A stretch of DNA of 64,000 bases from Bispira polyomma. Its lineage: Eukaryota. Each line of letters opens with the position of its first letter. Position 1 is the stretch's first letter. The DNA lies in NCBI GenBank assembly GCA_965649765.1, contig OZ287757.1, positions 29,016,001 to 29,080,000 of the forward strand, read 5' to 3'. Shown here one piece after another: positions 1-64,000 of the stretch. The notes under the pieces were generated by a model. It was not told the DNA's origin. It made no database searches and saw nothing but the letters and a program-made list of their open reading frames with translations. A program made the position numbers and the translations under genes.

Positions 1-114
1 TGTAAGCACCGAGTAAACGGGTTCTTAACCCAGTTTCTATACTATGTAACACCTCATGAGTGTTTCTCCTCAACACCACTATGTATTACAATGTACTACT
101 GGTCTATCTGTATT

Positions 115-3100
115 CTAAAGGACTCCCTTTCTTGAGAGAGGTATCACTAACAAGGACACCAGCCCACCAAAGATGCCCAGGCCTCCAGTCACAAAGTATG
201 GTAGAGTGTAGCTACCACTTACATGGTAGAGATACCCTATAGAAAACAGATACAAATGAGATGTATTCCTTAATTCCTTTATTCTTTAATAAAACTTTAA
301 TTAATTGTATTCACCTTTTAACTAAAAACTGACCAATAAGTGAAAACGAATTATATTGAAATGTTTTAAAAATTGTAAATTTGTGAAAGTTTTTTCCTGT
401 TAAACTTTCAACTTATTTTTAACTTTAAAGCAGTGCAGGTGACTTACCGGCTAGTGGAATACCTATAAACTGACCAAGCCCTGAGAAGACCATCAGCAGT
501 CCCAGACCTCTGGCTAGTTTCTCTATACCAACCAGGTCAACCAAAGCAGGCTGCTGTATTGTGGCAAAACTAACTGTAAATGACAAACATGAGTTGTCTG
601 GTGCACAGTGTGAAATACACTAACATTGATATGGCCACTTTATACTCAAGTTTGGATGGGTTGATTACTTTCAACCAATCCATGTAGGCCTTAAATATTA
701 TTTCTATGAAAGACTGATGAAAAACAAGACACAAGACTGACTCATTATTTAGCTGTAATGTTGAGTAATTTGTTGAAGCATCTTATGACATTGTACATCC
801 ATGGCTGGACTCTCCATGAGACTCAAGCTCAACTCAGATTCAAGCTAAAGATCTGGGGTCCCCATATCTCTGGCTAGAGAGAAATAAATTTAAATCTACA
901 TTTTACACATTATAATTCAGCACAGAAAGACTCTCTTACAATAAATGGTGACAGGTAGAAGTAATTTTCCATTTACAGAAGTTAACTATAGCTTTCACTT
1001 GAGTTGAGTTTGAGCTTCTTTGGAGAAATATAGCCCCTGGTCTTGCTCAGCAAAATAGCAATATAAAATTCATGAACTACTATGTATGAACTAGAAAAGA
1101 CAAATGCTTATTCAATAGAACTACAATGATTGGAGAAACAGGAAACAGTTAAATAAGTGAAACCCTTGTTACTTGCATTGTGCTTTTTGATAATAACTAA
1201 AATAGTGTCAGTTATCTACCCACTACAAATTCTGACTTCACCGACTGAGCTATTAAGCTCTCATGTGTTACTGATGTGACTATACCTTACCTACTGAGAG
1301 AGATAGTAATCCTACTATTACCATTATAGTTTCTAGTGTCCTTGCTGCACCAATGACTATCAAGAAGAGGCCCAGTCCTGTGGCAGTCAGACTGTGGAGG
1401 ATAAACTTGTTCCGTCTGAGAGCTGGTGTGGATGCCAGCACACCAAACAGTGGTCCTAACACAGCATTAGTCAGGCCGCTCACTGACGGTACAAAGGCTG
1501 CTTTATACTTGTCTATGCCCTCACTTAGACACTTGTTGATGATGTGAAAATTGTACACCGCGAAGTTCATGTTGACTATAAAGGATGTGAAAGAAAAGAG
1601 CAAGTAAGATGGTCTCTTGATGAGATCTATAGGAACCAGCTGTTTCAGGTATATCCAGCATTTACTGGAGCAGGTAAAAGAGCAGTTTTTGTTGTCTGGC
1701 AAATGCAAAGGTTTCAGGAATGATCGGTATAGAGCACATAGCCAGACATTCTGCATAGATATGGCCGAGTAGAGTACCAAGGTGCCTCGCCAGCCCAAGT
1801 GGTTGACTGCATATCTAGTGCATGGAGGGAACACAAAGGCACTGACACTGAAACCAGCGACAGTAATACCGCTCACTAAGGTGCGTTTTTTAATAAAGTA
1901 CTGGTGGACAACCGGAGACACAGACACATACATCACACCAAAGCCAGCACCTGAAGAGAGATTGTGATATTTTAAGACACCTACATTACCTGCAAGTTAA
2001 AAATAAATAAAAATAAAATAAAGATAAAATAAAGGATTTCTTTGACTCAGGAATCAATAAAAATGGATAAACAGGAAGCTTCAATATTTTTATTAGGGTA
2101 ATTGATCAAAGTGGTGCAAATATCCCTGCCTTCAGCAACTATACTTCCAGCTTTCCAACATACAAAGGTGGGAGGTAAAAGAGTATGTGACTGTACAGAA
2201 ATAGTGGAACACAAGGTCAACATTTTCGTGACTGCCAACAGCCAACTAGCATCATTTGTTACAACATCCCAAAAGGTATTTAGTCTGTCTCTGGAGATAG
2301 GACCTAATGACAAATTACCGCCATTTTAAATAGTCATCCAAGCCACTGTAGGTATATGCCTGTACTTTGCTACCCCAGGTTGGGATCGAACGCAGTGTTC
2401 CTTAGCAAGTGGACCATCATGTTAAACTATTATATATTTGGATGGGATCAAAATGTAGCTGCTTGAGTGTGTCTACCCACTAGGTCGCAGTGACTTACCA
2501 GAGAGAGTATAACCCACAGAAAGCATGGCGATGTTGGTGCTGAAGGAAGCCAGAAAACAGGAGATCGATGCTACAAGTGCTCCACATATGGCTATGACAC
2601 GGACATCTACATGGTGTAATAGGCTGCTACTCAGAAAACCTGTCAGGAAACAGCCTCTTATGTTATGTACAGTTTGCTTAAATCCTACAACATGCCATTT
2701 CTTGGTAGTCCTCTATGGAATCTTAGCAGTAGAACTAAACCATCTGCTTAGTTACCACCAGTTTATTGTACAGAACCTCCGGATAATGATCACCTGTATA
2801 TAATAAATGCTTTTTCCTGGTTAGTGTTCTCTCTTTAGGATTTAAATCTAGTTTGTTTTTTAGTCGCTCTCAACAGCTGTCATATCGGGAAAGCTAGACT
2901 TAATGGTGGAAGAAACCAATGCTGAAGCACTGTAAACCGCCGGCCTATATAAAGTACCTGACAAACACTTTCTCTCTTTAAAATTAGGGTATAGTTAATT
3001 ATCGAGTAGCTGTACTCTATTTTCCAAGCGAGAACAATACCCTACTTAAATAAACTCCAACAGTTATACCAATATATGTGTGTCTTATATGACATTTATT

Positions 3101-3437
3101 ATATTTTTGATGATACAAATAGAGTGTACACTCTTGGAAAATAGCCAACACTTTTTTCAATGGAAAACTATCCCCAGGTGTAATTTATCTATATATTGAG
3201 CTTTTTACTACATTTACCTGCCATGTGTAACGCAATGGAATGATAGGCAGCTGCAGTGCCCACTATAACCACATCAGCATCAAATTCATCCATATATTCC
3301 TTGTAGAGAACTGAGAAGGAAGTGGTGAGGATGAAAACCGAGGCATAATTAAAGAAACAGACAGCCACCAGCACCCAACCGTAGCCGCCATCTGGTGGAG
3401 TGATAGTTCGAGGGGACGCTTCCTCTCCTACTGTCAT
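115..3437 (-). CDS. SLC16/monocarboxylate transporter-like gene A; exons 3218-3437, 2499-2639, 1291-1950, 448-573, 115-236 (~422 aa)
   Basis: SLC16 N-terminal signature PDGGYGW, YFIKKRTLVSG loop motif, hydrophobic TM segments; all introns GT-AG and phase 1; exon sizes 220/141/660/126 match paralog B; ends at TAG 115-117. Confidence 0.88.
803..1036. mobile_element. MITE-like element with imperfect terminal inverted repeats in intron 3 of gene A
   Basis: ggctggactctcca..ctcaagctcaactca at the left pairs with tgagttgagtttgag..tggagaaatatagcc at the right; paralogous copy starts ~19848. Confidence 0.5.
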
Positions 3438-3839
3438 CTGGATCAGTCTGGATGGATTCAAGGAGGGGGAAAGCTGTGGATATAGATAGTAAAGGTGTAA
3501 AGAAGTATTAAAAAAAATGGAGATGCTGAATCTTCAGACCCTTTGGGTGAATTCTGACCATGACGTTGCACACCTACACACCATGATGGGTATCTGTACC
3601 AGATATATGAACTTCCTTATCCTCCAGGTTTCTGAGAACTAGACCAGACCAACCTTGGCAGAAGCTAACTGGCCAGGTGTCCTGCCTGCCAATCTGGCCA
3701 ACTTGGGTGCAAGCAATACCCCATAGCATATGTATTGGCTGTGGGGTAAAACAAGAAATATAGCAATAGAGACAAACACAGTAAAAAAACAACAACCTCA
3801 AAACAAAGAAAAAAAGACATATTTTCCTACATATGATAC

Positions 3840-6800
3840 ACAAAAAAAATATTTTTTAAGACACTGTAATGTTGATAAATGATCATTTAAATTCTGACAT
3901 TTCGGAATATCACACTGATCAACAAAGCAGAGAGCTCGTTGTAAAAATCAAAATTGAAGGAGAAATATATAACATAATAAATGTATATGCACCCAATAAT
4001 ATTACTGAGAGAAAACATTTCTTTGTATCACTACATAAATAGATAGGGCATCATCTTGCTGATAATTACTATGTAATACTTGCGAGCGATTTCAATACTG
4101 CCATAAATAAGGAAGATAGAAAGTCAGGTATATTTGATTCCCGTTCTAGGCCATTAGTAAACTTAGCAAATAATCTGGGTGTCATTGATGTATGGAAAAC
4201 TTAGAAACCCAATATTATTGAATATACATGAGAAAGTCCTGGTAACTCAAACTTTAAAAGTAAAATTGACTATATATTTATATCAAAAGAATCGTTGTCA
4301 CTTACTAAAAATGCTTAATTGCCCATGCTCCTGCCTGTGATCATAAGGGAGATCTGCTAAAACTGAACAGCTGTAATGATAAACAAGGTCCTATATTTTG
4401 AAAATTAAATATTTCTGTCTTAAAAGATGAAAATTATTTCACTGATGTAAAGAATATGCTTCACCAAGTTTTACAAAAATGTACGAATTTGTGTATGAGT
4501 AAAAACAGATAGCCAGCTATTAAAACCAAAAAGTGATGAGATAACATGTTAAAATGACTAAATACTAAAGTGGTAGGAGCACAAATACGTTCACGTGCCA
4601 AGTATGTAGAAGAGGGTGAAAAATCTACATCATATTTTCTCAGATTAAAAAAACATAGAGATATCAGATGGAAATGTAATAACAAAAACTGGTGATATAT
4701 TGAAGAGTTGTGCCAAATTTTATAAGAATCTTTACACAAGTATACAACCAGACAGTAGTAATATAAAACAATTTGTAAGTGAATGTAAATAACCCAACAT
4801 CTTGACTGATGAACAGCAAGATCTATGTGACAGACCTATAACACTGGATGAATGTATGCAAGTTTGACTAATACAGATTACAAAATATTAGCTTTTGTGT
4901 TGTCCATGAGACTTCCAAATGTTATGCCCAAAGTGATTCACAATGACCAGTCTGGGTATATTAGAAACAGATTTATTGGATTTAATATCAGAACAATACA
5001 AGACTTGATACCTTACAGTGAAGTATCCAACAAACCTGGTGTTTTTATGTTTTTTGACTTAAAAAAGCCTTTGAAAACTTGGAATTGGACTTTTTACATA
5101 AGGTTATCAAAAAATTTAATTTTGGAAAAACATCTTAGCGTTGGGTTGAAATACTTTGTACAGAGCCTGAGGGAATTATCAGAAATAATGGATGGCTTTT
5201 AGAGGGCTTTAGTTTGTCCAGAGGTATTCAGCAGGATTGCCCCCTGTCTGCACTATTGTTTTTTTGTTGTTGTAGAAATGCTTCCTATAATGTTGGGATC
5301 TGACAAAGACATTAAAGGTTTTGGAATTTTGCAAAAGAAACAAGTAAAGATATATAAAATTTCTCAATATGCGGATGATTTGGTCATTATACTTCAAAAT
5401 ATTCAACACCCATCTTAGAAACTGTAAACAAATTTGGTGAACTCTCTGGACTAAAACTTAACCTTGACAAAACCAAGATTATTATGCTGGGTGCGTTGAA
5501 AGGATCTATGGCCAGCTGTGAAAAGATAGAATGTGCAGATAAAGGTTAGGAATATATGTTGGACATGACAAAGACCAAATTGGACATGACAAAGACCAAA
5601 ATTTAATCATCTCTATATTGCTATTGCAAGTCCTAAAATTGAATTGATACGGCAGATGAACACATATTTTTATAAGTTCATTTGGGATGGTAAACCGGAT
5701 AAAATCAAAAGAAAACAATTGACCCAGGGATACTTACAAGGAGGATTGAAAATGTTAGATCTTAACTGCTTTAATAAAGGACCTAAAGTATCTTGGTTTC
5801 GTCGACTGCATTTAAACCATGGAGTTACTTGGATGCACCTAGTTACATTTAATCTAGATTCAGTTGACAAAGTACTATATTTTGGGTCTCAGTGGTTTTT
5901 ATCAGTTGCTCAAAGAGCAGAAAACAAATTTTGGAAGGATGTCCTTGCATCTTGGAGTGATGTAATAAAAAAGCTCCCAGAAATTGATAAAACTCCTGAA
6001 AGACATTATGGACCACTATGGTACAATCAAAGTATCTCAAAAACTATTTTTTTTGTTCCACAGCTATACCAAAAGTGAATTGTTTCACCTGCTAATCTTA
6101 TTAGAAATAAATGAATCTTAATCACCTGGCACCACATAAAGAAGGATTTAAATACATCTGTGGACTTCCTAATCTACTACAGGATACATTTTTCTGGTAA
6201 AGAATATTTGAAAAGTATTGATTTGTCAAAATATCTTAATCAAAGACCATACCTCCACAATCATATCCATTTATTAAATAAATCAAAAAGAGGTAGTCAA
6301 GATTTTTTTCTGGTTTTGAATGTTGATGAAGGAACTGATAGTGTAAAATATCTTAACAAGTGGGAGAGAGAGCTGATAATAACAATAGATCAAAATTCAT
6401 GGAAAAACATACATAAAATAATCTCTACTTCTATTCAGGATAATGCTTTTATTTGGTTCCAATATAAAATTATATACAGATTTTTAGGTACAATGTATTT
6501 TCGGCACAAAATTAATCAATCTGAAAGTTCTAAATATTCTCTCTGTGGCCAGCATGTAGAAACTAACCTACATTTTTTTCCTGCTGTGAAAAAAGCATTA
6601 ACTTTTAGAATAATATCAGAATATGGCTTAAACGATCAATAGATAAAAATATTGATATTTTGCCTGGCACCATTATACCAAATGCTCCTTTAAATTGCAT
6701 CTAAATCACAGCAAAACAGTATATTTTCCATTGTTCTAGAAAGAATATGCAATTAAATTTTTTTGACTGTCAAGGTCAAACGAGGTAAAAATTTTTTGAG

Positions 6801-7360
6801 CAGAGTCACCTATCCAAAATTGAAATGCGTAGTAAAGAATTTAAGAAAACATGGTCAGTGTTTGCTAACCTTTTTGACAAAATTGAATATGTAATAGAAT
6901 ATTATTGAACAAGAAAGTTTTGTAACCTGATATTGCTGGTTCATTAAAAATTACCCTGAAAGGTATTTATAGCATTAATATATACTTGAGCCTTTATAAT
7001 GTGTTTAAATGGAATTTATGTGATAATTATTGTTAATCTGCAAAATAATGTGTACCAGTCTCATTTTTTTATGTAGTATATAGTAAGACGCATACTGTGT
7101 ATGAGATATTTTGTAAAACCTCAATAGGGGGTTGGCTACGTTCGCCTCAAAAGGCTTTTTTGTGTGTCTTTTTTTAATGTGTTTTTTTTTGTTTTTTTTT
7201 CGTATTGTTTATTTTTGTTGTCTATATTGAGTAATTGTGTAACATTTTTTTTTGTTTGTGTATTGTATCGTATTGTTTATTTTTGTTGTCTATATTGAGT
7301 AATTGTGTAACATTTTTTTTTGTTTGTGTATTGTATTGTATTGTAAATAATAATAAAAAA
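3840..7360 (+). mobile_element. Decayed non-LTR retrotransposon (L1/Tx1-like ORF2: APE endonuclease + RT) with 3' tail
   Basis: Fragments NVYAPNN..SDFNTA (APE), SLTNTDYKILA..DQSGYI..RFIGFNIR, RGIQQDCPLS, SQYADD (RT), GGLKMLDL; many stops and frameshifts; A-rich end near 7345-7362. Confidence 0.85.
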
Positions 7361-7479
7361 AATATGCAAAACATAAAAATTGACTGGGTATTTTCGATTG
7401 TTCAGTACTATATATATATCAAGAATGTGGTAGCAATATTGAGAATGTTGTATATAGTAACTTTGTGAAACATATAACC

Positions 7480-8600
7480 TCAAAGTTAAAGATGAGACCA
7501 TTGTGTCGTGTTGGCCCAATCCAGCCTTCCCTCCTCCACTTCCTGCATATTTACCCCCCAGGCTGACCTGACAGCTGGCCAGGGTAATACAGCTGCGTCT
7601 CGGAATATGTAAATCATTTGATGCAACATCTGTCACATCAAATTGGGGTCGGATACCTGGGCCACGTTGGCAAGTTGTCTGGCTGCCCATTGGGGCATGG
7701 AGAGCTCGTCGAAGTTGGGCCTTTTCTTAGCTGTCCCCCCAGCCATCCCTCATTTGCCCAGCGTGTTTGGGGGTCAACTACATATACGTCGGTTGTGTTG
7801 TAGCGCTCAGATTTATGCCATAAATGGGGCTTACCTTGAGTATCGTAGGCCGCCAGTCTCTGATTCACTGCAGCATTCACTTCTAGGATCATTTTCATGA
7901 CGTCGAGGCGGGTAATAATACCATCCCGATGATAGTCCTGGTGATGTCTTAGATGTAAGGCCGTCTTGCCATAAGTGTATGGACGTAGATTCTTTAGTAG
8001 TGTCGGCACTTCTGGCACTGTAAGAACGGTATGTGACCTCATATCTAACATCGTGTCGTTACGCGTCTGGATCACAGGTGAAGTCATGGGTGTTGAATTA
8101 ACAGATCCCTTTGACTCGACTCTATTGAACCTCTTATTTATGTCAGCGCTGGCCAATTCTAAACGTTGTAAAATAGTCATTACCTCGCTAAATCCATCAG
8201 ATCCTCTTGCAGGCGTCGGACGTATATCTCTGGATTCCACTTCTGATAGTGGTTCACGTAGATTTTGCACTACCGGGTCCTTAATTTTGGCAGAAGCAGC
8301 CTTTCTTGTAGTTAGAGGTTTTCTGGCCTGAGGAGCACTGCCGGGTGTCTTTTTCGTTTTACCCATTATGTGTACATATATGGTTATACTATCTCAACGT
8401 AAAAACTAAAATCCTAAAACTTTATATGTAACCTTTAAGTAAAATATCCTTTTTCACACAATGTAAAAATTTTCAGTGTGGCTGGTTGAAGGTTAATAAA
8501 AATGGTGCCGGAATTTGGGGCAGCATATGATAAATCAGCAGGGGAAATGTGTATGATTGGCTCTTATGGTCATGCCTGAATAAGTAGAGAGAGAGAGAAC
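7480..8600 (-). mobile_element. Remnant (5' region + gag) of Ngaro-like YR retrotransposon E5
   Basis: ORF 7638-8366 starts MGKTKK and contains QRLAAYDTQGK..ERYNTTDVYVVDPQTRWANEG, homologous to E2 gag QRLARYE..LQGK..GRYNVSEVCVTDPMKRWPNEA. Confidence 0.7.
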
Positions 8601-9021
8601 CAAAATAGTTTTTTAAAAGTGTTACATATATGTGGATGGTGAACTGACACAGCAGTCCCCTGAAGTGGTTGTGCTAGTCATATTGCCAGAAACTGAAAAA
8701 AATTAAATATTATTTTTGGAGTGTTGACTGCTTGTCGACAGACATAGGTTCTGGGAGTAACAATTGACTTAAGCTCACATAAATGGTATCTACATATTAA
8801 TAAGTGGTATCTACAAGTTATTAACTAATATCTACAAGTTATTAGAAAGACCAGAAGTGCGCATCGAACACATGGCCGTCAGTGCGCAATTCGTAACCAT
8901 ACTTTATCTGAGAGATTAAATCACGTATAAATAGTTCTGTCAGTAGCTACATAAATAGTTCACAGTAATTTGGGAAAATATCTTATTATTTACTTTAAAA
9001 TATACTGTTGTCAGTCTTTCC

Positions 9022-9160
9022 AATAGAAATAAAGTACACAGGCTTGTACTTTATTTGCAAATAAAGGACAGCCTTACCTACCGGCCCTCGTCCATTATTC
9101 CACCATAAGTCAGTCCTTTATTCGCCAGTAAAGTACTAGCCCTTGAACGTTATTTCTATA
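9022..9160. repeat. Palindromic MITE-like hairpin
   Basis: atagaaataa/ttatttctat and gtacttta..aataaaggac/gtcctttatt..taaagtac nested inverted repeats. Confidence 0.55.
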
Positions 9161-9523
9161 CTAACTGGTGTCTAAGTTAGCAACTGAAAAAGTAAAACTT
9201 TTTAAAAAAAATTATGTTTTTTAAAATTATTTGTTTTGTTTTTTCAGATACTAACTTTTGTAAGATAACTGAGCTTTTGTAATACCTGACCAGGTATCTG
9301 TCAATCAGTCTTTACAAAAACCAAATTTAAAAAGAAAATGTTCTGTCTATCTGTCTACATTTCTATGTATAACCTTACCTTAATACTTTTACCATAACTA
9401 TTACCTCATTATAATATTCGTTACCTAATTAGCCTAAATTTTACAATTTTTTATTCACATATCACTACATTCAAAATGGCATCCTTCCAGGGGAATTCTG
9501 CAGTTGTTCCTTTTCAACAGGTC

Positions 9524-12500
9524 AAAACTACGGTTGTCAATAAAAGTAGAAAGGGTACATACCCATCTCAATGCTGATCGACATGGCGATAAAATGTGGG
9601 ATTCTGTCAGTTCCCCAGTTTGCATTATCATTACAGAGTTTGAGCAAATCCGGTGTTATCTCATATATATTTTGCATAGGGATGGCGCAATAGATATTAA
9701 AAAAACAAACAGGTTCTAAATTTCTGAGGAAATTTCATCATGAAGTACATATTTACAAATTTGTACTTATACCTGGAAAAAGATTCAGTTCATAGAAAAA
9801 CACACACTTTTTATCAGCAGGGTTGATTTATGTATATTATGAACACAGGCTTTTTACAAAACACCACCTGTATGTGTGTGTGTGTGTATGTGTAGCACTA
9901 TATCTAAGGGTATGTATAAAACATGTATTTTAACATAGTTAAAGAAATGTTTTACCCAACAACGATGAGCCTCAAAGTGATCTGAAGCACTACATTCCTG
10001 TTTGGATCAAGCTAGGATAAGAGATGTAATGACATAATCATAGCAAGGAACATTGTGGTTAGATTGGGAAAATTTGTATCCAATATTTGTAAAACAAATG
10101 ATTAACATGTGCTACCAAAGACCAGTTAACATATATCAGAATCGACGCCATTCATTCTGGAATTTGGAAATTCTTCTGATGAAGTTTTGTGGTTGTCTAC
10201 TCTTTCACCTGAGTGGAGGATCTCATACATGTACACTGGTGTTAATAATATGTGGCCGTATCATAATTGCTTTAATTCGTTTTTGTTGATTGTTTTTATT
10301 AATTCACACACATTATTTTATGTATTAAAAAGTAATTTTGATCGAAAAGCAATCATTTTATTGTTGTAAGTTTAAAACATCAACACAAACATTTACTTAC
10401 CCTAACTAAAACCTGGCATTATAAATAGAACACAATTATAACCTCCATACAATTTCGACAACTAGTGTACCTAAAGAAAAGGTCTATAAACCAAAGTCAA
10501 ATGCTCCACTTCTCATATATCTATGATGGTAGTATCACAATGTGTGTCCTGGTCATAGTTGCTTTCATTTTTCTTCATTAATTATTTTTTTTTATTTGAA
10601 CACAACATAAGTACCTATTAAAAAGCAAATTTTGCCCTTAATCAACAGTTTTCTTTTTAAAAAGTTTGAAAACGTCAATACAAACTCTACAAAAAATGGC
10701 CTTATAAAGAGACACAATTATGACCTGGACGCATTTTATGACGACCAGTATATCCCAAGATTTTGGGAATACAGTTTAAACTGCCATATATTTGGCATGA
10801 AGATTGTTTCTTTGATTAAATTACTACTTAATAGTTGTAATACCAGTGTGGGTGAGGTTTTATAGTGGCAATTTATGATAAAATCGGAAGCATCAATTTC
10901 GCCCATTTAGATGTATTGCCTATCGATCCAATTTTAAAAACTCAAATACTGGGATATTTGTTATGTAGTTTTTTCTTTTCCCTTTGCTACCGATCATAAA
11001 AGTGAAAGAATTTTCAAAATCATAAACTACAAAACTACGGTTATCAACAAAAGTAGAAAGGGTACATACCCGTATCAATGTTGATCCACATGGCAATAAA
11101 ATGTGGGATTCTGCCGGTTTCCCAGTTTGCAATATCATTACAGAGTTTAAACAAATCAGGTGTTATCTCATATATATTTTGCATACAGATGGCGCAATAG
11201 ATATTAAAAAAAACAAACAGGTTCTAAATTTCTGAGGAAATGTCATCATAAGGTACATATTTACAAATTTGTACTTATACTTGGAAAAAGATTCAGTTTA
11301 TAGAAAAACACATGCTTTCTATCAGCAGGGTTGATTTATGTATATTATGAACACAGGCTTTTCTACAAAACACCATCACCAAATCATAAACTACAAAACT
11401 ACGGTTATCAACAAAAGTAGAAAGGGTACATACCCGTGTCAATGCTGATCCACATGGAGATAAAATGTGGGATTCTGTCGGTTCCCCAGTTTGCATTATC
11501 ATTACAGAGTTTGAACAAATCCACTGTTATCTCATATATATTTTGCATACAGATGGCGCAATAGATATTCAAAAACCAAACAAGTTCTAAATTTCTAAGG
11601 AAATGTTATCATGAAGTACATATTTACAAATTTGTACTTATACTTTGAAAAAGATTCAGTTGATAGAAAAACACATACTTTTTATCAGCAGGGTTGATTT
11701 ATGTATATTATGAACACAGGCTTTCTACAAAACACCACCTGTACGTGTGTGTGTGTGTATGTGTAGTACTATATTTAAGGGTATGTATAAAACATGTATT
11801 TTAACATTGTCTTTCATAAGAAATGTTTTACCCAACAAGGATGAGCCTCAAAGTTATCTGAAGCACTACATTCCTGTTTGAATCAAGCTAGGATAAGAGA
11901 TGTAATGACATAATCATGGCAAGGAACACTGTGGTTAGATTGGAAAAATTTGTATCCAATATTTTTAAAACAAATGATTACCATGTGCTACCAAAGACCA
12001 GTTAACATATATCAGAATCGACGCCATTAATTCTAACCTTTTGGAAATGCTTCTGATGAAGTTTTGTGGTTGTCTACTCTTTCACCTAAGTGGAGGATCT
12101 CATACATAAACACTGGTGGTAACAATATGTTGCCAGATCATAATTGCTTTAATTCATTTTTTTTATTGTTTTTATTAATTCACACACATTATATTATCTA
12201 TTAAAAAGTAATTTTGATCTAAAAGCAATCATTTTATTGTTGTAAGTTTAAAACATCAACACAAACATTTACTTACCCTAACCAAAACCTGCCATTATCA
12301 ATAGGAAACAATTATAACCTCCATACAATTTCGACAACCAGTGTTCCTAAACAAAAGGTTGATAAACCAAAGTCAAATGCCTCACATCTCATATATCTAT
12401 GATGGTAGTATCACAATGTGTGTCCTGGTCATAGTTGCTTCCATTTTTCTTGATTAATTTTTTTTTTATTTGAACACAACATAATTATCTATTAAAAAGC

Positions 12501-12996
12501 AAATTTTGCCCTTAATCAATAGTTTTCTTTTTAAAAAGTTTGAAAACATCAATACAAACTCTACAAAAAATGGCCAAGAAAGAGACACAATTATTACCTG
12601 GATGCATTTTATGACGACCAGTACATCCCAAGATTTTGGGAATACAGTTCAAACTGCCATATATTTGGCATGAAGATTGTTTCTTTGATTAAATTACTAC
12701 TTAATAGTTGTAATACCAGTCTGGGTGAGGTTTTACAGTGGCAATTTATGATAAACTCAGAAGCATCAATTTCGCCCATTTAGATGTGGTGCCTATCGAT
12801 CCAATTTTTAAAAACTCAAATACTGGGATATTTGTTATGTAGTTTTTTTTTTCCTTTGCTACCAATCATCAAAGTGAAAGAATTTTTCAAAATCATAAAC
12901 TACAAAACTACGGTTATCAACAAAAGTAGAAAGGGTACATACCCGTATCAATGCTGATCCACATGGCAATAAAATGTGGGATTCTGCCGGTTTCCC
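9524..12996 (+). repeat. Local tandem duplication: ~1.5-kb unit (9524-11030, 11395-12903) plus partial units starting ~11031 and ~12904
   Basis: aaaactacggtt.tcaa.aaaagtagaaagggtacataccc recurs at ~9525, 11031, 11395, 12904; long near-identical blocks including a (TG)n tract; homologous fragments at 40.8-45.3 kb. Confidence 0.85.
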
Positions 12997-15575
12997 CGTA
13001 TGATTTTTTACAACTATCTGCAGGGTACAGGATTTTGGCAGAGGTAACTTTTCACACAAAAAAGGTTTACAAGTGTATAAATCTTCCACCAAAACCCAGT
13101 CTCACATGTGAATTAAAAAAATTTGATTTACATGATCAACTGTAATTAATGTACATGCGTAAATGTGACTGTGGCATACACCTGAAGAGGCATACCCCTG
13201 ACTGCCTTAATAGGAAAACAGACATTATGTTAAAAAACATGTGACTGTACACATGTACATTGTACAATGTGACTGTGTTGTTACTTCAGAGACTATCTTG
13301 CATACTATCTGAGCCAGTAACTCTACCGAGACAGACCTCACAATCTTACCGGATTGCAGGCAGAGTACCCATGTGGGAGTCAACACTTCACCTGTGATCT
13401 GGAGGCATAAATCGACCCAGATGAGCCCTACCAAGTTTAGCTCCACAGCCACCTCACCATATTTGAGTATGATGGATAAATTACCCACTTATGATCTTGA
13501 TTCCACTACTTGTTCCCCACCAGCTACACCTGGAAAGGAGTTGCCTTGCTATTATACAGCTGACTACTATCGGGAACAGGATAAACTGGACTACCTCTAC
13601 CCAAATCTGTCATGTTCCGGGACATCACCAACCTGGAGGACCCTCTACCTTCAGATCTACAGGATTTTACTCAGTGGGGCAACTTGCCCATTGACTCTAG
13701 TATCAAACAGTTTGACTTATTTGAGTGTTTGGAAAACATATGCACTGACTTATAAAAGGATATCTACCATCATAGGTATTATTTTTATCATTAGGTAGAT
13801 TACTATCAAATAATCTACTTTACTATAAGTTTTATTCATTATTTTTAAAAATATAGTATTATTAATCCTAGCATGGAAAAAAATTACTAAGTTAATATCT
13901 ATTTACTTTTTAATTTTATTCTAGTATATTTCCAGGAATTTTGTGTATTAAATACACCATCCATTGATGTTATTATAAGGTTTATACTTCATAAGTATTA
14001 AACATTTATGTACATTAAATACTGTTATTATCCATTTCCTCCTGTGTTATCCTATCTATAGGTCAGGAGTTTTATTACTCATGTAGTAAACTACCTAAAG
14101 CTATAAATGCCGCCCTCTTCCTATTATACTGATCGTTACTAATTAAGTTAACTGTGTTTCACAACACACTATTGGTGTATACAGCTGCCTATTAGTAAGA
14201 ATCACTAGAGCCACCCCAACTTGTCCAGGCTCACCTACTGGTCAATCCACAGATTACCCCAGTTACCAACGGTTTGAATTTAGTAACACCAGACACTACT
14301 GGTGGGCAACTACCTATTCAAGTGTAATTACCACTGGAGCCATCTCATCCTGAGGAGGCTCACCACTGGTCAACCCACTGGTAATCATGGCAAGTAATTT
14401 ATCACTTTGGTCAATCACATCTATTGTTACCTTTGTGCACCCCACCATATAGACAAATATCGCCAACCAGATATTAACCATTCACCTTCAAATAATGAAT
14501 TAGTGAATTCATATTCGTACACTACTAACCATATTTGAAGACTACCGTCAAGGTGTAAATACAGAATGTGTATAAACGCACTCACACACACTCACATTGT
14601 TTTAATTTGTGTATTACATGTCTATTCATCGTATAATTTAATAGGATTTGATGCCAGATTTATTGTCAACTACCTATATATTGAACTTAATTAAAACACA
14701 TATTAATGGGTTATCATTTATTCAGATTTATTCATTTATTTTTCCTTACAGGAGAATAAATGTTAAAAATTATATATACATAATATGTTTTTATTAATCA
14801 TTTATAAGTTTACTTCTTGCCTATTAATCCTATAATCAAAAAGGATTTGATACCAGATTCATTGTCAACTACCAATATATTGAACTCAATTAAAACACAT
14901 AATAATGGGCTCATCATTTATTCAGATTCATGCATTTATTTTTTCTCACAGGTGAATAAATATTAAAAATTATGTATACATAATATATAATATTTTATTA
15001 TGAATCACTCAAAAGTTGGCTCTTGGTATAGTACTCACCTGAGACCTATCCTGACCACCTAATTCAGTTTTAACATGATTTAGTGTCTCTACGATAAGTA
15101 TCTTTGAGTCAGAGCCCATTTAGAACTCTGCTCCACCCAGCTGCTCTGCCTGATCCGGCGGGGTCAGGCGGATTCTATTTTTCACCTTAAGAAAAAAAAG
15201 GTGAATTTTTTTACAGCCTCTGTTGAGAACACCCACTGGAGTTCGAAATATATTTTCGACCAATAATATATAAGGCAGTCAGTTTACTCCTGTCACCTAC
15301 ACCAAGTTCAAATAAACTCTTATAATATTCTATTGATATGTCAGTTGCCCATAAACAAGCTTCTGAAACTGTTGTTATGATGGATCTTACAGATGACTAT
15401 CATATTCTGTTTACAGTTAACGTCACTCTAACCTGAGGTATGGAGACCACCAGATTTGAGCTTAAGTTTGACTTGTGCTTGAGAATTATGAAGAATATAT
15501 TTTTACAATACTTGGAATTATCGAGATATGTACTGTTTAGCACTGAATAAACTCGTTCTTAACCCAGTTTATATA

Positions 15576-18500
15576 CTATATAACACCACAAAAAGGTTTC
15601 TCTTCAACACCACTATGTATTACCACTGGTCCGGCTGTCTTCTGAAGGACTTTCTTTCTTGAGAGAGGTATCACTAACAAGGACATCAGCCCACCAAAGA
15701 TGCCCAGGCCTCCAGTTACAAAGTAGGGTAGAGTATAGCTACCACTTACACGGTAGAGATACCCTATAAACAACAACATATACAAATGAGATACAAATGA
15801 GATGTATTCCTTATACTTCTCATTTATACAAATCACTGTGTCATCCGTGACGAATAGTCACCCTTTATGACCTTAAATATACATTCGTTTCATGTTAATG
15901 ATGTCTCTGTGACGTATTATTGTAAGAACATAACACAAAAGTTCTTCCAAAAATGTTTTAAACTGTTCAAAAATAGCGTGTATAAATTTGGATTAGTGAG
16001 AAGTGTGGATTCATTACATGTCACTGGCAGATTAGTGACCATAAGTGTACATTTGTTCCATGTCTGTAACATATTGGTGTCAAAAGGTAACACAAATGTG
16101 ATTTGAAAAGTTTGATATCAATATGTGACGTCAGAGAAAATCTACAGACAAATAGACTGGCCACTTTTGTTCAACTCAACGTAGGCTACATGTAAGATAT
16201 GAGACCAGGCCATTTGTAAGGTAACAGACTAGAAAACTGTGGTGAGGGCTGTGTGGGAGTATAAAAGGTCTCCTCTTTCTAAATTCTCCCTCCATTTGTG
16301 TTTACAGAAGAACAAGTATCAGAAATGATACGCAGCATTACTGAGATTTACAATTTTAGTTCTTATTATTATACTATCTCTAGTCATGCCGATTGTGAAA
16401 TTGATATATTGTAGCAAATTTCTACAAACACATGAAAGGCCTACGAGCAGAAATTGTTCTGTTGTACTGGGAAAGCCAACGGCGACCCGAGTGATAGTAA
16501 CCTGCTTGATTCTACTCTGTATCAAATAGTATATCTGTAAACTCTAGCAACGGCCCTAAGGGTAATACTGAGAGTAGCATTGTCCAAAACATAGATTTTC
16601 TTCAGCAAAATGTTGAAGTTCAGACCCAGGTTGAGCAAAGGCTCAAGTAGTCAAAGAAAATCAATGAGAACCCCTCGCAAGGTAGGGTTAAATCCTAATG
16701 CGGGGGAGGTAAGGAAGTTCTATTAAAAAAAGGCGATAGACTGAAATGTCAAGAATTGAATATTTTTGAAGTACACATGGTACTGCAGGCTGATGGACGT
16801 TACAATTATTCTGGCTTACAAATACCAGTTCAATTACAATTGCATGAAAAAAGTTTAAGAAAATTACTTATTGGGACTGGCAGCTATCACTCCTAATCAA
16901 GTACAGATTTCCTCCGGATTTTATCCGCAGTAACAGCATAGAATCACACGGTGACAACCATAAATGAGCCAATGAATGGCCAATGAATGTAAATTTGGAG
17001 CCATGCTTGGGCCCTTTGAGAATCCACCAATCAAAAATTTGAATTTTTCTTCCCTTATGACTAGGGACAAATCAAGCTCAGTCAAGAGGAGAGTGATAGT
17101 CGACCTCAGCTGGCCTCAAGGCGCTTCCCTTAATGCAGGGGTTTTCCCAACTTTATATTTAGGAACTGAATTCATTTTATTGTATGCCTCCATTGATAGT
17201 TTAAAGTATTTTGGGCGCTGTCAGATTTATCGTAAGGTCAGAGGGCCACGTTATTTAAAATTACATCAACGATTTGTGTGTGTCTCATTACCTAAAAAAA
17301 TTCGTACGACAAATCAGAATAGTTACTTTCTGAGCTTGGCTTAACATTAAGCCAGAAACTAGTTTCCCCAGATACAGTAGTGTGTTTAGGAATAATAATA
17401 ATACTGTCGAATCTACCATGTCCATACCAGCTGAAATTAAAGTTCTGTATAAAAAATGGGAGACCAAAACCCATTGTACAAAACAAGAGTTGCAATTCTT
17501 GCCAGGACTACTTCTTTATGTCAGAAAATGTATCAAGTACGCCCGGGTTCTTCTTAACAGAATGCTCAAATTGCTAAGAAATAATCACAGCAAAATTCGT
17601 TTTAAGGTAACCCCTGAATTTAAATGTGATTTGAACTGGTTTCAAACATTCATAGATCAGTTCAATGGGGGTCTTGTTTTTTTATCACAAGCCTGCTAAA
17701 AACAATATCATACTTTACAGGTATGGGAGGCATCCAGGCCAACCAAGTTTACCAAATTTAAATATCAACTCACATGCAAAATGACAACATTGCATACCTT
17801 GAGATGTTAAACATTGTTGTAGCAATGAAATTATAGCTGTGTTTTTAGTGGAAAAACCAGGGATTCAGTGCTGGCGACGTACACAAGAAAAATATATATG
17901 TTGGCCAGTCAGTCCGATATCAAGTTAAACGTGGTGCATATTCTTGGCAAAAAGAATCAAACTGCAGATCTGCTCTCCAGATGGACCGAGAACATAAATA
18001 ACCATTAACTCTTATTCTAGTTAGCATGACCAGTGCAATGGCTGGCCACACATGAGAGTATGTTGAAAGTAAACCATAACATTTAGTTATCCATATATTG
18101 TATTGTAATTGTAGATGCTAATGCCTTGGACACACTACTGACCAAGCGGGATCTTGAGAGACTGATAACAGCATTTGCACCTTCATCAGTCAAGGCTTAT
18201 CAACGAATGCACAAATCATTCTTAACCTATGGTGATTTCATGTCATTGCCTGCGTCTAAGGTGAATGTATTCCAATTGTTTTCCTATCTAGAATTTCTAG
18301 TGTTTTATGCTATCTCAGTCTCCCAAATTGCAAATAATCCGTCTGTCATCAGCCTTTGCTGATCCAGAGATCAGTTATACAGCTTTTCTAATCAATAGAC
18401 TTCTTCAGGCCAGTTGAAATGTTTATTTGATATTCCTCTTCTTAAAGCCTTGGCACAAAAGTGTGATTTAACTTACATGGGACAAGTGTATAAGGCAGTA

Positions 18501-21500
18501 TACCTAACCATTGTTTTTCAGTTTCTTGAGAATGTCTAACTTGTGCCTTCACTCAGAAAATGCTCTTTCACCACAAAAAAGTTGGATAGGGCAGATGTCA
18601 TGTTTAAACCTGGTCATGCAATGATCATGGTCATGTGGTCAAAACACTGCCATCAAATTGGTAACTTTGCCTGCCATGCTAGATTCGGTGCTTTGCCCAG
18701 TCAAAGCTTTAAAAAATGTGCTCAGTATTACACCGGCAAGCAAGAATCTGCCTTTATTCCAATACAAGATGGTCCAAAATTGGGTCTCATTCAAGGACAC
18801 ACTAGTTCACAAGCATCTGAAAAACATATTGCAAATGCTGGGTGTAACCCAGCCTGGACTGACTTTCTACGCTTTCCGATGTTCAGGTGCCACATTTGCC
18901 TTTAATAAAGTCCAATTACAAGACATCCAAAGAAATGGCACTTGAACATCAGACTGTGTCTAGCGATATATCACCGACTCTGCACACACTGTGGCCCAGG
19001 TGGCTGACTGTTTTAAACAGGTTCTACTTACTACCTAATCTCTGGTATTTGGTGGACTGACAAACCAGATTTGCCAGTGAAGTAAAGAACTTCAATATAC
19101 AATAATTTAAAATAATACTAGCTTTTGGGCATAAGTTTACCCGTAGTATTTAATACATTGCACTAATACTTTACGAGGGACCTCAAACTCTTCAAATCTA
19201 AATATTTCAAATTCAATTTAAGGTCACCTTATTATAAAAAAATATCTATCTTAAACTCAAGATATGGTAACCTCAAACTCAGCTCACGGTAACCTCACAC
19301 CTTTAGCTAAGGTGACCTTATGCCCATCCATAAATTATCAAAACTGTATATACTTCAACAGTAGATTTAATATAGAACTACCACATTTTAGCCGCACTTC
19401 TTTATTTCTCTATGGTAACTCATTAAGTAAATAACCTGAACCTGAACCCCGAGGCACTGAAAGCTAGAAAACCTCAAACTAAAAACTTGCAGTAAATGTC
19501 AGTGGAGGTGACTTACCGGCTAGTGGAGTCCCTATAAACTGACCAAGCCCTGAGAAGACCATCAACAGTCCCAGACCTCTGGCTAGTTTCTCTATACCAA
19601 CCAGGTCAACCAAAGCAGGCTGCTGTATTGTGGTAAAACTAACTGTAAATGACAAACATGAGTTGTCAGGCGCACAGTGTGAAATACACAAACGTTGCTA
19701 TGGTCACTATTTACTCGGGCCCAATTGGCAACCCTACAAATATTTATCTGACACCCCTCAGTTTGGACGGGTTGATTACTTTTAACCAATCCATGAATGC
19801 CTCAAATATTATTTCTACGATAGCACGTTATGGCAGTGTACATCCATGGCTGTACTCTCCAGAAAACTGAAGCTCAACCAAGTTAAAATCTGGGTCTCCA
19901 TATCTCTTGCTATAGTGAACTAAACTAAAGTCTACATTTTACAGATTAGAATTCAGTATCGAAAGACTCTAACTATAGTTACAACTTTCTGCAAATTGGA
20001 TATATTTGTATGTAAATTCTTGTACAGACGACAATGGAAGTCATTTTCAATAACCTTTTTATTTTGTTCTGAACAATAGTTACATAGTATTACAGTCTTG
20101 GGCAGTTAGTTAAGTCTTGATAAGAAAAATATTTCCAAATATTTATAATACGGAACAACTCAGACTTGTTGGGAATTTAAATATCACTTTTCATAACTCT
20201 TTAAAATCCACCATTTCTTAAGACCATTTTTTGAGTCTTATCTACATTTACTTTCATGTTCGATAAAGTATTATTCAAGAATATTTATCTGGTGTTGTAA
20301 CCTCCATACTAGGTCAGATAGTTGGCCTATATCATCTGCGTCTGATAACATAAACAACTTTGTACAATATTCATCTAGGTGTACTCCTTTACAATTTCCT
20401 TCAATACTCATTTCTATATAAGTATTTAAATACATTATAAACAATGATGGGGCTAAGCTTACATCCTTGTCTGGTGCCTATAAAACATTTAAAGAACTTG
20501 ATTAGTCCCTCGCGGGTATTGTTACATGCTGATAACTTTTAGTACATAGACTTAATCGATTAAACAAGAGAAAATGAAAAACCCTGTCAAATGCCTGAGA
20601 AATCAACAAATAAGCAATTAAAAACGGCCTCTTTTTTACAAAGATATTTACTAATTATTTCTTGAAGTACAAACATATAATTAATTCCCATTCAAATTAC
20701 TTGCGGTTCGACCGTTTACTATATGAATTCCTAATGTCGGACACATCCACAGCAACTCACATCCAAAGTTATTGCATTTGTCATTGGGATCAAAAGAGTT
20801 TCTGGAGTATAAAATGGCGATCCCTTTGGAGGAATGTAACAGCAGATCAAAACTGGAATTTGGATGTACACTGCTAACTTACTACTGATATTTTGTCTTT
20901 TAGTAACTTTAAATATATTAGTTTTTATATACCTCCATTCCAATGTCCAGTAACACCACAATGATATCCACTTAACTAATGATAACAATAGCCATCAAAC
21001 AGATCAGAAAATTGGTTGTCGAGAAATGTACATGTTTCAATAAAGCCTATAATATTCTATGTGTACATATATTCCTTGAACAAAAGGCCATGTTTCATGT
21101 ATTTTAGCCCTTGAACATTATAACTAATTAGTTTCAGTTCTTCTGCCTGTGTTTACCGAAATAGCCCTGGCCGAGGTGCTGTTTGGTGGTAAAAATGCTT
21201 ATTTAACAGCACTGCAATGATTTTTGGGGCAGGAAACAGTTAAATAAGTGTTACTGACAATGTGCTTTGGATAATAACTAAAAGCACCATAACGGTTATC
21301 TACCCACTACAAATTCTGACTTCACCGACTGAGCTATTAAGCTCTCACATGTTACTGATATGACTATATCTTACCTACTGAGAGAGATAGGAATCCTACA
21401 ATCACCATTATAGTTTCTAGTGTCCTTGCTGCACCAATGACTATCAAGAAGAGGCCCAGTCCTGTGGCAGTCAGACTGTGGAGGATAAGCTTGTTCCGTC

Positions 21501-23433
21501 TGAGAGCTGGTGTGGATGCCAGCACACCAAACAATGGTCCTAGCACAGCATTAGTCAGGCCGCCCACTGACGGTACAAAGGCTGCTTTATACTTGTCTAT
21601 GCCCTCACTTAGACACTTGTTGACAATGTGAAAGTTGTACACCGAGAAGTTCATGTTGACCGTAAAGGATGTGAAAGAAAAGAGCAAGTAAGACGGTTTC
21701 TTGATGAGATCTATAGGAACCAGCTGTCTCAGGTATATCCAGCATTTACTGGAGCAAGTAAAAGAGCAGTTTTTGTCGTCTGGCAAATGCAAAGGTTTCA
21801 GGAATGGTCGATATAGAGCACATAGCCAGACATTCTGCATAAATATGGTCGAGTAGAGTACCAAGGTGCCTCGCCAGCCCAAGTGGTCGACTGCATATCT
21901 AGTGCATGGAGGGAACACAAAGGTACTGATACTGAAACCAGCGACAGTAATACCGCTCACTAGGGTGCGTTTTTTGGTAAAATACTGCTGGACAACTGGC
22001 GACACAGACACATACATCACACCAAAGCCAGCACCTGTAGGCAGATTGTGATATTTATAGGACACCTACATTATCTGCAAGGTAAAGATAAATTAAAATA
22101 AAGTAAAGATTTTCTTTGACTCAGGACTCAACATACAAAGGTGAGAGGTGAAAGAATGTGATCTATACACCGGGACTCCTCTCAATGATCCTCACTATTT
22201 ATGTGACTGTTACTGGGTCGCCTCTAGATGGGATAAAACCCATTTCCGTTTGTTCCGAATTAGCCAATTGAGTGCTCTGTCCACTAAATTACAGTGACTT
22301 TAAATAAATAGTGGAACAGAAGGTAAATATTTTCTTGATTGCAAACAGCCAACTAGCATCATTCGCTTTCTTGAATATAGAGATTTGTACTTGTTGATGA
22401 CCATTTATCAACATCTCGAAAGGTATAGAACCCTGGTCTTCTGTGTTGCTAAGCAAGTGGAACACCATTTCCAGTGGTCAATCAAGCCACTATATATCTA
22501 GCTGGGATCGAAATCTAAGTGCCTGAATGTGTCCACTCACATGATCGCAGTGACTTACCAGAGAGAGTATAGCCCACAGTAAGCATGGTGATGTTGGTGC
22601 TGAAGGAAGCCAGAAAACAGGAGATCGATGCTACAAGTGCTCCACACATGGCTACCACACGCATATCTTTACGATGTAATAGGCTGCTACTCAGAAAACC
22701 TGTCAGACAACAGCCTTTAAAGTTACATATAGTTTGTTTAAATCCTACAGCATGCCATTTCTTGTTAGTCCTCTATGGAATCTTAGCAGTAAAACTAAAG
22801 ATCTGCTTAGTTACCCCAGTATATTGTACAGAACCTCCGGATAATGAACACCTCTATATAATGAATGCTTTTTCCCAGTTAGTGTTCTCTCTGTAGAATT
22901 TGAATCTAATTTCTTCTCTAGTCACTTTTAACAGCTTTCATATCGGAAAAACTAGATTTAATAGAGGAAGAAACCATTGCTGAAGCACTGTACCTGTATA
23001 AAGTACCTGGCAAATGTCTTCTCTCTTTAAAATTAGACTATAGTGAATTATCGAGTAGCTGTACTCTATCTTCCAAAAGAGATCAATAACGAGTAAAATA
23101 TCCTACCTAAATAAAATCCAACAGTTATACCAATATATGTCAATATTTTTTTATAATAGAAAACTATTTCTAGGTTTAATTCATCTGTATATGCAGGTTT
23201 TTACTACATTTACCTGCTATGTGTAAAGCAATGGAGTGATAGGCAGCTGCAGTGCCCACTAGAACCACATCAGCATCAAATTCATCCATATATTCCTTGT
23301 ACAGTACTGAGAAGGATGTGGAGAGGATGAGATCTGAGACGTAGTTAAAGAAACAGACAGCCACCACCACCCAACCATAGCCGCTGTCTGGTGGAGTGAT
23401 GGTTGGAAGGGACGCTTCCACTTCTACTGTCAT
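15576..23433 (-). CDS. SLC16/monocarboxylate transporter-like gene B; exons 23214-23433, 22559-22699, 21375-22034, 19517-19642, 15576-15763 (~444 aa)
   Basis: PDSGYGW and YFTKKRTLVSG motifs; GT-AG phase-1 introns; close paralog of gene A; open frame to TAG at 15576-15578. Confidence 0.9.
16100..19450 (+). mobile_element. Decayed Ngaro-like YR retrotransposon E3 in intron 4 of gene B (antisense to the host gene)
   Basis: gag remnant (VEQRLK..NENPSQGRVKS), RT (GAMLGPF..KRRVIVDLSWPQG), RNase H (LEMLNI..ADLLSRW), YR (FYAFRCSGATFAFN); many stops; boundaries approximate. Confidence 0.85.
19990..21130 (-). mobile_element. Decayed LINE RT/endonuclease fragment in intron 3 of gene B, interrupting the MITE paralogous to 803-1036
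   Basis: Minus strand encodes GTRQGCKLSPSLFIMYLN (RT motif) near 20430-20478; MITE left end at ~19848 and right end (aaatagccc) at ~21160 flank it. Confidence 0.7.
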
Positions 23434-23741
23434 CTGGATCAGTCTGAATGGATTTGAGGAGGTGGAAAGCTGTCGATATAGATAGTAAAGGTGTAAACAA
23501 TTATTGAATAAAGCATTGGAGATGCTGAATCTTCAGAGCCTTTGATTGAATTCTGTTAATGATGTTTCACACGTACACACCATGAGGGATATCTGTACAG
23601 GATAAGCGATATCTCACAGTTTCTGAGAACTTGGCAGGACCAGTCCTGACAGGTGCTATCCACTCAGATATCTCAACCTTCCATCCAGACAAGCTGCGTG
23701 AAAACAGTACTCAATAGGATGCTGGGTACAAATGGAAAATA

Positions 23742-23959
23742 CACCTCTGGGCGGTGTGAGTTTGAATCCCGTCGATGCCTATGTGGGAAAGGTGGTAGTT
23801 CCTTACTGTGGGCCGCTGGTTTCAGTGCAGAACCTTGATCAACTGTATGCAGTGTTTCCTCCAGCGTTTCCAACTACCCGTCCCAATATAACCTAAACAG
23901 GTGCTAGAGTGGACGTTAAATATCCAAATTTAAAAAAACAAAACAAAAAAAAACAACAA
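23742..23959 (+). mobile_element. 5'-truncated tRNA-derived SINE (same family as 60442 and 61133)
   Basis: Near-identical to the 3' part of the 60442-60704 copy; A-rich tail; flanking acaaatggaaaata/acaaatgaaata resembles a TSD. Confidence 0.85.
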
Positions 23960-24566
23960 AACAAATGAAATATAGCATCTGCAAGTAACACATATTTGCC
24001 CTCTTTGATACCTCTATTGATCCCAGCTCAAACTCAACTCCAATGAATGGTATGTGGACACCCTTGTTTTGGAATTGACCTGTACATGTAACCATTAATT
24101 TTAATAGAGTTTTCAATAGTGAATTCAAATATGGCACCAGATTTTTTCGTATCTTCAGTCCAGCCAAAGATATGAGTTTTGGTTAAAGTGACGGGCCGTA
24201 TTTAACAAATGTCTTAATGTTTTCAACTGCAAGAGAAAACGATCTCCCTGAACTGACAGAAAAATATTAAACATAATTGACAGAATTCAATTAAAGGCTC
24301 TAAAGATTCAGGATCTTCAATGCAGTTTTCAAAATAAAAAATATCTTGACGGAAATATTTCGGTAATAAGTTACAGGTAGCTGGAGTCACTAAAAAACAC
24401 ACAACAACTTCTGCTGTTCAATAATGGCCTTACATATTTTTTTTAAACTAAGGAGAAAAATAAGAAAGTTCGAAAAATATTCTTGGAGTGTCAACTGCGT
24501 GCTGACAGACAGGTTCTGGGAGTAACAATTGCTGTTGACTGCTTGCTGACAGAGTGGTTAAAGGAG

Positions 24567-24764
24567 TGGAAGGTAGCCCTCTCGTTGTCCTACATTCTCA
24601 ATAAGATAAACACTCTTGTTCCACTGACCTGGGTTCTGATTCGTTGGTGGGTGGTCCACTTTACTAATTAATTAATTATGTCCCGCCAAAAGTGTGGAAT
24701 ATCCCACTTTTAATTTATAGGTCAGAAGGGCAAGACGCCATTTTATGTTAGACAATTTCAAATT
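24567..24764 (+). repeat. E1 split direct repeat A1 (partner A2 36721-36942)
   Basis: tggaaggtagcc...gacaatttcaaatt shared; A1 has a ~24-nt deletion near its start. Confidence 0.9.
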
Positions 24765-25392
24765 TTAAGGAACTTTTATTTTGTGTTTCCAAAGGATTTA
24801 CCTGGAGATTTTATGTGCTTTCTTGGAATAAATCACACGGAGATCCTGCTGTGGAGTTCCTGACATGTTATAAGCTGTTTATGCTTGGATTTATACGCAT
24901 ACTGCTCTACTTGTTGGGGCTATGAATGAGGGCTGTATACTGTGATTTATGTTATCTTAACTGCTAGATTTTAATATTTTAAAGCATTTTTACATTATTT
25001 ACAAACACACCCTCATTCCATGTATATGCAGAAATCTAAGCACATTGTGCTATATTTCTATTTTCAGTAAAACTAACTAGACTATATATATATATATATC
25101 AGTGCAATCCAGTGCACGATGGTGCAATAATTTACACAGAAACACTGAACTACACAGGTGTCTGTATTTAAATCGTGGTGCAGGAGAATCATGTACAATT
25201 GTTTGTGATTACATATAAAAACAGTTAACACACGGTGTACCATGAAACCACAAACATTCCCAATTGTGACAATCCACACCAAGGTGTGAAACAAAATCTA
25301 GGCTGAATACAGGGTATTCATTAAGTAGTGGAAAAGACATTCTTTAAATAAAACATTACCGTAAAGTGACTAATAGCTACTTAGAGTGCATT

Positions 25393-26394
25393 ATGGCTCC
25401 TAGGAAGACATATGATGATGAGGCCTGCGGGTCTAACCATCAGAAACCAATCAATGAAAGATGTAGTGGTGAAAAACATTGTACCGGATGTTTCGGATGA
25501 CGAACCGGACATGTCATCTGCCCAGGTTAATAAACTGATCCTGCAGCAGCTCACTGACTTAAGTAGTCGTATGACTAAGATGGAGAAGAGAGCAGACGGT
25601 GCAGATGGTAGTGGTGAAACCAGCAGTGGCCAGACGACATCGCAGCTTCCCGCAGAAGTTCCTATGGCTGCCAGCAGAGACCCATTGGCTGACTTATTGG
25701 TGCCTTCCATACAGACACTGAGGCAGTCAACACACATCAAGGAAGCTGTGGACATCCGACTACGAGAACTGACCCGCATAAACGAATCAGGTAACTTTCG
25801 TTCCCAAAGGGGCGGGGCTGAGACAGTGTGGGTTAAACGGCAAGTACCTTGGCCGCAAAACTTTATACTGGGGGGGCAGACAAAATCTAGACTAGCTTAT
25901 GACAATCTCTCTATGGCCCAATGGGTCTCAGGTTTCACCAACATAATCCAAGAAGAACAAAATAGTGTAACTAAGGATCTCATGCTCGAGTACCTTTCGG
26001 AATTAATGGAGGATTGAGCCATGATTTTTCTTGGAACACGGCTAAAGGCACTCATGCAGTCCTCCTCTGTAAAAAGGATGAGGGCAAAGTTTCTTGGGAG
26101 GACACCCATAAAATCGATATGATCCGTAGGGCTCATGCCCAGAGGGTTACCACATCACAAAATTTCTCTAGTTAGGGCTCGAGTAGTAGAAAAAACACCA
26201 GTGAAAAAGGCAAACCCTCCAGATTTTTCCAGAAAGGAACTTGTCCGCAAAAAACTGACCATGAGTCAGGTGGTCAATTATATACCCATATATGTGCTCA
26301 TTGCTTTGTCGGAGGTAAAATCTACAACCACCCATCCAAAGATTGTAGAAAGTTAAACTCTGGGGGAGAAAAAACAAATTCAAAAAACGAATAG
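25393..26394 (+). pseudogene. E1 gag (frameshifted)
   Basis: MAPRK..CGSNHQKPINERC N-terminal motif, SQRGG..WPQNFIL..QWVSGF core, C-terminal Cys/His cluster (C..H..HICAHC..H..C); frameshifts near 25.47 kb and ~26015. Confidence 0.8.
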
Positions 26395-27124
26395 GGCACT
26401 ACAAGTCTGCAGTGCCCATTTTTTACTCCAAGATAATAACCAATGGGGTGGTTGCAGCTGCAGCAAGTGACAACTGGAAGGCAGATTGGGCAAGAGTTAA
26501 TTGCAAAACACACGCTGATAATGTAAAAATTAATAAGGTCAGTCAAAAGCCTAATTCTAGTTGCCACTTGAACTGTAAAACTTTAAATAATGTATCTAAA
26601 AAAGTTAACACTGTATTGTACAATAATAATGTGAGCAAATGTCACCTGGTTGAAAGCCAGTTAACAAAAAATTGTGTACCTAATGTATGTCAAAATAATG
26701 TAAAAAGGCACCTATTGCAGAGCAGCCGCAACAAGCAATACGGTAAGACTGATAAACCCACTAAACCCTATGTAAACAGACCAAACATCAACAAGAGTTA
26801 TGCAACCAAAATAGGTCAGACAACAGAACAATGTCCGAGTTCCCACAATAGGTTTGCACCCTTGGTAGAACATAGAGGGGATGGGGTGAACACTGACCCA
26901 AATATGGGGAACACTGAAAAAATCACAAGTACTGATACCAGTACAAGGGGACACAGTATTTTAGAACAAAATACACTCACTAGTAGTGAAGACAAATATG
27001 ACTTGCAGTTACAAGTTAAAGTCTGACATAGGGATACAATTGCACAAGCTAGCAGTAACTCTATTAACAAGCTATGGAATAAGCAAACACACAGTAAGTT
27101 TGGTTTTATACCTCTTGGTGACTT

Positions 27125-27336
27125 TTGTAGTCATTCCTCGCAAAGCATGGCTAGTCAGTCGTGAAGTTGTAATACCTTACTGTATTATATACTGTTTACC
27201 CAGATACACCAATCCTAGACCAGAACCTCTCTTACTTCACTACCAATCAAATCCTCTAGCTTTAAGTCAATTTCCCGCCTTTTCTCACATTTGGTCATTA
27301 TTAAGTTGCAAGTTAATGTAGCAACACCTTGAAATT
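27125..27336 (+). repeat. E2 split direct repeat A1 (partner A2 32615-32826)
   Basis: ttgtagtcatt...caccttgaaatt repeated at 32615-32826. Confidence 0.93.
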
Positions 27337-27505
27337 ACATTGGAATCGGCAAATAGAGCCGCCATATTGGAAATAACTGTTTGCATGAAGAGAAACAAGC
27401 TTATTTTATATTTATTAAACATTATTTTACCTTTTCGTTTAGTGATTTTAGTGAGTTTTAACTTTTCTCATCTTATAGTGTGCCTTTTGTGTTGGATATC
27501 TTATT

Positions 27506-28867
27506 ATGGGCCGTGCGAAGAAGAAGTCTGTGGCTTTGTGTTCACGATGTAATTTTTCACATTCTCGACCAGTGGGTACTAGGTGTCGGCTGGCCATTCA
27601 AGACGCCACGTCGGTCGCAGAAGCCAGCACAGGTTTTTCTACTGAAGTCCATGGTGCAGACGTTGAAACCAGCACGCTCAACTCCGTTGCTGACTCGAGT
27701 CACACTTCTGAAGATCACGTGAGTTTTGGTCAGTTCTACAAAGACGTTTTCACAGAGCAGCAGTCTATGATGAAAACACTAGTGTCCACGGTAGCTAAGT
27801 TACAGGAAGACGTATCCGACTTAAAGACGTCTCGTTCATCTTCCCCCCAGGTCTCGTCAACACCTCACACGATTAGGCCTCAGAGGGCGGCTCCACCTAA
27901 GCTTCCAGCACCGTTTACACAAAACATGGGTTCTTCTTTACCATTTACTCAGACCTTCCCTCAGCTTCAGAACCCGCCAGTGAACTACACAGGAGTCAAC
28001 GATCTTCGTTCTCATGTTTCTCATGACACTTACCCGACACGTCACAACAATCACTTCCCAGACACACGACCAGTTCATTTGCCACCTCAACGGGAGGGCT
28101 ACACACAGGACCACGCTCAGAGGTCCTTACAGGATGCAATCCTGCCTACTCCAGATGTATTAAAGCAGTCCGCTATGATACAGAACGAGGTGTCACAACG
28201 ATTAGCCCGTTACGAGGCGTGGGCCGCTGACGAGTCGCTTCAAGGTAAGCTCACTACTAAACGCAAATCTGGTCGCTACAATGTATCTGAAGTGTGTGTC
28301 ACCGATCCAATGAAACGTTGGCCTAATGAAGCATGTTTTTCTGGTGTGAGTAAGAAACGAGTTTCTTATGATGAGCTTACTGTGTCACAATTTGCTGCAG
28401 GTCAGTTGCAGAACATCTTAGAAGTGAGAAACCCTACTATTTCTCGCGCCATGTTAGTCCAGTTAGCAGATACTTTAAAAGATGCCTCTAATATCTCCTG
28501 GCAGATAGCCAGAGGTTCGTATGCATGTAACATGCACAATGTGGAAGAGGGGCGCCTCAGCTGGGTAGACGAAACTAGGTGGACAATGAACCGACTGTCC
28601 TATTCCCAGGCTTTAATTTCGAACGGCGCATCTTCAAATTCAACTTCCTCGAATTCCTCCTCGGCCACCGGAAAGCATGAGATGCCATGCAGGCACTACC
28701 AGAAGAATATGTGTCAGCATCAGAAAGACCATGAGGGCAACAACGCCATTTTTAAACACATCTGTGCCAATTGTTTTCGTTTGCATAAGAAGCACAATGC
28801 ACATCCAGAATCCAAGTGTTTTAAACTTCACGGACGCCCCACAGTGCCCACAAGCGCACCCCAATAG
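27506..28867 (+). CDS. E2 Gag-like ORF1 (453 aa)
   Basis: Intact ORF; N-terminal CxxC..H..C motif, coiled-coil region, C-terminal CRHYQ..C..H..HICANC..H..C zinc cluster. Confidence 0.88.
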   Translation: MGRAKKKSVALCSRCNFSHSRPVGTRCRLAIQDATSVAEASTGFSTEVHGADVETSTLNSVADSSHTSEDHVSFGQFYKDVFTEQQSMMKTLVSTVAKLQEDVSDLKTSRSSSPQVSSTPHTIRPQRAAPPKLPAPFTQNMGSSLPFTQTFPQLQNPPVNYTGVNDLRSHVSHDTYPTRHNNHFPDTRPVHLPPQREGYTQDHAQRSLQDAILPTPDVLKQSAMIQNEVSQRLARYEAWAADESLQGKLTTKRKSGRYNVSEVCVTDPMKRWPNEACFSGVSKKRVSYDELTVSQFAAGQLQNILEVRNPTISRAMLVQLADTLKDASNISWQIARGSYACNMHNVEEGRLSWVDETRWTMNRLSYSQALISNGASSNSTSSNSSSATGKHEMPCRHYQKNMCQHQKDHEGNNAIFKHICANCFRLHKKHNAHPESKCFKLHGRPTVPTSAPQ

Positions 28868-31437
28868 GGGTGCGGACTGTCGACAGTCACCACAGCCAGT
28901 GGTTATATACAGTATGTTAAACCGGATGTCGAGACTGCAGAGCAGGAGCATTATGAGAGCATGAACTTAAGACATGAGTATAATAAGAAAAATTTTGAGT
29001 TACTTAATGAAAGGAACAATTTTGTGTACAGTATGAGCTTTAGGGATGGACAGTTCTTAAATGATTGTTCTCGTGATGTATTCACGACAGATGGACAAGA
29101 TAATGTCTCGTGTAGTAGCAACTCCGCCTTATGTTCTGTTGGTCACAAGTTATGTCCACCAAAAGTTCATGGCAGTAGTAATTTTATTGCAACCTCGTTT
29201 CTGGTTGATTTGTATAGTAGTCACACTTATGATGTTCTTAAAGGCCCAGTGTATTATATTGTTTGTAATGCTGACTCCAGTGTGTCCGGTGCATACACTT
29301 GGTTTTTCTTCCAAGGTCAATGGTTTCTTCAGAAACATGACCTCTCTCTACAAAACATGTGGCCCATCAGTTTGGTTTGCACAGGTTCTGTACCTGTTTT
29401 ACTCAGAAACACTGCTTCATATACCAAAGTTCGACCTTTACCAAGACATAAAAGGGTCACTCATACCCGTACAAACATCACTTCTTCTGATTATTATATT
29501 GCCATCATTGACAACATTTGTAGTCGAACCACTCAAACAACATACGACAAGCATATAAACACACGTGTGGATGACAAGTTTCTTTCACGGAACCATATAC
29601 TAACTGAGGACACACATATAGTAACCAACATTCCACAGGACGTTGTATTACAGAACAGTGACATACAGCACTCTCCCATAATGGGAGAAATTGTGAATGA
29701 GGACATTTTACTCACTGACCAAAGAACTTATGGTTTCATCCCTCACGGGAGAAACCAATTTAACTTCATAGGACCAGACAGACAACAGGTAGACTTGACT
29801 TCTTATGATAAGTTAATTGAAGTAGCTGATATCATAAAGAACACTAAGGTACCAAACTACAGACAAGCGCGTTTTCCCATCAAAAGTGATCTCAATGTTC
29901 TCAATTGGAAGAAATACCTACTCGATTATCCGCATCAAATCGTTTTACAGTATGTAGAATTCGGTTTTCCTATATCTCAGTATGAGAGGGACAGACTGAA
30001 GGTCATAAATGTCAAAAACCATTCTTCCGCTATGGCTTTTCCACAAGCCATTGACAAGTATTTCCTTACAGAAGTAGCTAAGGGCACCATAATCGGTCCT
30101 ATTTCAGGAAAACTTCACCCGGATATACATTGCTCACCTTTATTAACGGTACCTAAAGATATTGATCAGCGTCGTTTAGTTCTAAACCTTTCTTACCCCC
30201 TTGGACAATCTGTAAATGATTGTACAATTAAAAATAAATATGATAACGTCGCTTTTAACTTAAGGTTACCTACCATTGATCAAATCACTACCCGCATTGT
30301 TGAGTTAGGAACTAAGGCCACCTTAGCGAAAGTGGACATCGCTCACGCATTTAGAAATTTAAGAATTGATCCTTTGGATTGTTTAAAGTTAGGTTACCTT
30401 TGGAAAAATAATTACTTCATTGATCTTAGTCTAACTTTTGGACTCACTCATGGCACGGCGGCCTTTATGATTATTTCTGATTGTATTACTTACATTATGA
30501 GACAGAAAGGATATATAGTGTACAACTATATCGACGATTTTATACTTGTTGAGACTGAAGATAAGGCCACCTTAGCTTACACTACCTAGGTCTCCCTATT
30601 AACGTCAAGAAATTAGTTCCCCCCAGTAAGCGTGTAACTTGCATGGGCATCACTATTGATATAGACCTCCAAACACTCAGTATTGAACAAACTAAATTAA
30701 CCTCTATATTTGACACATGTTTGGAATTTAAATACTTGCATAAAGTACGTAAACAGAAGTACCAGTCACTACTGGGAAAGTTGTTGTACATACAGCGCTG
30801 TGTGAAGAATTCTCGGATATTCATGAACAGAATGTTAACGTTATTACGGCAGTCTACTAGTAGTAAAACAGTATTTTTGACAAGTGACTTTCATAAGGAT
30901 TTACAATGGTTTTTAACTTTCCTCAGACAATTCAATGGTACGACTAAGTATACATACCTGGATAGTTCACATGACGTGTCATTACAAGTCTACGCTTGTT
31001 TATCCGGAATCGGTGGCATATCGGGTTTAGAAGTGTTCAAAGCTCCTCTACCATGTTTTCTTAAACAAACACTTTCCATTGTCCATTTCGAAATGGTCAG
31101 TATTCTCATAGCTTTCAAATTATGGGGTCATAAATGGAGTAATAAAAAGATTAAGATACAATCGGATAACATGGCTGTGGTGTCTGTCGTACAGTCATCT
31201 AGAACCAGGGACGACTATTTGGGTTTGTGTTTAAGGAACATCTGGCAGATCTGTGCCTTAAGGAATATTGACTTGACTATAAGACATATACCTGGCAAAG
31301 ACAACATAATAGCAGACGCTCTATCTAGGTGGTTTGAATTAGACCATTTTGACAACACAATAAGACAGGAACTCTTACACAACTTCATCATGCATGACAT
31401 ACCCATTGAATTTTTTACCTTAGATACTTATGTGTAA
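28868..31437 (+). pseudogene. E2 pol (RT + RNase H), broken by one frameshifting deletion at ~30586
   Basis: ORFs 28961-30589 (RRLVLNLS, KVDIAHAFRNL, LTFG, NYIDDF) and 30643-31437 (HFEM, SDN, ADALSR); LGLPINVKK resumes in another frame at 30586; in frame with gag across a single TAG. Confidence 0.9.
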
Positions 31438-31443
31438 TTTCAG

Positions 31444-32423
31444 ATCCCTCTGACCCAGCCTCCTCACTGATCAAAGGAGCTTTGAGACGGCTGAGACAAA
31501 GTCACAGACCTAGGACACAAAGACAATATGACAGCCAGTTTAGACTTTTCTTGAGCTTCACAGTTTACTTTGATTTAAAGGAAACTTTCTGCTTTAACAG
31601 CGTTATAGCTTTTTTGGAATTTATGACACAAACAGGTGTCTCCTACAAAGTATTGAGTAATTACTTATCTTCCATTAGGCACAACACAAAGATTCTCAAC
31701 ATTCAGCAAACTGGTCTTTATGACCCTAGATTGCCATTATACTTGAGGTCATTACAACTCACTTCCAAATACACACCTCGGGTCAAAGGGGTTTTCGATT
31801 TGCACCAATTACAACAGATTTCACAAGCTTGTAACCAGTTTCAATTTCCTGATTTATTCAGAACAGCTTTTTTGTTTGCTTATTTTGGTTTTTTACGCAT
31901 TTCTAACCTAACCACCACATCAGGTCTCCCCTTTGATCCTACCAGACACCTGACAAGGGCTGATGTGTTGTTCGCCCCTCCAGGCATTCACCTCATATTA
32001 AAATGGAGTAAGACTAACCAAACCAGAAAAAACCCAGACATCATACAATTACCAGAACTTTCAAACCCATGGCTCTGTCCTGTAAAGGCAGCCACTTCGC
32101 TTTTTCATAAACACCCTCTCCCTCCTTCTTATCCATTACTGGCAAACCCACTAAATAAAGACCAGTGCCTCTCAGACTCTAGTTTAAGGCACACCCTTAG
32201 CTCTATCTTAACACAGTTAAAAATCCCCAAAGAGGGGCATTCCTTCCATTGCTTCAGGCGCTCAGGTGCCTCCTTGGCATTTAATGCTAATGTTAAACTT
32301 CAGCATATCCAAAAACATGGATGCTGGAAATCAGATGCTGTTTGGTCTTACCTTCAATCTACCCCTCACGCTTCCTCAATTATTCCAACAACGTTCGCAT
32401 CCCTCGTCTCTTCTACTTTCTAA
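31444..32423 (+). CDS. E2 tyrosine recombinase (intact, no ATG at the start; predicted second exon of a Gag-YR fusion)
   Basis: Catalytic R (GFLRISN), K (KWSKTNQ), HxxR (HCFRRSGA), W and Y (HGCWKSDAVWSY); tttcag acceptor at 31438-31443. Confidence 0.92.
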
Positions 32424-32431
32424 TTTGGCTT

Positions 32432-32614
32432 TGGCATTTTAAAATTATTTCATCAAAAATAATTTTTTGTACAGTTGTATATAGAGACGAGTAGTTAGAA
32501 TAAAAATTATCCCAAACAGCATCTGATTTCTCACTCTCAATAACTATGGCCTTTAAAGGTCACACTTACCCCAGGGCAACATTAGTTCAATGTCACTCAC
32601 AACTCAAACGACTG
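32432..32614 (+). repeat. E2 split direct repeat B1 (partner B2 33402-33584)
   Basis: tggcattttaaaatt...caaacgactg repeated at 33402-33584. Confidence 0.93.
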
Positions 32615-35257
32615 TTGTAGTCATTGCTCGCAAAGCATGGCTAGTCAGTTGTGAAGTTGTAATACCTTACTGTATTATATACTGTTTACCCAGATACACC
32701 AATCCTAGACCAGAACCTCTCTTACTTCACTACCAATCAAATCCCCTAGCTTTAAGTCAATTTCCCGCCTTTTCTCACATTTGGTCATTATTAAGTTGCA
32801 AGTTAATGTAGCAACACCTTGAAATTCCCACCCACCACTTTCCCTTTTACTGTCTAAAGTTAAAGTGAATTTTAAATTTTTTCGGACTTAGATGGAGCTC
32901 AATAACCGTGTGGAAAGTCCTATCTCTTACCCCTCCTCTGAGTTCACGTTTAGGGTTCCAGGGTTGAAGAAGAGCTCTGTGAGGTAGGACTTTCTGCAGG
33001 CGAATAGGTGCCCAGCGTTTCGAGCTCCCATTCATTTTTAAATTTAAAACAAAATTCCTTAGCCAGTAATCACTAACTTAATTTTACTCTTCGGGACTCT
33101 GATATTCCGAGTTAATTTGTCGCCTGAATGCGTGGTTGACTTTAGTATACTATGTATGTCGCCTTTATGTGGTTGACTATATCTATTATTATAGTACATT
33201 ATCTTATGTCATTTATCTTAGTATTATTGTTTATGTCCTACGTCTTATGTAGTTGACGATATATTTTATTTGTTGTAGTATTCAACTTTATGTCACCCAA
33301 TTATGTGGTTGGCTTTTATCTTAACACTTTACATACGTTAAGGGTTATTTTTCCCCTTTCGTATTTTAGCCAGTTCTTGGTTCTTGTTCATGTAGCCATA
33401 ATGGCATTTTAAAATTATTTCATCAAAAATAATTTTTTGTACAGTTGTATATAGAGACGAGTAGTTAGAATAAAAATTATCCCAAACAGCATCTGATTTG
33501 TCACTCTCAATTACTATGGCCTTTAAAGGTCACACTTACCCCAGGACAACATTAGTTCAATGTCACTCACAACTCAAACGACTGAACATTGCCTGCTTTC
33601 AACAAACAAAAATCCAGTAAGGATACACCACTCCAAATCCACCACACAGTGCGCAACAGTGGTAAGCCAAATTACATGGGTGAACAAATTCTCCTAAAAT
33701 TGGAATTAAATCCGGATGTCTGGCAACGTCAACTTAGTAACTACTGGGACACCCAGCTTATTTATTTTCTAAAGTATGGTTTCCCCTTAGACTTTGACCG
33801 ACAAAGGGAACTCAGCCATGTTGAAGAAAATCATAAGTCGGCTACAGAATTTCCCAATGATGTTCGAGCATATTTGGCTGAGGAAAAAGAACATGGGGCA
33901 AAAATGGGGCCATTTAGCACCCCTCCCATCTCCTCTTTACATATCTCACCATTCATGACTAGGGAGAAGCCTGGTGCAGCTCGTCGTCGGGTAATAATAG
34001 ATCTGAGTTTTCCAAAAGGTAAATCAGTCAATGCTGCAATTGAAAAGAGCAAATATCTAGGTACTGATTTCCTTCTAACTCTACCAACAGTCGATGACAT
34101 AACAAAGTAGCAAAACTCGGAAAAGGCACCCTCATATACAAGCTAGACATAAGTCGGGCATTCCGACATGTAAAGATTGATCCGGCAGACTATGACCTTC
34201 TCGGACTCAAAATGGACGACTACTATATAGATACGTGCCTGCCGTTTGGCTACAGGCACGGAAGCGCCATTTTTCAACACCTCAGTGATGCCGTGCGTTA
34301 CGTCATGCAAAGACGCGGCTATGACGTCATCAATAATATCGATGACGTCATTGGATACGGGCCCACAATTCATATGACAACCTGTACAAGCTCTTGCAAG
34401 AATTAGGTTTCGAAATCAGCAAGAAAAAGATAGTAACACCTACCACTAGGGTCAATTGCTTAGGCGTGCTAGTAGACACACAGAAATTTGCAATTGAGGT
34501 CCCTCCCCAGAAATTAGCTGACACTATTCAATTGTGTAAAACCTGGCTGAGTAAGACCAAATGCACAAAAAGAGAATTGCAATCACTCTTGGGTTCATTA
34601 CTGTATGTGGCTAAATGAGTCAGAGTAGCCAGGGCATTTTTAAACCGCATGCTTGACATATTACGCAATATAAGTGATGAACGTAATGTTAAACTAGATG
34701 TGCAATTCTTTCAGGACCTCATATGGTTTGACAAATTTCTCAGTAAATTTAATGAGGTTGCATTCTTTGACCATGCCCCAGTCACTGATCATATAGAGCT
34801 AGATGCATGCCTTACAGGCCTGGGCGGTAAATGTAACAGTTTAGTGTACACTAAGTCAGTCTCTCAGGGCTATCTAAATTTTACCATCGTCCACCTTGAG
34901 ATGTTAAACATCCTGGTGGCAGTCAGATTGTGGAAGCACCTCTGGGCAGGCAAAAAACTTATGGTCCACTGGGATAACCAAGCAGTGGTGTCCATCCTCA
35001 CCTCAGGCAGGACTAAAGATCTAACATTAGCAGCCTTTGCGCGCAACATCCTGATGGAAGTGGCGGGCGCCGATATAAATTTAAGAACAGTCCATATACT
35101 AGGGAAAAATAATCAAGCTGATCTGCTTATCTCTTATCAAGATGGCACATGACAGCTCATAACGAGTACAAATTAAGACAAATTATACCTCACCCTGAAT
35201 GGGTGAACGTTCCAGACCAATTACTGGACATTGACTGGAGTATATAATACATTTCAG

Positions 35258-36248
35258 GTCTCCCTTCCCTGGCAGCCCTCCTAGCAGCTCAGGCAGCCAA
35301 AAGAGTCCACCAGGCATTTAGGCCTACAACCCAACAAGCATATAAGGCAATGTTCAGGCTATTCTTGGCTTACTGCTGCTTTATTCAAATAAAAATTCAA
35401 GATACAACTCCTCTGCTGCTCTTGTCATTCCTGGAATTTTTGGCAGTGGGAAAAATGTCTCATTCCTCTATTGTTAATCACATGACAGCCATTAAAGCAA
35501 AATTTTCAATCTATGGGTTAGACACTACCCCTTTGAATGACCCACGTATTACATATTTCAGTAAAGCCCTCACATTACACAAACCATTCAAGGCAAAAAT
35601 CCACAAAATTATTAACATTGATCTCTTAACTCTCATTAGTAAGGTATGTGACTCAATGTATATGGGGCAAGTTTTCAAAGGATCTTATCTCCTGGCATTT
35701 TTGCCTTCCTTAGGATTTCTTATCTTGTACCTCACTCCTCCTCCTCTACTTACTCTCCCTTTCATCAGCTGGCCAGGGCGGATGTGCTTTTTGCTCCTCC
35801 TGGTCTCCACATTATCATCAAATGGACCAAAACACTTCAGGCCAAGAACACATTTAAGGTCCTTAAAGTTCCTGCCCTTCTTAACTCACCTATCTGTCCA
35901 GTGACAGCTATTAGAAACATCCTGGCCATCACCCCTGGCTCAAAAAATGATCCCTTATTTTAGTACAAGCAAAATGCCTCTTGGGGTCCCCTCACAGACT
36001 CAAGACTGCGTAGGAACCTCCATACAATACTCATCAGATTGGGTTTGAATGAATCCCCCATCACATTCCATGACTTTCGCCGCTCTGGCGCGACCATGGC
36101 TTTTAACAACAATGTCCCCTTGCAGCACATCCAGAGTCATGGAACCTGGACATCTGACTGCGTTTGGCGGTACGTGACCTCTGACCACAAGGCATCCGGT
36201 AAAGTGGCCCTCTCCTTTCAAACCCTTCTCACAACTCCTACTTCCTAA
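35258..36248 (+). pseudogene. E1 tyrosine recombinase (frameshifted)
   Basis: AFRPTTQQAY N-terminus, KWTKT, CPV, FHDFRRSGATMAFN..HGTWTSDCVWRY; frameshift at ~35710 and an internal stop. Confidence 0.88.
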
Positions 36249-36255
36249 TTGGGCT

Positions 36256-36720
36256 TTGGTGCTCTATTTTGTAATACCTAATTTATATGTAAATAGTCAT
36301 AATATAAACATTCTCATATTGTATTTAGTTTAAGGTCACCCTAAGCTCCTTAAATCACCTAACCTTAAACCCAAGGTTAAGGTGACCTCAACTCAAATTC
36401 CTCCCCTAACCTTAAACTCAGGTTAAGGCTACCTTAAACTGGTAATGCTAACATTAAACTCTACCTAGCCTTAAACTAGGTTAGGGCAACCTTACCTTTT
36501 CCCTGCCTTAAAGCCACAGTAAGGCTACCTTAAACTATGGCCCACTTAGGGCTTACTTAAACTTAACTAAGCTTGGCCTTAGGGTGGCCTTTAATTAAAC
36601 TTAGTAAATGCTTAACTCTAAAGTGTGTAAATAATTTAGTTGTTTAACATAGAAATAAAATTAATATTCCCACTCACCTCTTATCAATTCCAAGGTCACT
36701 TCACAGCAAGGGGGGCACTG
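36256..36720 (+). repeat. E1 split direct repeat B1 (partner B2 37414-37870)
   Basis: ttggtgctctattttg...cagcaagg(g/c)ggcactg repeated; ~460 bp. Confidence 0.92.
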
Positions 36721-50917: not shown

Positions 50918-51569
50918 GTCTGTTGTACCGGATTGGTCAGTTTGACACTTTTTTTTATGTGCAAGTGTTTGTGTTGTTACAATGTAAAGCCATTTTGAGT
51001 ATTGTCTTCCAGAATGTAACTAACATATTCAGTCTATTTTGATTAATTGGTTAATATCCAGAGAAAAACGTGTAGGTAGTCCAGCACTATATAGCATCAT
51101 GTTTGGTATTATGATTACTTTTATATTACAGTTCATATCACAAAATATACCAAATAAGAACGTGTTACGGTAAGATCATTTGAGAATGGCTTCTGTACAG
51201 CATGGTTAATTGCAACATGATGATGAAACTCAAGTAAAAAGATAAAAAGAAGTAATAAACAGGATATCAAATTCCTTGAGATTGCATCACAATACAGAAA
51301 ATCATTTCACAATCCATTGTTAGCCAGTTCGCAATGCTTCCTCGCTTAGAAAAATACACTGTACAATAGGTATAATCTAGCTTTGACTATAGCTAGTAAT
51401 ACATTTCAGATATAATGATAGAACAATGATATAATGATAGAATCTGACGATCATGATATAATTGTAGAACCTGACGATCCTGACAATGTTGTATCTAGTA
51501 AAACAGCTGTAGTGACTTGTGTGATAGGTAATTACTGATATAATAGCCAGAAAGTGTGTGTGAGGTGGG

Positions 51570-52350
51570 ATTCTGTGAAATCCGGTGTTTTTCAACTGCA
51601 AATGGTGTATGTCAGTGAGGAATTGTCTCTCCCCTGCTGTTCAAAGTTTATATAGACAGATTAGGCGTAAAACTAAATTGTTAGTCAAATGGATGTTTAT
51701 TTAATGGATACATTATATATCATCTTGTATATGCTGATGATATAGTTCCATTTTTTCCTTCTGTAAAATGTTTACAAACGCCTGGTAATATCTACTACGA
51801 ATTTGGTGAAAACAATGATATAATTTTTAATGAGTGTAAGTCTGTACGTATAAATATCCTATGTAATTATGAGAGGAAATTTAGTGTGCCTTTTCCTCAA
51901 GTCCTTGTTAGAATTATTATGATTAAAATGGTTGATAAATTGAAGTACCTTGGTCCCTATATTACAGACAATTTATGTGATAATGAAGATATAAAGAAAC
52001 AAACAAGGAGAAATTATTGCAGAGGAAATATGCTTCATCGTAATTTTCAAAACTGCTCTGCTAATTTGAAGTGTATATAATTCAGAAGTTATATGTACAG
52101 TTTCTATATTGGTGTCTCTCATCGAGTGTATATACATAGAGTATTTACAAAAAGCTTGTGGTATCTCACAACAATAGTTTTAGGGCATTATTGAAGTATC
52201 CATGAATTTATTTATGTAAAAAAGCATGATGTATATACTTAAGCAATTTCCATAGTTGTGCATATTTATGTATATTAATATATCCTTATCTTTCTTTTAT
52301 CATATGGACCATCGTGTATGTCTGAAATAAAGTTATTTAATCAAAATTCA
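51570..52350 (+). mobile_element. 5'-truncated decayed LINE RT fragment
   Basis: HLVYADDIV, KYLGPYITDNLCDNEDI; aataaa-containing 3' end; absent from the paralogous unit at ~53565 (tgtgaaggttgg). Confidence 0.75.
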
Positions 52351-52748
52351 ATGTGAAGGTTGGTAAACGTAAGCTGATATGGTCCAATGTCAAATATCAT
52401 TGGTACAGATCAAGTGAAACAAATTCCATACAATGTCTCACATATAAAAGCTTCCATAGTTTTGTCTAGTCTGCAATACATGATGCACTAACATGCCTAC
52501 TTGAAACTAATTAATGTAGTATACAGGGAATATGTGTAAACTGTAGATGTGAATAGAAAACTCTACAAGTGTGTTTTGTAAGGTCAGGACAAAAAGAAAT
52601 ACTTCTAAACATTCAGTCACTGTCTTTGTCTGGGCCATAAGGCCTTGGCATTTTTGCTCATACATAACGTACATTCCTTTTATGAGACTAAAGTAGGGCA
52701 AATTACAAGTACCAGCATAAAGGCTAATGATGAACTGTATTTGTTTAC

Positions 52749-52944
52749 CTGCTATATCTGTAAATATCACATGATAGGATAGGACAGTTCCAACAATGAC
52801 TGCACTGGAATCAAAAGCATACATGTACTCCTTGTACATTACCGGAAATGATGCCATCAGCAAACCCATCATGGTGTAGCTAAAGAATGTGACCGCCACC
52901 ACAATCCAGCCATAGCCTCCTTCAGGTGCTGTATGTGACGTCAT
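52749..52944 (-). CDS. Second intact copy of gene C first coding exon (candidate alternative first exon)
   Basis: Same ATG, 196-nt length and GT donor as 50722-50917; 2 aa differences. Confidence 0.7.
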
Positions 52945-53599
52945 GTCTGTTGTACCGGATTGGTCAGTTTGACACTTCTTTTTATGTGCAAGTGTTTGTG
53001 TTGTTACAATGTAAAGCCACTTTTAATATTGTCTTCAAGAATGTAACTAAAATATTCATCATTCTGGTTTGATTGATTGGTAAATATCCAGAGAGAAATG
53101 TATATGTCTCCAAAGTGTAGGTAATCCAGCACTATATAGCATCATGTTCAGCATGATGATTACTTTTATATTACAGTTCATATCACAAAATATACCTGAT
53201 AAGAATGTGTCATGATAGAATCATTTGAGAATGGCTTCTGTATGACATGGTTAATTATAACATCATGATGAAACTCATGTAAGGAGATAAGAAGAAGTGA
53301 TAAGAATGATATCAAATTTCTTGACATTGCATCACAATAAAGGAAATCATTTCACAGTCCATTGTAATCAAGAACAAAATGTCCCCTCGCTTAAAGAAAT
53401 ACACTGTACAGTAGCTATAACACAGCTTTGACCATAACTATTTATACATTTCAGATATAATTATGGAACCTGATGACTCAGATATAATTATAGAACCTGA
53501 TGACCCTGATAATATTCTATCTAGTAAAACTGCTGTAGGGTTTTGTGTGGCAGATTATTACACAATGTGAAGGTTGGGAAACGTAAGCTGATATGGCCC

Positions 53600-53737
53600 T
53601 ATGATAGGACAGTCCCGACAGGGACTGCACTAGAATCAAAAGCATACATGTACTCCCAGTACATGACCGGAAATGACTCCATCAGCCAACCTATCATGGT
53701 GTAACTGAAGAAGGTGACAGCCTGTGTGTGACGTCAT
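53600..53737 (-). pseudogene. Third, deleted copy of gene C first coding exon
   Basis: Homologous to 52749-52944, but the PEGGYGW segment is deleted with a frameshift and the donor end is missing. Confidence 0.75.
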
Positions 53738-54539
53738 ATCTGCTGTACTTGATTGGTTGTATATCCCTCTTTTATGTGTAAGTCTTGGTGCTGTTGCCTT
53801 GTAATGTCACTTTAAACATTGTCTTCAGCAAGGTAAGTAACATATGTATTCTAGTATCTTATATGGTACATATATATATATCCAGAGAGAACCACATATG
53901 TCTCTAAAGTGTAGGTAGTCCAGCACTATAAAGCTTCATGTTTGGTATTATGTTATGAATGTGTTATGATAAAATAATTTATGTCTTTCTATACAACATG
54001 GTTAATTACAACATGATGATGAAATTCAAGTAAGAAGATAAGAAGAATTGATACGGAGGATATCAAATTGCTTGACATTGCATCACAATAAAGGAAATCA
54101 TTTCACAGTCCATTGTAACCACATACGCAATACTACCTCGCTTAGAGAAATACACTGTACAGTACGTATGACCTAGTTTTTACTATAGCTTTTGATACAT
54201 TTCAGATATAATTATAGAATATAAATTTTATTCTATTCTTGTTTGCACGTGCTCAATCGCTTACACAATATGGACTCAAAGCGTTGGTATTGTAATATTG
54301 TAGTCCTGAGCCAAGCCATGTAGTATGGATAAAACGGGTTGTATCTTAAGTGACTCTGGTTAATGCATGATGGAAAAAACCCCTGATAGAAATCTACTCC
54401 TTATCAAGAAGTATGGAATTTTTAAAGTTTTTAAGTGTTGAGGTCAGAATGACTCATACAAGTGTTTCTAGCATACATATATAATGATGAAGGCGATGAA
54501 GTAATGTTTATAGCAAGTGTAGTGAGAAAACCATATTTT

Positions 54540-55150
54540 CGGCCGTCAACCAATAACTACAGTCCACCAGTGGTGAAGTTCAATATTCTTAAAGGTATGT
54601 TGAGGTAAGTCTAAGGTTAGTTAAAGGCCAGTTATTTTAAGTTAATGCAAGTTAAATCAAATACAGTAAAAGGTTCATTTTGAGGTTTAATTTTTTTAGC
54701 TTAATATTTATCTACAGGTTGACAATGAGAGAAGTTAAAATTGAATATGATAAAATGTTATGTTCCAAGCCCGACTAAGGAGAGGGGATAGCCGCGGCAA
54801 AAATGAGATGTTTGTTGAAGATACACCCAAACTGATGATGACTTAAGTGGCATTCACACTGTCAACGTTCTTGGTCCCGTTCTTCTCCCAACTGGGCATC
54901 TGACAACTGGGCATAAATAGGGGTAGAACTTTGGTGAACGGCAAGAACGGGAGCTACAGTCTGAGATTTTGAACATATTCAAAACTTTACAGAGACCATG
55001 AGACATAATATTCTGCATAGATATGTTTTTGTTGAACGCAAATGTAGTGCTGAATTGAGCATATTTATAAGTACTGATTATAGAAGTAATGTAAAATGAG
55101 AACATTAAAAGATCAAGCATGGATGGCTTTGGGCTCCCAAAGTGAAAAGG
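54540..55150 (-). mobile_element. 3' remnant of a Ngaro-like element E6 (YR C-terminus + B-like sequence)
   Basis: TTFAFNKNISMQNIMSHG resembles E1 ATMAFNNNVPLQHIQSHG; minus-strand aataactggcctttaa resembles E2 B repeat aataactatggcctttaa. Confidence 0.55.
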
Positions 55151-55267
55151 CTTTGGCTATGAGCGGTAGGAGACACCTTTTACTAATTTGACCAGATCAT
55201 GTAATACAGGAATTAACCTAATCTAGTGTAGAACCAGTGATTTCAAACCTTGATTAAAGCATGACCA

Positions 55268-55520
55268 ATAGGATCAATGGTCACAGAGAAATCAGTAAAA
55301 CCAGTGTCAACACCTGCAATGAAATGATCCATAAGATCAAAGGTCACAGACAAACCAGTAAAACTAGTGCCAACACCTGCAATGAAATGATCCATAAGAT
55401 CAAAGGTCACAGAGAAACCAGTAAAACTAGTGCCAACACCTGCAGTGAAATGCTTCATAGGATCAAAGGTCACAGAGAAACCAGTAAAATCAGTGCCAAC
55501 ACCTGCAATTAAATGATTCA
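55268..55520. repeat. Minisatellite, 63-bp unit x ~4
   Basis: gatcaaaggtcacagagaaaccagtaaaactagtgccaacacctgcaatgaaatgatccataa repeated. Confidence 0.9.
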
Positions 55521-58500
55521 AAGGAACAACGCACCAGTGGGAATAATTCTTTAACACTAAAAGTAATACTAAAGATTTGATACATGGCATTATGAGTAAT
55601 GACTAGAACAGAGGAGTAACATTGTTGTAAAATTACATGAATACATATATATTGCTAAAAATGTAATATTTGTTCTTATATAAGATAAGTATATGTTATA
55701 TATAAGATACTAAAGACCCTATAGAATGTACACACTTTGAATCAGGGGGGAGGGGCAATTCCCAAACAAAGAAAAACAAAGAATGTATAGCAAGTGATTT
55801 ATGTATATTTTAAGGTAGTATTAAAGCTTCATTGGCTGTTTTCTCCAAACTTCTCGAGCTCAACTTAAATTCAAAGCTGCCTCTCACAAGAGTGAAAGTA
55901 AGTGAAATCTGACTGCTTATTTGAATCCAGCAATAAAAGTTCTTCTAAAACAAATGGTTACAACTATAGTTTATTTCCGATATATATATGAGACTCTATA
56001 TAGCCAAATTTGAGTCTGGTTGGAGAATAATTGTCCTGATATAACATTACATGTAGGAAAGAAACCCCAAACTAGAACTACGCTACTTGTAAAGTACAAC
56101 TAATGCTAAAACATAGGAGCTATACTTATGTAAATAAAACACAAACATGCACATGACACAGTTAATCAAAACCTATATTTTATTACAAAATTTAGAGAAT
56201 ATCAAATATCTAGCACAAGTGGGGGTGTTTGCAAAGTGTTTGATAACATTTAAAAAAACCCTACTCAGGCTTGAACGTTGTGGCCATAAACCTCAATTCG
56301 AATCTAATAATCAAATTGATATACCTATTTTCTACGTTTATCTGGCATTCAAAGTGTTATTTAAGTATTTCTTAACTGTCCACATAGAGCTAATTGAAGT
56401 CAATGCAACGAAGGCATGGCTCATCAATCGCGAAATTTTAGATGTTTACAGTACTGTATAGTTACCAATGTATGGGCCTTTATGTTGTTAAGGCTTCAGC
56501 CAAGCGTGGAGAAATATGCACTACCAACCCTCGTTCTTTCCTTGGAATGCTGGCCAGTAGAAGTAAATCTGTGAATCGGCCATATTGGAATTTTATATGA
56601 AAAAGCATTTTTGATTGAAGTTTCTGGTTTTACTGAGCTTAATGTGTGTTTTTACACGCTGTTTTTAACATATTTTTACATAACTGTGACATATATATCA
56701 TATAGGATGGGTAGAGGAAAAACAACTGTTGAGGTTGAGTGTTCACATTGTCAGAAAAAAACACGGATGACTTGTGGGGCAGAGATATAACAGGGATGTG
56801 GTCATTATGGATGTCAATTCAACAGAAGCGAGTGCTACAGACGTTTCGCCTACACCTCCAGATTCGACAAGTAACCAGGTCGAAATTTATCAGCAGATAT
56901 GCCTTAAGCAGCAGACGATGACGGACACAATATTACAGTCTGTGTCTAGGCTGGAGAAAGATGTATCGGTTTTAAAAATGAAAGAACAATCTCCCCTTTT
57001 ACAGTGTGCTCTTAGTAGTAGTGTGTATGAGGGCGTTATGACTAAAGGTACATCGGCTGCAACTGAACTGAACTCTCAACTGTTGTCTTAAGAAGCACGT
57101 CCGAACCCAGCACAGAAGTCACTGTTGGAACAGGGTTATCCACCTTCACTGCCAGCACCTACACTGGACGCGTTACTGGCTAGGCCGACGGCTCATCCAC
57201 TGGACGTCGGAACAGCATTGGGCACTTCAGGACTTCAGCTTTCGGGACGACTCGACGGTGCTCAAGATATTGTTCTAACACCTGACGTTTTACACCATTC
57301 AGCTCTCATCCAGAATGAAGTCAGCGCTTGACTGCAATGTTATGAAACCGCTACTGCCTCAGAACTTTTGAATGGTAAGAATTATATTAAACGCAAATCT
57401 GGTCGCTACAATGTAGCTGATACTTGTATTATTGACCCCATGTTTCGTTGGCCAAACGAGGGAAGTTTAAGTGGTATTCATAGGTAAAGGGTCCCTTTTA
57501 ATGAACTTTCGTTAGCTCAGTTTCCCTCTGGGCAAATTCGCAACATCTTAGAGGTCAAGAACACTGTTTTGCGGGCTATATTAGGTCAACTGGGTGATAC
57601 ATTAAGAAGCGCTGCAAATATTTCATGGCAGGTAGCAAGAGGCGGGTACGCCACCAACATGCACGATGTGGAAGAAGGTCGTTTAATGTGGCTAGACGAG
57701 TCCACGATGGGCAATGAATAGATTGTCATATTCACAAGTATTGCTGTCATCAAACGCAGCATCCAGCAATTACTCAACTTCAGGGTCCTTCAGGGTTACT
57801 GTGTCGTTACTTTTAGCGCAATCAGTGTATTTAGAGTTCGGATTATGAGAATGCTACAACAGTGTTTCGACATATTTGTGCTAATTGTTTCAAAGTGAGT
57901 AAACGTGAGAATCCTCATCCTGAGTTGAAGTGCCAAGCCAGTGACAGTTACTACCAAAAATCAATAAGACAGGAGACGACTGGCAGATGACACGACTAGA
58001 GATTGAAGGTGTAGTTTCAGAGTACACAATGATGAGTATTGTAATTCTACTAGTGATTTGTCTAATGAGAAAATTAGTAATTGTAGAGCAGACGATAATA
58101 AATTTAAAGTTTTAGAGAAACAATATGTACAATTTTGTAGTAATACCAGTGATAGAGACAAAGGAAGTGACAATCTAAATAATGTGAAATTATTAGATAA
58201 GAACATAATGGGAGACGACAGTAATATTTTAAACGTGTTAAAAGATGATCTAGAACAGACAATGTTAAAGAAGTAGTTGCACAATGTGTCCATCTCCAGG
58301 TATATCCCAGAGAAACACAAACAAATCTCAGTACACAACAAGAAACAACTCTGTGAATAGTTTCAACAGAACTTTGGGTGATGATAAAAAAGTATCATAT
58401 TTAAGTGAAAAGACATTGAATCATCAGATTATATATGATTCCATAGACAAAAACAAAAAGTACTGAACAATTGTAAGAACGTGTTGTCACAATGTGCTGC

Positions 58501-60441
58501 TCAGGATGATATTGTTCATATTGTTGATAATAGTAATCATAATGTACACAAATTTTAGAAACAGAAATGTGGACATAATTACTTTTCAGATTTTGGAATA
58601 GAATGTCATGATGTACCCCAAGACATATGTGGGCATAATAACTTGTCTGAATTGAGAATAAAATGTCATACTGTACCCAAAGACAGAACACAACCACGTG
58701 ATACAGATAGCACGTATGATTATACCAAATGTCATGATCCTGGGTGCGAGCATGTGAATATGGTTCCCGAAAATAAAAATGTAAATAATTTGAATGTTTT
58801 TGAAAGAAAGGACACTCTTACTCAGAAACAAATAGTACATATACAGTTTGCAGATGTGTACTATAGTCAGGTATTGAATAAAGGAAAATTTATATTATGA
58901 TGTTGGAAAGTATAAGTATATAAAGGTATCATAGATGAGGGCAGCCTATTGTCAGTGGATACCAATTGTAGTATTAATGATATATGGCCAGTATGTTACT
59001 GGATTTCAACAACTGTTTAAATAAAACAAAAAAAATTCAAAAAGGTCACACAGAAAAATGACAAAAAGTTAACTAATGTCATTCACATGAGAACAAAAGT
59101 TAGCAAAGCATCTTATTACATAGACATCATTGATAAGATATGTAATAATAGTGACCATTCAATGGTGACTTACACACAACCAAATCGAAATGACACGAAA
59201 GAAAATACAAATAAAGCCATAAAAACACACAAAAGCCAACAAAAGCCAACAAAGCCATAAAAACACACAAAATAAACAAAAAATACACAAAAAATGGTAA
59301 AACGGAAAATGAACATACAATTGTGGATGTTACAAACATGACACAAGAAAAAACAGAAACAACATACATATCAGGCATCAGATACAGTTTACATACAATC
59401 ACTTTTCAGCTAAAAACTATCCTGAAGAAATAGATAAATACTTTACCACTGAAGTGGAGAAAGGTACTATTTTAGGACCAATAGTGGGAAAAATTGATAG
59501 TGATTTTCATTGTTCTTCTTTGCTCATAGTACCAAAAGATAAGGACCAGAGACACTTGATACTGAATCTGTCTTATCTATTAGGCTTTTCAGTCAATGAT
59601 TGTACAGTTAAGGATAAATATGACAATTGTAGTTTTGACCTTAAGTTACTAACTATAGATCACATAGTGACTGAGATACAGAGACTAGGTAAGAATGCCA
59701 TGTTCGTGAAGGTCGACGTAGCGCACATTTTTAGGAATCTAAGAGTAGATCCTCTTAATTGTATGAAGTTAGGTTTTAAGTGGAAAGGTCACCACTATAT
59801 AGATTTGGCCGGGACGTTCGGACCAACACACAGAACCACAGCTTTTATGAGAGTTTCCAATTGTATTACTTATATCCTCGTGAATTATAAACTTGTGGCT
59901 GTAAGATGTTTAACTACATTGATGATTTTTTGATCTGTGAGTCAAGCGAGAAAGCAAACGAGGCTGATGCGTTCTTACCAAAACTACTGGATGAATTAGG
60001 TTTGCCAATAAATCAGAGCTTCCACCCAGTAAAGCAGTAACATGCATGGGTATTACCATAGACATTGAAAATAGCAAATTGAGTATAGACGAAGATAAAT
60101 TAAAATCAATTTAGGAAGTATGTCTGGAGTTTAAGACTCTTAAAAAGTGAAGAAAAATTGCTATACATTCATTGTTGTATCAAACCAGCCAGAATCTTCT
60201 TAAATAGAATGTTGCAGTTACTGAGAGAACATACTAGTCAAACGCATATAATTCTAAATGAAGAATTTCATAGAGATTTGTCTTGGTTGGTAGAGTTTAT
60301 GAAAAAATTTAATGGCACAACCTTTCTCGATGCAGAGAGTCATAAAACCACCACGTTGTTACAAATGGATGCGTGCTTGCAAGGTATTGGGGGCATTGTC
60401 AATAATGAGGCGTTCACAGCTACCCTTCCCTTGTGTATAAA

Positions 60442-60704
60442 GGGGCCACCGTGGCGTAGTGGTTAGCAAGCATTGCGCCTCACAATCACTGGTCTCTCAC
60501 CTCTGGGCGGCGTGAGTTCGAATCCCGTCAATGCCTATGTGGGAAAGGTGGTAGTTCCTTACTGTGGGCCGCTGGTTTCAGTGCAGAAGTTTGATCAACT
60601 GTATGCAGTGTTTCCTCCAGCGTTTTCAACTACCCGTCCCAATATAACCTAAACAGGTACTAGAGTGGACGTTCAACATCCCAATTAAAAAAAAAAGAAA
60701 AAAG
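60442..60704 (+). mobile_element. Full-length tRNA-derived SINE with 15-bp TSD, inserted in E4 RNase H
   Basis: A box tggcgtagtgg, B box gagttcgaatcc, poly-A tail; TSD tcc(c/t)ttgtgtataaa at 60427-60441 and 60705-60719. Confidence 0.93.
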
Positions 60705-61132
60705 TCCTTTGTGTATAAAACAAAATCATAGCATAGTGCACTTTGAAATGATAGCAGTCGTCATAGCATTCAAGTTATGGGCAGAGAAATGTAAAAACAT
60801 ACGAGTCAAGATGGAATCTAAAAACGCAGCCGTTGTCGCTGTCATAAAGTTGTAAAAAACTAAAGATCGTTTCTTGGGTACGTGCCTGAGAAACTTATGG
60901 TTAATCTGTGCATAAAACAATATTGAAGTTAATATTGATTACATTGAATGTAAAAAGAATATAATAGCAGATCATTTGTCTAGATGGCATGACTTAGGAA
61001 AATATGGTACAGAAATAAAGACGTTATTACAGAGTTCATTTAAGCTGCATGACATACCAGTACAGTTATTTTCACCAGATTATTGTATTTAATTTTAGGG
61101 ACTGCATGTACACTGGAACCTTTGCTGAAGAA

Positions 61133-61383
61133 TTTGAATTTGGATATTTAACGTCCACTCTAGTACCTTTTAGTAGGTTATATTGGGACGGGTAGTTGGA
61201 AACGCTGGAGGAAACATTGCATACAGTCGGTTAAGGTTCTGCAGAGAAACCAGCGGCCCACAGTAAGGAACTACCACCTTTCCCACATACGCATCGATGG
61301 GATTCGAACTCACGCCGCCCAGAGGTGAGAGACCAGTGATTGTGAAGTGCAATGCTTGCTAACCACTAGGCCACCGCGGTCCC
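61133..61383 (-). mobile_element. Full-length tRNA-derived SINE (same family, opposite strand) with 14-bp TSD, inserted at the E4 YR start
   Basis: Reverse complement of the 60442 copy; TSD cctttgctgaagaa at 61119-61132 and 61384-61397. Confidence 0.93.
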
Positions 61384-62041
61384 CCTTTGCTGAAGAAAGC
61401 AATAAGAGACTGGACAACACAAACAGATCTAGCACAAATTGACATACATGTATTTGATTTATTACTTTATTGTTATTTCATATATAATCTTGTGTATGTT
61501 TTCTAGTTTTGTATATTGAAATATAAAATAAAAGTTAATCAGGAAAAAAACAACTTTTTATATGACCTTAATAGGTCACAGTTTAGAATTTTTTATGAGA
61601 CTGTCAGCACCAGTAACCTATCACTCTCCTAATTACTGAGGACACAGACTTGATGATTATACCATTTATTAAGATATACAACGTTCTTTAGCCTGTCACT
61701 GAAGATCAGGAACAGTTAGTTAATTTGCTGTCCCTTTTTTAATTTTGTACCTTATCATATTAATTCCAGTCCATCTCTTACGTTTTTCAGAAAGTCACAT
61801 AATTTCATCAGCCTCCCCTACTTAACACTTCTCTTATTTACAGTCACACTTTTCCTTTAATGTCCCGGATTTAGCATTATGATTTTAGTCCCTGCAATAT
61901 TTAGATTATATTTATTTTTTAAGTATCTGCCTGTACATTGGAGGTCCAAGCCTGTCATAGAACCCCAGATTCTTAATATGCCTAAGTGCAAGTGTTATCC
62001 ACTATTACCATTATCCTTAGTTCTGAGTTCATAGAAGTTAA

Positions 62042-64000
62042 CTAGATCTTTATCTCCAGTTCTTTATCTACAGGCTCTTGTCTGCGACGTCTGGCAAGAG
62101 CATAGATAAGAAAACATAAACCTGCTGCAGCGAGCACCATGGAAGCTGAGATGTAATAAGCCATGTCATAGTTCAGTTTAACTGAGATCCAACCTGAAAG
62201 CAAGAGGTGATTATTAAAGACATATGTACAAAGTTTATGTGGCAAACATAAATAACTTCTATATAAAATTTACAAGCAAAATATTGTGGCTTATTTAATT
62301 GGTGTTTGTAACATTAAGGTCATATCGCGTCACTTACACAGTTTTTTTTTGGTGGGGAGAAGACCTACAAGATAAACTACCAACAATTATGAAAAGTACA
62401 TGACATAGAGGGGTAATCAAACCATTGCCCTTAGGGATCAGAGACCATGCTTTTAAAAGCAAAAGAAATTATAAGCATTACGATTCCATAATCCCAATAT
62501 CACCATGTCAAGTAGTATTGTGTTCTGATGTAATTTTCTTTTGAAGATAGAAATTGTTCACTCAGTATGTATTTCATAATGAAAATTATTGATACTCAAA
62601 GAAGTTATCTCAATGCTAGATGCCTAACATCCATATTTTCGAAAATAATCTAAAACTCGACCATGACTCGACCATGACTCAGGCTTAAATATAAGGTCGC
62701 CCTATGTCATGATAAATGGAATGTATATAAAAATCTGACTGCATATTTGAATTCAGTGCTAAAATCTCTATCAAAATGAATGGCAACAAGTATAAGTTAT
62801 TTCCATATACAGGAATAACATAGCCTTCACTTGAGTGCTTTAGATTCCTTTGAGAATACAAATTTTGAGGTGACAAATAGAAAACTAAAAGCAAGATACC
62901 TGCAAATGGAGAAGCCACTATTTGTCCAATCCCACAGAATACCATCAACAGAGCTATGCTTCCCGTGATGTTCTGGATGCCTACCAAGTCCACCAGTGAG
63001 GGATGCTGTACTGTGGCCATGGATGCTGGATGTAAAACAGAGTGTAATAAAGGTGTGTTAAATTAATTTATTTATCTTTGTCAATTTTTTCCACGGTGGC
63101 TTTACAATCACCGGCCTCTCACTAAAATTTGTCAGATACCTGCAATAGGCCGGTGGTTTACAGTGCTACTGGTTTCCTCCACAGTTAAATCTGGCTATCC
63201 TGCTATGTAGAACTCAAATGGACTAAAATTTAACATCGTAGTTTATAGGTGCTTTAAGTTACCTTATTGATTTAAGGCATCTTTTAAAGTGCAAGAACCA
63301 AATCAATCATTTCATCCAACACAGCCTAGGTCATCATTAGTAGGCAATGGCAGGTTCTCATCTTATCCAAGCAAGTTATCCCACCAATGAAGCAGGAGTC
63401 GCATCCAATCAACAGACCAAGTCCTCAGCCGGGAGTCAAACCCGGGACCTTCTGATGCCCGGATGAATTCGCTAACAACTAGGCAACCTGAAACCTGAGA
63501 TCAATGGGAAAATTATTACACCTGATTTACAACTTAAGTAAATACAGTGAAGCACTTCTGTTGGTGGATTAATTAATAAAATGCTTACCACTGGCAAGAC
63601 CAAAGACAACCAAGAGTATCACCATCCAGTAGAATTGATGAACTAGTGTAAAGAGGAATATGCAGACAGACATCACTAGAAAGGCAATGCCATAGACAAT
63701 GATGGTGTTGATGTATCTGACCAATAAGGTAGCCACTAGACCAAACAAAGGTCTCCAGATGAGGTTCACTATGGCAGATATGGTGGGCAGGAAGGCCGCC
63801 GTGGATATTTCCATACCAAGGAACAAGGCTCTGTTGACAAGATGGAAGAAGAAGCCATTGTAGCCTATGTTGAAAAGCATGTTAGTGGTGAGAAACAGTA
63901 GTAACTGAGGTTGTTTCAGTAGGACTAGATAATGTAGTGTCTTTTCCATAGCTGTCTTACATTTGGATGTTCTCTGAGGTTGAACAGGTTTGGTGAAAGA
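62042..64000 (-). CDS. SLC16/monocarboxylate transporter-like gene D, 3' part; exons 63589->64000, 62900-63025, 62042-62193
   Basis: Homologous to exons 3-5 of A-C (NLIWRPLFG, QHPSLVDLVG..GQIVASPFAG); 126-nt exon 4; GT-AG boundaries. Confidence 0.85.

Follow-up and report, generated by a model that had tools for sequence, protein, structure and literature searches.

The gag-like and pol reading frames of E2, a retrotransposon in the window (the whole stretch of 64,000 nucleotides analysed here), lie in one frame on either side of a single TAG. The best reading for E2 and its clade, and one that we consider likely, is that this UAG is read through under stimulation by a long-range RNA helix, in the manner of polero- and tombusviruses. 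Read-through as such appears very probable from the sequence comparisons and, given read-through, the modelled helix is quite probably its stimulator. A minority of ribosomes would pass CAA-UAG-G to produce Gag-Pol, the UAG being decoded by a near-cognate tRNA. A helix of about 23 bp, starting 8 bases past the stop and closing a loop of about 2.3 kb by pairing with the RNase H coding region, would slow ribosomes by acting at their mRNA entry, the spacer being 7 nt. Ribosomes translating pol would open the helix and thereby limit their own output. We infer from the pairing model that such a helix does form in vivo.

E2 belongs to the Ngaro-type tyrosine-recombinase retrotransposons (order DIRS) and is not a retrovirus, an assignment made from gene content and repeat layout, the reverse transcriptase (RT) tree holding rows from its own genome only. 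It encodes RT/RNase H, a tyrosine recombinase and a gag-like ORF1, and its split direct repeats have the Ngaro order A1-ORFs-B1-A2-B2. All features given here are on the forward strand. A1, at the 5' end of E2 (27120–27336), is 98% identical to A2 (32610–32826), as is B1 (32432–32614) to B2 (33402–33584), and 575 nt separate A2 from B2. Pfam gave no match to a methyltransferase domain, unlike in PAT and DIRS1, and neither a protease nor a DDE integrase was detected in E2. ORF1 (27506–28867), with a Cys/His region at its C-terminus, ends with CAA TAG; its Pfam search returned no family, and its 11 homologues (34–41% identity) were obtained without DNA. In the same frame, pol (28868–30589) starts with about 280 poorly conserved linker codons, followed by the RT (RVT_1, E 2e-4, below the curated cut-off) with a YIDD motif. 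A deletion near 30583 breaks the pol frame in this copy. The remaining part (30565–31437) encodes the end of the RT and RNase H (RVT_3, E 1.5e-4) and stops at TAA 31435–31437, 90 codons past the RNase H Asp; this RNase H part gave only three matches in the PDB, at chance level. The tyrosine recombinase ORF (31410–32423; Phage_integrase, E 7e-4, below the curated cut-off) has no ATG near its start. No relatives with DNA outside this genome were found among metagenome contigs or viral contigs, and all DNA evidence comes from this single genome.

The gag-pol junction reads CCC CAA TAG GGG TGC at 28859–28873, with the TAG at 28865–28867 and the predicted leaky context, CAA-TAG-G plus a 7-nt spacer, at 28862–28874. 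That gag and pol share a frame with one TAG between them, as described in the earlier note, is confirmed by the ORFs at 27479–28867 and 28868–30589. The first in-frame ATG of pol (28961) is preceded by three ATGs in the +1 frame (28914, 28926 and 28953). Among the 30 E2-family loci, two of which form a tandem pair, the TAG is retained in 29, the remaining locus having GAG, and the in-frame ATG 31 codons past the stop in 26. An open frame of 863 codons follows the TAG in 6 of the 13 long copies of this family, and families A, C, V and S have 500–730 open codons from the stop into the RT. The first majority in-frame ATG is found at codon 10–202 in 10 of 11 families, with 0–8 out-of-frame ATGs ahead of it. 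Over 766 codons, the majority stops before the first ATG number 0, 38 and 125 in frames 0, +1 and +2, the zero being partly by construction because the reference is the longest open copy and the range was limited to its open length. The -1 frame is shut within 2–29 codons and pol is in frame 0, which is not the arrangement of -1 frameshifting. The comparison with other copies, named earlier as a check, showed a conserved frame and stop-free linker and a pol ATG that is not conserved. Synonymous divergence is lower in the first 20 post-stop codons than in gag in all 8 between-family pairs, and omega (0.36–2.0) does not demonstrate amino-acid constraint on these codons. The conserved post-stop peptide L-x-T-x-T-T was considered as a protein constraint and rejected; it is the antisense image of RNase H codons.

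A gag-TAG-pol arrangement in one frame is, as judged from the sequences, a clade-wide trait. Behind the gag C-terminal motif, AATAGR gave 213 genomic matches; AATGGR gave 7, of which the listing placed none at the stop position, and AATRAR gave 6, of which about one TAA and about one TGA were at the stop. With a pattern unbiased for the stop, TAG was counted by eye in 87 of the 100 listed of 179 matches, and a second such pattern gave TAG in 81 of 82. A copy-specific nonsense mutation at the E2 stop is ruled out by the TAG across family loci and genomic matches, and a changed genetic code was rejected by reasoning, the 863-codon pol frames being free of TAG and TAG closing frame 0 in the sister clade. 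An A at -2 is present in all 32 family representatives and a G at +4 in 29 (family V has T), most of these representatives having been picked with a pattern that requires part of the CAA-TAG-G context. UAG followed by G is the Type III read-through context of Beier and Grimm. By alignment, E4 is a decayed member of the in-frame clade with CAA TAA GAC at its gag end (57962–57998). In the equivalent CAA TAA G site that had been recognized there, the TAA is at 57965–57967, not at about 57962, and is a decayed TAG. Six of the 8 aligned copies of the E4 family have TAG, one (the window copy) TAA and one AAG.

The 14-nt palindrome GACTGTCGACAGTC occupies 28875–28888, separated from the stop by 7 nt exactly as previously noted, but the proposal that its hairpin stimulates read-through did not hold. 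This hairpin folds in 3 of the 32 family representatives. The local fold of the E2 junction (101 nt) has z = -0.5, with 57 of 200 shuffles as good, and across the 32 representatives local folding is at chance level (mean z -0.02 for 57 nt and +0.27 for 97 nt). Being unconserved and no better folded than shuffles, the local hairpin was rejected as the read-through signal. A compact local pseudoknot 8 nt behind the UAG, of gammaretroviral type, was not found in the 32 representatives, with a folding method that does not model pseudoknots; the conserved bases would be explained by a distal partner instead. The palindrome bases are part of the 5' arm of the covarying predicted long-range helix. 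The earlier inference that the family makes Gag-Pol by read-through keeps the support of frame, linker, TAG and unfixed pol ATG, and loses the local hairpin as its signal.

Starting from the 8th base past the stop, 28875–28898 is complementary to 31172–31196, which lies 2.3 kb downstream in the coding region of RNase H. In the duplex scan, the predicted 5' arm (28875–28906) comprises 28875–28880, 28881–28886 and 28888–28898 (23 bp core) and an extension at 28902–28906. The 3' arm (31166–31196, core 31172–31196) covers the RNase H codons D-N-M-A-V-V-S-V-V-Q-S (Asp codon 31165). The 5' arm is fixed relative to the stop, always from base 8, and the length of the loop closed by the predicted helix varies, at about 2.3–2.7 kb. 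The best partner lies at one homologous site in all 9 families with a located RT landmark (11 families in all). The cognate RNase H site is the best partner in 48 of the 53 loci where this site was located, which it was not in 17 of 70; the failing loci are L150, L152, L166, L188 and L191, families L and W2 being represented by single failing copies. A reverse scan agrees in 13 of 14 cases, and in five elements out of five the helix pairing is the strongest of 11,476–13,203 window pairs. In two sister copies of E4 the RNase H site ranks first of 136–137 windows; the distal arm of E4 itself was not located by the script and appears by eye, decayed, at about 60820–60855.

Compensatory changes are seen across 12 families, with at least two Watson-Crick pair types in 8 of 14 columns. 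Paired cells number 132 of 168 versus 105 in shuffles, none of 20,000 shuffles reaching 132 (1 of 50,000 when 9 deep lineages are used); the shuffles overstate significance because the families are related. The cognate arm pair is the best of its row in just 6 of the 12 families. Bases 8–13 past the stop are paired with P of at least 0.82 in all 12 families, and spacer bases 1–7 in some (mean P 0.00–0.95), the two-strand folding of isolated arms exaggerating the ease of closing a 2.3-kb loop. The predicted helix could represent the downstream structure of a Type III signal, and a stop-proximal element that apparently pairs with a distant one, with compensatory changes, is what defines the bipartite (PRTE/DRTE) type.

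The sister clade provides a control. The older element hosting the E2 insertion has, at its gag end (26382–26416), an A AAA AAC slippery site, a TAG at 26392–26394 and a hairpin at 26395–26416, with pol in the -1 frame. The clade as a whole has pol in this frame with a slippery heptamer and a local hairpin, as in -1 frameshifting. Long-range pairing is absent from its 13 loci, the RNase H site ranking 40th–130th of about 135, and no long-range partner is common to all five copies scanned. Frame 0 and the helix are linked through a single contrast, that between the two clades.

A Gag(N)-recombinase mRNA is also predicted for E2. Its phase-1 donor lies in gag (28241–28250, by G|GTAAG comparison), the exon ending at 28244 after 246 codons, and its phase-1 acceptor ahead of the recombinase (31438–31443). 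Phase-1 G|GTAAG is present in 65 of the 69 loci where the donor site was located. No joint from 28244 occurs among 15 of 17 listed (contigs of two of the three runs, run kind unrecorded), which is evidence neither way. Both helix arms are inside the predicted 3.2-kb intron (28245–31443), and their pairing would shorten it. This fits an alternative that we hold to be unlikely, in which the CAA-UAG-G context alone, so constant among the mostly pattern-selected representatives, gives read-through, and the helix serves to bridge this Gag-recombinase intron, or in RNA packaging or reverse transcription. According to the accessible part of PMC13517186, a Type III context without downstream structure is weak, and anchoring of the 5' arm at base 8 although the loop length varies does not favour this alternative. 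Moreover, an acceptor like that of E2 is found behind pol in the -1 clade, yet there is no such helix, nor a partner common to the five copies scanned.

Termination followed by re-initiation, with or without an ATG, would yield a separate Pol, with the helix holding or positioning the ribosome. LINE-1 ORF2 is a known case of re-initiation independent of AUG, and the ATG of E2 is kept in most loci of its family. We find this scenario very improbable, as the ATG position shifts so widely between families, behind up to 8 out-of-frame ATGs, while frame 0 is open directly from the stop. It also leaves the preference for TAG over TAA or TGA unexplained, and neither E2 nor family A has the upstream UGGGA motif of calicivirus-type re-initiation. 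There is likewise little chance that pol is translated from an mRNA that is spliced, with its acceptor at TAG|G or at the CAG of bases 17–19 past the stop, or that starts internally. No pyrimidine tract is present (T 10% at -5 to -20), many families have an extra upstream AG, and the AG at 18–19 is missing in families H and P, in which the pairing is retained. TAG|G does match a YAG|G acceptor and these elements have other conserved splice sites, but the gag donor is in phase 1 and TAG|G in phase 0, and no donor-to-linker junction was seen in 30 loci. For an internal start, a minor promoter within the Tca2 junction may be quoted (PMC2194720, accessible part). The stop is always UAG, adjoins a long duplex and is itself predicted to be paired in 4 of 12 families, which could suit recruitment of ADAR by the helix and editing to UIG (Trp). 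Such an ADAR-edited UAG is the amber/W site of hepatitis delta virus. This possibility seems extremely remote: edited RNA would be reverse-transcribed and leave TGG copies, whereas none was found versus 213 with TAG, and none among the 182 junctions listed with the stop-unbiased patterns.

Returning to helix-stimulated read-through, we favour on balance a wider model. The Gag/Gag-Pol ratio would be set by a kilobase-range helix with RNase H active-site codons as its far arm, Pol would come only from full-length unspliced RNA, ribosomes in pol would switch the signal off, and DIRS-order elements would swap -1 frameshifting and long-range-stimulated read-through. No earlier paper on the E2-clade helix was found in the literature searched. 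Expression of pol in DIRS-order retrotransposons is unsettled in the literature found, and in-frame stops may be mentioned in Ngaro descriptions or in Repbase. What the E2 clade offers is a sharply defined signal open to testing: about a dozen families carry natural compensatory variants, and the sister clade, of frameshifting type, is available as a control. If true, this would take long-range read-through signals beyond plant RNA viruses, where they have been tested until now, to elements resident in the genome of an animal. Reporters limited to a short junction can overlook signals of this kind, a caution that may apply to Tca2; one with 28850–28930 alone could give a false negative because the distal arm is missing.

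The following comparisons draw on the accessible parts of the sources cited. Ngaro elements share with E2 the gag, RT/RNase H and tyrosine recombinase genes, the A1-ORFs-B1-A2-B2 layout and the lack of a methyltransferase; they are described there with separate or overlapping ORFs and no mechanism for pol is given, whereas we find an in-frame TAG clade and a -1 clade (PMC8547959, PMC3783388, PMC9210276, PMC4157794). The retrotransposon Tca2 of Candida albicans likewise has a single stop between gag and pol genes of one frame, and its local junction, despite a predicted pseudoknot, gave no read-through in a reporter; this is a warning against our reading of E2. Tca2 differs by its UGA stop and as an LTR element with integrase, and no distal partner is mentioned in that part of the report (PMC2194720). 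MoMLV has gag-UAG-G-pol in frame and a structure about 8 nt behind the stop, a compact local pseudoknot (PMC3159437, PMC13517186), the spacer in MoMLV and alphaviruses being at least 8 nt (PMC13517186). The parallel with gammaretroviruses drawn in the earlier note is sound for the UAG-G context and fails for the rest, as E2 is Ngaro-type, without LTRs of that kind, and its structure is long-range. The tombusvirus CIRV resembles the E2 clade in UAG-GGR (UAG GGG in E2, UAG GGA in family A), kilobase-range pairing and a polymerase product; its PRTE-DRTE interaction bridges 3.5 kb between a local stem-loop and an element of the 3' UTR and is coupled to replication (PMC3234231), whereas the E2 clade has no conserved local stem-loop and the predicted partner falls within the codons of RNase H. 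In potato leafroll virus (PLRV) the loop is about 670 nt, versus about 2.3–2.7 kb in the E2 clade, and in PLRV and pea enation mosaic virus 1 a tested signal serves the capsid extension of a plant RNA virus, whereas the predicted signal of the E2 clade would serve retrotransposon Gag-Pol (PMC9553062). The PLRV-type context AAA-UAG-G resembles CAA-UAG-G of E2 (PMC3159437), and both plant viruses, like the predicted signal of E2, use a simple helix between a stop-proximal element and a distal element in the downstream coding region (PMC9553062).

The gag-TAG-pol junction of E2, a tyrosine-recombinase retrotransposon of the Ngaro type, is a real feature and is built as the earlier note had described: gag (27479-28867, + strand) and pol (28868-30589, + strand), both delimited by ORF scan, share one frame with a single stop between them, gag ends in CCC CAA TAG GGG TGC with the TAG at 28865-28867, and a palindrome follows after a 7-nt spacer at 28875-28888. 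The pol of this copy is interrupted near 30583; among 13 long sister copies that were examined, 6 are open for 863 codons from the TAG through RNase H. Among 18 ORFs scanned, weak Pfam matches come in the order RT, RNase H-like, tyrosine recombinase, with no match to methyltransferase, protease or DDE integrase. The repeats A1 (27120-27336), B1 (32432-32614), A2 (32610-32826) and B2 (33402-33584) follow the same A1-ORFs-B1-A2-B2 layout as Ngaro, as given in an excerpt of PMC8547959. E2 interrupts an older related element (25385-36218) at the start of its RT region, with halves broken at about 27100 and 33586.

Elsewhere in the genome, two near-identical E2-family copies stand head to tail at a spacing of 5,192 nt (L042, G000:C10:43638200-43647900), and an internal deletion in another copy (L246, G000:C2:41186932-41190131) joins the equivalents of 28660 and 32124, ends that do not coincide with predicted splice sites. 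A pyrimidine-rich stretch ending in AG (27460-27478), 27 nt upstream of the gag ATG, could be the acceptor of an intron in the 5' UTR. The window also holds decayed fragments of related recombinase retrotransposons (7495-7946, - strand; 17481-19035, + strand), three alike MFS transporter exons on the - strand (1280-1996, 21364-22065 and 47849-48562) within a tandemly duplicated host gene region with a period of about 20 kb, and arrays of tandem repeats with unit lengths of 51 nt and 63 nt (49593-50357 and 55261-55575).

Within the E2 family the TAG is retained in 29 of 30 loci. A pattern combining the gag C-terminal motif with AATAGR has 213 genomic matches (reversed control, 1), which by eye span more than 20 sequence families. 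With a stop-neutral pattern (179 matches in total), 87 of the 100 matches listed, counted by eye, have TAG at the homologous position, the other 13 being 2 unrelated sequences, 1 TAA, single substitutions, and deleted or truncated copies; a further stop-neutral pattern gave 81/82. A pattern requiring TAA or TGA matches 6 times and its control 7 times; about one of each codon stands at the gag stop itself. Some copies of the frame-0 families A, C, V and S run on from the TAG into RT without a stop for 500-730 codons; many others are broken. The CAA TAA that had been noticed at the equivalent place in E4, a decayed second element of this clade, is indeed present, but it is a decayed TAG: 8 aligned copies of its family have 6 TAG, 1 TAA and 1 AAG.

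The presumed stimulatory signal of the E2 clade is not local. The 14-nt hairpin had been put forward as the stimulator, but local folding is at chance: among 32 family representatives filtered for TAG, mean z is -0.02 and +0.27 and the GACUG/CAGUC stem is predicted in 3, and the 101 nt from the E2 stop fold no better than shuffled sequences (z = -0.5). In the same representatives A occupies -2 in 32/32 and -1 in 29/32, G occupies +4 in 29/32, and T makes up only 10% upstream of the stop. Over the first 20 codons after the stop, synonymous sites diverge by 0.24-0.54, compared with 0.63-0.96 in gag (8/8 between-family pairs), a reduction that we ascribe to a predicted long-range helix; amino-acid constraint on these codons was not found in the between-family comparison.

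In E2 this helix would pair 28875-28898 with 31172-31196, in the RNase H coding region, through 6 bp, a one-base bulge, 6 bp, a mismatch and 11 bp; the arms fold jointly at -47 kcal/mol and singly at -13 and -9. Of 11 families scanned, the RT YxDD motif was located in 9, and in all 9 the 33 nt behind the stop pair best with a single homologous site, which lies 647-668 nt downstream of the motif; the remaining two families point to that RNase H site as well. Among 70 loci with at least 3 kb behind the stop, the site was located in 53 and is the best partner in 48, including 15 E2-family copies. It ranks first of 136-137 windows in two sisters of E4. Conversely, the post-stop stretch is the best partner of the RNase H arm in 13/14 representatives, and in 5/5 elements this pair outranks all others among 11,476-13,203 long-range window pairs. 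Cognate arms average -33.9 versus -23.3 kcal/mol for mixed arms (12 families; 0/100,000 permutations), the cognate pair being best of its own row in just 6/12. Paired cells number 151/180 in the true register versus 48-109 in slid registers. At least two Watson-Crick types occur in 8/14 columns (12 families), bases 15 and 21 each being found as G-C, A-U, U-A and C-G, and 132/168 cells are paired versus 105 +/- 5 when shuffled (0/20,000; 1/50,000 on 9 deep lineages). Kinship among families inflates all of these figures, those for cognate arms and slid registers included. Bases 8-13 behind the stop are paired with P >= 0.82 in 12/12 families, bases 1-7 being variable.

The sister clade with pol in the -1 frame, to which the element around E2 belongs, serves as a natural control. 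In that element gag ends in A AAA AAC GAA TAG with a local hairpin (26382-26416). Sixteen loci were taken and both sites located in 13; A AAA AAC is present in 12 of these 13 (L201-L212, L215), and the hairpin lies directly behind the stop, its sequence differing among subfamilies. Frame 0 closes after 13-18 codons in the 13 loci, the -1 frame being open for 61-591, and the combination is a candidate for -1 frameshifting. Of about 135 windows, the RNase H site takes 40th to 130th place, the reverse scan found no post-stop partner (6/6), and the long-range pairs that score best in this clade (-30 to -35 kcal/mol) are common only within subfamilies. An RT tree of 29 rows, from which rows below 150 residues, E4 among them, were left out, separates 18 frame-0 rows at 100/100 from 11 -1 rows, with two rows assigned to the -1 group on likeness alone; it is unrooted and gives no polarity for the frame switch, so the clades count as one contrast.

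Judged from these comparisons within one genome, UAG read-through in the E2 clade is highly probable. Most ribosomes would terminate at UAG and yield Gag, and a few would likely insert an amino acid and yield Gag-Pol, aided by the A's at -1 and -2, the G at +4 and the helix at the mRNA entry. That the helix is the stimulator is, overall, rather likely; less probably, it has another job. Re-initiation is an unlikely route to Pol. Frame and stop-free linker, which the earlier note had proposed to check in other copies, are kept, and the position of the ATG is variable: ATG 28961 is retained in 26/30 E2-family loci, and across 11 families (2-34 copies each) the first majority in-frame ATG is codon 10-202, with 0-8 out-of-frame ATGs ahead of it. 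Family P has no majority in-frame ATG within the 23 codons examined. Before that ATG there are 0 majority stops in frame 0, 38 in frame +1 and 125 in frame +2 (766 codons), the zero being partly built in by construction.

Editing is a very unlikely alternative; a TGG-requiring pattern has 7 matches, 1 behind a TAG and 6 ending within gag codons of one family, of which 1 was seen running on to CAA TAG and 5 were judged by likeness. Splicing or an internal promoter is likewise an unlikely source of Pol. A phase-1 splice from 28244 to 31444 is predicted for the recombinase, by which both helix arms would be lost; joining donor 28244 in gag to acceptor 31443, directly after the stop of pol, would place 246 Gag residues in frame with the recombinase, and a phase-1 donor is found in 65/69 located sites.

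The literature searched, with key subscription papers and Repbase outside its scope, describes in titles and abstract openings neither such a junction in a Ngaro or DIRS element, whether by read-through, frameshift or in-frame stop, nor retrotransposon read-through by long-distance pairing, and yielded no publication linking Ngaro to ribosomal frameshifting. An in-frame junction with helix is absent from the portions consulted of PMC8547959, PMC3783388, PMC7192593, PMC5009743, PMC4157794, PMC9210276 and PMC6681497. According to excerpts of the respective papers, A's at -1/-2, type III UAG-G and, in Tombusviridae, UAG-GGR are read-through contexts (PMC3159437), the type III context is weak without structure and spacers are at least 8 nt (PMC13517186), and in a reporter the local junction may not suffice, as for Tca2 (PMC2194720). 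Likewise in excerpt, PLRV uses a simple helix over about 670 nt (PMC9553062) and CIRV a pairing across 3.5 kb (PMC3234231). Gag-pol read-through and bipartite signals are each already known; their combination in an animal recombinase retrotransposon appears to be new.

Follow-up and report, generated by a model that had tools for sequence, protein, structure and literature searches.

Conserved splice sites predict a fusion of the Gag N-half to the tyrosine recombinase in Ngaro-type retrotransposons

A splice from the middle of gag to the start of the tyrosine recombinase (YR) frame, giving an in-frame product of the N-terminal part of Gag and YR (Gag-N/YR), is very likely the main route by which Ngaro-type retrotransposons express a YR that lacks its own ATG; no RNA evidence is available for the family of E2, the element on which we focus here. 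An earlier note, made from sequence alone, had proposed that an intron covering the C-terminal half of gag and all of pol gives a Gag-YR mRNA. This proposal is supported because the donor is constrained at synonymous positions, the acceptor phase is nearly invariant despite a variable pol-to-YR frame, and a processed copy exists. Our data show the splice sites, their phases, their conservation, and the exact loss of the intron from an integrated element that belongs to a related family.

RESULTS

Layout and classification of E2

E2 lies on the forward strand of the 64,000-nucleotide stretch of DNA analyzed here (the window) and is a YR retrotransposon of the Ngaro type, with A1-B1-A2-B2 repeats and no methyltransferase. 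Repeat A1 (27120..27336) is 98% identical to A2 (32610..32826, identified by comparison with A1), and B1 (32432..32614) is 98% identical to B2 (33402..33584), which forms the 3' end and starts 575 nt past A2. [quoted passage not shown] As in other Ngaro elements, a gag-like ORF1, an RT/RNase H ORF2, and a YR ORF3 follow one another in the same orientation. ORF1 (27506..28867, 453 aa) was delimited by ORF calling and by alignment of its C-half, which is alignable to 12 other Ngaro-type gags with invariant Cys/His residues. The 5' part of pol (28868..30589; RVT_1 match), comprising a long N-terminal extension and the RT, continues the gag frame past one TAG up to a frameshift near 30589. The 3' part (30565..31437; RVT_3 match) contains the RT end and RNase H and stops 40 aa past the D-x-LSR motif; pol ends 36 to 46 aa beyond this motif in all checked elements. 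No methyltransferase domain was detected by Pfam, as expected for Ngaro and not for PAT-like elements. The SGNH hydrolase ORF, an optional feature of the Ngaro family (PMC7192593), is absent from E2, in which B1 begins 8 nt after the YR stop. A DIRS1-like identity was rejected, given the lack of a methyltransferase and the presence of direct repeats instead of inverted terminal repeats with an internal complementary region. The window DNA is AT-rich, CpG-depleted, and animal-like.

Splice sites and reading frame of E2

The coding part of exon 1 (27506..28244, by arithmetic) specifies Gag residues 1-246 plus one base. The 5' splice site AAG|GTAAGC (28242..28250) interrupts a Gly codon in phase 1 and is the highest-scoring GT across the entire E2 gag; its assignment also rests on the alignment column and the codon test described below. 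The predicted intron of 3199 nt (28245..31443) would remove the gag C-half, with its helical domain and Cys/His fingers, and the entire pol. It ends at the 3' splice site TAATTTCAG| (31435..31443), which is in phase 1 to the YR frame and provides the first AG past the pol stop (TAA, 31435-31437). The sequence features of a U2-type intron are present, namely GT...AG ends, a U1-type donor consensus, and a pyrimidine-rich YAG acceptor. In our crude scoring, the acceptor is tied with a phase-2 AG located 14 nt before the pol stop; donors were scored with a generic matrix for metazoan 5' splice sites and acceptors with an ad hoc score. Exon 2 (31444..32423) encodes a complete Cre-like tyrosine recombinase of 325 aa (Phage_integrase match, conserved columns), which retains the R-K-HxxR-W-Y residues, matches Cre across profile positions 18-161, and has no ATG of its own at its start. 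The first ATG of the YR ORF occurs only after 71 codons and, as inferred from the Cre alignment, falls inside the region aligned with the core-binding domain. The acceptor lies 18.7 codons ahead of the RPxT motif, a spacing shared with L001, L003, L032, and L037.

Exons 1 (739 nt, 246 codons plus 1) and 2 (980 nt, 2 plus 326 codons, stop counted) both lie inside stop-free ORFs and add up to 573 codons, i.e., 572 aa and the stop. This frame was verified by arithmetic, and the exons were searched separately rather than as a joined model. The earlier note had located nine splice sites in the window, and all nine are where it located them. Its further claims for E2, namely, a YR start without ATG, an AG acceptor a few nucleotides past the pol stop, and in-frame joining of 28244|28245 to 31443|31444 into a stop-free protein of about 572 aa, held as well.

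Other copies in the window

E2 is nested in the pol of E1 (24578..37871, forward strand; repeats A1 24578-24764, B1 36256-36721, A2 36756-36942, B2 37414-37871). E1 carries the phase-1 donor CAG|GTAACT (25788..25796) and an acceptor in phase 1 to its YR frame (35249..35257). Also on the forward strand, E3 has two phase-1 donors, 16681|16682 and 16708|16709 (16679..16714), the second of which (intron start 16709, 27 nt downstream) is the stronger, and a phase-1 acceptor (18106..18114) from which a decayed YR runs to about 19035. The forward-strand copy E4 combines the phase-1 donor ATG|GTAAGA (57372..57380) with an acceptor-like site past the pol stop at the homologous spot (61090..61098); no YR was detectable downstream, so its acceptor phase cannot be verified. 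On the reverse strand, E5 is a gag fragment with the phase-1 donor AAG|GTAAGC (7829..7837) and no pol or YR within the window. Over +-600 nt, no other GT outscores the donor in E2, E4, and E5, nor in E1, where it sits 6 nt off the aligned column. Thus, the claim of a phase-1 gag donor in these four further copies held at the quoted sites, with the stronger second donor of E3 to be added, and that of phase-matched acceptors past the pol stop held for E1 and E3, and for E4 in position only.

Donor and acceptor conservation across diverged elements

The donor Gly is encoded by GGT in 19 of 20 protein-aligned diverged gags against a background of 30% (P about 2e-9) and in 14 of 15 when outside loci alone are considered (P about 5e-7). 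The constraint extends to both neighboring codons: the preceding one, which spans 8 amino acids, ends in A in 16/19 cases (6.3 expected), and the Lys that follows is AAG in 13/16 (37% expected). The best GT within +-600 nt sits at the aligned donor column in 17 of 23 elements; at this column, L017 has no donor and L032 has GC. GGT is likewise frequent at the Gly of a nearby SG motif (11/17), and donor and SG positions differ only at P=0.026. Therefore, shared ancestry could account for part of the GGT signal, or the SG site serves as an additional donor, like those in L046 and E3. Two elements were examined out of sample: L049 has both splice sites as predicted, and in L046 the phase-1 donor is shifted downstream by a few codons, to the SG motif, while its acceptor is in phase 1 and at the homologous position.

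At the YR start, the best acceptor is in phase 1 in 20 of the 23 outside loci (P 1.6e-7 against 1/3; P 1.7e-4 when the phases of the observed AGs serve as background), and it directly precedes the Cre-like domain; some phase-1 excess is also seen in two control windows inside YR. The pol-to-YR frame is 0, +1, or -1 in 7, 6, and 6 elements, respectively. A conserved ATG for YR, which the earlier note had named as part of a refutation, is missing: no in-frame ATG precedes the YR core in 15/23 loci, and one is present in 8/23. No second conserved acceptor serving pol was found; phases are mixed, and the gag-pol frame is variable. The donor and acceptor P values ignore relatedness (YR N-terminal segments are 14-55% identical, median 26%). 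With this reservation, the codon test and the acceptor phase uphold the claim that the donor/acceptor match exceeds chance, and donor position and phase, whose lack of conservation in other family members had been named as a refutation, are conserved in most outside elements.

A processed copy that lacks the predicted intron

L038, from another animal assembly (ERZ25767047, ctg37778), is a complete copy with A1, B1, A2, and B2 and a single intact Gag-YR ORF of 545 aa (natural database protein P0304). To the two sides of its one gap of 2844 nt, it is 99.7% and 99.9% identical to the unspliced L039. One of three equivalent placements of this gap reads GTAAGAA...GATTCAG, in phase 1 and ending 5 nt past the pol stop, and six unspliced copies yield the identical placement. 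The donor of L038/L039 occupies the same protein-alignment column as that of E2. An AG microhomology of 2 nt is present at the junction, and the rough chance of such a result from a random in-frame deletion is 7e-5. The flanks of L038 are its own and unique, and the coverage of its contig (43x, taken from the contig name) compares with 37-67x for sister contigs. Since the gap can be placed exactly from GT to AG and leaves one intact ORF, L038 is best interpreted as a reverse-transcribed spliced RNA.

This evidence comes from a single processed copy in a single assembly whose raw reads were not inspected. Precise removal of the intron from RNA is thus indicated only indirectly for the L039 family, through L038, and there are no RNA data for E2's family. 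The two families are only distantly related, with 28% identity in YR and about 19% in the gag C-half. The fusion protein surfaced only in a profile search. Searches with the YR exon sequence returned no fused protein among the top matches; most of these are metagenome ORF calls, which cannot show the fusion because such calls cannot splice. Scans of viral and genome contig collections gave no matches. A 508-aa protein, P0308, carries an N-terminal extension that does not appear gag-like.

The Gag N-half retained in the fusion

The Gag part of the predicted E2 fusion contains a putative N-terminal zinc motif, CxxC-x3-H-xxPxGxxC (27539..27586), a predicted long helix or coiled coil (Gag 74-111, 27725..27838), and a conserved helix just 5' of the donor (Gag about 216-240, 28151..28225), all on the forward strand. 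The zinc motif occurs in six families (E2, L002, L034-L037) and is absent from others (L001, L039/L038, E5). Helix 74-111, taken from an AlphaFold model, has a weak Pfam coiled-coil match and a counterpart in P0304 (78-108); both AlphaFold single-sequence models are of low confidence (pLDDT 38). Common to the gag N-halves are a basic N-terminus, the pre-donor helix, and, apart from L036, where it is not apparent, the coiled-coil-like helix. No homologues of Gag residues 1-250 were found at E<=1e-3, and the C-half has no significant Pfam or PDB match, with a weak CCCH-finger hint (E 0.5). Hence, the earlier suggestion that the fusion carries the Gag zinc motif and coiled coil held in part, the zinc motif not being universal; a role in particle incorporation or stoichiometry remains an inference without functional data.

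DISCUSSION

Three rival explanations were weighed against the splice, and we regard each as very unlikely. Ribosomal frameshifting or readthrough of the stop at the pol/YR boundary might yield YR as part of a Pol-YR polyprotein, the splice-like sites being incidental. In most elements, the YR frame indeed becomes open at the pol stop or shortly ahead of it, and this strategy is common among retroelements. However, the even distribution of pol-to-YR frames and a pol-YR gap ranging from a few to >60 nt speak against it, and it leaves both the gag donor and L038 unexplained. It is also very improbable that YR comes from its own subgenomic transcript or from reinitiation at its own ATG, with an acceptor that takes a non-coding leader or host exons and a Gag fusion that is minor or absent. 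The loci with an upstream in-frame ATG, which include L039's family, favor this possibility, and other donors could use a conserved acceptor. Yet most loci have no such ATG, and starting at the first one in E2 would drop part of the core-binding domain. A non-coding leader would neither fix the acceptor in phase 1 nor match a phase-1 gag donor, and it is gag, not a leader, that is joined in L038.

Finally, the donor could be a look-alike created by a conserved Gly-Lys, and L038 could stem from a deletion at the AG microhomology, either in DNA or through template switching by RT, or be a misassembly. Gly-Lys codons inherently resemble G|GTAAG, the SG-motif Gly is GGT-rich as well, and the microhomology is real. 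This account can hardly be correct: the synonymous constraint spans three consecutive codons, any AG|GT...AG| intron leaves an AG microhomology, and both predicted sites would be matched by chance only about 1e-4 of the time. Misassembly is countered by coverage in line with that of sister contigs and by the unique flanks.

In the splicing model that we favor, the E2 transcript would have two fates. Unspliced RNA would serve as the genome and template full-length Gag, with RT/RNase H made from it by an unresolved route. Alternatively, the host spliceosome would join the phase-1 mid-gag donor to the phase-1 acceptor at the pol/YR boundary, removing the gag C-half and all of pol, and translation of this mRNA from the gag ATG would give the Gag-N/recombinase fusion. 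We infer that E2's family splices as L039's does, that integration is carried out by the fusion, and that the Gag:YR ratio is set by how efficiently the transcript is spliced. Also by inference, the basic N-terminus and coiled coil kept in the fusion would recruit the recombinase to complexes of Gag, RNA, and cDNA or to target DNA in the nucleus, most likely via coiled-coil co-assembly with full-length Gag. Because the spliced RNA retains both terminal repeats, RT acting in trans, as it does in DIRS-1 (PMC7192593), might occasionally copy it back into pol-less Gag-YR elements such as L038.

How the downstream YR ORF is expressed, and how the enzyme meets the cDNA without Gag-Pol or a protease, are questions not addressed in the open-access literature searched. 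A conserved gag-YR splice answers the former and offers a testable route for the latter. It also identifies the probable true N-terminus of the recombinase, useful for reconstituting Ngaro integration or for tool use, and implies probable truncation of ORF-finder annotations of Ngaro YR, which are short and start at an internal ATG. One exact junction should make a class of pol-less copies recognizable. A bolder reading, which we consider less likely than not, takes the Gag N-half as a swappable recruitment/targeting module and the splice as ancestral to all Ngaro, and perhaps PAT, elements; the coiled coil would co-assemble Gag-YR with full-length Gag on RNA/cDNA, and the basic or zinc motif would select chromatin targets. 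An ancestral splice would mean that the three-ORF map accepted for the Ngaro superfamily is incorrect. If this reading is true, ORF1-dependent site preference would be explained, and pol-less Gag-YR copies would form a non-autonomous class with an intact recombinase.

The earlier note had suggested that the splice might be undescribed for Ngaro. No prior description was found in the open-access literature searched, which does not include the primary Ngaro papers. The accounts found there give Ngaro three separate ORFs and mention neither splicing nor introns, whereas here ORF3 behaves like the second exon of a Gag-YR gene. ORF1 has been linked to integration-site preference in Cafeteria Ngaro elements (PMC8547959), which a Gag-N/YR fusion could explain; that study did not cover splicing. 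DIRS-1 of Dictyostelium is also a YR retrotransposon; its RT acts in trans, and it integrates by way of a short motif at the circle junction. It differs in its inverted repeats with an ICR, its methyltransferase domain, and its overlapping pol/YR ORFs, and no natural splice is described in the relevant passages (PMC7192593, PMC5633606). Introns may also interrupt the YR gene in a fungal DIRS element, which would be a different feature. Spliced env of retroviruses and gypsy elements and spliced pol of foamy viruses likewise remove an intron over upstream genes to express a downstream ORF; these splices retain little or no Gag and do not yield a Gag-recombinase. In LTR elements, integrase is made within a Gag-Pol polyprotein and freed by a protease, which YR elements do not have. 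A further parallel is the GAG RNA of Ty1/Copia elements (Arabidopsis EVD), where a conserved splice also yields a subgenomic mRNA and sets protein ratios (PMC5580714). The Copia splice, coupled to premature termination, provides excess Gag alone (PMC5580714). Unlike in Copia, the splice described here bypasses pol and links the integration enzyme to half of Gag; its RNA product retains both ends and can retrotranspose.

Predicted splice sites in the window

An earlier note had claimed a conserved splice joining the N-terminal half of Gag to the tyrosine recombinase (YR), skipping the C-terminal half of gag and all of pol (the RT/RNase H ORF). Its observation is confirmed and its reading supported: the splice and the Gag-YR fusion are very likely in these Ngaro-type elements. 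The window, AT-rich (about 32-43% GC), CpG-depleted, animal-like and with zero N, contains five Ngaro-type fragments (E1 to E5), and all quoted donors and acceptors were found in place. E2, the main case, combines gag (27506-28867), a frameshifted pol (break near 30589) and an intact YR frame (31410-32423) with split direct repeats A1 (27120-27336), B1 (32432-32614), A2 (32610-32826) and B2 (33402-33584). By arithmetic, its phase-1 donor (28244|28245, mid-gag) and acceptor (31443|31444, YR start) delimit a 3199-nt intron between exons of 739 and 980 nt, encoding 572 aa plus stop. E3 has two candidate phase-1 donors. The acceptor phase claimed for E4 is uncheckable, its YR being lost after the acceptor; minus-strand E5 is gag only, with a donor but no YR.

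Conservation across relatives

YR-exon searches returned hundreds of relatives, and 49 loci (L001 to L049) were taken from metagenome assemblies containing animal DNA. Among elements with both sites, YR N-terminal segments share 14-55% identity (median, 26%). When 23 gag segments were aligned on protein sequence alone, 21 had Gly at the column of the E2 donor; in 17 of the 23, no GT within ±600 nt scored higher as a donor than the one in this column. The Gly codon is GGT in 19/20 nonredundant elements versus a 30% background. The preceding codon, spanning eight different residues, has A as its last base in 16/19 against 6.3 expected, the following codon always starts with A (20/20), and Lys at that place is AAG in 13/16 versus 37%. 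Together these positions give the consensus RAG|GTAAG, a donor of U1 type; exceptions are L017, without a donor, and L032, with GC. An SG motif lies a few codons further downstream, and its Gly, too, is encoded by GGT in 11/17 cases (P = 0.026 for donor against SG). Because this position is a strong phase-1 donor, and the best one, in L046 and E3, it may represent a second or alternative donor rather than a clean control for the GGT test. The motif lies 3-9 codons past the donor (window 16709; L046:2604; L033), and its Gly frequently resembles a further phase-1 donor.

At the other end, AGs lying 8-35 codons ahead of the conserved RPxT motif were scored, and the top one is in phase 1 in 20 of 23 loci outside the window (P = 1.6e-7 relative to 1/3 and 1.7e-4 relative to the mix of AG phases present locally). 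Of the three misses, L006 and L046 do carry a phase-1 YAG where it normally lies; L019 is frameshifted downstream.

Alternative routes to YR expression

Production of YR by frameshifting or readthrough from pol is very unlikely, since the YR frame relative to pol is spread over 0, +1 and -1 (7, 6 and 6 loci). As for an internal start, no in-frame ATG precedes the YR core in 15/23 loci, and initiation at the first internal ATG of E2 would truncate the core-binding domain. The match between the YR profile and Cre begins at profile position 18 (Cre residue 32); therefore, the acceptor falls roughly where a complete Cre-like recombinase has its N-terminal edge.

A probable processed Gag-YR copy

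A profile search recovered P0304, a natural 545-aa protein whose N-terminal 220 aa are gag-like and which includes a full YR. It is encoded by L038 (L038:8851-12144; ENA ERZ25767047 ctg37778), a whole element with A1, B1, A2, B2 and a single ORF, lacking pol, whose repeats are near-identical (154/154 and 121/122). The assembly that contains L038 also holds seven full-length copies carrying P0326, a protein 100% identical across 321 aa to the YR of L038. Alignment to the related locus L039 shows one gap, with 99.7% and 99.9% identity on its two sides and different flanks. Measured against six parents, this gap spans 2844 nt and can be placed in three equivalent ways; in one of them it extends from GTAAGAA through GATTCAG in phase 1 and ends 5 nt past the pol stop. 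The donor in that placement lies in a Gly-Lys aligned to the E2 donor. For a random in-frame deletion, the chance of landing on both sites is roughly 7e-5. L038 is very likely a recent nonautonomous element made from spliced RNA, the simplest reading being reverse transcription in trans followed by integration. The DIRS-1 RT acts in trans (PMC7192593). Such copies are apparently rare, given one against a 65-member YR cluster. L038 very probably provides direct evidence of the splice in its own family. The YR of the L038/L039 family is 28% identical to that of E2, for which the splice is inferred, with a high degree of confidence, from sites that are homologous in position, phase and consensus.

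What the proposed fusion retains

Within Gag, conservation is highest in what the intron contains: a helical domain and Cys/His fingers with seven invariant Cys/His, presumably serving assembly and RNA binding. The retained half is variable and low complexity; it has a basic N-terminus and two helices, one coiled-coil-like and the other conserved and situated ahead of the donor. The zinc motif that the earlier note assigned to the fusion held only partly: CxxC-H-C occurs in E2, L002 and L034-L037 but not in L001, L039 or E5. A KRRGRP stretch (P0304 residues 20-30; L039 gag N-terminus) is AT-hook-like and lies where other families carry the zinc motif, a hint from sequence alone at possibly interchangeable DNA-binding modules.

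The splice would give YR a start codon. In the proposed mechanism, YR would be unable to ride in a Gag-Pol polyprotein, and splicing would supply the Gag half as a handle, its inferred function likely being coiled-coil coassembly with Gag and/or nuclear targeting. For the Ngaros of Cafeteria, a link between ORF1 and site preference has been reported (PMC8547959). For pol translation, no conserved acceptor, ATG or gag-pol frame relation was found across elements. E2 pol stays in the gag frame after a lone TAG followed by GGG (window 28865-28870), a possible readthrough context, with ~290 aa preceding RT; the pol frame relative to gag differs in other families.

Element arrangement and neighboring features

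E2 is inserted in the pol of E1, which carries a separate repeat set, directly past the FGFIP motif and without a clear target duplication (window 27113-27125, 32606-32620 and 33578-33592). GACT-x-TTGTAGTC, common to the left junction of E2 and the B1/A2 junction, could fit recombination at a short circle-junction motif. All complete elements seen have a unique A2-B2 spacer, of 575 nt (32827-33401) and 471 nt (36943-37413) in the window, 61 nt in L038 (11930-11990) and 78 nt in L049 (9352-9429). Copies of a ~250-nt repeat in opposite orientations (60439-60690 and 61133-61388) interrupt the E4 RNase H and truncate E4 ~20-35 nt past the acceptor; a third (23742-23947) lies upstream of E1.

In L002, L004, L014, L020, L029 and L032, a YR is followed after 0.7-2 kb by a gag on the same strand, perhaps reflecting tandem or nested arrays, as with E1/E2. 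L033:13369-17056 (minus strand) carries another, oppositely oriented RT/RNase H element, in which a long open frame gives a weak YR-like match; this element may be DIRS-like and was left out of the statistics. Three related minus-strand MFS-transporter exons occur at window 1283-1996 (Pfam MFS_1), 21367-22065 and 47852-48562, the first two within a duplication spaced roughly 20 kb (about 431-3667 versus 19500-23658). Tandem arrays at 49695-50250 (51 nt × 10.9, with open frames on both strands) and 55261-55517 (63 nt × 4.1) have units that are multiples of 3. Local duplications with ~1.9-kb and 2-kb units and dispersed partial copies occupy 9523-13002 with 40757-45271, and 50656-54219.

Comparison with known systems

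Domain order, repeats and the absent methyltransferase meet the structural definition of Ngaro. The gag-YR splice is unmentioned in the Ngaro/DIRS literature searched (PMC3783388, PMC3266345, PMC9210276, PMC4157794, PMC6681497, PMC7192593, PMC5633606, PMC8547959 and PMC13465315), with founding papers and Repbase outside that scope; prior published notice is unlikely but not excluded. Copia gag is expressed from a spliced subgenomic RNA (PMC5580714). Spliced subgenomic RNAs also serve env and foamy-virus pol. None of these splices is known to fuse Gag to the integration enzyme, whereas the Ngaro-type splice very likely does.
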